Origin: an uncultured Bdellovibrionales bacterium
GTDB taxonomy: Bacteria > Bdellovibrionota > UBA1018 > CAIPTA01
NCBI GenBank assembly: GCA_964551325.1
Contig: CAZKBU010000003.1
Span: 287,672-351,671 of the forward strand
DNA: 64,000 nt
Direction of reading: 5' to 3'
Positions 1-64,000 of this stretch are shown piece by piece. The notes beneath the pieces are model-generated. The model made no database searches and was not told the origin of the DNA. It saw only the letters and a program-made list of their open reading frames with translations. Positions within the stretch are counted from its first letter, which is position 1. The number at the start of each line of letters is the position of its first letter. Both the position numbers and the translations under genes were made by a program.

Positions 1-80
1 AGTTGCAGCGAAAGGGCACTACTCCTAGCCGAAAGCCGGCTTCGTCGGACAGCGACGACCTGGACTTCACGAGTAAGTAG

Positions 81-1034
81 CTAACCCACCACCTGCTCTA
101 AAATTTCCAATCTACCCGCCTTGGTAATTCGGGCTTTCACTCCGAGCGGCAGTGGCTCGTTTCGTGGGCCGTGCCCCACCGGAGCGCCCGTGAGCACCGG
201 CACGCCTCGGCGCAAGAAACGATCTTCCATCACGGCACGCCACCACTTTTTTTCCGCCGGGGTCTTCACCACGAGGTCTGCTTCGAAGTCACCGCAAACC
301 ACTGCCCGCACGCCGTCTAAAGCTCCGCAGTTCCAGAGCTGCGTGATCATGCGATCCAAGCGATAGGCGGGCTCCGCGCAATCTTCCAAAAACAGAATCG
401 CGCCTCGGAAGGAGGGCTGCCACGGAGTGCCTGCGAGGGACGCAATCAGTGTGAGATTACCGCCTAGAAGGGTGCCTTCGATGCCGCGGGAAAGTTTTTC
501 CATCGGCCGGAGCTTCCAGCGAGCCGTGTGACTGGCCGATCCCAGCTTGGCGGATCCTTCCAGCCAATCTCGGAGCGCGCGCACCGTGCCTCCGCCCAAT
601 TTCAGAAATTTCGCAGTGGCCGCCAACGGCGCGTGCACGCTCTTCAGTCCACAGCGTTCCCAGAAATACAGATGAAGCGCGGTAATGTCGGAGTACCCGA
701 GCAAGGGCTTAGGGTCTCGCTTCATCGCGCGGGCCGTTCCCAGCCGATCGAGTTCGGGGAGCAGGCGAGGCACTCCATAGCCGCCGCGAGCACACCAAAG
801 GGTGCGGATCATCGGGTTCGTTACAAAATCGTGAATGTTGCGCGCGCGCACCTCGTCGGGCCCCGCAAGGAAACGTTCCTGGGCGAGGATGCGGTCGTCG
901 AAGCATACGGGATATCCCCAGGCGCCGATGCGTTCGGCGCCTTCATGGAGGAGATGAGGGTCGATCAAGGTGGCGGGTGCAAGAATTCCCACCATGTCGC
1001 CGCGGACCACAGACCGAGGGCTGAGTTTCTTCAT
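81..1034 (-). CDS. LD-carboxypeptidase (peptidase S66, LdcA/MccF-like)
   Basis: 317-aa ORF; N-terminal GILAPA...RGGYG pattern and overall length typical of the S66 LD-carboxypeptidase family; recognised by eye, no search run. Confidence 0.7.
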   Translation of the reverse strand: MKKLSPRSVVRGDMVGILAPATLIDPHLLHEGAERIGAWGYPVCFDDRILAQERFLAGPDEVRARNIHDFVTNPMIRTLWCARGGYGVPRLLPELDRLGTARAMKRDPKPLLGYSDITALHLYFWERCGLKSVHAPLAATAKFLKLGGGTVRALRDWLEGSAKLGSASHTARWKLRPMEKLSRGIEGTLLGGNLTLIASLAGTPWQPSFRGAILFLEDCAEPAYRLDRMITQLWNCGALDGVRAVVCGDFEADLVVKTPAEKKWWRAVMEDRFLRRGVPVLTGAPVGHGPRNEPLPLGVKARITKAGRLEILEQVVG

Positions 1035-1053
1035 GCCCTCAGTATAGCCGGAT

Positions 1054-1557
1054 TTAGCAGCCGCCGCCCACCAGGAAGATTTCCCAAATGGTGTTGTTTT
1101 CTTCGTCGATGATCAGCGGATCGGTCCACGTTACGCCGCACACGGAGCTTCCGCTCGTGGTGTAGCCAAACTTGAGGCCGGCGTCTTTCAGCTTTCGAGC
1201 GGCGGCCCAGATTTTCTCCACCGTGGCACGGTCGAGGTCACCGTTGTTCTTGCTCTCCGCTTCGCCGATGATCAGATCGATCGCTTGGGGGAACTTACAC
1301 AGACCCGTTTCGTTCACGCCGGACTCTTCCGCATTCGGAATTTCCCGAGGAAAATTTACCAGCTTGAACTCGTCCTTATCCATGCCGCTGATGCGCAAGG
1401 CGAAGTCCGTGAGCATTTCGTGGGCGTTCTTGCCCTTTACCTTCCAAGATTTCGACGAGTAGGCGTAACGAGCGAGATCTTTAACCAAGGCGTTGGTATT
1501 GGCGGCGAAGGCCGAGGTCGAGGCGAGAGCGAAACAAACGGCGAGAGCGAGTTTCAT
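1054..1557 (-). CDS. secreted hypothetical protein
   Basis: 167-aa ORF with a classic signal peptide MKLALAVCFALASTSAFA; no recognisable domain. Confidence 0.5.
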   Translation of the reverse strand: MKLALAVCFALASTSAFAANTNALVKDLARYAYSSKSWKVKGKNAHEMLTDFALRISGMDKDEFKLVNFPREIPNAEESGVNETGLCKFPQAIDLIIGEAESKNNGDLDRATVEKIWAAARKLKDAGLKFGYTTSGSSVCGVTWTDPLIIDEENNTIWEIFLVGGGC

Positions 1558-1604
1558 GAGATCCCCCTGAGTGATGGTTTGGACGCGCTGTTTCTAGCCG
1601 CAAG

Positions 1605-1660
1605 TCTGCATTGCGTCAAGATTCGGCAAAGTCGATATGATTCTCTGCATTGATTCAAGA
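1605..1660. repeat. two 17-nt direct repeats (tctgcattgCGtcaaga / tctgcattgATtcaaga) 39 nt apart in a divergent promoter region
   Basis: read directly in the 174-nt intergenic region between the divergent genes 1054..1557(-) and 1732..2781(+). Confidence 0.5.
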
Positions 1661-1731
1661 CGGTTTTGCTGCCTTAATCAGGAAATTGTTGTAAGGATTG
1701 AGGGCTGTAAAAATTTTACGGGAGGGGCCCC

Positions 1732-2781
1732 ATGGCCAAGAAGCTTTCCAACGAAAAGCTCAAAGAAATTCATTCCCTTATGGTGCTCGCGCGGCTGCTG
1801 GAAGAGCGCGTGATCAAAATGAACAAAGCCAACGAGGGATACTTTTGGATCGGTGGTCCGGGCGAGGAGGCTTTTGCCGTACCTCTTGGATTCTTGATCA
1901 ACAAGGGCCAGGGCATTCAGCACGATTTCTTGCACTTTCACTACCGAGCAGCGGCCACGATCTTAGCGATGGGCGGTGAGCCGATCAACGCCATCCGGCA
2001 GATGCGCGCCGTAGCCACGGACCCATATTCCGGGGGCCGCAACTTTGTGAACCACTACTCGATCAAGAAGTGGAACGTGGTGCCGGTGAGTAGCTGTATT
2101 GAGGTGCAGTACCTGCAGTCGATCGGCACCGCTCACGCCCAGCGAGCCAAGGGATGTAAGGGAATTTCGATCGTGACGGGTGGCGATGCCGGAACTGCCG
2201 AGGGCGACTTCGCCAGCGCCCTCGTGTGGAGCTCGCGTCCTGCCGGAGAGCTTCCACTTCTTATGATCGTAACCAATAACCGTTTCGGCATTTCCACGCC
2301 GTGGGACGGTCAGCACGGAGAGCGTTACATCGCCGACCGCGGCAAGGCGTTCGGCATCAAAACCGCCGTAGTGAACGGCAACGACGTGTTCGAGGCCTGG
2401 GAGGCCTTGGAAGACGCCATGAATTACGTGCGTACGGAACGCAAACCCTTCCTGATGGAAGTGGCCGTGAGCCGTCTCTACGGACACAGTTCCGCGAGCG
2501 GCGCCAATCGTGTTCCCCATGAGGCCGACTGCATTACGCTTTTCGAAGAAAAGCTGATGAAACAGAAGATCCTTACGGAAAAGGAAATCAAACAGATCTG
2601 GGACAAGCACCTGGCCCACATCACTGAGGCTTATCAGCAAGTGCGGAAAGAGCCTTTCCCTGATCCGCGCACCATTTACGATCACGTTTGGGCCGACGAC
2701 GGCAACAACGGACGCGACACATTTGCCGAGGGCATCGGCGTGGACTTCACGCTGAATCCGCCCCCACCGGCGCACCACTGA
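1732..2781 (+). CDS. 2-oxo-acid dehydrogenase E1 component, alpha subunit (TPP-dependent; pyruvate/branched-chain/acetoin type)
   Basis: 349-aa ORF preceded by GGGAGG RBS; TPP-dependent E1alpha-like sequence (YRAAATILAMGG..., GDAGTAEGDF); followed immediately by an E1beta gene. Confidence 0.85.
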   Translation: MAKKLSNEKLKEIHSLMVLARLLEERVIKMNKANEGYFWIGGPGEEAFAVPLGFLINKGQGIQHDFLHFHYRAAATILAMGGEPINAIRQMRAVATDPYSGGRNFVNHYSIKKWNVVPVSSCIEVQYLQSIGTAHAQRAKGCKGISIVTGGDAGTAEGDFASALVWSSRPAGELPLLMIVTNNRFGISTPWDGQHGERYIADRGKAFGIKTAVVNGNDVFEAWEALEDAMNYVRTERKPFLMEVAVSRLYGHSSASGANRVPHEADCITLFEEKLMKQKILTEKEIKQIWDKHLAHITEAYQQVRKEPFPDPRTIYDHVWADDGNNGRDTFAEGIGVDFTLNPPPPAHH

Positions 2782-2798
2782 TTTTTTAGGAGCAAACG

Positions 2799-3860
2799 AT
2801 GGCAACCGTAGCACAATCCATCCGCATGGCTCTGGCCTACGCCGAGCAAAATCTCGATCTGAAGGATATTTTCGGAGAAGACGTGGGACCTCCTCTGGGC
2901 GGTGCCTTCACGGTCACTCAAGGTCTTACCAAGAGCTGGAACTCGCCTCTCGACGAGCGCGGTATCATCGGCATGGCGACCGGTCTCGGTCTCGCCGGGC
3001 AGCGTTGCGTGGCGGAAATTCAATTCGCCGACTACATCTTCAACACGATCGATCTTCTGAAGCTTGCCGGAAACATCTCCTGGTCGTCGAACGGGGATTT
3101 CAACTGCCCGATCGTGGTGATGACTCCCTCGGGCTCCGGCATTCACGGTTCGATCTATCACTCCCACTCCTTCGAGGCCTGGGCCGCCCGGATTCCCGGC
3201 TGGAAAACAGTGATTCCCTCGAACGCGCTTGATGCCTATGGGCTGATGCTTTCCGCCATCGAAGACCCCAACCCGGTGATGTATCTCATTCCGAAGGCGC
3301 TGATGAGGGTTAAGGGCAAGGATCTCGTGCCCGGCGAACCGGCCGACGAGAAAGAGCTCAAGGCGATGATCGACGCTCCGGTGAATCCGGAGGACCGTAA
3401 GAAGTGGAAGCCGCGCTGGCCAAAGCTCGAGGCCTATAAGGTGCCGATCGGCAAGGCCCGCCACGTGATGCAGGGTGATCATGCCACGGTAGTGAGCTGC
3501 GGCCGCCCTCAGGTTTTGGTGGAAGCGGTGGCGGAAAAGCTGGCCGCCGAAGGGATTCACTACGATGTGTTCGACCTTCGCACGATTTATCCCTACGACT
3601 GGGATGCGATCCGCGCCTCCGTGGAGCGCACTGGCCGCGTGATCTACATCAATGAAGACACCGAAGTGTGTAATCTTTCCGAGCATCTCCTGCGCCGCAC
3701 CTGCGACGAGTTGTTTTATTCCTTGAAGGTTCGTCCGCGCGCCATCGGGGGTAAGCAGGTGCCCGGTATCGGCATTTGTCCCACGCTGGAAGATGTGAGT
3801 GTTCCGCAGATGAACCACATCGAGAAAGAAATGCGCGAGCTGGTGGAGGAACCGGCGTAA
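2799..3860 (+). CDS. 2-oxo-acid dehydrogenase E1 component, beta subunit
   Basis: 353-aa ORF with AGGAG RBS; transketolase-like E1beta pattern (IQFADYIF, VVMTPSGSGIHGS); genomic context with E1alpha. Confidence 0.85.
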   Translation: MATVAQSIRMALAYAEQNLDLKDIFGEDVGPPLGGAFTVTQGLTKSWNSPLDERGIIGMATGLGLAGQRCVAEIQFADYIFNTIDLLKLAGNISWSSNGDFNCPIVVMTPSGSGIHGSIYHSHSFEAWAARIPGWKTVIPSNALDAYGLMLSAIEDPNPVMYLIPKALMRVKGKDLVPGEPADEKELKAMIDAPVNPEDRKKWKPRWPKLEAYKVPIGKARHVMQGDHATVVSCGRPQVLVEAVAEKLAAEGIHYDVFDLRTIYPYDWDAIRASVERTGRVIYINEDTEVCNLSEHLLRRTCDELFYSLKVRPRAIGGKQVPGIGICPTLEDVSVPQMNHIEKEMRELVEEPA

Positions 3861-4891
3861 TGCTTCTCGATCTCGATCGCTTACTCCTTCGCCGCTGCTA
3901 CGACTTGGCTCGATCCGGGCGGAAAGCGCCAACGCGTCTGGGACTTCCGATCGAGCCAACTTGGTCCGCGCTATTGGCAAAAGGTGAGGAAGTGGTCGCT
4001 TCGGGGTTGCAGCTTCCGGGTGATCCGCAAGATGCGGTGAAGGCATTACCCGTGAGCGGCGACATGTCGGATCACACCCTGTACCTCACGATCGAGCCGT
4101 CCAGCACTTATCAACGGATCGCACCGGTTACGGAGAGCATCCGCGCCTTGGGCGTGAAGCGGGTGGTGGTGGGAGCGGAAAATCCGGTGCAGCGGTTCCG
4201 CGGCAAGGGAATCGCGGTGCTCCGTCAGTTCGGCATTGAGGTGATACTTGCCGACGGCGAAGACGGACGCCTGTGCCAGATGCTCTACGAAGATTTTTCA
4301 AAGTCGATGAATCGCTCTTTGCCCACTTTGCGATTGCTTCTCTCCCTGGATGTGGAGGAGGCTACTGCCCGCCCCGGGAGCGGGAACCACAGTCTCTCCA
4401 TCTCCTACGATGCTCTCCTTGTTCATGGTCGAGACGCGCTGCGAGTGCAGCTGAGAGAGGGTTCCTGGCTGGTGGTGATCGATCCGGACCTGGAGTTTCA
4501 TTCCCTCGAGCAATTGCCCGTGAAGAACGCGTTGGTGTTCCAGCCCGAAGGTCAGGACGTGGTGCGGGACGGATTCTACACTGTGCCTCGGCGCGATCTT
4601 TTTCTCGATCTCGCGATGGTGTTGCGAAAACTCCGTGACTTGGGACTGCTATCGGTAGTGAGTCCGGGTGGAAAAGATTTATTCCGCTATGCGATCGGCT
4701 CCGACTTAGTCGATTCCGCGATTTCCGTGGTTCAGTCGAAGGACGCGGCAGCGCTCACGCTTTCGCGCCTGGCCCAACTCAACGTGCGCGCTGATGGATG
4801 GGAGCCCCGGGTGAAGCTTTTGAGCCCGCGATTGATTGAGACCGCCGATCAGGACCTCATGGTCGAGTCGGAGATACGGTTGCAGAACTAA
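3860..4891 (+). CDS. RibD-like protein (deaminase-like N-terminal domain with degenerate Zn-binding motifs plus RibD_C-like reductase-like C-terminal part)
   Basis: start ATG overlaps the E1beta stop (TAATG); LYLTIEPSS aligns to the RibD 'ATLYVTLEPC' region but HAE and the PCxxC cysteines are absent. Confidence 0.45.
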   Translation: MLLDLDRLLLRRCYDLARSGRKAPTRLGLPIEPTWSALLAKGEEVVASGLQLPGDPQDAVKALPVSGDMSDHTLYLTIEPSSTYQRIAPVTESIRALGVKRVVVGAENPVQRFRGKGIAVLRQFGIEVILADGEDGRLCQMLYEDFSKSMNRSLPTLRLLLSLDVEEATARPGSGNHSLSISYDALLVHGRDALRVQLREGSWLVVIDPDLEFHSLEQLPVKNALVFQPEGQDVVRDGFYTVPRRDLFLDLAMVLRKLRDLGLLSVVSPGGKDLFRYAIGSDLVDSAISVVQSKDAAALTLSRLAQLNVRADGWEPRVKLLSPRLIETADQDLMVESEIRLQN

Positions 4892-4906
4892 TTCTTCCCC
4901 CTTACG

Positions 4907-5119
4907 ATGGACGCCAATATGCATCTCAATCTTCCGAAAAATCCCCACGAACGAACGATGAAATGCCCGGTTTGCGGCGTAAGTTTTTCCTCCATGCCGG
5001 TGAAGCGGGGCACTTCTCCCGATCGTCCTCTTGAGGAAGTGGTAGAGCAGCACGTGTGTCCGAATGGGCATGTGTACCTGACGGAAATCGGAAAGAGCGA
5101 AATGCTCTCCCAGCACTGA
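4907..5119 (+). CDS. small zinc-ribbon-like protein (two Cys pairs, CPVCG...CPNGH)
   Basis: 70-aa ORF; two CxxC-like pairs; weak. Confidence 0.3.
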   Translation: MDANMHLNLPKNPHERTMKCPVCGVSFSSMPVKRGTSPDRPLEEVVEQHVCPNGHVYLTEIGKSEMLSQH

Positions 5120-5269
5120 CTGAAAATCGGAAATTCTAAATCAATTTAAATAGTTAGTTGGAAAAACGCCGTTTGCTGTGGATCAGCTTTTCGTTGGCTA
5201 ATCTCGGGTTCTTGGTCTTTACGACACAATGTGTTAATTCCGGTCCATTCAAATTTGGAAGGGGATTTT

Positions 5270-5755
5270 ATGCGTCTGATTATCACTGCACTAGCTCTCG
5301 TAATTTCAAGCTCCGCCTTTGCTCAGCCTTGCGGACATCTCAGCCAGTTTGCCCATGCCAGGGCCTGTATGAAGCAGTTTGCAGAAGCGCGTGTGCCGCA
5401 GGGTTCGAATGGCGACCACCTCGTTTATGTGACTGCTTCGGAGAAGTCATTTGAAGCGATTCAGCAGCTGGTGACGGACTACACCGGGCGCGATCTCTCG
5501 GTGGCGCGTAAAGAACGTCTGCTGGAAAAGGTCTCCCATAGCGAGTGGGCTGCCTTGGTGATTCAGATGGACGACGAGCCCATCGTTCACTACTTCCTTT
5601 TGGAAAGCGGTGAGGAGCCGGTGAAGGTTCTTCGCTTCAATCCTGTAGATGCAGGCGACATCTTTTTCCCTAATCTTTTTGGAAAGTCTGGACCGTTCAC
5701 CCTTTACATAAAGAATCTCGAGAACTGGATCTACGAAATGTTTGAGCGCGGTTGA
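5270..5755 (+). CDS. secreted hypothetical protein
   Basis: GGAAGGGG RBS then ATG; signal peptide MRLIITALALVISSSAFA; local GC lower than surroundings; possible weak terminator hairpin 5797..5831. Confidence 0.5.
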   Translation: MRLIITALALVISSSAFAQPCGHLSQFAHARACMKQFAEARVPQGSNGDHLVYVTASEKSFEAIQQLVTDYTGRDLSVARKERLLEKVSHSEWAALVIQMDDEPIVHYFLLESGEEPVKVLRFNPVDAGDIFFPNLFGKSGPFTLYIKNLENWIYEMFERG

Positions 5756-5796
5756 GTCCGCTGCTCAGCATTGTCTGACAAAATTAATACGAAATG

Positions 5797-5831
5797 ACCC
5801 GGATAGAGTGCTTCTAGCCGGGTTTTTCTTT
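5797..5831 (+). terminator. weak candidate rho-independent terminator (acccgg-N13-ccgggt followed by TTTTTCTTT)
   Basis: 6-bp GC stem, 13-nt loop, T-run, immediately downstream of the 5270..5755 gene. Confidence 0.3.
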
Positions 5832-5886
5832 GCCCGCAGGGACCGTTTCTCTCAGGGTTTCACGGACTTGTTCCGATACGTTGGTG

Positions 5887-7929
5887 ATGAGGAATTGGGC
5901 GGAACTTCTTTACCGACGGGCAGGCGGCCGGGTCTACCCCACGGCGTCGCCGGCCATCCCTATTCTCGCCGTTATTTTGTTGATCGCCGTCTTTCTTGGG
6001 CCGGCTTCCATCAAAGAACACGGTGAACTCACCAGTGTGCGACCTTCGATTCCGATGGGCGATCGTTCCTGGCGCGTGGTTTATCCTAGGACGGGTGCGT
6101 CCGACCCCGTCACAGAAGCGGAATGTCCCGTGTCTCCGTTGTGTCTCGCTCGCACTGAAAACCCTCTCCTTTGGATGAGCAACTTTCGTAGAAGTGGTGA
6201 GGATCTCGCCTACCACTTCGGCCGACTTCAGGATTTGAAGAGCGAGCACTACTGGCTCGGTCTTCGGATTCCGCCTGAAAAGCTGCGAGAGGCGTTCCAT
6301 TCCGACGCCACAAGATTTCTCGTGGGCTACTTTTTTTCAAGCTTTGAAGTTTATGTCGACGGAAAACTCTGGGATCGGTTCGACCAAAAGCTCATTCGTC
6401 GTCCCTTGATGTTGGAGTTTTCAAAAGAGCGGCTCGCTTCAGGGAAGGAACTCTCGATTGCCATTCGAGTGAAACGAAATCCGGGGGAAAGTTTTCCCGA
6501 CGATTTCCACGCGGATCGCACCGGATTCGCCACGGAAAGAGAAAGCGCATTCTGGGCCAGGTCATCGGTGTTTGCCTATCAGAGTAAGCCGTTTTTTCTC
6601 GTGGGATTCAGCCTGTCGCTTTCTCTCTTTTTTCTGATGCTCTGGATGTTCAACAGTGATCGTCACGAATACGGAGCCATGGCTGCCTTCAATCTTCTGG
6701 AAGTAATGCGCCAGGGCCTTGAAATGAGCTTTGTTTGGTCCCAGCTCACGGGATTGCCCTGGTATCAGGCCAACCTAATTGCCGTTTGGTTTCAAGCGGT
6801 ATTCGGGCTAGCGCTAGCATTCTCCATTGCCCGATTTCGCTCTGGTCCCCAGGCGGTGGTGTTGCCGCTCCTCTTGCTTATTCCGTTCCCGATTGTGGCG
6901 GTTGTTTCCACAGGGCTCGGCCTTTGGAGCCTTGCGGTACCGATCGAGAGGTTCTTGGTGCCGGGTGCTTATTTCGTAGGCGCGGTTCTCTGCGGACTAC
7001 AATGGCGTGCTCTGCAGTCGGATGCAAAGCGAGCGGTTCTCATGGACCAGTTTCGCAGTTTGAAACTCGGCGCATTTTCTCTGGGGTTCGCGTTGTTGGG
7101 GGCTTTCCAGATTTTCGCCTCTCGTGAGCTGGATGAGCTCACTTCCACGTTGCCCTATACTTTTCGGTCCTCCGCTCTTCTCGTTACGGTGATCATGGGC
7201 GCCTTTGTTATGGCCGACATTCGTAGATCCCAGCACTTGATGAAAAAGATCCCCGTAAGTCGCTTCCATCGCCGGAATCAACTTCCGGAAGAGGTGCGTT
7301 GCGTGCTCCTCTCCATCGACATCAAGGGCTCGGAGGAACTTTTCCGGCTGGGGGCCAGTTTGGGTGTGGGGGGCGACTTCGTGCACTCCTGTATTGAAAA
7401 CATGGCGAGAGTTCTCGGGGCGCGAGGCTTTGAGATCGTGGCCACAGAGGGTGACTCCGTGATTGCCTTCCTGGAAGCAAGCGAGCCCGCCGCATCGGTA
7501 AGCCGTGCGGCCCAAGTGTTGCCGGAACTCGAAGCGGAACTGCAGGCGATCGGCGCCGACTATCGGAAGCGCCACGGTTTCCAGGGCGGCATTCACTTTC
7601 GTAGCGCCTTGGGATTCGGTGCCATCCGCCCTGTATGGGTGAAGGCCGGTGGTGTGAATCGTGCAGAGTGGACCGAAGCCGGCAAGACCAATCTATTTGT
7701 GGACGTGGCCCGAATTCTGGAAGGGGAGCGCGCAGTGGCGCCCGAAGGTATTTCTACTCTCGTGGTGGCAGAGGCTCTCAGTATGGCTGCCGTTTCCCAC
7801 GGCGGAGACGCACTGGAGCTGGTGAAGCGTTCGGTGGAAGTTTTTGATAAGAATCGGCAGCCGCATCGTGTGGCCTTGGTCGCGGTGTATCCGGCGGGGC
7901 TTCCTTCGGAGCAGATGGATGTGGGCTAG
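5887..7929 (+). CDS. 7TM receptor (7TMR-DISM-like periplasmic + 7 TM segments) fused to a class III nucleotidyl cyclase (CHD) domain
   Basis: ORF 5830..7929; likely start at Met20 (5887), since the T-run of the upstream hairpin overlaps 5830; N-terminal signal anchor and ~190-aa extracytoplasmic region; ~7 hydrophobic helices; C-terminal VLLSIDIKGSEELF...ATEGDSVIAF...GIHF...KTNLFVDVAR matches the cyclase-homology-domain core motifs. Confidence 0.55.
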   Translation: MRNWAELLYRRAGGRVYPTASPAIPILAVILLIAVFLGPASIKEHGELTSVRPSIPMGDRSWRVVYPRTGASDPVTEAECPVSPLCLARTENPLLWMSNFRRSGEDLAYHFGRLQDLKSEHYWLGLRIPPEKLREAFHSDATRFLVGYFFSSFEVYVDGKLWDRFDQKLIRRPLMLEFSKERLASGKELSIAIRVKRNPGESFPDDFHADRTGFATERESAFWARSSVFAYQSKPFFLVGFSLSLSLFFLMLWMFNSDRHEYGAMAAFNLLEVMRQGLEMSFVWSQLTGLPWYQANLIAVWFQAVFGLALAFSIARFRSGPQAVVLPLLLLIPFPIVAVVSTGLGLWSLAVPIERFLVPGAYFVGAVLCGLQWRALQSDAKRAVLMDQFRSLKLGAFSLGFALLGAFQIFASRELDELTSTLPYTFRSSALLVTVIMGAFVMADIRRSQHLMKKIPVSRFHRRNQLPEEVRCVLLSIDIKGSEELFRLGASLGVGGDFVHSCIENMARVLGARGFEIVATEGDSVIAFLEASEPAASVSRAAQVLPELEAELQAIGADYRKRHGFQGGIHFRSALGFGAIRPVWVKAGGVNRAEWTEAGKTNLFVDVARILEGERAVAPEGISTLVVAEALSMAAVSHGGDALELVKRSVEVFDKNRQPHRVALVAVYPAGLPSEQMDVG

Positions 7930-8890
7930 GCTGCTCTCGGTTGCCAGTATTTTCATCGCGTCGAGTGTCTGGGCAAGAGGATCCTCCTGTGCGGACCTCT
8001 ACGCCGAGCCGTCGGGCCTGGCAGTGGCGGCCGGTGACTTTGGGATCGGGCGATCCGCACTGATTCGCAAGGAAGTTCAGTCTATACGAGGATGGATTCA
8101 GGGAGAGGCCCGGGCGGTGGACGGCTTTGCGAGCCAGCTGCCGGAAACGGAAGTGGCCGTGAATCGGTTCCGCTTTGCGACCGGTCTCTACCGCGGCTCC
8201 CGAGACGTGGTTACGGTTCCGTCGCGAGCAATCGATTCGTGGGAGAAGATCGTCGGCCCGCAGTCGATCGAGGTTCTTTATGTGCCGGGAGCGGATGTAC
8301 CTTATCTCCCTGAGAAGGTGCGCCATGTGGGCCACATCGCGGTGAGGGTGGGCAACATGGTCTACCATCAAACCGGTGGATCCGGTTTCCGAAAGGAAAC
8401 TCTGCAGCAGTTCATTTTGGAAACGAAGGCGGATCACAAGGTCTATGGCACGGTGCTGAAGGCGTCGCCTCGGGAACGGGAGATCATGCGCCGGTATTTT
8501 GATGCGATGTTTGACAAGCAGGTGCCGTATTCGTTTCTCCTCAACAATTGTTCGGAAGCGGCCTGTCGGGCGATGAGCTATGCGGGAGTGATGAATTTGC
8601 CGCGGGCGGCGGGTCTCGATCCTTTCGTCATGAAGAAAATCGTGGCTCGCCGGAGCGACCGCGTGGTCGTGCGTACGGTTTACAACGCCGAAAAAGAAGG
8701 TGATTGGAGGGAGCTGCGAAACGCCGTACTCCGGAACCGGATGTTTTTTTACGGAGTTCCTGTCGGCGTAACGGGCGCTGCGGGAACGGGGTTGGGGTAT
8801 GGGATTTGGGAGGCTTCCGAGTTGCTCTCCGATTGGATTTCCGAAGTGAGGGATTCCATGGACGAAACCGGAGAAAACGCGGCGCGTTAA
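7919..8890 (+). CDS. secreted hypothetical protein (possible permuted papain-like/amidase fold; His...Cys order)
   Basis: signal peptide MWARLLSVASIFIASSVWA; the protein reads naturally, whereas the antisense 460-aa ORF is Arg/Pro junk; GHIAVRVGNMVYH and NNCSEAACRAM segments. Confidence 0.5.
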   Translation: MWARLLSVASIFIASSVWARGSSCADLYAEPSGLAVAAGDFGIGRSALIRKEVQSIRGWIQGEARAVDGFASQLPETEVAVNRFRFATGLYRGSRDVVTVPSRAIDSWEKIVGPQSIEVLYVPGADVPYLPEKVRHVGHIAVRVGNMVYHQTGGSGFRKETLQQFILETKADHKVYGTVLKASPREREIMRRYFDAMFDKQVPYSFLLNNCSEAACRAMSYAGVMNLPRAAGLDPFVMKKIVARRSDRVVVRTVYNAEKEGDWRELRNAVLRNRMFFYGVPVGVTGAAGTGLGYGIWEASELLSDWISEVRDSMDETGENAAR

Positions 8891-8939
8891 TCCGGTACCG
8901 TTCCTTGCGTTTGCCCGGCGCGAAAGATAAGTTCCGAGC

Positions 8940-9854
8940 ATGTCGGAAAACCTCACCCGTAAGCCGAAGCCTGAGTGGCTCAAAGTGCGCGCCCCCGGTG
9001 GGGAAAACTTTCTCAGAATCAAAGAGTTGATGCGCGAGCGACGACTCGCCACCGTTTGCGAAGAGGCCCGGTGTCCCAACATGGGAGAATGCTGGGGCGG
9101 TGGCACGGCTACGATCATGGTGATGGGCGACACCTGCACCCGGGGATGCCGTTTTTGCAACGTGAAGACCGCAAAATTTCCGGGCGCGCTGGATCCGGAC
9201 GAGCCAACGAACGTGGCCCGTCAACTGAAGGACATGGGGTTGGAATACGTGGTGATCACCACGGTGGACCGTGATGATTTGCCGGATCAAGGCGCGAATC
9301 ACTTTCGCCGAATCATCGAAGAAGTAAAAAAAGAGAATCCCCACCTTCGCGTGGAAACCCTGGCGGGAGATTTCCAGGGCAGAGAGGATCTGCTTTCCGT
9401 GTTTTTGGCCTGTGACGGACTCGATGTTTTTGCTCACAACATTGAAACCGTCGAACGGCTCACTCCGAAGGTGCGTGATCGACGGGCCGGCTATCGTCAG
9501 TCTCTTGAAGTGCTGGAGCGCGCCAAGCGGATGAAGCCGAACCTGATGACCAAGAGCTCCATCATGGTGGGACTGGGCGAGACGCCCGACGAGGTCATCT
9601 CCGCCATGAAGCACCTGCGAGAGGTGGAGGTAGACATCTTCACCTTGGGCCAATACCTCCAGCCCACTCAGCGTCACCTTCCGGTCACGGAGTTCATCAC
9701 GCCGGCACAGTTCGAAGAATACCGAAGAATCGGGATGGATCTCGGTTTCCGCTATGTAGCCAGCGGACCCCTCGTGCGAAGCTCTTATCGTGCCGGAGAA
9801 TTTTACATCAAAGCCTTGCTCGATGAGCGGGCCAGAAATCAGGAGACGAAGTAA
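8940..9854 (+). CDS. lipA: lipoyl synthase (radical SAM)
   Basis: 304 aa; CEEARCPNMGEC and CTRGCRFCNV cysteine clusters typical of LipA. Confidence 0.9.
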   Translation: MSENLTRKPKPEWLKVRAPGGENFLRIKELMRERRLATVCEEARCPNMGECWGGGTATIMVMGDTCTRGCRFCNVKTAKFPGALDPDEPTNVARQLKDMGLEYVVITTVDRDDLPDQGANHFRRIIEEVKKENPHLRVETLAGDFQGREDLLSVFLACDGLDVFAHNIETVERLTPKVRDRRAGYRQSLEVLERAKRMKPNLMTKSSIMVGLGETPDEVISAMKHLREVEVDIFTLGQYLQPTQRHLPVTEFITPAQFEEYRRIGMDLGFRYVASGPLVRSSYRAGEFYIKALLDERARNQETK

Positions 9855-11071
9855 TGGACCTCAAGCTTCCCGACCTCGGCGAAGGTGTACTCGAAGGTGA
9901 AATCGTAAAGTGGATGGTGAAGGCCGGCGACCAGGTGAAAGAAGACCAGGTTGTTGTGGAGGTCATGACCGACAAGGCCACGATGGAAATCCCCTCGAAA
10001 GGCAGCGGCGTGGTGGAGGCTCTTACCGCAAAAGAGGGCGAGATCGTAAAGGTCGGTCAGACCATCATGAAGCTGGTGGGCGGAGCTGGAGTACAGGCTC
10101 CTAAGGAAGCTCCTAAGGAGGCCCCCAAGACCGCTCCCGTAGCGGCGCCGAAGGCTGCTCCTGTTGCCGTTAATAGCAATGCGGATGTAGCCGCCTCTCC
10201 GGCCGTGCGAAAGCTCGCTCGTGAGGCCGGCGTAAATCTCGCTTCGCTTCGGGGCACGGGACCCAACGGCCGCATTCTTTTGGAAGACGTACAGCGAGGA
10301 CCGGGCTCCAGCGGCGGATCTCGCAATCGAGGTGTACGCGGTCAGCGCACCGAAGAGCGCGTTCCGGTTCGGGGCATGCGCCGAAAGATCATCGAGAAGA
10401 TGGCGCAGTCGAAGCGCACTGCCGCCCACTTCACCTATGTGGAAGAATGCGACATGACGGAGCTCAATGAGTTTCGTCAGAAGCTGAAGGGGGCCGCGGA
10501 AAAGCAAGGCACGAAGATCACCTTCATGCCGTTCATCGCGAAGGCTGCCTGCATTGCCCTCAAGGAGTTCCCGGAGCTGAACGCCCAGCTGATCGAAGAG
10601 AACGGCCAACCCACGGAGATCGTTTACAAGAAATACTACAACCTTGGCGTTGCCGTGGACACGGAAGAAGGTCTCACCGTACCGGTTCTTAAGGACGCCG
10701 ACTGTAAAGGCATCTGGGAGATTTCCCGTGAGATTTCTGATCTCGCCCAAAGAGCTCGCGATAAGAAACTCACGCCGGCTGATTTTCAGGAAGGCACCTT
10801 CACGATTACCAACGCGGGAAATATCGGCGGCCTGCTCGCCACTCCGGTGATCAACTATCCGGAAGTAGCCATCATGGGTGTGCACCAGATGAAAAAGCGC
10901 CCCGTGGTGATCGGCAACGAAATCAAGATTCGCGACATTATGTATCTCTCCGTATCGCTCGACCACCGCGTGGTCGATGGTGCAGTGGCCGCACGGTTCA
11001 TGAATCGAGTGGTCGGCCTCCTTCAGGATCCGAAAGTGATGCTGATGGAACTTTTGGGCGCTGATTTTTAA
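9854..11071 (+). CDS. dihydrolipoamide acyltransferase E2 (single lipoyl domain, AP-rich linker, catalytic domain)
   Basis: ATG overlaps the lipA stop (TAATG); lipoyl-lysine motif EVMTDKATMEIPS; APKEAPKEAPK linker; DHRVVDG catalytic His motif near the C-terminus. Confidence 0.9.
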   Translation: MDLKLPDLGEGVLEGEIVKWMVKAGDQVKEDQVVVEVMTDKATMEIPSKGSGVVEALTAKEGEIVKVGQTIMKLVGGAGVQAPKEAPKEAPKTAPVAAPKAAPVAVNSNADVAASPAVRKLAREAGVNLASLRGTGPNGRILLEDVQRGPGSSGGSRNRGVRGQRTEERVPVRGMRRKIIEKMAQSKRTAAHFTYVEECDMTELNEFRQKLKGAAEKQGTKITFMPFIAKAACIALKEFPELNAQLIEENGQPTEIVYKKYYNLGVAVDTEEGLTVPVLKDADCKGIWEISREISDLAQRARDKKLTPADFQEGTFTITNAGNIGGLLATPVINYPEVAIMGVHQMKKRPVVIGNEIKIRDIMYLSVSLDHRVVDGAVAARFMNRVVGLLQDPKVMLMELLGADF

Positions 11072-11083
11072 AAGGGAAGACAA

Positions 11084-12496
11084 GTGGAAACGAAGAAGTT
11101 TGATGCAGTAGTGATCGGTGCCGGACCCGGCGGTTATGTTTGTGCGATTCGCCTGGCTCAGTTAGGGAAGAAAACGGCGATCATCGAGCGCGATAATGTG
11201 GGCGGAGTGTGTCTCAACGTAGGCTGTATTCCCTCGAAGGCGCTGATCAAAGCCTCCACTATGTTTGAGAAAATGCAGAAGGCCTCCGACATGGGGTTTC
11301 AAGTCAAGGGCGTCGACGTCAACTTCGGCGCGCTCCAGGAGTGGAAACACGGAGTGGTCACGAAGCTCACCGGCGGAGTAGCCCAGCTTCTCAAGGGCAA
11401 CAAAGTGGAGATCATCAAGGGAGATGCGAAGTTCGTGGGCCCCAAGCAGATCGAAGTGACTTCGGGACCTGCAAAGATGGCCGTGCAGGCCGACCACATC
11501 GTGATCGCCGTGGGTTCCTCTCCGATCGAAATTCCCGGATTCAAGTTTGATGAGAAAAAGATTTTGTCCTCTACAGGCGCGCTCGCGATCGATAAACCCC
11601 TGAAGAGTGCCGTGGTGGTGGGAGCGGGCTACATCGGCCTGGAGCTCGGCACCTATCTTGCGAAGTTCGGCACCCAGGTGACCCTGATCGAGCAAGCGGA
11701 TCGCCTCCTTCCCGGTTATGACCCGGACGTAAGCCAGGTCATAACCCGCGGCCTCAAGAAGCGTAACGTGAATATCCTCACCAAGGCTTCCGCTAAGGGT
11801 GTGAAGGAAAAAGGTTCCGGCATGGTGGTGGAAGTGGAGGTCGACGGAAAACTCCAGCAGATCGAAGCAGAGAAGGTGCTGGTAACCGTAGGCCGTCGTC
11901 CGAACTCTATGCCGGGGATCGAAAAGGCGGGCATAAAAGTGGATCCGAAGGGATTCATCTCGGTAAACGACAAGCTGCAGACCAACGTTCCCGGCATTTA
12001 CGCCATCGGTGACGTGGCTGGTCAGCCGATGCTTGCCCACAAAGCTTCCAAAGAAGCGCTTGTGGTGGCGGAGGTGATCGCCGGTAAAAAGGGCGCGAAA
12101 TACGACGTTAAGGCCATGCCCGCGGTGATTTTCTGTGAGCCGGAAGTCAGCTCTGTGGGGCTCAACGAAACAGAAGCGAAGGCCAAGGGCATTACCCCCA
12201 TGGTGGGCTCCTTTCCGTTCGGCGCACTCGGCAAGGCGATTGCCTCCGGCGATACGGACGGCTTTGCAAAACTTATCGGCGACAAGAAGACCGGTCGACT
12301 GATCGGGGCCGTGATCGTGGGCGCCGAGTCGAGCTCGATGATTGCGGAGATGGCGCTCGCCATTGAAGCGGGCTTGCAGGTGGAAGACGTTGCCCTTACC
12401 GTGCACGCGCATCCTACGATGGGCGAGGCCACGATGGAGGCTGCGGAAGTGGCTCTCGGACACGCCGTGCACATTCTCCAGAAGGGCGTGCACTGA
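11084..12496 (+). CDS. lpd: dihydrolipoyl dehydrogenase E3
   Basis: GTG start; 470 aa; GAGPGG FAD motif and redox-active GGVCLNVGCIPSK disulfide motif. Confidence 0.9.
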   Translation: METKKFDAVVIGAGPGGYVCAIRLAQLGKKTAIIERDNVGGVCLNVGCIPSKALIKASTMFEKMQKASDMGFQVKGVDVNFGALQEWKHGVVTKLTGGVAQLLKGNKVEIIKGDAKFVGPKQIEVTSGPAKMAVQADHIVIAVGSSPIEIPGFKFDEKKILSSTGALAIDKPLKSAVVVGAGYIGLELGTYLAKFGTQVTLIEQADRLLPGYDPDVSQVITRGLKKRNVNILTKASAKGVKEKGSGMVVEVEVDGKLQQIEAEKVLVTVGRRPNSMPGIEKAGIKVDPKGFISVNDKLQTNVPGIYAIGDVAGQPMLAHKASKEALVVAEVIAGKKGAKYDVKAMPAVIFCEPEVSSVGLNETEAKAKGITPMVGSFPFGALGKAIASGDTDGFAKLIGDKKTGRLIGAVIVGAESSSMIAEMALAIEAGLQVEDVALTVHAHPTMGEATMEAAEVALGHAVHILQKGVH

Positions 12497-12498
12497 GC

Positions 12499-13149
12499 GT
12501 GGAGCGGATCCGAAACCTCGGCCGAGTTTCCTACGCGGAGGCGTGGGAGATTCAGCGCGAGCTTTTGGAGAAGCGGGCGCTCGGCGAGATCCCCGACACG
12601 CTTTTGATTCTTGAGCACCCCCATGTGATCACTCTCGGTAGAAAAACGCCTGGTGTAAGAGAGCTCGAAGAAAGCGGACAGAAGGAATGGCAGGGTGTGC
12701 CGCTCTACTTTGTAGAGCGAGGCGGAGAGGCCACTTATCACGGGCCAGGACAGATCGTGATGTATCCCATTTTTGAGCTCAGCGGGTCCTTTGGTCCTAA
12801 ACAATTTCTACGATTGATGGAACTCGCGATGGTGGAGCTGCTCAAAGAGTTTTCGATTGAGGCGTGGGCCTTGGAAGGGAAAACCGGGGTGTGGCTGAAG
12901 GACGCCCTCGGACGGGAGCGAAAAATCGCCTCGTTAGGGATCGCCGTGCGGAAGAATGTCAGCTGGCACGGGCTTGCCTTCAACGTAAATACGGACCTCT
13001 CCTATTTTAGAAAAATTTCTCCCTGTGGATTTTCTCCGGAGGTGATGACTTCGCTCGAAGAGCTTACGGGGCGGGCTGTTGATCAGAGCGCCACGGCCAC
13101 CCGTCTTGCCCAACTGCTTTTGGACCGCTTTCAAAGGGAGCGTAAGTGA
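12499..13149 (+). CDS. lipB: octanoyl-(ACP):protein N-octanoyltransferase
   Basis: GTG start; 216 aa; HPHVITLGRK and GxxxYHGPGQ motifs characteristic of LipB. Confidence 0.8.
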   Translation: MERIRNLGRVSYAEAWEIQRELLEKRALGEIPDTLLILEHPHVITLGRKTPGVRELEESGQKEWQGVPLYFVERGGEATYHGPGQIVMYPIFELSGSFGPKQFLRLMELAMVELLKEFSIEAWALEGKTGVWLKDALGRERKIASLGIAVRKNVSWHGLAFNVNTDLSYFRKISPCGFSPEVMTSLEELTGRAVDQSATATRLAQLLLDRFQRERK

Positions 13150-13847
13150 AATTTCCCGGGCCTCTTGTGGAGGCAAAATTTCTGCGAAGGGAAAAAAGAT
13201 TTTTTGCCTACTGTGAGGCGTCGGATGGCGCGGAGCTAGTGGCCCACTGCCCTAACCCGGGCTCCATGAAGGGTAATCGCGAGCCAGGAAGCCGAATGTG
13301 GCTCCTCGACTTTGGTTCAAGTCATCCGGGGAGGAAACTGCGTTACAAGTGGGTTTATGTCGAGAGCCAGGGCGTGAGAGTTTGTGTCGACACGAGTGTT
13401 GCCAACTCCGTGGTGGAAGAGGCTCTCCGGGAGGGCCGGGTTTCGGAAGTCAGTGACTGGCGCGAGGTGAAACCGGAAGCCACCGTGGGAGAGTCGAGAT
13501 TCGACTTTCTCTTGTCTGGTCCCGGACTTCCCGATTGTTTTCTTGAAGTGAAGAGCGTGTCGATGGGGGAAGGGAAGCAGGGTGCTTTCCCCGACTCCGT
13601 AACGGAGCGCGGACAGAAGCATCTCAGGCACCTCATGGATCTTCGCCGGACGGGAAAGCGAGCGATTCTATTCTTTTTGCTCATGCGTGAGGGAGGGAAG
13701 GAAGTGCGACCGGCGGGGGAAATCGATCCGGAATACGAGCGACTCCTGCGAGAGGCCGTAGAGACTGGAGTGGAAGTGCTAGTCTACGGCACACGCTTCG
13801 ACGCTCAAGGGATTTCTCTCGGAGAAAAAGGTACACTGGTGCTCTGA
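13146..13847 (+). CDS. sfsA: sugar fermentation stimulation protein SfsA family
   Basis: GTG start overlapping the lipB stop; 233-aa SfsA-like sequence (AHCPNPGSM, LEVKSV). Confidence 0.65.
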   Translation: MKFPGPLVEAKFLRREKRFFAYCEASDGAELVAHCPNPGSMKGNREPGSRMWLLDFGSSHPGRKLRYKWVYVESQGVRVCVDTSVANSVVEEALREGRVSEVSDWREVKPEATVGESRFDFLLSGPGLPDCFLEVKSVSMGEGKQGAFPDSVTERGQKHLRHLMDLRRTGKRAILFFLLMREGGKEVRPAGEIDPEYERLLREAVETGVEVLVYGTRFDAQGISLGEKGTLVL

Positions 13848-14806
13848 TGAATGCTTTGGCCAAAGAATTTTTGCCCCGCCTGGATCGCCTTTTTCACGAA
13901 GTGGTGCAGAAGGATCTGCGGGAGTCGCCGCTGAGAGAGATGCTTGAGTTCCAGTGGAAGAGCGGTGGCAAGAGGCTTCGCCCGCTCTGCGTAGCGATGG
14001 CGGCGGGAGAGGCGCGACATTCTGATCTAGCCCTTCGTTTTGCTCTTGCCGTGGAGATGATCCACAACGCCACTCTCATCCATGACGACATTCAAGACGG
14101 CGACACTCACCGCCGCGGCCAGCCCACGCTATGGAAAAAATACGGCCTCGCGCACGGCATCAATGCAGGTGACGCTCTTTTTTTTCTGCCCCAGGTGATT
14201 CTCGGGGTCGATCCGGGCGCGCTGCCGCTCCTCCGCCTACTGCATCGCTGCACCTTGGCGGTGATCGAAGGCCAGTGCCTAGAGGTGGATCTTCGGGAGC
14301 GGTTCGCTCGCGGAGAAGAGTTTGCCGTGGCCGACTACGAAAAAATGGTGGCCGGAAAAACTTCTGCACTTTTTCGCATGCCGGTAGAGGGCGGGAAGAT
14401 GCTGGCAGGTGAATCGCTGTCTCAGGATGAGGAGAAAGCGCTGGAGGCTCTCGGCCTTGCGTTTCAGATTCAAGACGACATGCTCGATCTCTGGGGCGAA
14501 AAGGGCCGTGACCGGCGGGGGAGCGACATTGCGGAAGGCAAGCTGAGCTACCCTGTGGTGGAGGGCTTGCGACTGTTAGAAGGCCCCGGGCGCCGGGAGT
14601 TCGTGAGAATCGTTACTGCGCCGAGAGAAGAAACCACACAGGCAGAGGTGGAGTGGGTGATCGATGCGTTGGAGCGCTGTGGGGCGAGGGATCATTCTCT
14701 GATTAAATTTCAAGGGCTGTCAGCCTGTCTGAAATCAAACCAGCAGGAGCGCCCTCTTTTTCAAATGATACTTTCATTGGGTAAAGTGAATTTTAGTCGA
14801 AATTAA
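13847..14806 (+). CDS. polyprenyl (geranylgeranyl/farnesyl) diphosphate synthase; last ~35 codons lie in low-GC DNA
   Basis: FARM motif DDIQDGD and second DDMLD motif; the C-terminal tail is encoded by AT-rich sequence continuous with the downstream low-GC island. Confidence 0.8.
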   Translation: MNALAKEFLPRLDRLFHEVVQKDLRESPLREMLEFQWKSGGKRLRPLCVAMAAGEARHSDLALRFALAVEMIHNATLIHDDIQDGDTHRRGQPTLWKKYGLAHGINAGDALFFLPQVILGVDPGALPLLRLLHRCTLAVIEGQCLEVDLRERFARGEEFAVADYEKMVAGKTSALFRMPVEGGKMLAGESLSQDEEKALEALGLAFQIQDDMLDLWGEKGRDRRGSDIAEGKLSYPVVEGLRLLEGPGRREFVRIVTAPREETTQAEVEWVIDALERCGARDHSLIKFQGLSACLKSNQQERPLFQMILSLGKVNFSRN

Positions 14807-14828
14807 ATGTCTAGTGAGCGGTCAAATT

Positions 14829-16496
14829 CTATAAATGCGTTGAACCAGATAAAAATTCATTCCAAATCTCCTTTAGAGCGTGATCCGATCGAATATTTTT
14901 CTTTAACAGGAAGTCATTTCGCCATGCGGGGCCGAATTGCATTAGTGCCTCGTTAAAACTACTGGAGGTTTGGGTGCTTCTAATCATTATGACTGAATTG
15001 CCGTCTGCGTTTTTAGAAAAAAATTCCCCAAGGTATTCATCGAGACTCTCACTTGGAGAGAGTTCAGATTTTTGGTCATGAAAGTAGCAAACATGTGAGT
15101 TGTCTGCGGACCTCCAAAGTCTCGAATTGTGAGCAGCAAGGTTTTGGCCAGTTGGCCCCCAGTAGTAGCTCTGAACATAGTGATTGGAGCACGGAAACAA
15201 CACAAATAGGTGGGGAACACCCCCATCTTTTTTTGCTAATTGGAAGGAAGAGTACAAGTGTGAAAATTGATGTGGAGGGAACGTCCATGTCCCTCCCATG
15301 TTCAACAGCTTAATGGTAAATAAAATTGCCCCAACCACTATCAGTGATAGTCGAATGCGTGACCAGCGCGGATTCGAAACTCTGATGCTGGTAACTAAAA
15401 CTAGAAATACTGCAATTACCCCAAAGAATGGCGTGTGATACCGAGGGCTATACGGATAGGTAGAAAATGTCCTTAGAAAAAAAAACAATGCGAAAACCAC
15501 TGAAATTAAAAAAACAAATCGGGCCACCCGCTCAGAATCGGAAGTTTTTACGGACGACCTCAATGAGACAGCTAAAAGTCCAGATCCCATGAGAACTAGC
15601 CATATCGGCAGGTCCCAGTATCGGAAATAGGAAAGTATGATTGGAATAACTTCAGAGAGAAGGGTTAAGGATTGAACCTTTTCCCATCGAAAACTTACAG
15701 GAGTAGGTAGTCCCATATAGTAGCTGTTCATTGCATAGGAGACGGCCACCAAAGACAGTGAGAGAAAAAAGTAACCCACCCGTGCTCCAGATCGGAGCTG
15801 TTCTCTCGCGATAGCAGATCGCAAAAAGTTATATACCGCTCCTGCTACAACGATAGGGACCGCAAAATAGTGTGTTCCACAAAAAAGAGCTCCAATCAGA
15901 GCCTGCCAGCCTTCGCTCTTGTGCCAAAATACAAAGCTCAAACACCAGATTAGGGATAACAAGGACGTTAAGGAATAGTGTCGTGCCTCTGCAGAGTAGT
16001 ATACCTCACCACCATGTCCTGAAATCCAGGCAGTCAAAAGTAAAGTGCAGATCAATGCAGTGAGACTAGAGTCCCGCCTCGAAAAATGACGCCAGCAAAA
16101 ATATGAAAATACAGAAACAGTGATGCAACTATAGAAGAGAGATGGAGCTCGAAGGGCGAGCTCGGACGTACCAGTGAGTGGGAACCAAAAATACTTTCTA
16201 AGTAGATAGTCCATTGCAGGCTGAATGGATGCCGCGGTCGTGGAAAAGAGCGCAACCAGTCCGTCAAATCCGCTCACATGAACGAGGTCTGCGTTGTGCA
16301 TTAGTTCATCCGACCAGAACTCACGATAGAGTTGTCCAATTCTGGGGCGCAGTGCGATCAAAAAAACGGAAAAAACTGCAAAGAAATATGCGAGTTTTGG
16401 CATTGTCGAGAAAAAAAGGTTAGCAGAAAAAAGTAGGCGAACATTTTGAAACCGAAGGTAAAATAAGACACTTTTCATTAAAACCAATTGTGCCAA
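14829..16496 (-). CDS. polytopic membrane protein, GT-C/ArnT-PMT-like glycosyltransferase (inferred)
   Basis: 555 aa; >10 predicted TM helices plus a C-terminal soluble region; low-GC island; paralogous architecture to 17930..19657 and 58207..60084. Confidence 0.4.
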   Translation of the reverse strand: MAQLVLMKSVLFYLRFQNVRLLFSANLFFSTMPKLAYFFAVFSVFLIALRPRIGQLYREFWSDELMHNADLVHVSGFDGLVALFSTTAASIQPAMDYLLRKYFWFPLTGTSELALRAPSLFYSCITVSVFSYFCWRHFSRRDSSLTALICTLLLTAWISGHGGEVYYSAEARHYSLTSLLSLIWCLSFVFWHKSEGWQALIGALFCGTHYFAVPIVVAGAVYNFLRSAIAREQLRSGARVGYFFLSLSLVAVSYAMNSYYMGLPTPVSFRWEKVQSLTLLSEVIPIILSYFRYWDLPIWLVLMGSGLLAVSLRSSVKTSDSERVARFVFLISVVFALFFFLRTFSTYPYSPRYHTPFFGVIAVFLVLVTSIRVSNPRWSRIRLSLIVVGAILFTIKLLNMGGTWTFPPHQFSHLYSSFQLAKKDGGVPHLFVLFPCSNHYVQSYYWGPTGQNLAAHNSRLWRSADNSHVCYFHDQKSELSPSESLDEYLGEFFSKNADGNSVIMIRSTQTSSSFNEALMQFGPAWRNDFLLKKNIRSDHALKEIWNEFLSGSTHL

Positions 16497-16538
16497 ATGA
16501 GTTTCGTGCTAAGCAATGGGCACAATACCCAAATCATC

Positions 16539-17933
16539 TCAATTTCTACACCGAAGGCTTCGGGACAGCTCCGATTGGGAAAGTATCAGTCTTGAAATAT
16601 TTGATGCGATTACCTCATTTCCCGCCTTTGTCAGGTGGCCGAATGTGCCACCAAAACGATCATAAAAGAACGTCGAGTAATTGCTTATATTAAGGGATTT
16701 CTCAAAGCCCGCCTTGTTTTCTAGTAGCCAAATCTTGTCGCCTTGAAGAATAGGGATCATCTGCCTAATTAGTTCGATGGGGCGGTTCGGATACTGCATG
16801 ACGATCAAATTGATGTTCGCGTCTCGCGTCAACTTCGAGATTGCCCGGTAGTTAGATATACTGGCCGGGATCGACTCAAATATGGGGAGGTCGGGTGGGG
16901 TGCTTCGGGGCGATCGACTATTTTTTGTTGAAAGCAAAAGACCTTGGATTTTTGCATCATGAGGGTAACGTTTCGCTGCTTTAATTAATAACCTCCTGGC
17001 ATCAGCAATACGGGAATGGGAAATCATTAGGTCGGCAAAGAGATGGATATTGTTTGGGGTTGTCTCTAGGTTTTCTAAAATACCATTGAAATCTTTCCAC
17101 CTGGCGTCCAATGCATAGTCGACAGCTAGTTCATAGAGGAACCAATTTTTTTCGCCAGGGTCAATCACTGAATTAAGGGCTAGATTGTGGAGTCGGATGG
17201 ACTCCCTATAGTTCATTTCTGTCCGGTATAGATTGGCGAGACCGAGCAATGCCCATGGATGCTCTGGAAACGCTCTTAGCGCCTTCATGTGAATCTGTTT
17301 TGAGTATTCGTGATCACCCAGATTAGTAAGTGGTTGAGTGACCAGCAGCGCAAAATTCTTGTCGTTTAGCGTTCGTCCTGCGATCATCTCATCAATAATT
17401 TGACTTGGCTTTACTCGTTGTTCTGCCTTCAATCTCCTGTTTTTTAGTTCTAATTTTGCCCAAAGGAAGAGTTTAAAGAGTTTTAAGGGCTTCGGACGAG
17501 ATAGCTCAATCGTTTCGGCGTTTGGAGTTGGTTTGTCGGTGGACGGGGCGGCAAGGGTATCATCGTTTATTCCCATCATCGTAATAATAAGCCGAGGCGC
17601 GAATTGAGAAATTTGAGCAGGGAGAGATTCTAAGATTATGCGGGTGTTTGTACCGGCCACCCCAAGGTTTATTACTTCGATATTTGGATTACACTTTTCA
17701 TTGAGAATTTTTTGCAAAATATTTGGATAGTTCCTGTCAGGATCTATTCCCCCAGATCCCTGAGTGGTTGACTCTCCAATCGCTAAAATTCGAATTGTAT
17801 TCTCGTTTCGATTAAGTGGCTGCTTTTGGAGCGCGAGCAATATACCGGCCGACACTCTTAAAAATAATTCGAGTGAAAGTAGAAACGTGAGCACAAATAG
17901 AGCTGAGTTGATTGCGTATTTTCTTAATCTCAC
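16539..17933 (-). CDS. TM-anchored SGNH/GDSL-family hydrolase with C-terminal TPR repeats
   Basis: N-terminal TM anchor; block I ILAIGESTTQGSGG, block II NLGVAGTN, block III MMGINDD; TPR-like helical repeats at the C-terminus; low GC. Confidence 0.5.
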   Translation of the reverse strand: MRLRKYAINSALFVLTFLLSLELFLRVSAGILLALQKQPLNRNENTIRILAIGESTTQGSGGIDPDRNYPNILQKILNEKCNPNIEVINLGVAGTNTRIILESLPAQISQFAPRLIITMMGINDDTLAAPSTDKPTPNAETIELSRPKPLKLFKLFLWAKLELKNRRLKAEQRVKPSQIIDEMIAGRTLNDKNFALLVTQPLTNLGDHEYSKQIHMKALRAFPEHPWALLGLANLYRTEMNYRESIRLHNLALNSVIDPGEKNWFLYELAVDYALDARWKDFNGILENLETTPNNIHLFADLMISHSRIADARRLLIKAAKRYPHDAKIQGLLLSTKNSRSPRSTPPDLPIFESIPASISNYRAISKLTRDANINLIVMQYPNRPIELIRQMIPILQGDKIWLLENKAGFEKSLNISNYSTFFYDRFGGTFGHLTKAGNEVIASNISRLILSQSELSRSLRCRN

Positions 17934-19657
17934 CTTTGGGCCTTATGTATTATTAAATAGTAGTATTGGTTTCCATCAATGTTGGGTCCGATAGTTTCTT
18001 TTATGGTCCAAAAAGTTCCATTTAGTTTCTGTTCTCGTTTTAGATCTAGAGACTTTCGGCCGTTCTGATCTATGAGAATTCTGTTAATGTTTGGATTGGC
18101 TCCGAGCAGTGTGGCCGGGAGGCTCGAATGCGGATTGCTTTTCCATTGACTGACTGCGTGCCAAATTGGAAGAGCGGACCTCCATTTAAACAGTTTTTTC
18201 TCTACTAGATGGCTATCAAGGACTGTCATCATAAAGTTAAATGAGTCGTCGAGATTTACGATCGCAATTGTGAGCGATTCGATTGGTGATTCGTGTTCAG
18301 TCAAAAACTTGATAAGTGTGGGATTTTTAGTCGGTTCTGGAAATCGCCAGTATCCGTTACTGCCGACTAATAATTTTGGATACCTATACAAGAAATTGGA
18401 AAACGGAGTAGAGATGAACGCAAGAGGCAAAATGGAAGTTAAAACAAGGGAGGCAATTAAGATCGGTGACTTCAGTCGCAGGCGTGACCTTGCTGTGCCG
18501 ATCCAAGCACTGGCAAGAATCAAAAAGAGCTCTCCAGTCATAAAGCGAGCAAAAGCTAATGACGTATCACGATTTGGGATAAGGCCGATTAACCCGGCCA
18601 CCGCAGCGGCCGAAATCAACGGGGTGAGGGTCCAGGATATGTTAGCCCTTAGGGGGCTTCGAATCGCGGCAAAGCTTGAAGCCAGAAGTGGGCCGATGCC
18701 CTTCCAGCCAACTAGGAATGAAAGAGCAATTGCGCAAAATGTTATGCCCCCCGTAGGGGAGCTAAGGGCGTTTTTTATGAAATCTAATTTTCTAGAACCA
18801 GAAGATCCCTCGGCCCAAAGCCAAGCTCGATTGCCAAACCAACTAAACCACACCCATGTTAAGAGGGTGTACGTAGAGAAGCTTATCAGCCACATGCTGG
18901 TGGTTCGGTCGCGTTTTAACGATAGGGCGGCGAGTCCTCCGATCAGAATGGATGCTAGAAGTATCCATTCTGAAGATTGAGACGACAGTTTGAAAAAAAA
19001 AATAAATGTAGCAGATGCGAGTATTGAAATGAGGTGCACCGATTGGCGGTGAATTATGGTTAGAAAGAAAAAATATACAAATGAAGTGATTCCGATCAGC
19101 CTTGCCGCTTCAAATGGGCGGAAGAACCCAGACACTCCGAGAAGCGCGCCAGCCAAGACCCAGCGCCTTGAAATTAGGGCCCAAAGAGACCAGGGAAGAA
19201 GGGCGAGGAAGCCGGGTTCTGAATAGAAGCCAATTAGAGATCGAAAAAGCGTTGGATCTAGGGCGAGCCAAATTAGAAATCCGCAAGATTGAGTGCGAGT
19301 TAATTTCATTGCCCGTCCGAGAGCCAAGCATCCGATCCAAAAAGTCAGAGCCGAACCGAAGGAGTATATAAACTTTGATTGGAGTACCGATAGTTTTAAC
19401 CCTCCAATTAAAAACAAAGCAATAAATGAGACCGCGCTTGCTCGCCCGCCGATTATCTTATTGGGGTCTTTGACGAAATCGGAAAGCGGCTGAGAATCCT
19501 GGACAAAACGAATTGACCCGTGGATGAATTCTGCGTCATCTGAAATGACTAAAGCAGAGCCGGAGTGGTGCCAAGTAAGATAGTTGATGACGCAGATTCC
19601 GATGGAGGTCGCGATCAGGGTGATTGAGCCAAGCCAAGATGCCCTCAAAGAATTCAC
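17930..19657 (-). CDS. polytopic membrane protein, GT-C-like (inferred), second copy in island
   Basis: 575 aa; many TM helices plus a C-terminal ~170-aa soluble domain; stop/start overlap with neighbouring genes suggests one operon. Confidence 0.4.
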   Translation of the reverse strand: MNSLRASWLGSITLIATSIGICVINYLTWHHSGSALVISDDAEFIHGSIRFVQDSQPLSDFVKDPNKIIGGRASAVSFIALFLIGGLKLSVLQSKFIYSFGSALTFWIGCLALGRAMKLTRTQSCGFLIWLALDPTLFRSLIGFYSEPGFLALLPWSLWALISRRWVLAGALLGVSGFFRPFEAARLIGITSFVYFFFLTIIHRQSVHLISILASATFIFFFKLSSQSSEWILLASILIGGLAALSLKRDRTTSMWLISFSTYTLLTWVWFSWFGNRAWLWAEGSSGSRKLDFIKNALSSPTGGITFCAIALSFLVGWKGIGPLLASSFAAIRSPLRANISWTLTPLISAAAVAGLIGLIPNRDTSLAFARFMTGELFLILASAWIGTARSRLRLKSPILIASLVLTSILPLAFISTPFSNFLYRYPKLLVGSNGYWRFPEPTKNPTLIKFLTEHESPIESLTIAIVNLDDSFNFMMTVLDSHLVEKKLFKWRSALPIWHAVSQWKSNPHSSLPATLLGANPNINRILIDQNGRKSLDLKREQKLNGTFWTIKETIGPNIDGNQYYYLIIHKAQR

Positions 19658-20580
19658 TTGCCCACCGTCACTCGATTCCTCCCCGCCTTCTTCGAGTCAT
19701 ACAAAGCGTTATCTGCCTCGCGGATCAGGTCGGGCGTGGAATGATGGTCTTTCTTTAGGGAAGCTACGCCCATGCTCGCCGTAACGGGAATCTGTTTTCC
19801 GTCAAACACAAAGGCTTGCTCTTCGATCTTTTTGCGCAGGCGCTCAGCCACATCCTGGGCCTTTTCAAGGTCACTGTCGTTGAGAATCACAAGAAACTCT
19901 TCGCCACCCCAGCGGCCCACCATGTCGCGCTCGCGGAGCCCGGCATTTTTCAAAAGCAAACCAAGCTGCGACAGCACATAGTCGCCGCCGTTGTGTCCCG
20001 AAGTGTCGTTGATCTTTTTGAAGTGATCGATATCCAGCATGATCACCGAAAAGTGGGAGTGCAGCGCCTTGGCTCGCTTGAATTCGGCCTCTAGTACGTC
20101 GCCGAAATAGTTCCGATTGAATACCCCGGTAAGTTTGTCGATGGAGGCAGCGTCGGTTTGGCGCGCGTGAAAAAGTGTTTCGAGCTCACCGGCAGGAAGA
20201 TATTTTAGAATCGTGCTGCCCACTTTGATCATGTCTTCTTTGGCGAGCTTTCGTGAGCCGTGGAGCTGATCATCGTTCACGAAGGTGCCATTTCGGGAGC
20301 CGGCGTCTTCGATGGTATGTCCGGTGCCGCTTCGGGAGATTTTGGCGTGCCGTCGGGAAATGTTCGGATCGCTTACAATCAGGTCGGCGCTCTTGTCGCG
20401 GCCGAGATACAACTCGTCGCGATCAAGAGTGAACTTGGATCCTTGAGGAGTCCCGCGAATGATGATGAGAATCGCGTTTTCCGCCTTCGCTTTTTCCCGG
20501 TCGAGTTTGAGAAGGTCGGTGTCGGGGTTGAGAACCCGCGTGGTGTCGTTGCTGTCTATTTTTTTTGAGTCACCGGCCAT
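19654..20580 (-). CDS. FHA domain - GGDEF diguanylate cyclase
   Basis: N-terminal FHA pattern (YLGRDKSADLIVSDPNISRRHAKI); GGDEF domain with RWGGEEF active-site motif. Confidence 0.8.
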   Translation of the reverse strand: MAGDSKKIDSNDTTRVLNPDTDLLKLDREKAKAENAILIIIRGTPQGSKFTLDRDELYLGRDKSADLIVSDPNISRRHAKISRSGTGHTIEDAGSRNGTFVNDDQLHGSRKLAKEDMIKVGSTILKYLPAGELETLFHARQTDAASIDKLTGVFNRNYFGDVLEAEFKRAKALHSHFSVIMLDIDHFKKINDTSGHNGGDYVLSQLGLLLKNAGLRERDMVGRWGGEEFLVILNDSDLEKAQDVAERLRKKIEEQAFVFDGKQIPVTASMGVASLKKDHHSTPDLIREADNALYDSKKAGRNRVTVGK

Positions 20581-20589
20581 TCTAGGATC

Positions 20590-21540
20590 TTATCTTCGCC
20601 TCTTTCGGGAAGCAAAACCCTCTAGGAAAGCCAGGGCGCAGCGCGCCACGAGTGCGGCAGTTTGATCGTCGCGGTCTACGGCTGGATTCAGCTCGTAGAT
20701 CCCAAAGCTCAACACGCCAGCGTGGGCGCCGGAGATGCGCGAGAAGGCGATTGCCTCCGCTCCTTTGAAACCAGTGGTTTGGGGGGCGCTTACTCCAGGG
20801 GCTTCCGACCACTGAACGCTATCGATGTCGAGGCTTACCTGGAGCGGTGCGGATCTTCCCAGCATTGCTATGCGGCGCCGAAAAGCGGCTTCGGGGCGAG
20901 CCATTTTTTCGAAAAAGTCTACGCTGATTTTTCTTTGTTTTGTCCAGGTAAAGAGGTCCGACGTGTTGGCGTTGCGCTGGATGCCGAACTCATAAATTCT
21001 GGATCGGGAGGCCTGGAAGCTCTTCGACTCTGCGAGCATGTACCAGGGGCTGCCGCTCGTGATTCCGTGGGTGGTGGGGCGAACGTCGAGGTGAGCGTCG
21101 ATATTGAGAAAGTTCGCTGGTTTCCCGCCCAAACTATCGAGAAGAGAGGTTGCCTCGGGAAAGGCTAAGTCGTGCCCGCCGCCGATCACCAGGGGAATCA
21201 ATTTCGCCCTCCTCACGGCAAGGAGCAGCTCGTGGGCGCGGGAGTGGGTGTCGGCAGGATCCGAGCCCCCGGGCACGTCGCCCAGGTCGTAGATTGGAAA
21301 CGTAAACTCGGTCGAGGCAAGACGATAGAATTTTTTTCGGAAGGCCGCCGGCCCCTGGGCGGCACCGGGGCGTCCTCCCACATTTTTCACGCCGGCGTCG
21401 CAAGCTAAACCAACAATCGCGATACCTGGTTTCAGGTGAGAAAGATTCGTGGGTGTTGCTGATGCTACGAAGGATCCGACTCTACCAGTGCTTCCGGACG
21501 AAGGTAGAAAGTCTCCTGGTCGATAAGAAATAATTTTCAT
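20590..21540 (-). CDS. arginase/ureohydrolase-family enzyme (formiminoglutamase/agmatinase-like)
   Basis: IGGGHDLAF, NIDAHLDV and SLDIDSV, the three Mn-binding signature segments of the arginase family. Confidence 0.6.
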   Translation of the reverse strand: MKIISYRPGDFLPSSGSTGRVGSFVASATPTNLSHLKPGIAIVGLACDAGVKNVGGRPGAAQGPAAFRKKFYRLASTEFTFPIYDLGDVPGGSDPADTHSRAHELLLAVRRAKLIPLVIGGGHDLAFPEATSLLDSLGGKPANFLNIDAHLDVRPTTHGITSGSPWYMLAESKSFQASRSRIYEFGIQRNANTSDLFTWTKQRKISVDFFEKMARPEAAFRRRIAMLGRSAPLQVSLDIDSVQWSEAPGVSAPQTTGFKGAEAIAFSRISGAHAGVLSFGIYELNPAVDRDDQTAALVARCALAFLEGFASRKRRR

Positions 21541-21578
21541 AGGAAAAACCGCCTTGTTTTCTATATTCTAAAAGAAAG

Positions 21579-23528
21579 ATGGGTGAAAAGATCTGGTTTG
21601 TATACATCTCTGATCACCACGAGGGCCCGTTCACGCCCGAAGAGGTGCAGGCGAAGATCGCGGAAGGTGCGGTAACTTCGCAAAGCCTCGTTTGGAAAGA
21701 CGGGATGCCCGAGTGGGTGGCAGCCGAAACTATTCCAGAGATCCACGCTCTGTTTTCGGGGGGGGCGGAATCTCCTGCCGCGCCTGCTTTGACCGTGGGA
21801 GATGGCGGGGAAGCGTCGTTGGCGCAACTCTTGTCTCAAGAACAGACGGGGGACGCACCCGTGGCGGAACCAGGCCAGACACTGGAACAGGTTTCTGAAC
21901 AGGCGCCCATGTCTTTGGATTCCCTCCCGACTGGAGGCGGCGCCGCACCGGGCGATGATGATCAGGTGTGGTCCATGCGCTCGGGCACGTCCGTATCGGG
22001 ACAGTTTTCCATGTCTACTTTGAAAGAGATGGCGGGGCGAGGGGAAGTACCAGCCGACGCGGAGTTTTGGCACCCCGGCATGACGGACTTCACGCCGCTT
22101 GCTGCTTACCCGGAGTTGGAGAAGTCACGAAAGTCTCCGAAACCCACGACGGCAAAACCTCTGGCCTCTCCTGGGCGAAAACCTGGAGGACTTGCCCCGC
22201 TTACGGCCGCAGCCACGGTTGGAAGCGAGGACGAATTTGAGGCCGCCCCTCCGAAAAAGGCCGGTAAGCTGGGAGTGTTCACCGAGAAATTGAAAGGGAT
22301 GTTCACTTTCAAGTTTGGGAAGAAGAAAGTGGCCGCCGCCAAGGCCGCTGCCGAGCAGAAGCCGGCCAAGAAAGTTGAAAAGAAGTCTGCCCCTTCTGGT
22401 AACGGGAAGCTGGCAAAACTGATCAAGCCTTTGATTGCCGTAGTGGTGGTTCTTCTCGTGGTGGGCGGAGGCGGCGCTGCCTACATGCTTTTCCTGAATT
22501 CGCCGGTGCCTAACCTCGAGGATGTGCCGCCCGAGAAGCTGGAAGAGATGAAGGCGACTGCAAAAGCTCCTGCCGAAGCCGGAGGAAAGCTTCTGCTGGT
22601 TCAAGCTCAGGGCGATGACTTCAGCCCCACTTTTTATGTGGCGACAAATCTCGCTGAAGGCACCCAGGTAACCCTCAAGATCGACGGGATTCCTGGAACA
22701 CTGGTGAATGCCATCAGCTTTTCTCAGAGCTGGACGGCAGCGGTGGAAAAGACCAAGCTAGCGGTTTTCCGTTCGCTTAGTGTGGAAGGCAAGCCGCTTC
22801 CGATGGGAGATTTTAAAATTAAGGTGAAAGCACCGGGAGCTACCGATCTCACGCTCGACCAGTTTATCGGCGGGAAGAAAAACCATATTTATGATCGAAG
22901 AATGAAAACCTGGAAAGAAAAACTCCAAGGTGAGTTAGATCGTGAGCTGCTGGAGCTCAAGGAGATTGCGGCCTCGTTGAGAAGCATTTACAGTGATCAT
23001 GAAAAAATGATGAATGCGGCGAGGGTCTCCGGGATTTCAGGTCCTCAGCGAGCGGCCATCAGTTCCAAGTGGGACAAATTTGGAACCGAAATGGATCTTT
23101 TCACCAAGGAGCTCGCTGAAAAGTTGTCGGATCGAGTGAAGCTTCCCGGTTTCGCTGACCGATTTTTCCCGGATCTTCTCAAGAGGTGCATTGATTGGCT
23201 TCCCAGACTCAACGCCGTCAGGCACAAGGAACGGGAGCGCGTGCAATCATTTTCTGCTCCCGTGAATGCGGAAGCGGAGGCGGCGTTGCTGGCGGAACTG
23301 GTAGCCATCGAGAGCGCGCTAACCGAAGCAGCCACTAAGAACCCCCTTGAAATTCTCGCAGAACGCGCCAAGTCTGCCGCGCCTTCAGCTGCCCCCGCAG
23401 CTCCGGCCACCGATGCGGCCCCGGTGGCTCCAGCCGACACTGCAACACCACCGCCCGCAGCGGCCCCCGCTGCGCCTTCGGCTGCCCCCGCGGCCCCGGC
23501 CACACCCGCGGTTCCCGCATCACCATGA
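21579..23528 (+). CDS. membrane protein with two N-terminal DUF4339 (GYF-like) repeats, single TM and Ala/Pro-rich C-terminal tail
   Basis: two copies of a W-x-x-G-P/W motif module (IWFVY..GPFTPEEV..WKDGMPEW; VWSMRSG...FWHPGMTDF); TM KPLIAVVVVLLVVGGGGAAYMLF; AP-rich low-complexity end. Confidence 0.6.
   Translation: MGEKIWFVYISDHHEGPFTPEEVQAKIAEGAVTSQSLVWKDGMPEWVAAETIPEIHALFSGGAESPAAPALTVGDGGEASLAQLLSQEQTGDAPVAEPGQTLEQVSEQAPMSLDSLPTGGGAAPGDDDQVWSMRSGTSVSGQFSMSTLKEMAGRGEVPADAEFWHPGMTDFTPLAAYPELEKSRKSPKPTTAKPLASPGRKPGGLAPLTAAATVGSEDEFEAAPPKKAGKLGVFTEKLKGMFTFKFGKKKVAAAKAAAEQKPAKKVEKKSAPSGNGKLAKLIKPLIAVVVVLLVVGGGGAAYMLFLNSPVPNLEDVPPEKLEEMKATAKAPAEAGGKLLLVQAQGDDFSPTFYVATNLAEGTQVTLKIDGIPGTLVNAISFSQSWTAAVEKTKLAVFRSLSVEGKPLPMGDFKIKVKAPGATDLTLDQFIGGKKNHIYDRRMKTWKEKLQGELDRELLELKEIAASLRSIYSDHEKMMNAARVSGISGPQRAAISSKWDKFGTEMDLFTKELAEKLSDRVKLPGFADRFFPDLLKRCIDWLPRLNAVRHKERERVQSFSAPVNAEAEAALLAELVAIESALTEAATKNPLEILAERAKSAAPSAAPAAPATDAAPVAPADTATPPPAAAPAAPSAAPAAPATPAVPASP
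23379..23503 (+). repeat. two 32-nt direct repeats (3 mismatches) 93 nt apart encoding an APSAAPAAPAT repeat
   Basis: gcgccttcagctgcccccgcagctccggccac (23379..23410) vs gcgccttcggctgcccccgcggccccggccac (23472..23503). Confidence 0.6.
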
Positions 23529-23899
23529 GCAAAACTCCGCCGCCAGGATCCGAGCGTCGCCGATCCAAGCGCCTGATGGTGCAGGAGTCGTTCTCTCTTT
23601 TTCTGGTGGTGCCCAAGGTGCTGGGAATGGTGAAAATCTATCTCCGCGATGTCAGCAAACTCGGCCTTTGCTTCCGAACTGAACTAGAGGGTGATTTCAA
23701 AAGGGACACTGTGTTGGACTTAAGGGTATACCTGAGTCCGATGTTCTACCTTCCGGTGAAGGCTCGTGTTGTGCGCGTATTGGGCGGTGAAGTGGCAGTG
23801 GAGTTTCTGGACTCAAAGTCCACCAAAGCAATCGGACATTTGGTGGAGTTCTTCGAGGCTGCCGCCGACGCTGGAGAATCCGATTCTAAATTGACCTGA
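23525..23899 (+). CDS. PilZ domain protein (c-di-GMP receptor)
   Basis: start overlaps the upstream stop (ATGA); RRRSKR and DVSKLGLCF (RxxxR / DxSxxG) PilZ motifs. Confidence 0.7.
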   Translation: MSKTPPPGSERRRSKRLMVQESFSLFLVVPKVLGMVKIYLRDVSKLGLCFRTELEGDFKRDTVLDLRVYLSPMFYLPVKARVVRVLGGEVAVEFLDSKSTKAIGHLVEFFEAAADAGESDSKLT

Positions 23900-23994
23900 G
23901 GCCTGTACCCGCCAACCGGTACCTCCTTTGCCGGCCAAAAACCTTCAAGTCTCGCGCACTTCCCTCCGATCAGTTCCCTGAGGAAGGGAGGCCC

Positions 23995-24453
23995 ATGATG
24001 GGTCACAAGCAGACTGGCAATGTGGTTTCGTTAAACGAGGCTCGTGAGGAGCGAATCGAAGAGCGTCGTCGCGAATTTGAGCGCGTGGTGTTCAAGAGCA
24101 ATTTTGGCGCTTACACACCGGTAGAGGGGCGAGGCCTTCAAGCCATCGAGCTGGTGGATATCAGCGAGGGCGGAATTCTGTTCCAAGTGTCGGAGAGTTC
24201 CAATTTCAGTCTCCAGCCGGGCGACACCACGAGTGTGCGTCTCTACTTCGCCACGGAAGCATTTATTTCCATCGATGTTAAGGTGGCCCGCTCTTTCATT
24301 GCCGTGGAGAACGGTAAGGCCGTGCATCGCTACGGATGCATCATGGACAAGACGATGACTTCCTATGGAGCGTTTTACCACCTCGTTCACTTCATTACGA
24401 AGTGCGCTGAGCATGGGCATCACGATGCTCAGAATCACAAAATTTTCTACTGA
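23995..24453 (+). CDS. PilZ domain protein
   Basis: RREFER and DISEGGILF PilZ motifs. Confidence 0.7.
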   Translation: MMGHKQTGNVVSLNEAREERIEERRREFERVVFKSNFGAYTPVEGRGLQAIELVDISEGGILFQVSESSNFSLQPGDTTSVRLYFATEAFISIDVKVARSFIAVENGKAVHRYGCIMDKTMTSYGAFYHLVHFITKCAEHGHHDAQNHKIFY

Positions 24454-24664
24454 TCGCAGCGTCGATTGAGTGCAAAGATTGGATTGTGCGGCCCATAGTG
24501 TTGGCTGGTAATCGGTCATGGCGTGATCGAAGTGCGTACGCCGCGGGAGAAATCGCCCCTAGTCCCCTGACAGCGCCCCATCCGAGAGCTCTCACTCGCG
24601 AGCTGATCGCCACGTTACTCACTCAAATGAACAGGTGGGCCGCGCCCACAATCCTAGAACAGGC

Positions 24665-24726
24665 ACCCAAATAGAAAGGCCGAGAGTTTCCTCCCGGCCC
24701 AACAAAAAACCAACACTCTCGGCCGC
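24665..24726 (-). terminator. rho-independent terminator downstream of the SBP gene (also placed to terminate the convergent PilZ gene)
   Basis: 9-bp inverted repeat ggccgagag...ctctcggcc (24678-24686 / 24716-24724); the minus-sense transcript has T-rich tttctattt after the stem. Confidence 0.45.
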
Positions 24727-24730
24727 ACAA

Positions 24731-26557
24731 TCAGAACTTCTCTTTCAAATACCTCTGCTTCATATCCTTATCGATATCGATGTATTTCAGATCGTTCGAA
24801 ATCATGCTGTTCGGACGGTAGTTTTTCACCCACCCGTGGCGGAGCGAGAAACGAATCGGGTAATAGAGCATGCTCCACACCGCATCACTGAACGCGATGT
24901 CTTCCGCGCGCTTGATCATCGCCGAGCGCTCCTTCGAGGGCGACATCTGCGCGATCTTTTCATATAGAGCGTCGTATTCCTTGTTCACCCAGTTCGAAGC
25001 ATTCGGTCCGGGCGAGACGTTCTTCCCGTAGAGAAGCTGCATGAAATTCTCCGCGTCCGGGTAGTCCGCATTCCATCCGCCAAAGAAGAACTGAAGGTTT
25101 CCATTCTTCTCCTTCTCGAGATAGGCCGGGAAAGTGTTCACCACCACTTCGATCGGCACGCCGATCGCGGCCATACTCTTGGCCACGTATTCCGCTTGTT
25201 GACGTGCCGTAGTGCTGGCGCCGCGCAGGTCGAACTTGATCGGCGAGAGTCCCTTACCGCCAGGGAATCCAGCTTTTGCGAGATATTTCTTGGCTTCTTC
25301 CACGTTGAAATCGCCTTCCAGCTTTTCCCGAGCCACGTGGCCGGAAATGACCGGCGGCACAATGCTCGTGGCCTTCTGGCCCCGGCAATTCAGGAAGAGC
25401 TTGATCATTTCATCGCGGTTCAGAGCGCGCACCATGGCCTTACGCAGGTTCGCGTTTTGACCGAGGAGTTTGTCCTTCACGTTGAAGTTCAAATACCAGA
25501 TCACGGGTTCCGGACTAGTGAAGAGTTGAATTCCCTTCTTGTCCAACTCGGGGCCGAGCTTCGCATTTTTGAGCGCGTTGCTGCAGTCGGCGTCCACGCC
25601 GGTTTGAATCGCCGACGAGAAGTTGTCCTTCGGAATTCCGGAGGCATCGATGCTACCTTTCTGGAACTGGAGCCACTGGGGCTGATCTTCCTTGAACACG
25701 TGGAAAATGATTCCGTCGATGAAAGGAATGGCCTTTCCAGCGTCTGCGAGCAGGCCGGCGGCCTTCGCGTCGGCGTCGCCCTCGGAAGGGAAAGATTCAC
25801 CACGGAAGGTTGGGTTCTTTACGAGCTCGATCTTCGAGCCGCGGGTAACCTTCTTGAGAAGGAACGGGCCAGTGCCCACCATTCGCTCCGCAAGTCCCTC
25901 TTGTCCATACTTGGTGGTCACTTCCTTCGCCACCGGAGCGGCGAAACCCATGGTCATGATGTGGATCAGCTGGGGGTAGGGCTGGGTGAGTTTCACCTGA
26001 AGCGTGTGACTGTCGAGAGCCTTTAGTCCCTCGATCGGCGTGGCCAGGTGGTCCTCGATGCTCTTCGTCTTGTCGTTCCACATGGCCTTTTTGAGTTCGG
26101 AGTAGCCTACCACTTTGTCTTCATAAACCCAGGTGCCGGGGCTCTTGAGCGCCGGCACTAGGAGACGCTTCCAGCCGTAGACAAAATCTTCCGCTACGAG
26201 CTCGCGGCCTTTGCCGCCGGGGAAGGCTGCGTCGTCTTGGAACATCACGCCTTTCTTGATTTTGATGGTGTAGGTCTTTTTGTCCGGGGAAATCTTCGGC
26301 ATTCCGTCGGCGAGGAGCGGCTCCACTTCAAGCGGCGACTTCAGGAAGGAGTATTGGTAGAGCGGTTCCACGGCGAGCGGCATCACAGTGTTGGATACCG
26401 TGTCGTAAACAAGGGCCGGATCGAGAGATTTCACATCGTCGCCGAGTGGGAAGTTTACGATCTTGAGCTTCGAATCGTTCATCTCGCGGCTGGTGCAACC
26501 CGTGGCGAGCGCCACAGCGGCAAGAGCCAAAGCCAGTACCTTCAGAATGTTTTTCAT
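24731..26557 (-). CDS. ABC transporter substrate-binding lipoprotein, family 5 (peptide/oligopeptide-type, OppA/DppA-like)
   Basis: 608 aa; lipoprotein signal MKNILKVLALALAAVALATGC; family-5 SBP-like length and sequence. Confidence 0.7.
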   Translation of the reverse strand: MKNILKVLALALAAVALATGCTSREMNDSKLKIVNFPLGDDVKSLDPALVYDTVSNTVMPLAVEPLYQYSFLKSPLEVEPLLADGMPKISPDKKTYTIKIKKGVMFQDDAAFPGGKGRELVAEDFVYGWKRLLVPALKSPGTWVYEDKVVGYSELKKAMWNDKTKSIEDHLATPIEGLKALDSHTLQVKLTQPYPQLIHIMTMGFAAPVAKEVTTKYGQEGLAERMVGTGPFLLKKVTRGSKIELVKNPTFRGESFPSEGDADAKAAGLLADAGKAIPFIDGIIFHVFKEDQPQWLQFQKGSIDASGIPKDNFSSAIQTGVDADCSNALKNAKLGPELDKKGIQLFTSPEPVIWYLNFNVKDKLLGQNANLRKAMVRALNRDEMIKLFLNCRGQKATSIVPPVISGHVAREKLEGDFNVEEAKKYLAKAGFPGGKGLSPIKFDLRGASTTARQQAEYVAKSMAAIGVPIEVVVNTFPAYLEKEKNGNLQFFFGGWNADYPDAENFMQLLYGKNVSPGPNASNWVNKEYDALYEKIAQMSPSKERSAMIKRAEDIAFSDAVWSMLYYPIRFSLRHGWVKNYRPNSMISNDLKYIDIDKDMKQRYLKEKF

Positions 26558-26628
26558 TTTATTTCCCCAATGGTGGAACCGTCAGGGCAGAAAACTATCA
26601 CGGGGAAAAAACGAGTCTCAAGAATTTA

Positions 26629-29259
26629 CTATACAGACGCGGCGATTTGATCGAGCGCGGCAGAGATACCGGAGGCATTGCTACCGCCGGCCTGGGCCAA
26701 CTCCGGCTTTCCACCGCCTTTTCCACCAATCAGAGGGGCTGCGGCCTGAATCAGCTTCCCGGCATTGTAAGTTTTCGTAAGATCGGGGGATACGGAGACC
26801 ATTAACGTCACCTTTCCCTGGCTTTGATCGTGAATGGCGAGCGCGATAAGGCCCGAGGGCATGAGGCTCCGTGATCGCTCGCAAACAACCTTCAGAAAGT
26901 CCGCCGAGCCGTCGCTCAGGGACGCTGCAAGAATCTTCACACCGTTGCGATCTTTCGCCTTGGCCACAAGATCCCGGGCCATGGCTCCGGCCGACTCTTC
27001 CTGCACGGCTTGAAGTTTTTTCTCGAGTTCTTTCTCGCGCGCTTGCAGTCGCTCCACTTTGGCCACTACCTCTTCGGGCGAAACCGCCTTGAGGCGTTCT
27101 TGCACTTCGGACAGCACGTTCACGCGTGAGCGCATGTGGTCCACCGCCGGTTGTCCCGTGAGCGCGGTGATTCGGCGCACACCAGCGGCGATGCCGGCCT
27201 CGCTGGTGATGAGCAGAAGGCGGATTTCCGCCGTATTGTTTACGTGCACGCCGCCGCAGAGCTCGGTGCTTTCGGCCATGGAGACCACACGAACGTCGTT
27301 GTCGTATTTCTCGCCGAAGAGAGCCATGGCTCCGGCCTGGATAGCATCGTCCTTTTTCATAAGACGGGTATTCACCTCAGAGGCGGAGGCGATTCGATCG
27401 TTCACCATTTGCTCCACACTTTCCAGCTCCTCCGGTTTCATGGCCTGGAAGTGGGTGAAGTCGAAACGAAGCACTTCGGGGTTAACCAACGAACCAGCCT
27501 GCTTCACATGGGTTCCGAGCACCTGCCGAAGCGCCCAGTGGAGCAGGTGAGTGCCGGAGTGATTCGCGGCGGTGCGCCGGCGTTGACTCGCGGGCACTTT
27601 TTGGAAATAGCGAGCGCCCACCTTCAGCAAACCTGTGACATCGGCCTTAACAACCGTGAGCTCTGGCAGTGGCTTCTTTACGTCGAGAACCTTCGCCACT
27701 AGGCGTTCACCGTCGAAAATTTCTCCGGTATCGCCCACCTGACCGCCACTTTCGCCGTAGAAGGGAGAGGAGTCGAAGATCAAATCCGCCTTCGTGCCTG
27801 CCTGTACTTCTCGCACTTCCTGGCCGCCCACGAGTATGGCAACGATATTGCCTTCACCGTCACAGTCCGAGTAGCCCGAAAACACGGTCGGCTTCAAACG
27901 GCTCGCCAGCGCAGCATAAATCTCGCTGCCTTTGCTGGTGGCGTCACCTTTCACGCCTCGGCTCTGGGCGCGCTGCTTGTCCATGAGCTTTTCGAAACCG
28001 GTTTCATCCACGTCGAGGCCCTGTTCGGCGGCGATCACGCGGGTGAGATCTACGGGGAAACCGAAGGAGTCGTAGAGAAGGAACACCACATCGCCGGGAA
28101 TCTTTCCGCCTTTTTTCAGTTTTGCCGTTTCCCCCACGAGAATCTCGAGGCCGCGGCCAAGCGTTTCGAAGAACTTGTCTTCTTCCGCTTTGATCGCTGT
28201 TCGCACGAAATTCTCTTTTTCACGCAACTCCGGGTAGGCGCTTCCCATGGCCTTTACAAGACAGGGGACGAGTTTCTCTAAGAACGCGCCCTCAAAGCCA
28301 AGTTTTTTCCCGTAGCGAACGGCGCGACGGAGAATTCGGCGGAGCACATACCCACGGCCTTCATTGGAGGGCATTACGCCATCGGCGATGAGAAAGCTCA
28401 CGGCGCGGAGATGGTCTGCAATCACGCGCATGGCTACTACGTCATCCGGCGCGCCGCCCTGATACTTTCGGCCGGAAAGTTTTTCAATCCCCGCAAAGAT
28501 CTCACGGAACAAGTCAATATCGTAGTTGGTAGGAACGTCCTGGAGGATCGAGGAGATGCGCTCAAGACCCATTCCGGTGTCTACGCTCGGCTTGGGAAGC
28601 GGGGAGAGATTGCCCTGGGCGTCGCGATTAAACTGCATGAACACGAGGTTGTAGAATTCGAGGTATCGCCCGCCGTCGCCGCCCATGCGGTCGAGTTCAG
28701 CATCGCCGGTGTTGTAGGCAGGTCCGCGGTCGAAATAGATCTCCGTGCAGGGGCCACAGGGACCAACGTCGCCCGCTGCCCAGAAGTTGTCCTTTTCGTC
28801 GAAGCGGAAAATATGGTCCTTGGGCACGCCAACGGACTTGTGCCAGATGTCGTAGGCTTCGTCGTCGGTGCGGAAAACGGTTACATACAGGCGATCTTTG
28901 GGGAGTTTGTAAACTTCCGTGCAAAGTTCCCAGGCCCAGGCGATGGCTTCTTTCTTGAAATAGTCGCCGAAGGAAAAGTTGCCGAGCATTTCAAAGAAAG
29001 TGTGATGGCGTGCCGTGAAACCCACATTTTCCAGGTCGTTGTGCTTACCGCCTGCGCGCAAGCATTTCTGAGCGGTGGTAGCGCGGGTATAGGCTCTCTT
29101 TTCGATTCCGGTGAAGACATCTTTGAATTGCACCATTCCGGCCGACGTAAACAGAAGGGTGGGATCGTTGACCGGGACCAGCGATGAACTGCGCTCCCGG
29201 GCGCAGCCTTTCGACTCGAAAAACTTGAGGAACGCTTCGCGGATATCGGCGGTATGCAT
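26629..29259 (-). CDS. alaS: alanine--tRNA ligase
   Basis: 876 aa; class II aaRS core, editing domain HxxxH/CxxxH region and C-terminal DHHA1-like tail; unmistakable AlaS sequence (FTSAGMVQFK, SGTHLLH). Confidence 0.95.
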   Translation of the reverse strand: MHTADIREAFLKFFESKGCARERSSSLVPVNDPTLLFTSAGMVQFKDVFTGIEKRAYTRATTAQKCLRAGGKHNDLENVGFTARHHTFFEMLGNFSFGDYFKKEAIAWAWELCTEVYKLPKDRLYVTVFRTDDEAYDIWHKSVGVPKDHIFRFDEKDNFWAAGDVGPCGPCTEIYFDRGPAYNTGDAELDRMGGDGGRYLEFYNLVFMQFNRDAQGNLSPLPKPSVDTGMGLERISSILQDVPTNYDIDLFREIFAGIEKLSGRKYQGGAPDDVVAMRVIADHLRAVSFLIADGVMPSNEGRGYVLRRILRRAVRYGKKLGFEGAFLEKLVPCLVKAMGSAYPELREKENFVRTAIKAEEDKFFETLGRGLEILVGETAKLKKGGKIPGDVVFLLYDSFGFPVDLTRVIAAEQGLDVDETGFEKLMDKQRAQSRGVKGDATSKGSEIYAALASRLKPTVFSGYSDCDGEGNIVAILVGGQEVREVQAGTKADLIFDSSPFYGESGGQVGDTGEIFDGERLVAKVLDVKKPLPELTVVKADVTGLLKVGARYFQKVPASQRRRTAANHSGTHLLHWALRQVLGTHVKQAGSLVNPEVLRFDFTHFQAMKPEELESVEQMVNDRIASASEVNTRLMKKDDAIQAGAMALFGEKYDNDVRVVSMAESTELCGGVHVNNTAEIRLLLITSEAGIAAGVRRITALTGQPAVDHMRSRVNVLSEVQERLKAVSPEEVVAKVERLQAREKELEKKLQAVQEESAGAMARDLVAKAKDRNGVKILAASLSDGSADFLKVVCERSRSLMPSGLIALAIHDQSQGKVTLMVSVSPDLTKTYNAGKLIQAAAPLIGGKGGGKPELAQAGGSNASGISAALDQIAASV

Positions 29260-29313
29260 AGGTTCTAGTTTTATCCGGACTGCCGCTTTGCTGCAATGGC
29301 GGCAGGCGGGGCT

Positions 29314-31359
29314 TCAGAAATTCGTGAAACCCCAGGCGGGAGCGATTTTTTCGTTTTTAGTGGCGGCGATCAGGGCGCGCAGGAACTGGGATGTCCAAGG
29401 GCCTACGAAATCAGCCCTCTGGAAAGCGCCGAGGTCCATGTTGGCTTCATCGTCGGCCGTACCCGACTCCGGTCCGCCGGGTTTTACGCGGAAATCGAAA
29501 AGAGCCGGGTTTTGAAATGAGGTTTCGCTGCGGATGATCCGAGAGCTCGTGATGCGGTTGCTTTTTACGGCAAAAGCACTCTTCCAGGTGGAGTTCCGGC
29601 CGAGCGACGAGGCTGCCACTTGAGTCTGGGAAAGGAGACCGAAATTGCCCCGGAAGAATACGTTGTTTTGAAGCACAAATTTGGCGGGGGAGCCCAGAAG
29701 GTGCACACCCACGTCGGCGTCGATGAACGTATTGAATTTCACCTGGAAGGAGGGCGTTTGCGCACCGGCCGCCATGCCGTTTCCGGCTTGCATCACCAGG
29801 TTTCGCTGCAGTTTGGCCGAGCATCCGTCGCCAGCCATTACCCCTTGGCCCCAGGGACCAAAAATACCGTTGGCCTCGAACTCGAGGTTGGAATTTTCAC
29901 AGACCACGCCCTTGGAGTTGGATTTTCCTGCTGGGAACACATTTCCAGCCACCGTTACTTCCTTTGACTTTTCCAATCGAAGCGCTGATCCGCCCCGAGC
30001 CTCCAAAACGTTGCCAGTGATTTGCACTCGGCGCGAGCCACGAACGTGAAAGGTGCTGTCGCTACCGAGCTGCTGGGCTGGGGGCTGTAAGCGAAGGCCG
30101 GTAATCACCACGTCCTCAAGCCCGTCGGCCTGAAGAACGGGCGACGACTTTCCGGAAATAACCGTGAGATCCGGGCCAGATCCCACGAGGGAAAAATGAT
30201 CCCGAAGGAGCACTGGCTTCTCCTCCAAGTATTTTCCTTCCATCACCTTCACTACCACCCGCTCCGCTTCGGCGGGGCTTAGTTCTCGATCACGAGCGGG
30301 AGTGAAGCGCTTGGGGTCCATACGAGGCGCTTCGCCCGATTCGATGGCGGCGATGGCCGCGTTTACGGACTTATAGGCTCCTTCCACCGAAGGCGACACG
30401 AGCACTCCCCGGCCCATCACGACTCCAAGCATCGCGGGCGGCATGGCCTTAAGCTTAGACGCTTTGGTCACCAGCTGCTGGAGGGCACTGGCTAGCACGC
30501 CCTTTTGTTTCGGCAGAAGAATTCCCACTAACTCACCTTGGGAATTGATGAGGCCGGTTCCGGCGTGTTCGGGCTTGAGTTCCCAGGGAAACGTGCGGAG
30601 GGCGCTGTTGTCTTTGGTAACCGAAAGGGTGCCCTTGTCTTGGTTCAGGCCGGCCAGTTTTCCCATCATCACTTTCGATTTTGTGGGAGTGCCGGGGGCA
30701 GAACTTTGGTTGTGAACAATAATGAAAAGGCTGGTTTGGGGGCGCTCGTCTATGGCGCGGGTAAAGGGGATTGCTGCTGGCCGGATCTCTGGGTCCAGGA
30801 GCACCAGATCGAGCTGCTCGTTCACGAGGGCGATGTCGGCGTTGTATTGCTCGCCATCGTGCTGAGTGATCACCACTTCGTCGGCCCATTGCACGCTGTT
30901 GCCGAGCACCACCGATAGGGGGGCGGCGATGTAACGAGCTGACCGTCCGCCGCCTTCGCCCAGGGCCACGCCCATTCCCGAGCCGAGCACGTTACCGCCG
31001 CCATCGCGCACGGTCACGGTAACCATCGCCTCTTTGTAGCGGTCGAGAAACATTTCGGCCACTTTCACGGTGCCGTCTTTAGTGCGGAAGCGCCCGAGCG
31101 ACTTTGAGGCCCCGGGGTCGGCAATGATGGTGTCTTGCTGCTGTTGTTGCCCGGGTTGTTGCGTGGGCTGTGTTTGTCCCGGCTTGGCGGCTCCTTGTGA
31201 GGGAGGCGGTTCCGTGGCTACGCCAGAGTTTGACGTATTGCTCTTGAGGCCTGTGATCGGCGGCAAAGCCGGATCGTCGGCTGCTTTGCCGTGAAGGGAA
31301 AATAAAATACCCAGGCCCGCGAGTGCGAGCACTGGGGATTTTCGGAACTTACCGACCAT
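29314..31359 (-). CDS. secreted protein with N-terminal trypsin-like (S1) fold domain and C-terminal parallel beta-helix repeats
   Basis: signal peptide; DIALV and HAGTGLINSQGELVGIL resemble S1 Asp and 'GDSGG' regions but the canonical Ser motif is not intact; C-terminal NVxxxG-type beta-helix repeats. Confidence 0.4.
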   Translation of the reverse strand: MVGKFRKSPVLALAGLGILFSLHGKAADDPALPPITGLKSNTSNSGVATEPPPSQGAAKPGQTQPTQQPGQQQQQDTIIADPGASKSLGRFRTKDGTVKVAEMFLDRYKEAMVTVTVRDGGGNVLGSGMGVALGEGGGRSARYIAAPLSVVLGNSVQWADEVVITQHDGEQYNADIALVNEQLDLVLLDPEIRPAAIPFTRAIDERPQTSLFIIVHNQSSAPGTPTKSKVMMGKLAGLNQDKGTLSVTKDNSALRTFPWELKPEHAGTGLINSQGELVGILLPKQKGVLASALQQLVTKASKLKAMPPAMLGVVMGRGVLVSPSVEGAYKSVNAAIAAIESGEAPRMDPKRFTPARDRELSPAEAERVVVKVMEGKYLEEKPVLLRDHFSLVGSGPDLTVISGKSSPVLQADGLEDVVITGLRLQPPAQQLGSDSTFHVRGSRRVQITGNVLEARGGSALRLEKSKEVTVAGNVFPAGKSNSKGVVCENSNLEFEANGIFGPWGQGVMAGDGCSAKLQRNLVMQAGNGMAAGAQTPSFQVKFNTFIDADVGVHLLGSPAKFVLQNNVFFRGNFGLLSQTQVAASSLGRNSTWKSAFAVKSNRITSSRIIRSETSFQNPALFDFRVKPGGPESGTADDEANMDLGAFQRADFVGPWTSQFLRALIAATKNEKIAPAWGFTNF

Positions 31360-31388
31360 GGCGTCAGCTTAACATTCCGGCGTTTTTG

Positions 31389-32477
31389 TTACTGAATTTT
31401 CTTGGCGGGCTTGGCCGTTTTGTCGGACTTGTCTTCCGACTTCGGCTCAGCCTTCACAGCGGCGCCCTCTACCCCTTTGGCGGTGAGGATCTTTGCGCGG
31501 AGCTCGTCGATCAGCTTGGAGTGATCTTTGAAGTACTCCCGCACGGCTTCGCGTCCCTGACCGAGGCGTTCACCGGCGTAGCTGTACCAGGTGCCGCTCT
31601 TCTCCACGATGTTCATGTTCGTGGCGAGATCGAGCACGTCGCCTTCGCGGCAGATGCCTTTCCCGTAGAGAATGTCGAACTCGGCCTCTTTGAAAGGAGG
31701 GGCCACTTTGTTCTTCACTACTTTTACGCGGGTGCGGTTACCGATCACGTCGTCGCCGTTCTTGATGGCGGCGATACGGCGCACGTCCATACGCACAGAG
31801 GAGTAGAACTTGAGGGCATTACCACCGGTGGTGGTTTCCGGGTTGCCGAACATCACGCCGATTTTCATTCGCACTTGGTTGATGAAGATCACGGTGCTCT
31901 TCGACTTGCTGATGGAGCCGGTGAGTTTACGGAGAGCCTGGCTCATGAGGCGGGCTTGAGCGCCCATGGTGGCATCGCCCATGTCGCCTTCGAGTTCCGC
32001 GCGCGGCACGAGGGCAGCCACCGAATCCACCACAAGAATGTCCACAGCGGAGCTCTTGATCAGCATGTCGGCGATCTCGAGGGCCTGTTCGCCGGTGTCG
32101 GGCTGGGAGATGAGCATGTTGTCCACGTCCACGCCGAGCTTGCGCGCGTAGTTCACGTCGAGCGCGTGTTCGGCGTCTACGAATGCCGCCGTTCCGCCCT
32201 GCTTCTGGCACTCGGCCACGATGGAAAGGGAGAGGGTGGTTTTACCCGAAGACTCGGGACCATAGATCTCCACGATCCGGCCCTTCGGAATGCCACCGAT
32301 GCCGAGAGCGAGGTCCAAGGAGAGGCTGCCCGTAGGAATTACACCAACGCCTTCATTGAGGGTTTGGCCTGTGCCCAGGCGCATGATGCTGCCGCGGCCG
32401 AACTGCTTCTCGATCGATTGAATCGCAAGTTCGAGAGCCTTCGATTTGTTGGCTGCAGTGTTGGTGTTGGTTTCCAT
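31389..32477 (-). CDS. recA: recombinase RecA
   Basis: ORF 31389..32561; start reassigned to Met29 (32477) preceded by GGAGAT RBS; Walker [10 protein letters not shown]; canonical RecA sequence. Confidence 0.95.
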
Positions 32478-32567
32478 TTTTATCTCCTTTTTCTCCGCCG
32501 AAGCGGGTGTACCGTAAACGTGTAAGTGAATTGAGCTTAGCGAATGCCCGCGTCCGTGCAACCGATT

Positions 32568-33857
32568 TCAACCGAGATCTTCCAAGATCATCAGTCGCAG
32601 GGCGTCTAACGCAAGGTTCATGGCGATTACGCGATTCTGATCCCTTGAACCTTTCCCGTTCAAAATCACCTGGTGGAGCGTTTTCATACGATGTGGTCCC
32701 AGAATCGCTACATAAACAGTGCCCACGGGTTTGTCGGGAGTGCCGCCGTCGGGGCCGCTGATTCCGGAAATGGCGAGAGCATAGTCGGTGCCGAGCTTTT
32801 GCTTAATGCCCTGGGCCATTTCCTCCACCGTGGATTGGCTCACGGCGCCATGATTTTCCAGGGTCTGTTTTCGTACGCCGAGCAGCGCTTCCTTGGCGGC
32901 GTTCGCATAACTTACCGCTCCTCCCACAAACACGCTCGACGAGCCGGAAAAGTCGGTGAAGGTTTTTCCCACGAGTCCCCCGGTGCAGCTCTCGGCGGCG
33001 CTTAACGTGAGGCGATGGGCGCGCAAGATTTGAAAAACCACATCAGGAATCGTTTTGCGCTCGCGAGTTACGAGAATATCAGTGGTCACCTTTTCCACAT
33101 GCGCCACGAGCGCGGCCACTTCTCTTTCACTCGGGCTCTTCCGGCCTGCCTCCTCCCAAGTTTCCAAAGACAAATCGATGCAGGGAAAGGTGATGTGGAC
33201 GCCAAAGTAAAAAGTGTGGGGATACTTTTTCTCGAGTTTCTCCACCTGCGGAGCGATCTCTTGGTAGAGCTTGCTTTCACCCCACCCAAAGGTGCGCCAG
33301 AATGCGGAATGAGTTCTTCGCTTCTGAAAGAGCTCCTGCGCTTTCGGCAAAACGGAAGCAAGAAACATAGGACGGCATTCCGTGGGAACACCGGGGAGAA
33401 AACAAATCTGGCTGCGCACGAGCTTGATCCAGAATCCGGGAGCGGTTCCTGACGGATTCTCCACGAGTGCGGCGCCCCGGGGGACTCGGGCAAGGCGCTT
33501 GCGGCTCGTCGTGAGAGGAAGCTTTCTCGCAGCGTAGCGTTCTTTCACATGACGTAACGACTCTGGCGTGATTGTCAGTGGGCGACGAAATTCACGAGCG
33601 GCGGCCTCCGCTGTGCGATCATCGTTGGTGGGGCCTAGTCCGCCCGTGACTACCACGAGCGGATACCGGGAAGCCTCGCGTAGGGCGTGGCGTATGCGAT
33701 CGGGCTCATCGCCCACGGCGCGCACCTCCGCTACGGGCACGCCTGCCACACGCAGCTCTTCGCCGAACCATTGGGCGTTAGAGTTGAGCGTGCGACCGTC
33801 GAGAAGTTCGTTGCCGATGGAAAGTAGGAAAACGCCTTGAGGCCGAGTTCTGAGCAT
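32568..33857 (-). CDS. cinA: CinA (competence/damage-inducible protein A; MoCF-like N-domain + nicotinamide-nucleotide amidase C-domain)
   Basis: 429 aa; classic cinA-recA gene order. Confidence 0.8.
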   Translation of the reverse strand: MLRTRPQGVFLLSIGNELLDGRTLNSNAQWFGEELRVAGVPVAEVRAVGDEPDRIRHALREASRYPLVVVTGGLGPTNDDRTAEAAAREFRRPLTITPESLRHVKERYAARKLPLTTSRKRLARVPRGAALVENPSGTAPGFWIKLVRSQICFLPGVPTECRPMFLASVLPKAQELFQKRRTHSAFWRTFGWGESKLYQEIAPQVEKLEKKYPHTFYFGVHITFPCIDLSLETWEEAGRKSPSEREVAALVAHVEKVTTDILVTRERKTIPDVVFQILRAHRLTLSAAESCTGGLVGKTFTDFSGSSSVFVGGAVSYANAAKEALLGVRKQTLENHGAVSQSTVEEMAQGIKQKLGTDYALAISGISGPDGGTPDKPVGTVYVAILGPHRMKTLHQVILNGKGSRDQNRVIAMNLALDALRLMILEDLG

Positions 33858-33927
33858 GGGGGAACGGTATCAGAAAAGGGGATCGGGGTGGAGACCTTGG
33901 ATGTTATAAGAAGACAAGGGAGTATGC

Positions 33928-34545
33928 ATGCAGCAGTTATCAAAAGCGGTTTGGTATCTTCACGTGGATGGTGAGGTGTTCGGTCCAATGGGTGCAACCG
34001 CCATTGCCGTGATTTTGGAACAGCAGCGTGCCAGTTTTGTGGACTTCGTGTGGACCCGCGGATTTTCCCGATGGGAGCGAATATGCGATGTGGACCTTTT
34101 CTGTGCACTCGCTCCCGCTTATCCAGTAGTTTCTACTCCCGACCCAGGCAGTGTTTTTTCAGGACAGCCGGGCGAGCGCCGAGTGGTGAAGGCCCCTGAG
34201 CGCTGGCCGGAACCGCCTCGTCCGACTCGCCAGCGTAAGCCGAAATTGCGACGCGATTTCGAGGTGTTGTTCAGCGAGGCGGTGGAGATAATGGGGCATG
34301 GCACCTACTCTTCAGCCAATCTCCGCGAGGGGGGTATCTACATCTTGACGGATGAACCGATTTTGCCCGGGATGGATGTAATTTTGAAGTTTTCGCTTCC
34401 AGATGGCCCGGTGAAAATCGAGGGGCGAGTGATTCGCGCAAGCAACGGAGAAGCGGAGCCGCGGGGGTTTGCTGTGGAGTTTACAGATCTCTCAAGTGAG
34501 GTAAAACTCAGGATTCAGAATTTTTTGATCCAGCGAAAGCGCTGA
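33928..34545 (+). CDS. DUF4339 (GYF-like) - PilZ fusion protein
   Basis: N-terminal AVWYLHVDGEVFGPMGATAI...WTRGFSRWE module as in 21579..23528; C-terminal RQRKPKLRR ... NLREGG PilZ-like motifs. Confidence 0.55.
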   Translation: MQQLSKAVWYLHVDGEVFGPMGATAIAVILEQQRASFVDFVWTRGFSRWERICDVDLFCALAPAYPVVSTPDPGSVFSGQPGERRVVKAPERWPEPPRPTRQRKPKLRRDFEVLFSEAVEIMGHGTYSSANLREGGIYILTDEPILPGMDVILKFSLPDGPVKIEGRVIRASNGEAEPRGFAVEFTDLSSEVKLRIQNFLIQRKR

Positions 34546-34550
34546 AACGC

Positions 34551-35012
34551 TCAAGAAAATCGTTGTAACAGATACACCACCACGAGACTGATTCCTCCGG
34601 CGAGAGCGTCGTCGAGCATGGCTCCGAATCCGCCCTTCACGCGGGAGTCGGCGAGGGAGATGGGGAACGGTTTCCAAATGTCGAAGATTCGGAACGTCAC
34701 GAAGGCGGCCCCGAACATCCAAATATTTCCAGCGGCGGTGGCGCTCGCGAGAAAAATCCCCACCACTTCGTCGATCACGATGTCTTGCGGATCTTCAGCA
34801 CCGCGGGCGCGGATCACGATTTCACTCGCAAGGGTGCCGAGCGCAAAAACGAGAGCTACAGCACTCCATGCCGGCACTGGCGGAAGCTGCCAGAGAAACC
34901 AGGCCACCGGCAGCGCCGCTAATGACCCAGCAGTGCCCGGGGCCCTGGGGAATTTCCCCAACCAGCCAAACGAAGCCACGAAATATGCGATGCGAAAACT
35001 AATGCTCTGCAT
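34551..35012 (-). CDS. pgpA: phosphatidylglycerophosphatase A
   Basis: 153 aa; FGWLGKFPRAPGTAGSLAALP PgpA signature. Confidence 0.75.
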   Translation of the reverse strand: MQSISFRIAYFVASFGWLGKFPRAPGTAGSLAALPVAWFLWQLPPVPAWSAVALVFALGTLASEIVIRARGAEDPQDIVIDEVVGIFLASATAAGNIWMFGAAFVTFRIFDIWKPFPISLADSRVKGGFGAMLDDALAGGISLVVVYLLQRFS

Positions 35013-35090
35013 TCTTCACCAGGATACCCTCCGGGCTTTCCCGATGCAAAACCTCTGGAAATCCTTTAGGGTGACCCGAGTGGGGGCAGG

Positions 35091-36311
35091 GTGGAAGAAC
35101 TGATCCGATACATTGATTCGCTTTATCTAGGGCGCGACCTGATGGATCTCATGTTGCGCGGAAAGAGCGTGATCGATTCCCGGCGAGGACTGGCGATCGC
35201 CACTCGCGATTCCGCCGCTCGTTTTCTTGCGGGCTACGGCTACAATCTCGATAATCCGGTGGAGGCCGCCGAGCTTCTTGGGAACTACCAGGAGGCGCTG
35301 CAGTTTATTCGCAAGTATTTCCTGAAGCCGGAAGCTCCCGAGGGGGCTGACCTGGAAATACCCCGCATGTTTTTCGAAGTGAGCGATGTGCGAGACCTTT
35401 TTGTGTGGGCGGGCGACAAAGGCCTGGCCCATGAGGAAGTGCTCCGGATGCGCTGGGCTTGTGCCGTGCTAAGGGTGATGCACACGATTTCCCATATCGA
35501 TAAGGATCTCCGTCACGATTACTTCTCCACCATCCAGCAGCAGGTTTTCGACCGTTTCTACAAAGAGCTGCACAACGTGGACGGTAAGCTCTTCCTGAGC
35601 GATCCCAAGAGCGACGGTATCGAGCTCGTGAAGTTTCAAACCAAGCCGCGGAAGGCTCGCGATTCCTTGATTATTAAGCTCCTTCATAAGGCCGAAAATG
35701 TGGCGGAAGAAGTTTTCGATCAAGTGGGCGTGCGTTTTGTGACAAAGAGTTCGGTCGACACCGTGCGAGTGTTGATGTTTCTCAACGACCGGAACATTGT
35801 GATGCCGATGAACCTGCGTCCCTCCCGATCGCGCAACAATCTCGTGGACCCGCTCGTGTATCGCCGCACTTGGAGAGAAGCGAAGCGCGAGGTGAAGGGC
35901 GGTATTCTTTCCTCGCGGGCTGAAGTCGACGGGCTTATGGAGCGGGCCCTGGAGGCGGGTGCGCAGCGGGGCGACGGCAAGGGCCATAACCCGTTCTCCA
36001 GCGCCAATTATAAGTCGATTCAGTTCACCTGTCGGCAGCTCATCAAGTTTAAAAATCCGGCTTACGAACAGCTGAAGGCGCTGCGCACGGCCCTCAAGGG
36101 GTCAGTGGACCCGGCCGTGAAGGCTGCCGTGGAGCAGATCGATATTTCACGGCTCACCCGGGAGCAGCGGTTCTTTTACCCCTTTGAAGTGCAGATCGTG
36201 GATCTGAAGAACCATCAGGAGGCGGAGAGCGGCCAGGCTTCTCACACCGCCTACAAAGCGGCCCAACAGCAGACCGCCATGAAGCGAGTCCTGGGGCAGC
36301 TGCTCGACTAG
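35091..36311 (+). CDS. conserved hypothetical protein
   Basis: 406-aa protein-like ORF without a domain I can assign. Confidence 0.5.
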   Translation: MEELIRYIDSLYLGRDLMDLMLRGKSVIDSRRGLAIATRDSAARFLAGYGYNLDNPVEAAELLGNYQEALQFIRKYFLKPEAPEGADLEIPRMFFEVSDVRDLFVWAGDKGLAHEEVLRMRWACAVLRVMHTISHIDKDLRHDYFSTIQQQVFDRFYKELHNVDGKLFLSDPKSDGIELVKFQTKPRKARDSLIIKLLHKAENVAEEVFDQVGVRFVTKSSVDTVRVLMFLNDRNIVMPMNLRPSRSRNNLVDPLVYRRTWREAKREVKGGILSSRAEVDGLMERALEAGAQRGDGKGHNPFSSANYKSIQFTCRQLIKFKNPAYEQLKALRTALKGSVDPAVKAAVEQIDISRLTREQRFFYPFEVQIVDLKNHQEAESGQASHTAYKAAQQQTAMKRVLGQLLD

Positions 36312-36440
36312 CCTTTTCTTCCTACTATTCAATTTATGAATAATAACCTGCTAACTATGATTTTTACTTCTGTCTTAGCGACGCGTAAACCCTGCGCAAG
36401 TTTGAAAAACCAAACCAACAACAACTTTGAACGCAGGAGA

Positions 36441-36911
36441 ATGAAAATGAATAAGTTGATCGCAGTATTGGCAATCGCAATGGCATCCACCACCGCAATG
36501 GCAGACGGTTTTCAGTGTGAATCCGCTGACGGCCTCGTGGCAAAAGTATACAACCACACCGCTCCGGAAGCCGGAACCCGCAACGCCGCCGTGATGGTGC
36601 TCTCGGATGCCGCCGTTGGTGCCGGTCGGAAGACGATCGCTCGCTTCACCGACGTGAACGGAACGCTCACGAATGCCGGAGCGATCTACATGGCCCGCGT
36701 GGACCATCGCTTCAACGACAGCAACCGTAAGGGCGAGCTCCTCGCCGGAACCAAGATCGCCTTCGTGAAGGACATCGAGCTTCGCATCGATTTCTCCTAC
36801 GGTGCCCCTGTGGCCAGCGGTGACCACGCTCCCGGCGTGCTCACGATCATTAAGCGCAATGGCGATGTGACGGGCGTAGAAATGGACTGCTACCGTTATT
36901 TGAAGAACTAA
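36441..36911 (+). CDS. secreted hypothetical protein
   Basis: AGGAGA RBS; signal peptide MKMNKLIAVLAIAMASTTAMA; strong terminator immediately downstream. Confidence 0.6.
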   Translation: MKMNKLIAVLAIAMASTTAMADGFQCESADGLVAKVYNHTAPEAGTRNAAVMVLSDAAVGAGRKTIARFTDVNGTLTNAGAIYMARVDHRFNDSNRKGELLAGTKIAFVKDIELRIDFSYGAPVASGDHAPGVLTIIKRNGDVTGVEMDCYRYLKN

Positions 36912-36952
36912 GTCTGGACGGGGAGGCATGCCTCCTTATCTAGGAAGAGGGG

Positions 36953-36984
36953 TCCCCGGCTTTCGAAAGGAAGCCGGGGTTTTT
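36953..36984 (+). terminator. rho-independent terminator
   Basis: 9-bp stem ccccggctt/aagccgggg with 8-nt loop followed by TTTTT. Confidence 0.7.
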
Positions 36985-37094
36985 GATTAGGGCGTATCAG
37001 TAGACTGTGGCCTTTGACATCGACGGGGGCCAAGGCATGGATTTAGGAGTTTAAGTCCACGCACCATTTTAAGGGGCGTCTGATTGAGTTAGAA

Positions 37095-37409
37095 ATGGAA
37101 GCCATGAAATTAATTTTACTATCCGTTATGGCACTCGTGTTTCCGGTGATCAACGCCCAAGGCTCGGAGATTGCTATTCAATACCGCGCGCGCTGCTCGG
37201 AATGCCACGGAGCAGGCGGAGTCAGTGGTGTTTCCTATATTCCTAATATCGGGGGGCAAAAGGCCGAATACCTAGCCACACAGCTGAAGGATTTTCGTGA
37301 CGGCCTGCGCTCGGGTTCCGCGATGCCGATCGTAGTTCGAAGAATGACTAACGAAGAAATCAGCGCTCTCGCCGACTACATTTCTTCGCTCGACAGGTGC
37401 GCGCCCTAG
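37095..37409 (+). CDS. class I c-type cytochrome (single haem)
   Basis: signal peptide; CSECH haem-binding motif; 104 aa. Confidence 0.7.
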   Translation: MEAMKLILLSVMALVFPVINAQGSEIAIQYRARCSECHGAGGVSGVSYIPNIGGQKAEYLATQLKDFRDGLRSGSAMPIVVRRMTNEEISALADYISSLDRCAP

Positions 37410-38062
37410 GGGACGAATTCAAGAATCGCGCACCCTGACCGGGCTTCGCACTCTTGCGGCGTGAATGTCTTAATCACCCTCCAGCGTCCTGACGCCTGGA
37501 AGTCGGCGAGCTCCACGCAGTTGTTATAAATTACCAGCGGGCGCCGGCTTACTTTTTTTGTTGCCCACTGCTTTTCGAGATTGGCGAGGAAGGGGCGCAT
37601 CACCACGGAGGTAAAGGGGTTGTAGAGATAAAAGACAGTACCGGGAAGGTCTTTCATCGCGGCCACGTCGGTCTCGATAACTTCCACGTTTGCGTAATTT
37701 TTTAGCCTCGATCTCGTGAACTCCGCCACCGTGGGGTTGACTTCAATCCCCACGAGCCTTCCTTGCCAGTTTTCAGAGAGGAGGAAATTGAAAAATCTGC
37801 CCTTGCCGCAACCCACGTCTACGATTACATCGTCGGGCCGAAGCTCCACGAAACTGAACAGATACTTGAAAACTCGATAGTCCGTGTTCATCGTGTGGAG
37901 AAACCCTTTATCTTCCTGGGAACTCCTCACCACGCCACCCAAAAATTTCCCCCCGTAGCGGAAGTCGAGATACACGTTCTTTAAAAGTCTCTTCCAGCCG
38001 CCATCACTGAAGAGTGAGGTCATCAGCTGGGGGATGATTCCAGTGGAGAAGTTGGGTGCCAT
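37406..38062 (-). CDS. class I SAM-dependent methyltransferase
   Basis: motif I VIVDVGCGKGRF. Confidence 0.65.
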   Translation of the reverse strand: MAPNFSTGIIPQLMTSLFSDGGWKRLLKNVYLDFRYGGKFLGGVVRSSQEDKGFLHTMNTDYRVFKYLFSFVELRPDDVIVDVGCGKGRFFNFLLSENWQGRLVGIEVNPTVAEFTRSRLKNYANVEVIETDVAAMKDLPGTVFYLYNPFTSVVMRPFLANLEKQWATKKVSRRPLVIYNNCVELADFQASGRWRVIKTFTPQECEARSGCAILEFVP

Positions 38063-38115
38063 CGCAACAGTTTAGGAGCAGGAGCCGAGAGAGGCAAGCA
38101 GGGTGGTGGGAGGCA

Positions 38116-39087
38116 CTAGCGTGCTAGAGTGAAGATACCGTAGGTAGACCACTTATTGAGTTCTTCCCGAGTGATGAGAAACGTGCCCTCGCGGAGGCTG
38201 CAGTTGGCTTGAAGGTAGGGTTTGAAGGACTCGCACCAATGTCCCCAGCTGTTCCGAACCACGTACATGCATCGCTTTCCCACGAGCTTGCGTCCTACGA
38301 TCGACATCGCGTGGCTTCCCGGGGACTGGTTCTTCATGAAACGCTTGGAGTCTGTGCTCCAGCCCACCGGTCTTCCCTTATTGAGATGGGCGTCCACAAG
38401 TTCGTGCGTCTTTTCTTTTTCAGATGCGTTCTGGCGGAATATTCGCATTCCTTGTGGCATTGGAATTCTGTGATCCTTGCAGGCCACCAAGGCCGCTCTC
38501 GCGAGAATATGCACGAGTTCTTCATGCGAGTGGGCCGCTATCACCCTTACCAGCTCCTCGGCGGGAAGTCCCAGATGAAAAGAGGCCGCTAGCTGGCACT
38601 GGCGCTCGGTAAAGAAGCTGCGGAGCTCCTCCTCTCCATATCCTAATGACAAAGTGTAACGTATGGACTCCAGCTCACCCATTTGTTGGGTGAACGGTTT
38701 TCCTGCCCGACGAGATTCGTCATTTGTTGCGGGCATCGCTTCGTTTTTGCATAGCCCGATGTTCCTCATCTGGAGCGCTTCCAGAATCGACTCCGCGTTG
38801 GCCCCGGGTCCGCCCTTGAGCAGACTGCCAGCTCCTACAGCGGGAAAGTGAGGCGAGAGCGAGTGAGTGGCATAAGCGATATCGTAGGGAGAGATCGGCG
38901 TGTCGAACTCCATGGAAAAGAGATCTGCCATAGCGAAGGATGCGCAAAAACTGGAGTCGTCTTGGTCTTGGGGAAGCATGAAATGCATCTCGGTCTGGGG
39001 CGACAGGCCCGTGCGCACGTCGAGCGATGAGCATTCGTCGGCATGCGCAACAAAAGGCAAAAATACCAAGGCGAGGAGCAGGATCAT
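38116..39087 (-). CDS. secreted papain-family (C1-like) cysteine peptidase
   Basis: signal peptide; Cys region SFCASFAMADL, His region GSHAMSIVG, and the hallmark NSWG motif (VVRNSWGHW). Confidence 0.6.
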   Translation of the reverse strand: MILLLALVFLPFVAHADECSSLDVRTGLSPQTEMHFMLPQDQDDSSFCASFAMADLFSMEFDTPISPYDIAYATHSLSPHFPAVGAGSLLKGGPGANAESILEALQMRNIGLCKNEAMPATNDESRRAGKPFTQQMGELESIRYTLSLGYGEEELRSFFTERQCQLAASFHLGLPAEELVRVIAAHSHEELVHILARAALVACKDHRIPMPQGMRIFRQNASEKEKTHELVDAHLNKGRPVGWSTDSKRFMKNQSPGSHAMSIVGRKLVGKRCMYVVRNSWGHWCESFKPYLQANCSLREGTFLITREELNKWSTYGIFTLAR

Positions 39088-39183
39088 GGCAATATCCTAT
39101 CGGATCAAAGTGTTGGGGGATTTACACGGCATTCGTTGGATGAAACAGATCGGGAATTCCCAGTTCTGCCCTGGGGCGCTTCA

Positions 39184-40008
39184 TCAGTATTGAAATTGCG
39201 GATGCGCTGCCAAAGCCGTGTAATCGGCCAGTCCGATGGGCGAGAGGGAATAGTTTTCCGACCGTAATGGTGCCGCATTGCCAGAGGCAAGTACTCGCTT
39301 TAGCCAGCGCTTCGCCAGGGGGCGTCGCAATTCTCCGTAGTGGATTGCGGCGATTGTTGTTTCGTCCTTCGTGTCAATGGCATCGCCAGTACCGACGAAG
39401 AATCCCGCGAGAAGTAGAGATGTTCGTGTGGCGGTGGAGCGTGAATAATTTGTGAGCAGGCAGGGAGTGGAAATCTTGGCTCGAAGTTCCTGAAAAAGAG
39501 GCAGCGTCCACATGTCCGCATTGGTTGCGGGGGAGTAGGGGTCCCAGAAGATGCTATGAGGTGAGGGCAGGGATCGATCCATGAGCGTGTCTTGAAAATC
39601 ACCTTTGTGAAAAAGCCAACGGATGCCCGGGGCCGGCTGGGCCACCCCATGCTGTAATAGATCGAGCACATGATCTCGGTGGGGAGCGAGATAGGGGAGC
39701 GAGTCAGTGTTGGCGACAGCGAACTCCAGGGGTGCGGTGGTTTTGTCGAAGCTGTGGAGTTCCACGTCCGCTCCCGTGGACGCTAAAGCGTTGATGGCGG
39801 CAGTGGCGTTGGCTCCGGCCCCCAACCCAACGTCCCAGATCACAAGTCGCTGAAACCAACGGCATCGCTCCACAAGCCGCTGTTGCTCAACATGGAGAAT
39901 TCTAGCCTCTTCCACGGGCCCGATTCCGGGATGGTAAGTTTCCCGATTGGCAAGCGATCTTAGGCTGTTCACGCCAGATTTCAGGGCGACGATTTCAAAC
40001 TTCTCCAT
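39184..40008 (-). CDS. MnmC-like (DUF752-type) SAM-dependent methyltransferase
   Basis: VIWDVGLGAGANATAAINAL resembles the MnmC2 ExGFGTGLN motif. Confidence 0.4.
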   Translation of the reverse strand: MEKFEIVALKSGVNSLRSLANRETYHPGIGPVEEARILHVEQQRLVERCRWFQRLVIWDVGLGAGANATAAINALASTGADVELHSFDKTTAPLEFAVANTDSLPYLAPHRDHVLDLLQHGVAQPAPGIRWLFHKGDFQDTLMDRSLPSPHSIFWDPYSPATNADMWTLPLFQELRAKISTPCLLTNYSRSTATRTSLLLAGFFVGTGDAIDTKDETTIAAIHYGELRRPLAKRWLKRVLASGNAAPLRSENYSLSPIGLADYTALAAHPQFQY

Positions 40009-40109
40009 CGGTGGATCGAGTTATACACGAAATCCTCTTCGGTGAAACAGGCATCGGCTGGCCCGTGTTTTCCTATCGTGAGACATTTATGGAAATGAAG
40101 GAGTTACCT

Positions 40110-40409
40110 ATGACCAGGGAATTTGTGGCGTTTTTGAAGAACTACGGCGTGGTGGGGATGGCGATCGCGGTGGTGATCGGCGGCAAACTCAACGAGTTTG
40201 TCACAAGTCTTGTGCAAGATCTGCTGATGCCCCTGGTGTTTCAGCCGGCGCTGCGTGCTGCGCAGGTGGATGACATCCGCAAGCTGAGTTACAACGGAAT
40301 TCTCTACGGAAAGGCTCTTGGCTCCGCCGTGGATTTTCTAATCGTGGCGCTCGTGGTTTTTATGTTCGCGAAACTGGTTCTTCGGGAAGAATCGGTCTCG
40401 AAGAAATAA
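40110..40409 (+). CDS. mscL: large-conductance mechanosensitive channel
   Basis: ORF 40011..40409; AAGGAG RBS 6 nt before ATG at 40110; FLKNYGVVGMAIAVVIG...DFLIVALVVF aligns with MscL TM1/TM2. Confidence 0.75.
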   Translation: MTREFVAFLKNYGVVGMAIAVVIGGKLNEFVTSLVQDLLMPLVFQPALRAAQVDDIRKLSYNGILYGKALGSAVDFLIVALVVFMFAKLVLREESVSKK

Positions 40410-40420
40410 GAGCGTGTGCT

Positions 40421-41392
40421 CTATTTGCTCGCACGTGAGGAGCCGGGGCGCTTTTGCGTCTTAGGAGGGGGAAGGGCTTTCCGTTTCTCCGGCGCCGGGA
40501 GCGCTTTTCGCAGTCCCATATGCCGGTCTAGGAACTTCTCTAGCTCCTTGTTTACGAGGTCCGGCTTTTCCATCTGAGCGCAGTGCGAGCCCTCTTTGAT
40601 CTCCAAGAATTCGCTTCCGGGAATCAGTTTATGAAAGATGCGTTGATTTACGGGTGGCGTGATCAAATCGCGCTCTCCGCAGAGGATCATCGCCGGACAT
40701 TTCACCTGGTTGAGCCAGGGCGTGGCATCGAAGGCGATGAAATCCTGGGTGAGGTGGAGAAAAATGGGAAGGTTCACGGTACTCGTGATGCGGAGGTATT
40801 CGGCAATATCTTCTTTTTTCGCATACTTCATGTTGAAGCCGAGACGTCCGATAATTTCGAGATTCATCGGATTCGTGCCTTGCCAGCGCCAGAATTTTTC
40901 CGCCAGCTCAGGAGCGAGTTCGTAGAGTTTTAAAACAGTCTTCACCGCCGGCTGCATGAAGTTGTGATGAAACATGGTCTCGAAAGGATCTTTCGGCGAT
41001 CCGTTGGCGAGCACCATGCATCTTACGAGCTGGGGGTGGAGGCGGTATAGCTCGAGCACGATGTTCACGCCGAGGGAGTGTCCTAGCACTGCCACTGGCG
41101 GCAGGTTCAGCTCTTTGATGAGTTGGGCCAGGTCGCGAGCCAGGTTTTCGATGGTCATCGAGGCCGGATTTTCCGGAGTGTCGCTATTGTTGTGGCCGCG
41201 ATAGTCCATGTAGAGCACGCGATACTTCTGCTTAAAGTAGTCGATTTGGTATTGCCACTGCAGTTTGGAGCACACGAGTCCGTAGCAAAAAAGAAGTATC
41301 GGTCCGTCTTGCGGGCCGTCGAAAGAGTAGAAGAGCCGTAGTCCGTCGGCGGTGCGAATGTAGCCGTGTTCGTGATGGGGCGAGAGCGTCAT
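40421..41392 (-). CDS. alpha/beta-fold hydrolase
   Basis: GHSLG nucleophile elbow; 323 aa. Confidence 0.65.
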   Translation of the reverse strand: MTLSPHHEHGYIRTADGLRLFYSFDGPQDGPILLFCYGLVCSKLQWQYQIDYFKQKYRVLYMDYRGHNNSDTPENPASMTIENLARDLAQLIKELNLPPVAVLGHSLGVNIVLELYRLHPQLVRCMVLANGSPKDPFETMFHHNFMQPAVKTVLKLYELAPELAEKFWRWQGTNPMNLEIIGRLGFNMKYAKKEDIAEYLRITSTVNLPIFLHLTQDFIAFDATPWLNQVKCPAMILCGERDLITPPVNQRIFHKLIPGSEFLEIKEGSHCAQMEKPDLVNKELEKFLDRHMGLRKALPAPEKRKALPPPKTQKRPGSSRASK

Positions 41393-41407
41393 GGGAGTCC
41401 TTGAGAG

Positions 41408-41911
41408 TTACCGCTTGCCCGGGAGAGGCGGCGGCAGAGGGGGTTTACCACCGCCGGCACGGGGTGGCATAGGGGGCTTCGTAGCGCCGGTAGCGCCGGT
41501 AGCGCCACCCTTCAAAAAATCGAGAGCGTCGAGGATCGCCTTTTCCTTGGATCCTTCCACCACGCGTGCCTCAAACTGGGGGTTTTGAAAGGGGCTTGGC
41601 GGACTCGCTGCCTCTTGGCTCAAATGAAGGAAATGAATCGTGGTCTTCCCCATGTTCACCGTGTCGTTGCTTTTGATGGGGGCGGGGTCCACCACGGTTC
41701 TCCCGCTTACGCGCACTTCCACATCGGGGTTTAAGTTCTCGATTACAAAGCCGGCACCTTCGGGGCGCACCTGAATCTGTTGCTCGCCCAGGTTCGGATC
41801 GTCGATGATCATGTCGCCCGATGCACTGCCCACGACCAATTCGTTATGAGGGTGGGTGTAGGCAGCGATTTGGCCTTTGTCGGGAGTTTGGATGATTTTA
41901 AACTCGATCAT
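41408..41911 (-). CDS. FHA domain protein with Pro-rich C-terminus
   Basis: FHA core (GSASGDMIIDD...VSGRTV) then PPPLPGKR-type tail. Confidence 0.6.
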   Translation of the reverse strand: MIEFKIIQTPDKGQIAAYTHPHNELVVGSASGDMIIDDPNLGEQQIQVRPEGAGFVIENLNPDVEVRVSGRTVVDPAPIKSNDTVNMGKTTIHFLHLSQEAASPPSPFQNPQFEARVVEGSKEKAILDALDFLKGGATGATGATKPPMPPRAGGGKPPLPPPLPGKR

Positions 41912-41973
41912 CGTAGTTTCATTGTAGCAAAACCCCTTGGGATCGCTGAACTATTGGATTAGATTGGCCAATC

Positions 41974-44900
41974 ATGCAGATACCGGAAACGCGTAAAGAA
42001 CGGGTGGAGCTTCTTCGCCGTAGGCTCAAGGAACGTGTGCTTGTGCTCGATGGCGCCACGGGAACGGCCCTTCAGGACGCCAACCTCACGGCCGCTGATT
42101 TTGGCGGCGAAAAATACGAGGGCTGCAACGAATACCTGGTAATCACCCGGCCCGACGTGATCAAGGGCGTGCACACGCGGTACCTGCAGGCTGGTGCCGA
42201 CATCGTGGAAACCGACACCTTTGGCGGTACCCCAATGGTGCTGGGCGAATTTGGTCTTTCCGACCGAGCCCATGAAATCAATAAGCGCGCCTGTGAAATT
42301 GCTCGCGAAGCCTGCCGGGAGTTTTCCACTCCGGACTGGCCTCGGTTCGTGGCCGGCTCAATTGGCCCAACCACGAAGGCTCTTTCTGTCACCGGGGGGA
42401 TTACCTACGCCGAGCTGGTGGACCAGTTCTATGCCCAGGTTAAAGGTATTTATGAAGGCGGCGCCGACTACTTCCTGATCGAAACCTGCAACGACACGCT
42501 CAACATCAAGGCTTGTTTGGAAGCGATCGACCGACTTCATAGTGAGGTTGAGGTTCCGTTGCCGGTGGCGATCTCCGGCACCATTGAGCCGATGGGAACA
42601 ATGCTCGCCGGTCAGGGAGTGGATGCTCTTCTTGCCAGCGTGGAGCATCGTGATCTTCTGTATATCGGGCTCAACTGCGCCACGGGTCCGGAGTTCATGA
42701 CCGACCACATTCGCACGCTCTCCCAGATGGCGCGAGCTCCGGTGGCTTGTGTGCCGAATGCCGGACTTCCCGACGAAAACGGCCAATACCTGGAAACCCC
42801 TGAGCTTGTGGGGAAGGTCCTCCACCGGTTCTTGGAAAAAGGGTGGCTCAACGTGATCGGCGGCTGCTGCGGCACCCATGCCGGTCACGTAAAAGAACTC
42901 CGCGCTCTTGCAGACCACGCCCATCCACGCGTTCCGATGAGTTCCCATGCCTCGCGTCTTTCCGGAATCGAGTACTTGGAAGTCACCGATGAGCTACGGC
43001 CGGTGCTCGTGGGTGAAAGAACAAACGTGGTGGGCTCCAAGAAGTTCCGTGAGCTGATCGTGGGCGGCAAGTGGGAAGAGGCGAGCGAAGTGGGGCGCGC
43101 TCAGGTGAAAAAGGGAGCGCAAATCATCGATGTGTGTCTCGCCAATCCGGACCGGAACGAGCTCGCCGATATCGAGAAGTTTCTTCCTGAGCTCGTGAAG
43201 AAAATCAAAGTGCCGGTCATGGTTGATTCTACCGACGACCGGGTGATTCACCGGGCCCTTCAGATGCTGCAGGGAAAGGCGATCATCAACTCCGTGAACC
43301 TGGAGGACGGCGAAGAGCGCTTCGAGAAAGTACTTCCGCTCGCGCGGCGCTACGGGGCTGCCGTAGTAGTGGGCACGATCGACGACGATCCGGTGCAGGG
43401 AATGGGAGTGACTCGGGCGCGAAAGATGGCGATTGCCGAGCGCGAGTTCGAGCTTTTGACGAAAAAATACGGCATCCCGCCCGAAGACATCTACTGGGAC
43501 GCACTTGTGTTCCCCTGCGGCACGGGCGACGAGCAATATAAGGGTTCTGCCGTGGAAACGATCGAGGCCGTGGGAATGCTCAAGAAGCGATTTCCCGGCA
43601 CTAAGACGATTCTTGGTGTGTCGAACGTGAGCTTCGGTCTTCCGCCGAACGGCCGCGAAGTCTTGAACGCTGTTTTTCTTTACCACTGCGTGAAACAAGG
43701 ACTCGATCTTGCGATCGTGAACACGGAAAAGCTGCCGAGATATTCCCACCTCACGCCTGAGGAAATTGCTGTTTGTGAGGACATTCTATGGAATCGGGGC
43801 GCAGACCCGGTGGCGGCTTTCGCGGCATTCTTTCGGGCCCGGGTGCCGAGAACCACTGAAGCGAAGGCTGCTTTGCCGCTCGACGAGCGCCTTGCCAACT
43901 ACATCATCGAAGGATCGAAGGATGGTTTAGTAGCCGACCTCGATCTCAAACTGAAAGAGGCTCGTCCCCTTGAAATCGTGAACGGTGCCCTGATGAAGGG
44001 CATGGACGAAGTGGGTCGCCGTTTCAATCGAAACGAAATGATCGTGGCCGAGGTGCTTCAGAGTGCCGAAGCGATGAAGGCGGCGGTTACCCATCTGGAA
44101 CAGTTTATGGAGCGGAGCGCGGACTCCGTGCGGGGCACGGTTGTCCTCGCCACCGTGAAGGGTGATGTGCACGACATCGGGAAGAACCTGGTGGAGATCA
44201 TTCTCTCCAACAATGGGTTTCGGGTAGTGAATCTGGGGATTAAAGTTCCGAGCGAACAGCTGTTGCAGGCCGTAAAGGAACACAAGCCCGACCTCGTGGG
44301 CCTTTCCGGATTGCTCGTGAAGAGCGCGCTCCAAATGGAAACGTCGGCGGGTGATTTGCGGCAGGCCGGTGTTGAGGTTCCGATTCTCGTGGGCGGGGCG
44401 GCTCTTTCGTCGAATTTCACGGATAAGCGCATTGCTAGGGCCTACGGTGACGGCACCGTGGCTTACGCGAAAGATGCCATGGAGGGACTGGAGCACGCGA
44501 AGAGGCTGGTTGATCCGGAACAGCGGCTCGATTTCGTGCAATCTCTCAAGCATCGTCAACAACGCCTCCAGAGCGAAGATGCCGAGGTGACGGCAAGGGC
44601 CCGGGGTCCGGCGAGCACGGCACGGAGCGGGGACGTGGACGTTCTAAAGGAAATTCCGCGTGCCCCCGATTTTGAGCGGCATGTGATTCGCAACACTCCG
44701 GTGGATCATGTGTGGCCGTGGATCAACAACTTGGTGCTCTTTTATCGGCACCTGGGAATTCCCGGCGAGGCCGTGAAGCTTTGGCAGAAGGGCGATCGCA
44801 AGGGACTCGAGGCCCATCCGGCCGGAGCAAAGATGCTTGAGTTTGCGGGGCTCCTCGAATCGATCAAAGACGAGCTACGCCGCACCGGCGCGATGAAGGT

Positions 44901-45501
44901 TTCGGCCGTGTATCGCTATTTTTCAGCCGCGAGCGAGGGCAATCGTCTGCTCCTTTGGGAGGGGGCGTCGTTTCAGGGGGATCCAGCGGCAGTGTTCGAT
45001 TTTCCGCGACAGGCGAAGGACAACGGATTCTGCTTGTCCGACTTCGCTTTGCCTCTGGCGGAAGCGCGGAGTCGCGGCTCTGCGGATAACGTGGCTCTCT
45101 TTTGCGTGACAGCAGGGGAGGGGGTGCGTGCGGCCACCGCAGCGCTGAAAGAAAAAGGAGAGTATCTCAAGAGCCACGCCATGGCGGCGCTTGCGATTGA
45201 AACCGCCGAAGCCTATGCCGAGTTTCTCCATGGAAAGCTGCGGGCGCAGTGGGGCTTCCCGGATTCTCCCGACACCACAATGATGGAGCGATTCCAGGCG
45301 AAGTATCGCGGTTGCCGATTTTCCTTTGGTTATCCGGCCTGTCCTCGGCTCGACGATCAGGCGCTACTTTGGAAGCTTCTTCGTCCGGAGGAGATTGGCG
45401 TGCAGCTCACCGACGGCTTCATGATGGACCCGGAAGCCAGCGTGAGCGCTATTGTGTTTCACCACCCGCAGGCGAAGTATTTTTCGGTGGGTGGCGAGTA
45501 G
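41974..45501 (+). CDS. metH: cobalamin-dependent methionine synthase
   Basis: 1175 aa; Hcy-binding, pterin-binding, B12-binding (GDVHDIGKN) and AdoMet-activation domains in the canonical order. Confidence 0.95.
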   Translation: MQIPETRKERVELLRRRLKERVLVLDGATGTALQDANLTAADFGGEKYEGCNEYLVITRPDVIKGVHTRYLQAGADIVETDTFGGTPMVLGEFGLSDRAHEINKRACEIAREACREFSTPDWPRFVAGSIGPTTKALSVTGGITYAELVDQFYAQVKGIYEGGADYFLIETCNDTLNIKACLEAIDRLHSEVEVPLPVAISGTIEPMGTMLAGQGVDALLASVEHRDLLYIGLNCATGPEFMTDHIRTLSQMARAPVACVPNAGLPDENGQYLETPELVGKVLHRFLEKGWLNVIGGCCGTHAGHVKELRALADHAHPRVPMSSHASRLSGIEYLEVTDELRPVLVGERTNVVGSKKFRELIVGGKWEEASEVGRAQVKKGAQIIDVCLANPDRNELADIEKFLPELVKKIKVPVMVDSTDDRVIHRALQMLQGKAIINSVNLEDGEERFEKVLPLARRYGAAVVVGTIDDDPVQGMGVTRARKMAIAEREFELLTKKYGIPPEDIYWDALVFPCGTGDEQYKGSAVETIEAVGMLKKRFPGTKTILGVSNVSFGLPPNGREVLNAVFLYHCVKQGLDLAIVNTEKLPRYSHLTPEEIAVCEDILWNRGADPVAAFAAFFRARVPRTTEAKAALPLDERLANYIIEGSKDGLVADLDLKLKEARPLEIVNGALMKGMDEVGRRFNRNEMIVAEVLQSAEAMKAAVTHLEQFMERSADSVRGTVVLATVKGDVHDIGKNLVEIILSNNGFRVVNLGIKVPSEQLLQAVKEHKPDLVGLSGLLVKSALQMETSAGDLRQAGVEVPILVGGAALSSNFTDKRIARAYGDGTVAYAKDAMEGLEHAKRLVDPEQRLDFVQSLKHRQQRLQSEDAEVTARARGPASTARSGDVDVLKEIPRAPDFERHVIRNTPVDHVWPWINNLVLFYRHLGIPGEAVKLWQKGDRKGLEAHPAGAKMLEFAGLLESIKDELRRTGAMKVSAVYRYFSAASEGNRLLLWEGASFQGDPAAVFDFPRQAKDNGFCLSDFALPLAEARSRGSADNVALFCVTAGEGVRAATAALKEKGEYLKSHAMAALAIETAEAYAEFLHGKLRAQWGFPDSPDTTMMERFQAKYRGCRFSFGYPACPRLDDQALLWKLLRPEEIGVQLTDGFMMDPEASVSAIVFHHPQAKYFSVGGE

Positions 45502-45620
45502 GCGGGCAGTCATGTGCCGAGGCCTCAGATTTTTGTTCATAAAATCATACGCTTAGGGTTCTTTCGCTGTTCCGGCCTCGCTCAGAACAGTTCCCCGTAA
45601 ATTTGGCCCGCCCCGAAATA

Positions 45621-45644
45621 ATGCATTGCGCAAATGCGCTGCAT
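45621..45644. promoter_or_regulatory. imperfect 24-bp palindrome atgcattgcgcaaatgcgctgcat ~37 nt upstream of the first HEARH-family gene
   Basis: read directly; the inner gcgcaaatgcgc is perfectly palindromic; it shares the TGCATTGCG core with the repeat at 1605..1621. Confidence 0.35.
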
Positions 45645-45680
45645 CATTGTAGGTTCCGCCTCAACATTTCGGAGGGTTCC

Positions 45681-46793
45681 ATGCAGAAGTTCCTATTCTT
45701 GTTATTGAGTGTGGTCGTTTTGGCGGGTTGCGAAGAGCAGCCAAAAAATCCAACTAATATTTTGCTGACTTCCAGCGTGCCGAACAAGCAGCAGGGGCTC
45801 CTGGTTGGTGACTTCAATTTCTTCCGCACCCAAAATTTCGCGGAGAACTCTGAAGAGCTTAAGAAAGTTATGGGCGTTACGGAAGTGACCCCGTTTGCCC
45901 TTCAGAATTGGCTCGAAGAACGCGTGAAGTACGTAGTGGGTGAAGACTACGGGTTTGAGAGCAACGCCTCCCTCGTGGATCGGAATTGGCAGTTTGAAAA
46001 TCCCGGTGTTCTTCCCGAAGTGATTCGGAGAAAAATGGGCGGCCGCGCTCTTCGTGGCTTCAATCCGGTGGGTTCATCGGAGTGGTTGATTCCTGAGACG
46101 AGCCGAGTGATGACCGTGATGAGCAATATCGGTGCTGCAGGATATCTTGTTGGAAAAGTGGAAGGCGCTTTGATTGGAATGCGAATTCCCGACGTGGGCA
46201 CCGTTCCGGCGAAGAGTCCGCGTATCGGCGTGATTCAGGTGGGCGAAGGACTCTTTGCTACCACCCTCAAAAAGCGCCAGATGGAAAAGGAAGCCGCTGC
46301 AACGCGAATTTTCCGTCTCGCCACTTTCTTCCACGAAGCCCGTCACTCTGACGGTAACGGAAAGAGTCTCGCGTTTGCTCACGAGGAGTGTCCGCTCGGT
46401 CACGACTTCGCCGGCTACAACGCTTGCGATGCTAATCTCAACGGGCCCTACAAGGTGGGCGGCGTGATGAATAAGCTCCTGGCGAAGAACTGCGCGAGCT
46501 GTTCCGCCGGCGATCTTGAGATTCTCAGACTGTTCCAGGCCGATGAAGAGAGCCGCGTGATTTGGAGCGCCGCCGCCGCGAACCGTTCTTCGAATGGTAG
46601 CGACGCACGCGTCAATGAAACGATGCGCGAGACCTGTGAGCTTCTCCGCAGAATGGATCCGCGAAATGTGCCTTCCATGTGCGAAAAGTATCTGAACCCA
46701 GCTCCAGCGGCTCCCGCAACTCCGGGTGCTGCCGACGACGCCGCCGGTTGGTGGGATGCTCGTCCTGAGGGCATGGGACTCTTCCGTCGCTAA
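45681..46793 (+). CDS. lipoprotein, HEARH-motif (HExxH) Cys-rich family, paralogue 1
   Basis: GGAGGG RBS; lipobox LAGC; conserved block FRLATFFHEARHSDGNGKSLAFAH..CP...D..G.NACDANLNGPY...C..C shared with the two downstream paralogues; HEARH at 46332..46346. Confidence 0.7.
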   Translation: MQKFLFLLLSVVVLAGCEEQPKNPTNILLTSSVPNKQQGLLVGDFNFFRTQNFAENSEELKKVMGVTEVTPFALQNWLEERVKYVVGEDYGFESNASLVDRNWQFENPGVLPEVIRRKMGGRALRGFNPVGSSEWLIPETSRVMTVMSNIGAAGYLVGKVEGALIGMRIPDVGTVPAKSPRIGVIQVGEGLFATTLKKRQMEKEAAATRIFRLATFFHEARHSDGNGKSLAFAHEECPLGHDFAGYNACDANLNGPYKVGGVMNKLLAKNCASCSAGDLEILRLFQADEESRVIWSAAAANRSSNGSDARVNETMRETCELLRRMDPRNVPSMCEKYLNPAPAAPATPGAADDAAGWWDARPEGMGLFRR

Positions 46794-46801
46794 TCGGGCG
46801 C

Positions 46802-47344
46802 GTGATGAAGAAGTGGATACTTGGATTGGGAGCGGTGTCGGTGCTGGTGCTTGTTGCGCTGGCACTGATCCGCAACCAAATCGAGGCGACACCAGAGCCG
46901 TCCGCGGATGTTTCGCCGCGGGAAACAACCACGCCGGTTCCGGTTCATCCCCAGAAGACTGAGCCAAAGGCTGTGACAGTTTCCGATAGGGCACGGGTTT
47001 ATTCGTCTCCCGAGTTTCGGAGCTTTGCAGGTGAGGTGCTTCGTGACCTTCCCACCCGGGCTGATCTCCAGCGTCTTTCTCCTGAGGAAGTGCACCATAC
47101 GCCGAAGCCGGTTACCGATGCGGGCGTGAAGCTCGGAGAAATCGCGGAAATACTGGCCAAGCAACCGGAGCTGGAGGGCGACGCCTTTGGTTTCTACGAA
47201 AGTTGCGCCACGGGCTCCGACTATCCGCAAAGCGTGCGGGCCCTTTGTTTCTTCCATTGGGAGCGGCTGGGTAAGAAATTGGGGCGTACGATTCAGCCCG
47301 AAAAAGTGCCGGAAAGTGTCCGGAGAATCGCCCAGCAGCTTTAA
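46802..47344 (+). CDS. secreted hypothetical protein interleaved in the HEARH-family array
   Basis: signal/TM MMKKWILGLGAVSVLVLVALAL; 180 aa. Confidence 0.5.
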   Translation: MMKKWILGLGAVSVLVLVALALIRNQIEATPEPSADVSPRETTTPVPVHPQKTEPKAVTVSDRARVYSSPEFRSFAGEVLRDLPTRADLQRLSPEEVHHTPKPVTDAGVKLGEIAEILAKQPELEGDAFGFYESCATGSDYPQSVRALCFFHWERLGKKLGRTIQPEKVPESVRRIAQQL

Positions 47345-47472
47345 GGGCGCGCTCGCCCAAAACGGGAAAATTATAAACCATTGAAATTACTCGGTTACGC
47401 CGCTCGTCAGTAGTTGATAATATATGTCGGATTTGATAGGATGGGGCGCCCTTTGGGCACCATGGAGGCCCC

Positions 47473-48363
47473 GTGATCAGGCTTTGGATCTCACTCTTGG
47501 CAATTCTCTCTTCGTTGGCGGCTCAGGCAGCTCCAGCGGAAGAGCCCCACTTTGTGTGGGCCGACGATGTGAATTTCCATCACCAGTCCACGCTGCATGC
47601 CGACGCCTCCTGGCTTCTAGCACAAAAAGAGACAGCTCCTGAATTGGCTCGAGTGATCGGGGAAGAGGCACCTGGCGGTGATGCGCTCCATGCCTGGCTC
47701 AAGGAAAGAGTGAAAGTGATTCTCTCGAAGGACTGGACCTTGGGGGATAGCTGGGAGGCACTCGCCGAAAAGGTTGATTACCCGCTGACTTCCAAAGGCG
47801 GCATCAAGAGCAATACCGTGGCGATCAATATCGGTAGCGCCCTCTATGCGTTCGGCAAGCGAAACAAAATTCTTGTGGGCGTGAATGTGCCGGGCCTTTC
47901 CGCACCGCTCGCGATTAAGAGCCCACGGGTGGGTTTGGTGCAGATCGGGGACCTTCTCTTTTCCCAGCACTCCCGCGGCGACACTCAGGCAGATCGAATC
48001 TTTCGCCTGTCCGCTCTTTTTCATGAGGCCCGCCACTCCGACGGAAATGGCCCGAGTCTGGGATTCCAGCACTCGCCATGTCCGCCCGATAGTGACCTTC
48101 CTGGTGTCTCGGCCTGCGACGCAAATCGGAACGGCCCCTACTCTGTGGACGCTCAGTTCACGCTCTCGTTTCTGAAATCTTGTAAGAACTGCACCGAAGG
48201 GGGAAAAGATTTTCTTCGCGTCACGGCCGCCAACTCGCTTTCGCGGGTGATTTCCGTCCTGAAGAAGGAGGAAATGTCGTGCGACGAAACAACCTGTCGC
48301 GTAACCATCACCGAAGCCAAGGACACCACCGAATGGGACACTACGCCCGAATCCTTGGACTGA
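47473..48363 (+). CDS. secreted HEARH-motif Cys-rich family protein, paralogue 2
   Basis: signal peptide; FRLSALFHEARHSDGNGPSLGFQH..CP; HEARH at 48022..48036. Confidence 0.7.
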   Translation: MIRLWISLLAILSSLAAQAAPAEEPHFVWADDVNFHHQSTLHADASWLLAQKETAPELARVIGEEAPGGDALHAWLKERVKVILSKDWTLGDSWEALAEKVDYPLTSKGGIKSNTVAINIGSALYAFGKRNKILVGVNVPGLSAPLAIKSPRVGLVQIGDLLFSQHSRGDTQADRIFRLSALFHEARHSDGNGPSLGFQHSPCPPDSDLPGVSACDANRNGPYSVDAQFTLSFLKSCKNCTEGGKDFLRVTAANSLSRVISVLKKEEMSCDETTCRVTITEAKDTTEWDTTPESLD

Positions 48364-49349
48364 GTTTTCTTCTCTTCAGTGCCGACGCCTCCGCATCCTG
48401 GCTTCACTGGTGCGACGATGTGCCGAACGCGCAACGGACTCGCATCGAGCGTGATCTCGAGGAGTTTTCGCTTCTTCCCGCGGTTCAGGAGGATCCAATT
48501 CTTGCGCGTATGTTAGAGCTCCGGGAGGCTACACCGGAAGCTTTTCTCGAATGGATTCGTGCCCGCGTGAAATATGTTACCGGGCGCAAATTCGATCTCG
48601 ATGCTCCCGGAGTTACCGTGGTGTTGCGCGAGGGCGTGAACTATCCGCAGAAGCGAGAATTACCCTGGGGAGTCGCCGCCAAACAGCCGGCACCCGCTCA
48701 CGAGTCGCTGGAGCAGCCCAAAAGCGTAACAGAAATGTCGAACCTAGGATCAGCGGTGTTTCTTGATGGAAAACTCGCTGGCAATCTTTTGGGAATGCGA
48801 TTGCCCGGAATTGCCGAGCCGGTTCCCGTGACCTCGCCGCGAGTAGGAGTAGTGCAAATCGACCGGGGGCTCTTCCAGAGCCCCGATCCGGACAGACTCG
48901 CCGCTCGCCTTCATAGAGTGAGCACTCTCCTTCACGAGGCGCGCCACTCCGATGGAAACGGAAAGAGTCTGGGTTTTTTTCACTTTGTTTGCCCGGACGG
49001 ATCCGACTATCCGGGTGAAGAAGCCTGCGACGTGGCCGAAAACGGCTCCTACGCCATCGAAGCCCGGGCCTTGAAAATCTTCGCTTCCACTTGCGGAAAA
49101 GACTGCACAAAAAAAGAGCGGGAAATTCTCAGGGTAGAAGCCGCCGATATGCTTGCCCGTGTTTACGATGAGCTTCCCGCATTTTCCGGCGAAGATGCGA
49201 TGCCGCTAAGAAAAAAATGTCTGGAGCGCGGCGATCGATCAGAAGAGTGCCGAAAGGTGTTAACGGAGGCCGAGGGCGGGATGGTTCCGATCGTAAAGGC
49301 GTCCTGGTGGGACACGCGTCCTGAGACTCTCACACTGCCACGGGAATGA
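48333..49349 (+). CDS. secreted HEARH-motif Cys-rich family protein, paralogue 3
   Basis: ORF 48279..49349; probable start at Met19 (48333) giving signal-like LGLSFLLFSADASA; overlaps paralogue 2 by 31 nt; HRVSTLLHEARHSDGNGKSLGFFH; HEARH at 48933..48947. Confidence 0.65.
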   Translation: MGHYARILGLSFLLFSADASASWLHWCDDVPNAQRTRIERDLEEFSLLPAVQEDPILARMLELREATPEAFLEWIRARVKYVTGRKFDLDAPGVTVVLREGVNYPQKRELPWGVAAKQPAPAHESLEQPKSVTEMSNLGSAVFLDGKLAGNLLGMRLPGIAEPVPVTSPRVGVVQIDRGLFQSPDPDRLAARLHRVSTLLHEARHSDGNGKSLGFFHFVCPDGSDYPGEEACDVAENGSYAIEARALKIFASTCGKDCTKKEREILRVEAADMLARVYDELPAFSGEDAMPLRKKCLERGDRSEECRKVLTEAEGGMVPIVKASWWDTRPETLTLPRE

Positions 49350-51009
49350 TTCGGAACTGACCCACATCCACGAGGCCCTTGTCGGTGAGCTTAAGATGAG
49401 GGATCACCGGTAAGCTCAGAAACGCCAGTTGAAGGAACGGCTCTGCGAGGGAGCAGCCCGCGGCGTGGCTGGCAGCATGAAGGTCCCGCAAAGATTTCTC
49501 CACCCGATCGGCGGAGAGTGGAGTCATGAGGCCCCCGAATGGGAGAGCCAACTCGGCCATAACCGCTCCGTTATGGACCACGCAAAATCCGCCGCCGCTT
49601 CGAATCAAGGACTGGAAGGCGAGAGTCATGTCGTGAGTATCTGAACCCACGCAGATGAGATTATGACTGTCGTGTCCCACGCTGGAGGCGATCGCGCCGC
49701 GGAAGTTATCGCCAAATCCTTTCACATAACCGTTGGCCGGGCGGCTGCCATGGCCATAGCGCTCGAGAACTGAAAGTCGGGCCACTCCCGGAGCGTTGTG
49801 AGGAAGTGTGTGGTGATGGGTAATAATCTTTCCCTCTTCCACGCCGATTACATGCACATGACCCGCCGGACCTTCGAGGTCCTTCGGTGCGGGTGCAGCG
49901 GCACGTACCGTATTGGGAAAGGACGTCGCCGAAATCGTAGGGGTTGAAACCTCAGGTAGGGGAATCCCTCGGCAAAACACTTCGCGGATAGAAACCTGGC
50001 GAACGTCGTCGAGAAGCAGAAGGTCCGCTCGCCAACCCGGGGCCACAGCGCCCTTCCGGTCCGGGCCTCGATCCAGCCCGTAGTGCCGGGCCACGCTCCA
50101 GGAGCTGGCCCGGTAGGCTACCTCTGGTGCTACTCCCCCGCGTATCGCTTCCCGTACCAGCCAGTCAATGTGTCCTTCTCGGGCAATGTCGAGAGGGTTG
50201 CGGTCGTCGGTACAGAAGCCCACGCTCGTGGACGTGGCAAGCTTCACAAGCGGCAGAAGAGTGTGAAGGTCTTTGGCCACGCTTCCCTCTCGAATCCAAA
50301 CGGAAATTCCCTTGGTGAGCTTTTCCTCCGCTTCGGGTAGCTGGGAGGATTCGTGGCAGCAGGAAATTCCACACGCGGCATAGGCCGAGAGTTCGCGCCC
50401 CCGGAGGAGAGGGGCGTGGCCGTCGAGTGGGCGATCGGAGAATGCCTGAAGTTTCTCGTGAACGATCGGATCGCCATGGAGCACACCCGGAACGTTCATC
50501 ATCTCCGCAAGTCCAAGAGTCTTCGGATGATCCTTTAGCGGAAGAAGGTCCTTCGCTCCGAGCACCCCAGCCCCGTTGGTCTCCATTCCGGTGGCCGGCA
50601 CGCACGAGGGGAGCATCACCCTAAGATCGAGTGGGAGCGTCTCCGCAGCGCGAAGAAAATATCGAATTCCTTCCACGCCGATTACGTTGGCGATCTCATG
50701 AGGATCGGCGATCACGGTGGTGGTGCCGCGAGGAAGTACGGTAGAGGAAAAATTTTCCGGAATGAGCAGCGAACTTTCAATGTGCACATGGGCGTCGATG
50801 AAACCGGGTACAAGAAATTTTCCCCGTCCGTCGATCTCCCGAATGGCCTGAAGACCTGGCTCGAGTGCCACTATCACCCCATCGGCTATAGCCACGTCGC
50901 CCGTGTGCCAGGAGCAGGAAAAGACGTCGAGCCAAGTTACGTTACGGAAGATCAAGTCGCAGGGGGCTCGCCCTTGGGCGGCGTCGAGGCGTCGAAGTAG
51001 AGAGCTCAT
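49330..51009 (-). CDS. ade: adenine deaminase
   Basis: ORF runs to 51087; more likely start at Met27 (51009), removing the head-on start overlap with 51060(+); GFIDAHVHIESS metal-binding motif, adenine-deaminase subfamily of amidohydrolases. Confidence 0.8.
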   Translation of the reverse strand: MSSLLRRLDAAQGRAPCDLIFRNVTWLDVFSCSWHTGDVAIADGVIVALEPGLQAIREIDGRGKFLVPGFIDAHVHIESSLLIPENFSSTVLPRGTTTVIADPHEIANVIGVEGIRYFLRAAETLPLDLRVMLPSCVPATGMETNGAGVLGAKDLLPLKDHPKTLGLAEMMNVPGVLHGDPIVHEKLQAFSDRPLDGHAPLLRGRELSAYAACGISCCHESSQLPEAEEKLTKGISVWIREGSVAKDLHTLLPLVKLATSTSVGFCTDDRNPLDIAREGHIDWLVREAIRGGVAPEVAYRASSWSVARHYGLDRGPDRKGAVAPGWRADLLLLDDVRQVSIREVFCRGIPLPEVSTPTISATSFPNTVRAAAPAPKDLEGPAGHVHVIGVEEGKIITHHHTLPHNAPGVARLSVLERYGHGSRPANGYVKGFGDNFRGAIASSVGHDSHNLICVGSDTHDMTLAFQSLIRSGGGFCVVHNGAVMAELALPFGGLMTPLSADRVEKSLRDLHAASHAAGCSLAEPFLQLAFLSLPVIPHLKLTDKGLVDVGQFRIIPVAV

Positions 51010-51059
51010 AGAGGGAATGCTACCGCGGCTTTTGGAGGCACGCACACTTTTGTGCCAGA

Positions 51060-51929
51060 ATGACCGCGATGAAGACCGATGGAACAAAACGTTATGCTGC
51101 TGTGCTTTCTCTCACAGAGATGGGGCTCGGGAGCTTACTCCACTCCCTTCACATCCCTCTGGCCGGGCACGCCCTTTCCCTGAACCAGGGAGCGATTCTC
51201 ACATTCGCGCTCAAGCGAGCCGAAAACAGGCGAAAGGCCGTGGAAGGGAGCGCAGCGATTTCCTTGGCGGCCGCTGGAATGAAAGCCCTGTCCCCGGCGG
51301 GAAAGCGCCTCACTCCGATGCTGGGAATTTCAGTGCAGGGCTTTCTTTACGCGCTCGGCACGGCGCTGGGGGGGCGAAATCTGGCGGGGGCAGTGCTGGG
51401 AATGGCTCTCCTTTCCGTGTGGGCGTTTGCTCAGCCCGTGCTTTTGGCTTGGATCATTTTCGGCAAAGAGCTTTTTTATTCCGTTTTTGATCTTTGGCAG
51501 GGCTTGGCGGAAAAAATTGGGTTGCCGGTGGAGACTGGCATCTGGGTGTTGGCAGCGGTGGTGGCGTTGAAAGTACTAGCGGGAGTGGGCGTGGGAGCTT
51601 TGAGCTGGTTGGCAGCGCCCGCGCGCGAGGAGAGTTACATCGCAGGTCTTTCCGAGCGGGTAACCCGGGAGTTCCATCGCATGCGTGGTCCCGTGGAGGT
51701 TGAGTCGGGACGCAGGCTGGCGGTGCTTGCGCTGCGGGATATGGCGCGCCCGTGGTTTGTGGCGAGTTTCGGAGTTTCCTTGGCGTGTTTTTTCGCCTTT
51801 CGAGATAGCAACGTGGAAGCAGCCGTGGTCTATGGTTTTCGGGTTTTGTTGACGGGTTGGCTCGCGTTCTGGTTTTTTCGGTGGGCGGCCAAGCGATGGC
51901 AACTTTGGGAGAAATGGAATGAGAATTAA
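51060..51929 (+). CDS. hypothetical integral membrane protein
   Basis: 289 aa; 6-7 hydrophobic helices; sits inside the purine-catabolism cluster. Confidence 0.45.
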   Translation: MTAMKTDGTKRYAAVLSLTEMGLGSLLHSLHIPLAGHALSLNQGAILTFALKRAENRRKAVEGSAAISLAAAGMKALSPAGKRLTPMLGISVQGFLYALGTALGGRNLAGAVLGMALLSVWAFAQPVLLAWIIFGKELFYSVFDLWQGLAEKIGLPVETGIWVLAAVVALKVLAGVGVGALSWLAAPAREESYIAGLSERVTREFHRMRGPVEVESGRRLAVLALRDMARPWFVASFGVSLACFFAFRDSNVEAAVVYGFRVLLTGWLAFWFFRWAAKRWQLWEKWNEN

Positions 51930-52488
51930 GCCGCTGGCAGATTATCCGCTTCTGGTGCGCCTGATTTTTTGGGCGCAACGAAAAAAATACGGTGAGGTGC
52001 TTTTGCCAGCTCGAATCTGGGGTCGTTCGCCGAAGCTGCTCTATGGTCTTCAGTGTTTTTATCGAGCTATTGATCGTAAAAGTTCCCCGATTGAACCCGC
52101 TCTACGGGCTTTGATCAATGTGAAGGTTTCTCAGATCAACCACTGTGCGTTCTGTGTAGACATCAGCAGTTCGCTTCTCGAAAAACGCGGAGTGTCGGCT
52201 GAAAAAATAGCGGCCTTGCCCCATTTTATGGAGACCGCGCTTTTTTCCTCAAGGGAACGTGTTGCATTAGCCTACGCTGTGGCTATCACTCTGCCGGAGA
52301 GAAGAGTTGACGATGCTTTGTTTCAGGAATTGAGAAAAGAGTTTTCCGAGGACGAGGTTGTGGAGCTTACGGCCCTGATCGGGTACCAAAACCTCTCTAG
52401 CAAATTCAACGCTGCTTTGGAGGTGCCGCCCCAGGGGTTTTGTCTTGTAGGGCGGGCTTCATACTCAGAAGCTCCGCGGCCACACTGA
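51919..52488 (+). CDS. carboxymuconolactone decarboxylase / AhpD-like family protein
   Basis: INHCAFCVD CxxC-type AhpD core motif; 189 aa; 83-nt convergent overlap with xdhC. Confidence 0.55.
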   Translation: MRIKPLADYPLLVRLIFWAQRKKYGEVLLPARIWGRSPKLLYGLQCFYRAIDRKSSPIEPALRALINVKVSQINHCAFCVDISSSLLEKRGVSAEKIAALPHFMETALFSSRERVALAYAVAITLPERRVDDALFQELRKEFSEDEVVELTALIGYQNLSSKFNAALEVPPQGFCLVGRASYSEAPRPH

Positions 52489-53221
52489 TCGCAATTTCCT
52501 GCGGATCATTGCCGCCGATTGAAAGGCCGATGGGCGAGCGCAGCTCCTCGATCAGTGCAGGCGGAACTCCACTTTCTTCCAGTTCCCGGCGCATTTTTCC
52601 CGCTTTCACTTGGCTGCCCATGGCACCGATGAACGGGGCCGACGGATGCACGCGAAACAGTTCACGAAGAATCGGCATGTCCGTGGCATGGCCCTGGGTC
52701 ATCACCACGAAAAACGCCGTAGATGGAAGTGATGCCACAAGATTTGCAGGTTCCGCCACCAGCTCAACTCGGAGATTCGGGGCTGATGGAAGGCGAGCAA
52801 TCCACTCATTCCTCGGATCAACGCAGGTGATTCGGCAGGAAAGCGGCAGCAACACGCGCACCAGGGCCTGGGCCACATGGCCCGCTCCAAAGATCACGAT
52901 TTCCCAGGCGCTTGAGGCGTGGGGTTCAAAGAGGTAGGTGGTCTCGCCTCCGCAGGTCATGCCGATGTCGCGCTGAAGATTCCAAGTAGCGAGCCATGGC
53001 GCGGTTTCCATTTCTGCGAGCATTCTCTGAGATTCTCTGATGCAGCGAGCTTCGATCTTACCGCCCCCCACAGTGCCGTGATGTAAGCCCCTTGCCGTAA
53101 TAATCGCCTTTGCCCCCGGATCCGACGGCGCACCACCGCGAACTCCCACCAGGGTGACCACCACAAATGGTGTGCCCAAACGCATAAGTTCTTCGGCTGC
53201 GGAAAAATGTGTCAACGCCAC
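52406..53221 (-). CDS. xdhC: xanthine dehydrogenase accessory/maturation factor XdhC
   Basis: XdhC/CoxI-like N-domain plus Rossmann-like VIFGAGHVAQALVRVL; stop/start overlap with xdhB. Confidence 0.7.
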   Translation of the reverse strand: MALTHFSAAEELMRLGTPFVVVTLVGVRGGAPSDPGAKAIITARGLHHGTVGGGKIEARCIRESQRMLAEMETAPWLATWNLQRDIGMTCGGETTYLFEPHASSAWEIVIFGAGHVAQALVRVLLPLSCRITCVDPRNEWIARLPSAPNLRVELVAEPANLVASLPSTAFFVVMTQGHATDMPILRELFRVHPSAPFIGAMGSQVKAGKMRRELEESGVPPALIEELRSPIGLSIGGNDPQEIAISVAAELLSMKPALQDKTPGAAPPKQR

Positions 53222-55572
53222 TCCTCGAATCGCTCTGGATCAATGGCACGAAAAACCTCTTCCTGCGTGGCTGGGAGCTCCAGTTCGGGAAGCTTTTCCT
53301 TCCATGACGGCAATCCTCGGAGGGCGTCGTGAATTGCGGTCCAAACGGAAATCGCCAAAAGGAGAGGAGGTTCTCCAACCGCTTTCGTGCCCCGCACGTT
53401 TACGCTGTTGTGGGGATTATCCAGTAGGTCGATGTTAAATTCCCGCGGCGTATCCTGAATGTTCGGAATCTTGTAGGTGGAGGGGGCGTGGGAGAGGAGC
53501 AGGCCGCCTTCCGAGTAGTGAAGTTTTTCCGTGGTCACCCATCCCATGCCTTGCACGAAAGCTCCCGCCACCTGACCTCGGTCGAGAGACTCGTTCACGG
53601 GGCGTCCTAAATCCATCAGAATGTCCACCCGTCGAACCTTTGTTTCGCCAGTGTGAGAGTCGATCTCCACTTCCGAGCACGCGGCACCTTGGGTGAAGTA
53701 GAGAAACGCTCTTCCCTGACCAGTGAGTTTATTGAAGGTGAGGTGAGGAAACTTGTAGTGAGCATACTCCGACAGAGAAACTCGGTTCAGGTAGGCCTCG
53801 TTAACCACATCTTGAAACGAAACTTTTCGCTTCGGATCGGCGCGATCCACCACATATCCGTTACAAAAATCCACCGCTGGTTCTTCCGCTGGAATCACCG
53901 CTTCGGACTCGGTGCCGAGGCCGGCGGTTTTGGCGGCCCAACGCTCGCTCGGGAGCTGCATCAGGCGAAGGGCGATATGACCAAGTCGGTGACGGATGCG
54001 AAAGGAGGCCACTTCAGCGGCGGCTCCATTCAAGTCGGTACCCGACGATGCGGCAGTGGGAGAGGTGTTGGCGTTTTTTTCCGTAGACGTGGGCATCAGC
54101 CGCACCGATACGGCGGGTAAACCGAACACATCGGCCACGATCTTTCCAATTCGCGTATTTACACCTTGGCCCATTTCCGTGGCGCCAGTGCTGACCTGAA
54201 GCGAGCCGTCTCGGTGAATCACAACAAGAGCATTTGCTTGGTTCAGGTACCGAGTCGTGAATGAGATACCGAATTTCACGGGCGTGAGAGAGAGTCCTCG
54301 CCGCGTGGCTTGCGACTTCCGATTATGAGTCTCGATCTCTCGTCTACGAGCCCGATACGCGCAGCTTTTCTCTAAGCGGGAGAAAAGTTCGGGAAGTAGG
54401 TTATTTTCCACCTTCTGGCCGTAGGGGGTTATGTCGTGGTCCGGCCCCTCGTAACAGTTGATCCGTCTCACATCGAGCGGGTCCATTTTCAGAAAGTGGG
54501 CGATCTCTTCCACGATACGTTCGATGGTGGCCACGCCCTTGGGGCCGCCAAAACCGCGAAACGCCGTGTGGGGATGAAAATTGGTCCGGCAAACCTGGCC
54601 GCGCACTTGAAAATCGGGAATGAAATACGCGTTGTCGGTGTGGAGCATCGCCCGCTCCATGATGGCAGTGGAGAGATCCGCGCACGCGCCACCGTCGGAG
54701 AAAAGATTCACATCAAGAGCGAGGATACGGCCCTTCTGATCGAATCCCACCTTCCAATGGTTTTCGAAGGGGTTCCGCTTACCAGTGATCACCATGTCGT
54801 CGTCTTTGGTGAGCGCGATGCGGGCCGGTCGTCCGAGTTTTTGGGCGGCGAGGGCGGCATACGCGGCGAATGGAGCAGCCTGGGATTCTTTTCCGCCAAA
54901 AGCACCGCCCATGCGCTTCACCACACAAATCACCCGGGAGTAGTCGATGCCGAGAGCGTGAGCTACCACATGCTGCACCTCGGAGGGATGTTGGGCGGAA
55001 GAGTGGACCTCGATCACACCGTCTTCCCGGGGAATGGCGGCGGCGGCCTGGCTTTCGAGATAGAAGTGCTCTGCGCCTCGAATCACGATGGTACCTTCCA
55101 GACGATGTGGAGCGCTTAGGAGGGCGCTTTCAGCATCTCCGCGGGCAATTGTTCTTTCGAATCCAATAAACGACTTGCGGCTCCTAGCCTCTTGGATGGA
55201 GAGAATGGGATTCAGAATTTCCCAATCCACCTTCACTAAGTCTCGAGCCAGGCGCGCAGCGGTGGGGGAGTCGGCGACCACGAGCGCATAGGGCTCGCCG
55301 CAATAATTTACTTCTTCGTGGGCGAGAAGAGGTTGATCCTGAAAAACTGTGCCCCAGAGGTTCTCGTGAAAATCGTCGGCTGTGAACACGGCCACCACGC
55401 CGGGTGCCTTTGTGGCAGCGAGAGTGTGGAGGCGCTTAATACGGGCCCGGGCATGAGGGCTCCAACACACCTCCACATAGACCTCGCCGCGCACGGGCGG
55501 ACGATCGTCGATATACTCGCTGCGCCCCGTAACGTGACTTCGCGCAGAATCGTGGGAGGCATCGCGTTTCAC
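53212..55572 (-). CDS. xdhB: xanthine dehydrogenase molybdopterin-binding subunit
   Basis: 786 aa; aldehyde oxidase/xanthine dehydrogenase a/b hammerhead and MoCo-binding domains (GGAFGGKE, QGMGW motifs). Confidence 0.9.
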   Translation of the reverse strand: MKRDASHDSARSHVTGRSEYIDDRPPVRGEVYVEVCWSPHARARIKRLHTLAATKAPGVVAVFTADDFHENLWGTVFQDQPLLAHEEVNYCGEPYALVVADSPTAARLARDLVKVDWEILNPILSIQEARSRKSFIGFERTIARGDAESALLSAPHRLEGTIVIRGAEHFYLESQAAAAIPREDGVIEVHSSAQHPSEVQHVVAHALGIDYSRVICVVKRMGGAFGGKESQAAPFAAYAALAAQKLGRPARIALTKDDDMVITGKRNPFENHWKVGFDQKGRILALDVNLFSDGGACADLSTAIMERAMLHTDNAYFIPDFQVRGQVCRTNFHPHTAFRGFGGPKGVATIERIVEEIAHFLKMDPLDVRRINCYEGPDHDITPYGQKVENNLLPELFSRLEKSCAYRARRREIETHNRKSQATRRGLSLTPVKFGISFTTRYLNQANALVVIHRDGSLQVSTGATEMGQGVNTRIGKIVADVFGLPAVSVRLMPTSTEKNANTSPTAASSGTDLNGAAAEVASFRIRHRLGHIALRLMQLPSERWAAKTAGLGTESEAVIPAEEPAVDFCNGYVVDRADPKRKVSFQDVVNEAYLNRVSLSEYAHYKFPHLTFNKLTGQGRAFLYFTQGAACSEVEIDSHTGETKVRRVDILMDLGRPVNESLDRGQVAGAFVQGMGWVTTEKLHYSEGGLLLSHAPSTYKIPNIQDTPREFNIDLLDNPHNSVNVRGTKAVGEPPLLLAISVWTAIHDALRGLPSWKEKLPELELPATQEEVFRAIDPERFEEWR

Positions 55573-56990
55573 AGGGATCCCCCCGCTTCGTCGAAGAACT
55601 TCTTCAGAAAAGCTTCGGCGAGTCCCCGTCGAAAAGCACTCGATCCGCGGAGATCGGATAGTGGCGAGATTTCTTTTTGCAGAGCGTTTCGTGCTTCGTG
55701 GAATGCCTCTTTATCGAGACGACGCCCAAGGAGCGCCTTCTCCGTGGCCGGCAGGCGAAGAGCGGTTGCGGCCACGCCGCCGTAGGCGATGGAGATCTGT
55801 TCGAGAGTTTCATTCCGTTTCTTCCAACGAAATGCCGCGTTTACGGCGGAAATATCGAGATCCTTTCGCTGGGATGCCTTGAAGATGCGAACCACTTCAT
55901 TCTTCTTCGGAAGATCGAAAATCACATGGGTCACGATTTCTCCCGGACGGAGAGCGGTTTTCTTGTAGCCGAGGAAAAAATTCCGGAGTGGAACTTTGCG
56001 CTTTCCCTTGGGTCCGTGGACTTCCACATCCGCCTCGAGCACGAGGAGCGCGGGAGGGGTGTCGGCGATTGGAGAAGCGTTCACCACGTTGCCCACGAGA
56101 GTCGCTACGTTCTTGATTTGCGGTGAGGCGAACAGATCCAGAAATCGGCCGAGCTCGGAGTTTTTTGTAGCTTGCCTAACGTTGGCCAAAGTAACCCGGG
56201 CACCGACCCGAAGCCGGCCTTTGGTTGCTTTCATTTCATAAAGCTCCGAAACCTGGTGCAGGCTCAGAAGATGAGTGAGGCGGTGCCGATATTTATTGTG
56301 AACCACCCCTAAATCAGTGGCTGCACCTGCGATCCGCACTTGCTTATTTTTTTTGATCCACGCCAGGGCGGCACGGAGAGTGGTCGGGGCGAAAAAGGAA
56401 TAGTCGGCAGTCTCAAGAAGGAGGGGTTTTCGGAGCAGAGTCCTCAACTCCCGCTTTTGGGCCGGGGAAAGAAATCGCTTTTCCACCGACTCGCAGGCGC
56501 TCACATTCACCGAGCATGCCGCGTCCAAAATCGACTGGTAGCCGGTGCAGCGGCATAGGTTGCCGGTGAGGGCATTGGCGGCGTCCTTCTGGGTGATGCC
56601 TTCGTGGGTGGGGATTTTCTTCTCCACGAGGCCCGTGAGCGACATCACGAATCCCGGTGTGCAGTATCCGCATTGGGAGCCATGACAATCCACCATGGCC
56701 TGTTGAACTGGCGACAGCTTTTGCTCTGTACCGAGGGCTTCCACCGTGATGAGGCTGGAGCCGTGGAGCTGTCCGAGCGGGGCGATGCAGGAGTTGATGG
56801 GAAGAAACCGCCCCCGCTTTTCGAGGGGAAACCAACGCAAGACTGTGCAGGCGCCGCAGTCGCCCTCAGCGCAGACGACCTTGGTGCCCGTCAGGCCTCG
56901 TTCCCTGCGAAGGTATTCCGCGAGCATCAGGGGGGCGTGGTCGGCGCCGACCTCCACCCGTTCTCCATTCAGATGGAAGACGATTTTCAT
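55569..56990 (-). CDS. xdhA: xanthine dehydrogenase small subunit (2Fe-2S + FAD-binding)
   Basis: CAEGDCGACTV and CGYCTPG [2Fe-2S] motifs; FAD-binding PCMH domain; ATGA overlap with xdhB. Confidence 0.9.
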   Translation of the reverse strand: MKIVFHLNGERVEVGADHAPLMLAEYLRRERGLTGTKVVCAEGDCGACTVLRWFPLEKRGRFLPINSCIAPLGQLHGSSLITVEALGTEQKLSPVQQAMVDCHGSQCGYCTPGFVMSLTGLVEKKIPTHEGITQKDAANALTGNLCRCTGYQSILDAACSVNVSACESVEKRFLSPAQKRELRTLLRKPLLLETADYSFFAPTTLRAALAWIKKNKQVRIAGAATDLGVVHNKYRHRLTHLLSLHQVSELYEMKATKGRLRVGARVTLANVRQATKNSELGRFLDLFASPQIKNVATLVGNVVNASPIADTPPALLVLEADVEVHGPKGKRKVPLRNFFLGYKKTALRPGEIVTHVIFDLPKKNEVVRIFKASQRKDLDISAVNAAFRWKKRNETLEQISIAYGGVAATALRLPATEKALLGRRLDKEAFHEARNALQKEISPLSDLRGSSAFRRGLAEAFLKKFFDEAGGSL

Positions 56991-57037
56991 GGCCCTCTCA
57001 GGGTGCTAAACCGCGGAATCGGTGTCAATATCGGTGC

Positions 57038-58183
57038 ATGGAACTATGGTTGGAATATCTACTTCGTTTCTCCCATCTGGTGGCGGGGATCGCCTGGATC
57101 GGGAGCTCCTTTTATTTCATCTGGCTCGACAGTAGCTTCGAACCGCCGGAGACGCCGCGTCGTAACGTCGAGGGTGAGCTCTTCATGGTCCACGGTGGTT
57201 TTTACTACCAGGTGGAGAAGAAAAAGATCTATCCCGGCGAACTTCCCCGGGTGCTGCATTGGTTCAAGTGGGAGGCGACTCTCACCTGGGTGACCGGGAT
57301 CGTGCTCCTGGCGGTGCTTTACTTCCTTAAAGGGGCGAGTCTTCTGATAGATCCGTCTGTGATGGCTCTCACCCAGGCCCAGGCGGTTACCCTGGCGCTG
57401 GGGCTCATCGCGGGTTGCTGGCTGGTCTATGATCTTCTCTGGAATCCACGGGTACCGAAGCCGCTGAGCACGGCCGTGTCGGTGGTTTTCTTCGCACTTC
57501 TGATTTGGGGCCTTACCCGCGTATTTAGCGGGCGCGGTGCTTTCATCATGACGGGAGCGATTTTCGGCAGTCTCATGTTGGCCAATGTGTGGATGAGAAT
57601 TCTCCCTGGGCAAGCAAAAATGCTGCGTGAAGCACAGGAGGGAAGAGTTCCCGATTACTCGGTGGGATTGAAGTCGAAAACCCGCTCCGTACACAACACC
57701 TACTTCACGTTTCCGGTGCTTTTCATCATGCTGAGCAACCATTACCCGCAGATCTACAACCACGCTTGGAACTGGCTTCTGTTGATCGTGCTTGCGGTGA
57801 GCGGCGCTCTCACACGCCATGCGATGGTCACGAAGCGGCCCTTAGAGCGATGGACCCTTTTCCCTGCGGCGATGGGACTTGCCGCGTTGGTATGGGCTTC
57901 GGGTCACACCGGATCTGCGTCCATGGGGGGCGGCGCTCGACCTACCTGGGCGGAAGTGGCGCCGGTAATCGAGAGGCGTTGTGCGTCTTGCCACAGCCTC
58001 CGGCCCACCGATGATGTATGGAAGGTGGCGCCTCTTGGCGCGATTTTCGATTCAGAGAATTCTTTGCGAGCGAAAGCAGAAAAAGTAATGCTTCAAGTGG
58101 TCACTGCCCGCACGATGCCTCTTGGCAATAAAACCGCGATGACCGACGAGGAGCGGGACCTAGTGCGTCGGTTCTTGGAATAG
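57038..58183 (+). CDS. candidate membrane cytochrome-c urate hydroxylase (PuuD-like: multi-TM DUF989-type domain + C-terminal haem-c domain)
   Basis: 381 aa; ~7-8 TM helices followed by a C-terminal soluble domain with CASCH haem-binding motif; divergently adjacent to xdhABC. Confidence 0.5.
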   Translation: MELWLEYLLRFSHLVAGIAWIGSSFYFIWLDSSFEPPETPRRNVEGELFMVHGGFYYQVEKKKIYPGELPRVLHWFKWEATLTWVTGIVLLAVLYFLKGASLLIDPSVMALTQAQAVTLALGLIAGCWLVYDLLWNPRVPKPLSTAVSVVFFALLIWGLTRVFSGRGAFIMTGAIFGSLMLANVWMRILPGQAKMLREAQEGRVPDYSVGLKSKTRSVHNTYFTFPVLFIMLSNHYPQIYNHAWNWLLLIVLAVSGALTRHAMVTKRPLERWTLFPAAMGLAALVWASGHTGSASMGGGARPTWAEVAPVIERRCASCHSLRPTDDVWKVAPLGAIFDSENSLRAKAEKVMLQVVTARTMPLGNKTAMTDEERDLVRRFLE

Positions 58184-58206
58184 ACGCGCGGGGCGGGCAA
58201 TAAGGA

Positions 58207-60084
58207 ATGACTTCAACCAACAAGCTCGATTTTTCCGTGTGGGCTGAAGTTTGGATTGGCCGCACGAAGTTTACGGTGTTCGGCCTTTTTTCGCTCGGCC
58301 TTCTTCTCCATTGGGTTCTAGGCGGAAAATTTCACTGGCTTGCCTTGTATTGTTCTCTGGGTTTCATGGCAGCTGCGTGGGGGAGCTGGCCCAGAGAGGG
58401 CGTGGCCACGTCAAAGTTTCTCCCGTGGGTTACTCTATGTTTGGTTTTGGTCGCGGGGGGAATCCACTTTGAAGATTTGGCCCAACGTCCGATCTGGAGT
58501 GACGAAGATTTGCAGGTGGGGCCGTTGTTATTTGGTGCTTCTGGAGTGGAGGCTGCCACAAACGTGATGCAACCGCCCCTGTTTCACGAAATTTCTGGAC
58601 TAAGCATGCGGTTGCTGGGGCCGTCTTCCTTTTCCGCAAGGCTAGTGTCTTGGTTTGCGGGCACAGTCAGTGTCGGCATAACGTGGTTGATCGCATTGTC
58701 TTTGGGGGCGCCTTGGTGGTTTGCGCTGTCGGCTGCTACCGCTGTTTTGGGCAATAATTTGTTGATTTCATATTCTCAAGAGGCGAAACCAATCGCATTA
58801 GGATTCTTGTTTTCTCTTTTTTTCCTTCACTCGCTGCTCTCTCGAAAGTCGGTGAAATCGTTTAGCGCAGCCAGTTCCACATTTGCCTTACAGGCGGCTA
58901 TTGGTTTCCAGGGGCCCATTCTGGCCGTTCTTCTGGGCGCGCTTCGCAGAAATAAGGGCGTTCTGATTGGTCTTCTGTGGAGTGCCCCATTTTTTTTGCA
59001 GATTGTCGGTGGTCCTCAAACACGAACCTTTGTAGAGCTTCTTTCACCGGCCGGACTGTTGGCGCGGTGGAATATGATGATCGAAGCGCTCAGTCGACAG
59101 ATTCCAGAAACGTATTCGGGATCTGAATATATTTTTCTTTATATTCTCGGCTTAGAGATGGCGCGATGGTTGGGTAGGCTGAAAATTCCTTCCTTACTCC
59201 CCGTAGTCATTACCCCTCTGTGCCTCTTGGTGGGGCACTTCCTTTTTGTGAACAATGTGTTCGCCTTACGCTATGGCATCGTGGTGATACCCGTTGCTGT
59301 GCTGTGGCTGGTGTATGCTCTTGCGCATAGTCGCTCTATGAAAATGACTGTGCTGCAGGGGATTGCCTCTGTTTGTCTGATTTTTTGGGGAGTAACTTCC
59401 TGGACATTAAAACGCGATAAAATTTATGAGTATCGGGGTCGTGAAACCATCCAATACGCAAACAGCCTTCAGTCGAAAGTGAAAAATCCTGTATTGGTGT
59501 TTCAATTCACTTTCAATCCACCGAAGTCCTCCGAGTCTACTGGGTTGCCGACCACTCGACTTTTGGATTCAAATGGTTTTCCGTCTTCGTTCAAGTATTT
59601 TGATCTATGGGAAACCAAGGAATATCAAAGTGAGATCATTGGGCGTTTGGCTAGGGAAAATCCCGATGCCCGCCGAGCGTTGATTCTTATGCCGCGATCA
59701 ATTTCAAAGGTTTCCCATGAGTTCTGGAGTACTAAAACTATCCCGGGTGTGAAAGTCGAGAATGTGGTGGTGCTCGACTCGCACATGCCCCGAGACGCCA
59801 CGGATCTGATTGATGTCACTTGGACCGGGGCGCCTACAGACGGTCTATCCCGACTCTTTCACAGCATGGACACCTTAATGGCGGATGAGCACCTAAAGCT
59901 CAACCTTCGATTGGTACTTGTGGCTTTAGCACTTAATTCGGGTGATTGCGGGACAGTGAGCAGGGAATGGCAAAGGCTTTTAGCGTTTCTCAAGTTTACC
60001 GGGCAGGATGGCCATCTCAGTATGCGTGTATTTAATACGGAGAGAGAGAAGTTGTGCAGGACGGGAGCCTTCGCGTCGCAGTAA
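58207..60084 (+). CDS. polytopic membrane protein, GT-C/ArnT-PMT-like (inferred)
   Basis: 625 aa; ~11 TM helices in the N-terminal two thirds, soluble C-terminal third; similar architecture to the two island-encoded proteins. Confidence 0.35.
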   Translation: MTSTNKLDFSVWAEVWIGRTKFTVFGLFSLGLLLHWVLGGKFHWLALYCSLGFMAAAWGSWPREGVATSKFLPWVTLCLVLVAGGIHFEDLAQRPIWSDEDLQVGPLLFGASGVEAATNVMQPPLFHEISGLSMRLLGPSSFSARLVSWFAGTVSVGITWLIALSLGAPWWFALSAATAVLGNNLLISYSQEAKPIALGFLFSLFFLHSLLSRKSVKSFSAASSTFALQAAIGFQGPILAVLLGALRRNKGVLIGLLWSAPFFLQIVGGPQTRTFVELLSPAGLLARWNMMIEALSRQIPETYSGSEYIFLYILGLEMARWLGRLKIPSLLPVVITPLCLLVGHFLFVNNVFALRYGIVVIPVAVLWLVYALAHSRSMKMTVLQGIASVCLIFWGVTSWTLKRDKIYEYRGRETIQYANSLQSKVKNPVLVFQFTFNPPKSSESTGLPTTRLLDSNGFPSSFKYFDLWETKEYQSEIIGRLARENPDARRALILMPRSISKVSHEFWSTKTIPGVKVENVVVLDSHMPRDATDLIDVTWTGAPTDGLSRLFHSMDTLMADEHLKLNLRLVLVALALNSGDCGTVSREWQRLLAFLKFTGQDGHLSMRVFNTEREKLCRTGAFASQ

Positions 60085-60097
60085 AATAAGACGAAGC

Positions 60098-63000
60098 TTA
60101 TTTCGAAAACACCCTAATTCGATTCACTCCGCCGTCGGGCCATGTCTCGAGTCTGATCTCGGATATTTCACCGGCATAATTCACGGGAATAATCTTGCGG
60201 TTGCCGGCAAAGGCTTTTACCGGTACTCGTCCGCCGGAAAGGTCTATCCAGCCCGTGGGTGTTCGCCCCCAGAGAGCCACTTCCACCGGGTTGTTGTTTA
60301 CAAAAAAGGTGAAGTCGAGCTCCACTTTTTTGATTCGGGCGGAGTGTTCAAGTGCGATCGTGACCTCTTCGTGATGTCCGGGAACTCGACTGCGGGCGCT
60401 CTCGAGTCCGTCGAACATGTGAATGGGCGGGAAGGGCGAGATTACCTGAGCTGCCGGCCCATAGTGCTCATTGGAAGCATGCACCACTCTGCTACCGGCG
60501 AACGGAATCGTGAGGGGCTTTTTCGCTTTGGGGATTGCGTCCGAATAGCGACCGAAGCCGGGGCTAAATCCTGGAGGTGGCTCACTCCACAGGCCGAGAC
60601 GGGTGAGGCCGCCATCGGGGCCGGCTTCCACTCGAATTTCTTGAAATTCTTCCGTGAGTGAATTCAGATCCACGCGGCAATAGCCGTGGCCCACAAGCTT
60701 CACGGCAGGGAGAAACTCCTTCCACGGATCTTTTGAAGACCGTCGACCCAGCAGTCGCGCCCATTCCATCTGATTCCCATCGTGGAAGCGGGTTGAAAGC
60801 TCCACAAATCGAACGCGGCCCGGGCGCAATAGGCGAAGCTCCAAATACTCTTGCCCTGTTTCGTTGTGCCGGGCTGTTTCCCAGCTATCCATGATTTTCC
60901 CTTGCCGTCCGAAGAGCTCTGGATCAAAAACCGGCTCGTGAGAACTCACCAGGTTTTCCGCGCGCGCGAATTTCTGGTTCGAGCAGCGCAAAACGAAGGC
61001 TCCCGCAGCGAGATTCGATGCGGCTGCTGCGCTCACCGGTCCCTTCACGAGAATTTCCTCCGGGAGGTCAGGCAAAAAGGCGTCGAAGAGAAGCTTCTTG
61101 TAGCCGAGATTCACGATTTGCTCTTGTGGTAAGCTGCTCGACTGAAAATCGTGAGTGAACTCTCCTACGCCCTGAATGCCGAGGGCGCGAATCAGGGTCT
61201 GGGCGACTTCCGCCACAAAAGGCACGGCTTCATTATCGCCTTCAGAAAAAATAACGAATCCTTTGCCACGGTCCGGGCCCGCAAAACAGTGAACATAGAT
61301 GGCCCGGTAGCCTTCGTTGGCACCCTGATGAATCATCAAGCGATTCGAGCCTGCTTCGGCCACAAAAACACCGAGGCCCATAAAGCATCCCATGAAATCC
61401 CGGCAGCCTCGGTCGGTTCCATGGAGCATCTGCACTGCTGTGTCGTGGGAGATTGGTCCCGCCCCGTTCACGCTATGATAGGCGTCTTCCAAAGACTGGA
61501 GGAAACGGGCCATTCCTCGAGCTGTGGCGTAGCCTCCGGCAGCGAAAGCGGGGAAACGCAGATGACCAGGTGCGAGCCCATCGATTTCGGAGGTGTCGAG
61601 GGTGATTTCGGGAAATGCTTGGAGAAATTCTTTCGTGGCCAGGGCCGCAGGCTTTCCCGTGTTTTTTTCCACAAGGTGTTGGAGCACTAAGTAGCCTCCA
61701 CCCGAGTAGTGAAACTCTCGTCCCGGCTTGGCGATGACCTTCACCGGATCGTAACCGTGTTTACCCTGGATAAGCTCTTCCACTGGAGGCACCGGCCCTG
61801 AAAATCCCTTCACATAGTGCATGGAAAGGGCGCTGTGGCTCATGAGGTGGGCCAAGGTTACTCCCTCCATGCCCGGAATTTCCTCCACTTTGCGATTCAC
61901 GTCGCGGAAAAGTTCACAGCAATAGGCGCTCGCCACGGTTTTACTGAGCGACGCAATTTGAAACTTCGAATTCGGCTGGGCACATCCGAGAGCAATTTCC
62001 TGCACATGACCGAGGTGAATAACGGCGAGGGAGGCGGCCCGGATTCCGTGTTTCTTGCGTACCACCTCAAGGCCTGAAAGTCCGCAGGCTTCGTGAATGC
62101 GTTTTCGTGAAATTTCCCAAAGTGCTTCGCGGGCGGCAGTAATCTCTTCGTTTCGAGAGCGGGATATTCGTGCTTGCAGAATTTTTAGGAGTTCCTCCCC
62201 GGTTTTTCCTTTCGCCGAAACGAGAAACTTGAAACCGAACTTTTTTCGATACTCATCTCCCAAGGAACAAAGAACGGCCTTTTCTGTTTTTACTTCCGCC
62301 TGCTCGCCTGCCGCCAGAGCGTCTAAAGTGCGGGAGGATTGACCGATATCGCCGTGAAAAGACGCGGCCTCCTGAATCTCCGCTTCGGAAAAACTCTTCA
62401 CGAGGCTTTCCGCAAAGGGCAGGTCCACAACCGCCCGGCGGGTCATTTCATCTGCAAATCGGCGGCACCCGCACACTTCAAACCAGTGATTCCATTTCTC
62501 CACCTTGGGGGGGAGACGGAACTTATCCGCGTCCAAACGGACGGCGGCGGCCCAGGGGTCGGAAGCATTGCGTACTTCATCTAGTGTGAACGGGAGGAGA
62601 AGTTCAGTGGCGAACTCCGCGGGTTCGGGATCGGTCATGAGCTGGAGCATGAGCCGCTGAGCGATTGGGTACCAGCGAGACGTGCGCTCATCCCATTTTA
62701 CTTGCACGATTTTCTTCTCATTCGAAAGATCGCGACGAATGAAATTCATCTCTTCGTGAACGATGCAAAGGAAATCTTCCAAGGAGAAGCGTCCGTGGCG
62801 AATCTCGTGCCAGACTTCCCATCGCGAACGCTCGGCAGTGGCCAGGTCGTCCATCACACGCACGGCTTCCCCTTCCACCACCGTAGGGAGAGCCACGCAC
62901 CCGTTTCCGCTCAACCAGTCCGTGAGGTACTGAAGTGACTGGAACACGTTGTAGCGGATTTCGTCTGGGTGATGATTGGGAATGAAATCGGACTCTTTGA

Positions 63001-64000
63001 TGTCGGCAACGATGAGCGATCGAACGTATTGGGGATCGTTCTTATCCAGGCCCTCGATATCGGGCCCGTCGATAAAATTAAAAAGATCGTGGTGGAACTC
63101 TTGAGGGAGGAGACCGCTCACCAGTTCCGTGAGTGGGCCGGGGTTGCCTTGGGAGCGCAGCTTCCAGGCTTCCACAAGCGCTAGCCCGATTCGCACGAAG
63201 TCGGGGTGCGCCACCCAGTAACCGGTGAGGTTGCGCTTCATCTGTGTCACTACGTCGCGGATAAAACCCTTGAGCGTTACATGTAGAGAGCGTTCTTTTC
63301 CGGTGATCGGAAGGATTCCATACATTCCCCCCACCTGAATTCCACCGCGGGAACCCACCGCATCGGCTAGAAGCAGATGGGAGGCTTTGATGTACTTGAT
63401 TACGATATCGGGATCGGCCTTCACAGGAATCCGATAGTGCGGCTCTTCTCGGAAAATGCGAGCCATGGACGCGAGATAGTCGTGCCAGCCAAGCGAAGCG
63501 CCGGCGAAATAAGGATAAAGTGCATCCATGATTTCGTGGGCACGAAGAATGGCCCGAGGGTTCTCCAACACGATCATGAGACGAACGGTGCCGAGCTTGT
63601 ATTCGGGATGAATTTTTTGGATGCGCGCTTCCGCCGCTCTGATCATCTTGGCTACGTAAGCAGCCTCTTCCTCGTTTTCGAGTTTCGGCACGTAGAACAC
63701 GAGGGCGCGCGGGTTATGCCAGTTACGGAAAAGATGAAGTGCGAAATCCCAGAGATGGAGGGGGATAGGGTTTTCTTTCCAGAATAGAAATGGCGCGGGC
63801 ATGGCGAGGCCCGGGAAGCGTTTGATCGGAAGGGATAGGTGGTCTTTGGCTAACTCATAGCTACGACCGTTCTCCTCCAAATGTAGGGAGCCATCGAAAC
63901 AACGGGAAAGATTCTCGGCCGCGTCGCAGAGATTTTGTCGGAGTGGAGTTTTTGAGTCTTCGTCGTCGGCTCCCCACATCGGCGAGGCACCTTTTTCGAG
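60098..64000 (-). CDS. multidomain purine-catabolism fusion protein: malate synthase - OHCU decarboxylase - serine beta-lactamase-like - allantoicase (x2 repeats); N-terminus runs off the window
   Basis: reading frame is open from Met at 63979 to the window edge, and the malate synthase core starts too early to be complete; malate synthase motifs FYVPKLENEEEA, ASLGWHDY, GGIQVGGMYGILP (~aa 1-475); OHCU decarboxylase HGDIGQ...FGFKFLVSAKGKTGEELL (~aa 480-630; 62090..62542); SxxK serine-hydrolase motif IASLSKT (~aa 640-945; 61145..62062); two allantoicase repeats with DSWETAR (~aa 960-1293; 60101..61102). Confidence 0.75.
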   Translation of the reverse strand, partial: LEKGASPMWGADDEDSKTPLRQNLCDAAENLSRCFDGSLHLEENGRSYELAKDHLSLPIKRFPGLAMPAPFLFWKENPIPLHLWDFALHLFRNWHNPRALVFYVPKLENEEEAAYVAKMIRAAEARIQKIHPEYKLGTVRLMIVLENPRAILRAHEIMDALYPYFAGASLGWHDYLASMARIFREEPHYRIPVKADPDIVIKYIKASHLLLADAVGSRGGIQVGGMYGILPITGKERSLHVTLKGFIRDVVTQMKRNLTGYWVAHPDFVRIGLALVEAWKLRSQGNPGPLTELVSGLLPQEFHHDLFNFIDGPDIEGLDKNDPQYVRSLIVADIKESDFIPNHHPDEIRYNVFQSLQYLTDWLSGNGCVALPTVVEGEAVRVMDDLATAERSRWEVWHEIRHGRFSLEDFLCIVHEEMNFIRRDLSNEKKIVQVKWDERTSRWYPIAQRLMLQLMTDPEPAEFATELLLPFTLDEVRNASDPWAAAVRLDADKFRLPPKVEKWNHWFEVCGCRRFADEMTRRAVVDLPFAESLVKSFSEAEIQEAASFHGDIGQSSRTLDALAAGEQAEVKTEKAVLCSLGDEYRKKFGFKFLVSAKGKTGEELLKILQARISRSRNEEITAAREALWEISRKRIHEACGLSGLEVVRKKHGIRAASLAVIHLGHVQEIALGCAQPNSKFQIASLSKTVASAYCCELFRDVNRKVEEIPGMEGVTLAHLMSHSALSMHYVKGFSGPVPPVEELIQGKHGYDPVKVIAKPGREFHYSGGGYLVLQHLVEKNTGKPAALATKEFLQAFPEITLDTSEIDGLAPGHLRFPAFAAGGYATARGMARFLQSLEDAYHSVNGAGPISHDTAVQMLHGTDRGCRDFMGCFMGLGVFVAEAGSNRLMIHQGANEGYRAIYVHCFAGPDRGKGFVIFSEGDNEAVPFVAEVAQTLIRALGIQGVGEFTHDFQSSSLPQEQIVNLGYKKLLFDAFLPDLPEEILVKGPVSAAAASNLAAGAFVLRCSNQKFARAENLVSSHEPVFDPELFGRQGKIMDSWETARHNETGQEYLELRLLRPGRVRFVELSTRFHDGNQMEWARLLGRRSSKDPWKEFLPAVKLVGHGYCRVDLNSLTEEFQEIRVEAGPDGGLTRLGLWSEPPPGFSPGFGRYSDAIPKAKKPLTIPFAGSRVVHASNEHYGPAAQVISPFPPIHMFDGLESARSRVPGHHEEVTIALEHSARIKKVELDFTFFVNNNPVEVALWGRTPTGWIDLSGGRVPVKAFAGNRKIIPVNYAGEISEIRLETWPDGGVNRIRVFSK

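What the first reader, a model, noticed from the sequence alone, without database searches (positions are those of the whole stretch)
61145..62062. Serine beta-lactamase-like domain in the position expected for allantoinase: candidate non-canonical allantoinase
Within the fusion, the domain order OHCU decarboxylase -> [SxxK serine-hydrolase domain] -> allantoicase mirrors the pathway order allantoin -> allantoate -> ureidoglycolate. The only missing step between the flanking domains is ring-opening of the cyclic ureide allantoin. No canonical allantoinase (amidohydrolase AllB type or PuuE polysaccharide-deacetylase type) is visible in the window. A beta-lactamase/PBP-fold serine hydrolase acting on a cyclic amide is chemically plausible. 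This would be a new allantoinase class, but it is an inference from domain order only.
Basis: inference. Interest (0 to 1): 0.8.

Follow-up and report, generated by a model that had tools for sequence, protein, structure and literature searches.

The report
Candidate serine-type allantoinase domain
A beta-lactamase-like serine hydrolase domain sits inside a giant purine-breakdown fusion enzyme of a predatory-type bacterium, and it is the only unassigned domain in gene clusters that encode every step from xanthine to glyoxylate except allantoin ring-opening, so it is very probably a third, previously undescribed kind of allantoinase.

Summary
A PF00144 beta-lactamase-fold domain (64 bits against a cut-off of 27) lies between an OHCU decarboxylase domain and an allantoicase domain in one ORF on the minus strand. 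The ORF also has an N-terminal malate-synthase-like domain and runs off the window end.

- All 80 best loci from GTDB species genomes, nearly all titled as Bdellovibrionota lineages, carry the same four-domain fusion. HIU hydrolase and urate hydroxylase PuuD usually lie next to it, and XdhABC often does.
- In a second, divergent clade, a two-domain beta-lactamase–allantoicase protein sits in an unbundled cluster. That cluster has separate AllA ureidoglycolate lyase, OHCU decarboxylase, PuuD, HIU hydrolase and XdhABC genes.
- In both settings allantoinase is the only step without a protein, and this domain is the only part without a job.
- No AllB-type allantoinase was found in the window or in 1.12 Mb of flanks. 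No Pfam match to either canonical allantoinase type appeared among the window ORFs and recurrent neighbours scanned.
- The catalytic Ser-x-x-Lys, Tyr and His-Gln motifs are invariant in 114 members.
- Standalone eukaryotic homologs (haptophyte, chlorarachniophytes, pelagophyte, ichthyosporean) mostly end in peroxisomal -SKL signals.

No paper describing such an enzyme was found. Biochemical proof and a whole-genome check for canonical allantoinases are still missing.

The parts
60098..64000 (-). Visible part (1300 codons plus stop) of a four-domain fusion ORF: malate-synthase-like, OHCU decarboxylase, beta-lactamase-like, allantoicase. The N-terminus lies beyond the window end.
   Evidence: Full-length homologs of about 1530-1600 aa with the same architecture occur in all 80 related loci.
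61076..62086 (-). Beta-lactamase/DD-peptidase-fold serine hydrolase domain (fusion aa 632-968). This is the candidate allantoinase.
   Evidence: PF00144 at 64.1 bits. AlphaFold model with pLDDT 92. Foldseek matches to family VIII esterase, R61 DD-peptidase, AmpC, D-amino-acid amidase and LACTB at 15-19% identity, TM about 0.65. Family alignment A1.
61940..61951 (-). SxxK motif: Ser677 (predicted nucleophile, codon 61949-61951), Leu, Ser, Lys680 (codon 61940-61942).
   Evidence: ASLSK is invariant in 114 of 114 family members. It aligns with S-x-x-K of alkaline D-peptidase and of the P. abyssi PBP homolog.
61700..61708 (-). Second motif, Tyr758-Ser-Gly760. It corresponds to YxN, with the Asn replaced by an invariant Gly.
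   Evidence: Invariant in 114 of 114 members. It aligns to Y-S-N of alkaline D-peptidase.
61304..61330 (-). Third motif on a predicted beta strand: His884-Gln-Gly-Ala-Asn888-x-Gly-x-Arg892. It corresponds to KTG/HTG.
   Evidence: H, N, G and R are invariant, and Q is present in 113 of 114 members. A strand spans domain residues 250-259 in the model.
62087..62485 (-). OHCU decarboxylase domain (aa 499-631). It produces (S)-allantoin.
   Evidence: PF09349 E 1.9e-17. PRK13798 and TIGR03180 matches.
60101..61009 (-). Allantoicase domain with two repeats (aa 991-1293). It consumes allantoate.
   Evidence: PF03561 E 3e-39. TIGR02961 covers model positions 9-323 of 324.
62570..64000 (-). Malate-synthase-like domain, cut by the window end. 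It is either a malate synthase or a ureidoglycolate lyase.
   Evidence: PF01274 and PF20659. Alignment with E. coli AceB shows R166, E250, D278, W365 and D447 kept and R276 changed to W. A standalone homolog lies next to allE and allC in Desulfosediminicola.
57038..58183 (+). Urate hydroxylase PuuD (membrane protein with a C-terminal CxxCH). It converts urate to 5-hydroxyisourate.
   Evidence: PF06181 E 4e-96. It neighbours the fusion in 56 of 80 loci.
52406..56990 (-). Xanthine dehydrogenase genes xdhA (55569-56990), xdhB (53212-55572) and xdhC (52406-53221).
   Evidence: The same genes lie near the fusion in about 20 related loci.
49330..51087 (-). Adenine deaminase. It is the only amidohydrolase-superfamily protein found in the window and is not an allantoinase.
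   Evidence: PF13382 Adenine_deam_C E 1.9e-51 together with Amidohydro_1. No tblastn hit with E. coli AllB.

Best explanation
The domain at 61076-62086 (minus strand) is a catalytically active serine hydrolase of the class C beta-lactamase/DD-peptidase fold. It serves as the allantoinase of this purine-degradation system.

Proposed pathway:
- XdhABC makes urate.
- PuuD oxidises urate to 5-hydroxyisourate.
- A separate HIU hydrolase makes OHCU.
- The OHCU decarboxylase domain of the fusion makes (S)-allantoin.
- Ser677 of the beta-lactamase-like domain, activated by Lys680 and Tyr758, attacks a ring carbonyl of the hydantoin. This gives an acyl-enzyme, which water resolves to allantoate.
- The adjacent allantoicase domain splits allantoate into ureidoglycolate and urea.
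- The N-terminal malate-synthase-like domain handles the last two-carbon step. It acts either as a ureidoglycolate lyase or as a glyoxylate-consuming malate synthase.

What is shown: the domain identity, the fold, the invariant catalytic residues, the conserved fusions and the gene clusters.

What is inferred: the substrate, the acyl-enzyme chemistry on allantoin, and any channelling between domains.
For: 1. The fold and motifs are real: PF00144, a pLDDT-92 model, Foldseek hits to serine beta-lactamase-fold hydrolases, and profile alignments that place SxxK and Y-S-x on the known motifs.
2. There is strong purifying selection on the active site. ASLSK, H715, H721-Y722, Y758-S-G, F809-P, H884-Q, N888 and R892 are invariant or nearly so in 114 members from bacteria and eukaryotes.
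3. The fusions are recurrent. All 80 best loci of 403 in GTDB species genomes carry MS-like, OHCU decarboxylase, BL and allantoicase in that order. Shorter OHCU-BL-Alc and BL-Alc forms also occur.
4. Context in the four-domain clade: HIU hydrolase was found in 57 of 80 loci by tblastn and lies directly upstream in most. PuuD is present in 56 loci, and Xdh genes are common.
5. Context in a divergent clade: locus L088 reads AllA, BL-Alc, OHCU decarboxylase, PuuD, HIUase, XdhA, XdhB, XdhC. Locus L091 reads OHCU decarboxylase, PuuD, HIUase, BL-Alc, AllA. Every step except allantoinase has a canonical protein.
6. E. coli AllB, AllA, AllC, AllD and AllE gave no tblastn hit in the window or in 1.12 Mb of flanks. 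No allantoinase family appeared among the recurrent neighbours or the window ORFs.
7. Of 99 standalone homologs, 54 end in a strict PTS1 tripeptide (37 in SKL). Named eukaryotic hosts are known. Peroxisomes house urate oxidase, HIUase, OHCU decarboxylase, allantoicase and MSL/UGL in fish (PMC8919083, PMC10120013).
Against: - No enzymatic data exist.
- Whole genomes could not be searched, so a canonical allB or puuE elsewhere in these genomes is not excluded. PuuE-type proteins were looked for only with Pfam, on the window ORFs and on recurrent neighbours. Not every flank ORF was scanned.
- No serine-nucleophile hydantoinase or allantoinase is known to me as a precedent.
- The Asn of YxN is replaced by Gly, and the third motif is HQG/HQA rather than KTG, so the catalytic machinery differs from that of characterised relatives.
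- Allantoin lacks the carboxylate that many enzymes of this fold use for substrate recognition.
- Many named eukaryotic members (Prymnesium, Aureococcus, Sphaeroforma, Bigelowiella) lack a PTS1.
- Peroxisomes also host many unrelated pathways.
Confidence: 0.7

Rival explanations
1. The domain is an active hydrolase of the ureide pathway but acts on another intermediate. Examples are ureidoglycolate, the non-natural (R)-allantoin, or a side product of urate oxidation. Allantoin ring-opening would then be done by a canonical allantoinase encoded elsewhere in the genome.
For: The association with ureide enzymes shows pathway membership only, not the step. Whole genomes could not be checked. The four-domain loci lack an AllA-type lyase. 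If the malate-synthase-like domain is a true malate synthase, ureidoglycolate cleavage is also unassigned there.
Against: In loci L088 and L091 an AllA homolog (33-45% identical to E. coli AllA) lies next to the BL-allantoicase gene, so that step is covered there. HIU hydrolase and OHCU decarboxylase are also present. OHCU decarboxylase already yields (S)-allantoin, so a racemase-like role is not needed. The clusters would then be complete except for the one obligatory step, while carrying an extra enzyme with no required reaction.
Confidence: 0.15
2. The domain is an analog of HIU hydrolase. It would open the six-membered ring of 5-hydroxyisourate, a step that also has no gene in this window.
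For: The window contains no transthyretin-type HIU hydrolase, and HIU hydrolysis is also the cleavage of a cyclic amide.
Against: A PF00576 HIU hydrolase gene (E 8.5e-33) lies immediately upstream of the fusion on the same strand in most related loci. It was found in 57 of 80 loci by tblastn. It is also present in the unbundled clusters L088, L090 and L091. In this window that position lies beyond base 64000.
Confidence: 0.02
3. The domain is a non-catalytic spacer or scaffold that merely joins OHCU decarboxylase to allantoicase.
For: The Asn of YxN is lost and KTG is replaced. The window copy has two deletions relative to most family members.
Against: The Ser, Lys, Tyr and His of the catalytic motifs, and a further set of family-specific residues, are invariant in 114 members that share only about 35-50% identity overall. 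The domain also exists as a standalone protein of about 400 aa in eukaryotes. That makes no sense for a linker.
Confidence: 0.03
4. The domain is a generic peptidase, esterase or amidase whose substrate is unrelated to purine catabolism, like its nearest structural relatives. Examples are a D-peptidase or a family VIII esterase. It would be fused here by accident of history.
For: The best structural matches are esterases, DD-peptidases, D-amino-acid amidase and LACTB. NCBI names relatives simply 'serine hydrolase'.
Against: Identity to all solved structures is only 15-19%, and a single-sequence search of PDB finds nothing. Within this subfamily, every bacterial member whose architecture or context was examined is fused to, or clustered with, ureide-pathway enzymes. 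This holds in two divergent clades.
Confidence: 0.08

Closest known systems
AllB/DAL1-type allantoinase (amidohydrolase superfamily, binuclear metal centre with carbamylated lysine; EC 3.5.2.5)
   Same: The predicted reaction is the same, (S)-allantoin to allantoate. So is the position in the pathway, between OHCU decarboxylase and an allantoate-degrading enzyme.
   Different: There is no sequence or fold relationship. AllB is a TIM-barrel metalloenzyme, whereas this domain has the beta-lactamase fold with a Ser-Lys-Tyr active site and no metal ligands. tblastn with E. coli AllB finds nothing here.
PuuE-type allantoinase (polysaccharide-deacetylase/NodB fold, metal-independent), often clustered or fused with OHCU decarboxylase
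   Same: It is a precedent for a non-homologous allantoinase that was recognised by gene context in urate clusters (my knowledge of Ramazzina et al. 2008, not checked here). It shares the logic of fusion or clustering with uraD and uraH.
   Different: The fold is different. The window ORFs and the recurrent neighbours gave no PF01522 match. Here the fusion partner on the C-terminal side is allantoicase.
PF00144 serine hydrolases: class C beta-lactamases (AmpC), Streptomyces R61 DD-peptidase, alkaline D-peptidase, D-amino-acid amidase, family VIII esterases (IS11, EstB), LACTB
   Same: They share the fold (TM 0.6-0.7), SxxK at the start of a helix, the Tyr of the second motif, and a His-x-Gly-type third motif on a beta strand, as in R61 (HTG).
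   Different: Identity is only 15-19%. The second motif is Y-S-G, not Y-x-N, and the third is H-Q-G/A. There is a set of family-specific invariant residues (H715, H721, Y722, F809-P810, N888, R892). The protein is cytoplasmic or peroxisomal, not secreted. Its genomic context is the ureide pathway rather than cell wall, peptides or esters.
Eukaryotic malate-synthase-like ureidoglycolate lyase (MSL/UGL; Dembech et al. 2023, PMC10120013)
   Same: It is another case of a familiar fold recruited to a missing step of purine catabolism and targeted to peroxisomes by a PTS1. The N-terminal domain of this fusion is malate-synthase-like and linked to the ureide pathway.
   Different: This concerns the neighbouring domain, not the beta-lactamase-like one. 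The bacterial domain keeps W365 and changes R276 to W, whereas zebrafish UGL has R276I and W365M. Its activity is unknown.
Known bifunctional ureide enzymes such as allantoicase/OHCU decarboxylase fusions (NCBIfam PRK13797)
   Same: They also fuse consecutive or nearby steps of urate degradation in a single polypeptide.
   Different: Those fusions lack a domain between the two activities. Here a 340-aa serine hydrolase domain is inserted exactly where the intermediate step belongs.

Membership tests
PF00144 beta-lactamase / DD-peptidase (SxxK acyl-transferase) superfamily | Sequence match to the family profile above the curated threshold | tested here: met
   PF00144 scores 64.1 bits against a cut-off of 27, E 1.6e-17, aa 642-920. 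Homologs score 65-108 bits.
PF00144 beta-lactamase / DD-peptidase (SxxK acyl-transferase) superfamily | Motif 1: Ser-x-x-Lys at the N-terminus of a helix | tested here: met
   S677-L-S-K680 is invariant in 114 of 114 members. It lies at the start of helix 49-62 of the model and aligns to S-V-T-K and S-I-T-K of solved relatives.
PF00144 beta-lactamase / DD-peptidase (SxxK acyl-transferase) superfamily | Motif 2: Tyr-x-Asn | tested here: inconclusive
   The Tyr is present and invariant (Y758), but the Asn is invariably Gly (Y-S-G-G-G). The catalytic Tyr is kept and the motif as defined is not.
PF00144 beta-lactamase / DD-peptidase (SxxK acyl-transferase) superfamily | Motif 3: Lys/His-Thr/Ser-Gly on strand beta3 | tested here: inconclusive
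   The motif is H884-Q-G, or H-Q-A in 25 of 114 members, on a predicted strand. It is the His type, as in R61 HTG, but the middle residue is Gln. Equivalence is inferred from the position in the model, not from a residue-level structural superposition.
PF00144 beta-lactamase / DD-peptidase (SxxK acyl-transferase) superfamily | Three-dimensional fold (alpha/beta domain plus all-alpha domain) | tested here: met
   The model has pLDDT 92.1 and pTM 0.92. Foldseek gives probability 1.00 and TM 0.6-0.69 to 7spn, 2qmi, 3pte, AmpC, 2drw and 7v21.
AllB-type allantoinase (cyclic amidohydrolase superfamily) | Amidohydrolase TIM-barrel with His/Asp metal ligands and a carbamylated Lys; sequence similarity to AllB/DAL1 | tested here: not met
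   There is no PF01979 match in the fusion. tblastn with E. coli AllB finds nothing in the window or in the 80 loci, nor in L088-L093.
PuuE-type allantoinase (NodB / polysaccharide deacetylase fold) | PF01522-type domain | tested here: not met
   There is no PF01522 or TIGR03212 match in the fusion. None appeared among the window ORFs or recurrent neighbours scanned, nor in the precomputed Pfam lists for L088, L090 and L091.
Allantoinase as an activity (EC 3.5.2.5), regardless of fold | Hydrolysis of (S)-allantoin to allantoate | not testable with these tools
   It is inferred from gene fusion and cluster completeness only.
Allantoinase as an activity (EC 3.5.2.5), regardless of fold | Genomic complementarity: present where canonical allantoinases are absent and the rest of the pathway is present | tested here: inconclusive
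   This holds within the window (64 kb) and within up to 10 kb either side of 83 loci. Whole genomes could not be searched.

The most novel reading that the evidence does not exclude
This beta-lactamase-fold family is a third, serine-nucleophile class of allantoinase, unrelated to AllB and PuuE.
- It is the standard allantoinase of Bdellovibrionota, where it is built into a four-domain protein. Together with PuuD and HIU hydrolase, that protein would take urate to glyoxylate or malate.
- It would also be the peroxisomal allantoinase of diverse protists: haptophytes, chlorarachniophytes, pelagophytes, chrysophytes and ichthyosporeans.
- As a corollary, the bacterial malate-synthase-like family of about 680 aa (R276W) would be a prokaryotic ureidoglycolate lyase, a group so far reported only from eukaryotes.
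Probability: 0.55. Interest if true: 0.85.

Novelty: new variant of a known kind. Interest (0 to 1): 0.78.

Why it matters
Allantoinase has two known unrelated forms, the metal-dependent AllB and the metal-independent PuuE. A third form that uses a covalent serine mechanism on a hydantoin ring would be new enzymology for the beta-lactamase/PBP fold.

It would also close an annotation gap in the urate pathway of a whole bacterial phylum of predators, which take in large amounts of prey nucleic acid. The same gap would close in many marine protists, where purines and ureides are relevant nitrogen sources.

In addition, it would give a compact, naturally fused enzyme for urate-to-glyoxylate conversion. 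The prediction is directly testable with one recombinant domain and a Ser-to-Ala control.

Tried and rejected
- **HIU hydrolase analog.** Rejected, because a transthyretin-type HIUase gene is adjacent in most related loci.
- **Ureidoglycolate lyase or hydrolase.** Rejected as the main reading, because AllA sits next to the two-domain BL-allantoicase genes.
- **Non-catalytic spacer.** Rejected on motif invariance and on the existence of standalone homologs.
- **Extending the window.** I looked up the neighbouring 625-aa protein. Only a 2.3-kb Logan contig was found, with no extra context.
- **Contexts of standalone homologs on long contigs (L001-L003).** These look eukaryotic, with sparse gene calls, eEF1A and protein kinases, and were uninformative for gene clustering.
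- **Single-sequence search of PDB.** No hit. Only the profile search and the fold search reached solved relatives.
- **Foldseek against afdb50.** Not available on the machine.
- **Supplementary tables of PMC10120013.** Not held, so co-evolving orthogroups could not be checked for a beta-lactamase-like gene.
- **Literature searches.** I searched for a beta-lactamase-fold or serine allantoinase, for Bdellovibrio allantoicase, and for this fusion. Nothing relevant was found.
- **MS versus UGL for the malate-synthase-like domain.** I tried to decide from diagnostic residues. It matches neither signature (R276W, W365 kept), so this stays unresolved.
- **P0255.** This 'eukaryotic' BL-allantoicase transcript groups with the bacterial four-domain clade. 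It may be a bacterial contaminant or a fragment, so it was not used as independent evidence.
Full report
**1. What is in the window**

- The region 61145-62062 lies inside one long ORF on the minus strand. Its stop codon is at 60098-60100. The 21 bases upstream of the first ATG (63979) are also open, so the ORF runs off the window end.
- Pfam finds, in order: a malate synthase TIM barrel and C-terminal domain (aa 56-266 and 339-459), OHCU decarboxylase (523-628), Beta-lactamase PF00144 (642-920; 64.1 bits against a cut-off of 27), and two allantoicase repeats (993-1293). NCBIfam agrees for the three ureide-related parts and has no model for the beta-lactamase-like part.
- The family alignment shows that the domain continues to a conserved C-terminal helix ending at aa 968. 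The domain is best placed at 61076-62086.
- The neighbourhood is a purine-catabolism cluster: urate hydroxylase PuuD (57038-58183), XdhA/B/C (52406-56990) and adenine deaminase (49330-51087).
- A Pfam sweep of about 50 window ORFs found no AllB-type or PuuE-type allantoinase. tblastn with E. coli AllB found nothing.

**2. Is the domain a real, active enzyme domain?**

- An AlphaFold model built on 35 homologs is confident (pLDDT 92, pTM 0.92).
- The model matches family VIII esterases, the Pyrococcus PBP homolog, R61 DD-peptidase, alkaline D-peptidase, AmpC, D-amino-acid amidase and LACTB. TM is about 0.6-0.7, but identity is only 15-19%.
- A single-sequence search of PDB finds nothing. The family profile reaches the same proteins at E of about 1e-12.
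- That profile aligns S677-L-S-K680 with the SxxK motif of solved relatives, and Y758-S-G with their Y-S-N.
- In 114 members (81 bacterial fusions, two-domain forms and eukaryotic standalone proteins) these residues are invariant or nearly so: ASLSK, H715, H721-Y722, Y758-S-G, F809-P, H884-Q, N888, G890 and R892. Overall identity among the members is only about 35-50%.
- This pattern fits a conserved active site, not a linker. It differs from the canonical motifs in two ways: the Asn of YxN is always Gly, and the third motif is H-Q-G/A.

**3. Comparative genomics**

- A scan of one genome per GTDB species found 403 loci that encode a relative. The best 80 are titled almost entirely as Bdellovibrionota lineages (Bdellovibrionales, Bacteriovoracaceae, Halobacteriovoraceae, Oligoflexales, Silvanigrellaceae). 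They include the complete genome of Peredibacter sp. HCB2-198.
- In all 80, the domain sits in the same four-domain protein of about 1530-1600 aa. The window copy therefore lacks about 240 N-terminal residues.
- I clustered the flanking ORFs and annotated the recurrent clusters.
  - A 105-130-aa transthyretin-type HIU hydrolase usually lies directly upstream on the same strand. It was seen in 48 loci by clustering and 57 by tblastn.
  - PuuD is present in 56 loci.
  - XdhA/B/C are present in about 20 loci.
  - Nothing else is conserved apart from molybdenum-cofactor genes and unrelated housekeeping genes.
- This removes the rival that the domain replaces HIU hydrolase. In this window the HIU hydrolase gene would lie just beyond base 64000.

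**4. The decisive context**

- A profile search found complete two-domain proteins of about 730-750 aa, made of the beta-lactamase-like domain plus allantoicase.
- Two of them (P0249 and P0254) fall in a clade with the eukaryotic sequences, apart from the Bdellovibrionota clade. They sit in unbundled clusters:
  - L088 reads AllA-type ureidoglycolate lyase, BL-allantoicase, OHCU decarboxylase, PuuD, HIU hydrolase, XdhA, XdhB, XdhC.
  - L091 reads OHCU decarboxylase, PuuD, HIU hydrolase, BL-allantoicase, AllA.
- The AllA assignments were confirmed at 33-45% identity to E. coli AllA.
- In these clusters every reaction from xanthine to glyoxylate has a canonical enzyme except the hydrolysis of allantoin. 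The only domain without a function is the beta-lactamase-like one, and it is fused to the enzyme that uses the product.
- This also removes the rival that the domain handles ureidoglycolate.
- The domain order is always OHCU decarboxylase, then BL, then allantoicase.

**5. Eukaryotic members**

- Standalone homologs of about 400-450 aa occur in Bigelowiella natans, Amorphochlora amoebiformis, Prymnesium parvum, Aureococcus anophagefferens, Sphaeroforma arctica, a chrysophyte, and many unnamed transcriptomes and metagenomic contigs. Some lie on contigs that look eukaryotic.
- Of 99 standalone members with a complete C-terminus, 54 end in [SAC][KRH][LM], and 37 end in SKL. The signal usually follows a short extension past the last conserved helix.
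- A PTS1 points to peroxisomes. In fish, urate oxidase, HIU hydrolase, OHCU decarboxylase, allantoicase and the malate-synthase-like ureidoglycolate lyase are located or predicted there (PMC8919083; PMC10120013).
- This is supporting evidence only. It is not specific.

**6. The malate-synthase-like domain**

- Its closest relatives are standalone bacterial proteins of about 680 aa, at 55-70% identity. They occur in Desulfobulbales, Myxococcota, Bradymonadia and Planctomycetes.
- Against E. coli malate synthase A it keeps R166, E250, D278, W365 and D447, but R276 is changed to W. It is therefore neither a textbook malate synthase nor the zebrafish-type ureidoglycolate lyase, which has R276I and W365M.
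- In Desulfosediminicola flagellatus the standalone gene is followed by allE (45% identical to the E. coli protein) and allC.
- AllA is absent from the 80 four-domain loci and present where the malate-synthase-like domain is absent.
- This complementary pattern suggests that the domain may be a bacterial ureidoglycolate lyase. It remains unresolved, and it does not affect the main conclusion.

**7. Mechanism proposed (inferred)**

- Ser677 attacks a ring carbonyl of (S)-allantoin delivered by the neighbouring OHCU decarboxylase domain, with Lys680 and Tyr758 acting as general base and acid.
- The hydantoin ring opens to an allantoyl-enzyme, and water releases allantoate to the adjacent allantoicase domain.
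- H715, H721, Y722, N888 and R892 are candidates for binding the ureido and carbonyl groups.
- None of this chemistry has been tested.

**8. Comparison with what is known, and novelty**

- The domain is a member of the PF00144 superfamily by profile score, fold and SxxK. Its second and third motifs deviate from the canonical ones.
- It is not a member of either known allantoinase family.
- Six literature searches found no description of a beta-lactamase-fold or serine allantoinase, nor of this fusion. The searched library is incomplete, so prior description elsewhere cannot be excluded.
- I rate it as a new variant of a known kind. The fold is known and the reaction is known, but pairing them would define a third allantoinase class.

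**9. Limits**

- There is no biochemistry.
- Whole genomes could not be searched for allB or puuE.
- PuuE was screened only by Pfam, on the window ORFs, recurrent neighbours and precomputed annotations. Not every flank ORF was scanned.
- The taxonomy of loci L088 and L091 is unknown.
- The neighbour-joining tree is approximate.

**10. Verdict**

- Interest is high, because the prediction is specific, widespread in nature and testable with a simple assay.

Noticed in passing
window 62570-64000 (-); loci L093:8001-12278, L092: The malate-synthase-like domain belongs to a large family of standalone bacterial proteins of about 680 aa (55-70% identical; Desulfobulbales, Myxococcota, Bradymonadia, Planctomycetes). 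The family keeps the MS catalytic residues but has R276W. In Desulfosediminicola it is followed by allE and allC, and it is complementary in distribution to AllA. It is a candidate prokaryotic ureidoglycolate lyase, although PMC10120013 reported the UGL group as eukaryote-only.
   Followed up: partly
window 63980-64000 and beyond: The fusion ORF runs off the window end. Full-length homologs are about 1530-1600 aa, so about 240 N-terminal residues are missing. These residues have no Pfam match in homologs (aa 1 to about 245 of L027). In most related loci an HIU hydrolase gene directly precedes the fusion, so one is expected just outside the window.
   Followed up: partly
proteins P0008, P0012, P0015, P0019, P0020, P0024, P0026, P0028, P0031, P0041, P0043, P0188-P0213 and others: Standalone homologs of the domain, apparently eukaryotic, carry C-terminal PTS1 signals. 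Of 99, 54 are strict matches and 37 end in SKL. Named hosts are Bigelowiella, Amorphochlora, Prymnesium, Aureococcus, Sphaeroforma and a chrysophyte. A family shared between Bdellovibrionota and protists suggests horizontal transfer, direction unknown.
   Followed up: partly
window 58207-60084 (+): A 625-aa predicted multi-pass membrane protein with no Pfam match is wedged between puuD and the fusion gene. It has no counterpart at this position in the 80 related loci. An identical copy was found on a 2.3-kb Logan contig (SRR10807893).
   Followed up: partly
window 61076-62086 (-), alignment A1 columns about 200-260 and 400-445: The window's copy of the domain lacks two segments present in most family members. 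One is about 35 residues after the SxxK helix, and the other is about 15-20 residues before the FPAFAAG motif. All invariant residues are retained. Part of P0001 (80% identical over the overlap) looks the same.
   Followed up: no
window 57038-58183 (+): PuuD here is 381 aa and carries a C-terminal CASCH haem c motif. In related loci PuuD varies from about 390 to 610 aa, so the cytochrome part appears to vary in length between lineages.
   Followed up: no
window 51919-52488 (+) and 51060-51929 (+): A carboxymuconolactone-decarboxylase-family (CMD) protein and a 289-aa ORF with no Pfam match lie between the adenine deaminase gene and xdhC, inside the purine cluster. Their roles are unknown.
   Followed up: no
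P0337, P0376, P0390: Below about E 1e-45, the profile also picks up proteins with two or three tandem PF00144 domains and no ureide domains. These appear to be other beta-lactamase-fold subfamilies. They mark the approximate boundary of the family discussed here.
   Followed up: partly
window 20590-21540 (-) and 19654-20580 (-): An arginase-family protein lies next to an FHA-GGDEF diguanylate cyclase. The rest of the window is ordinary chromosomal content (alaS, recA, cinA, metH, pyruvate/2-oxoacid dehydrogenase genes).
   Followed up: no
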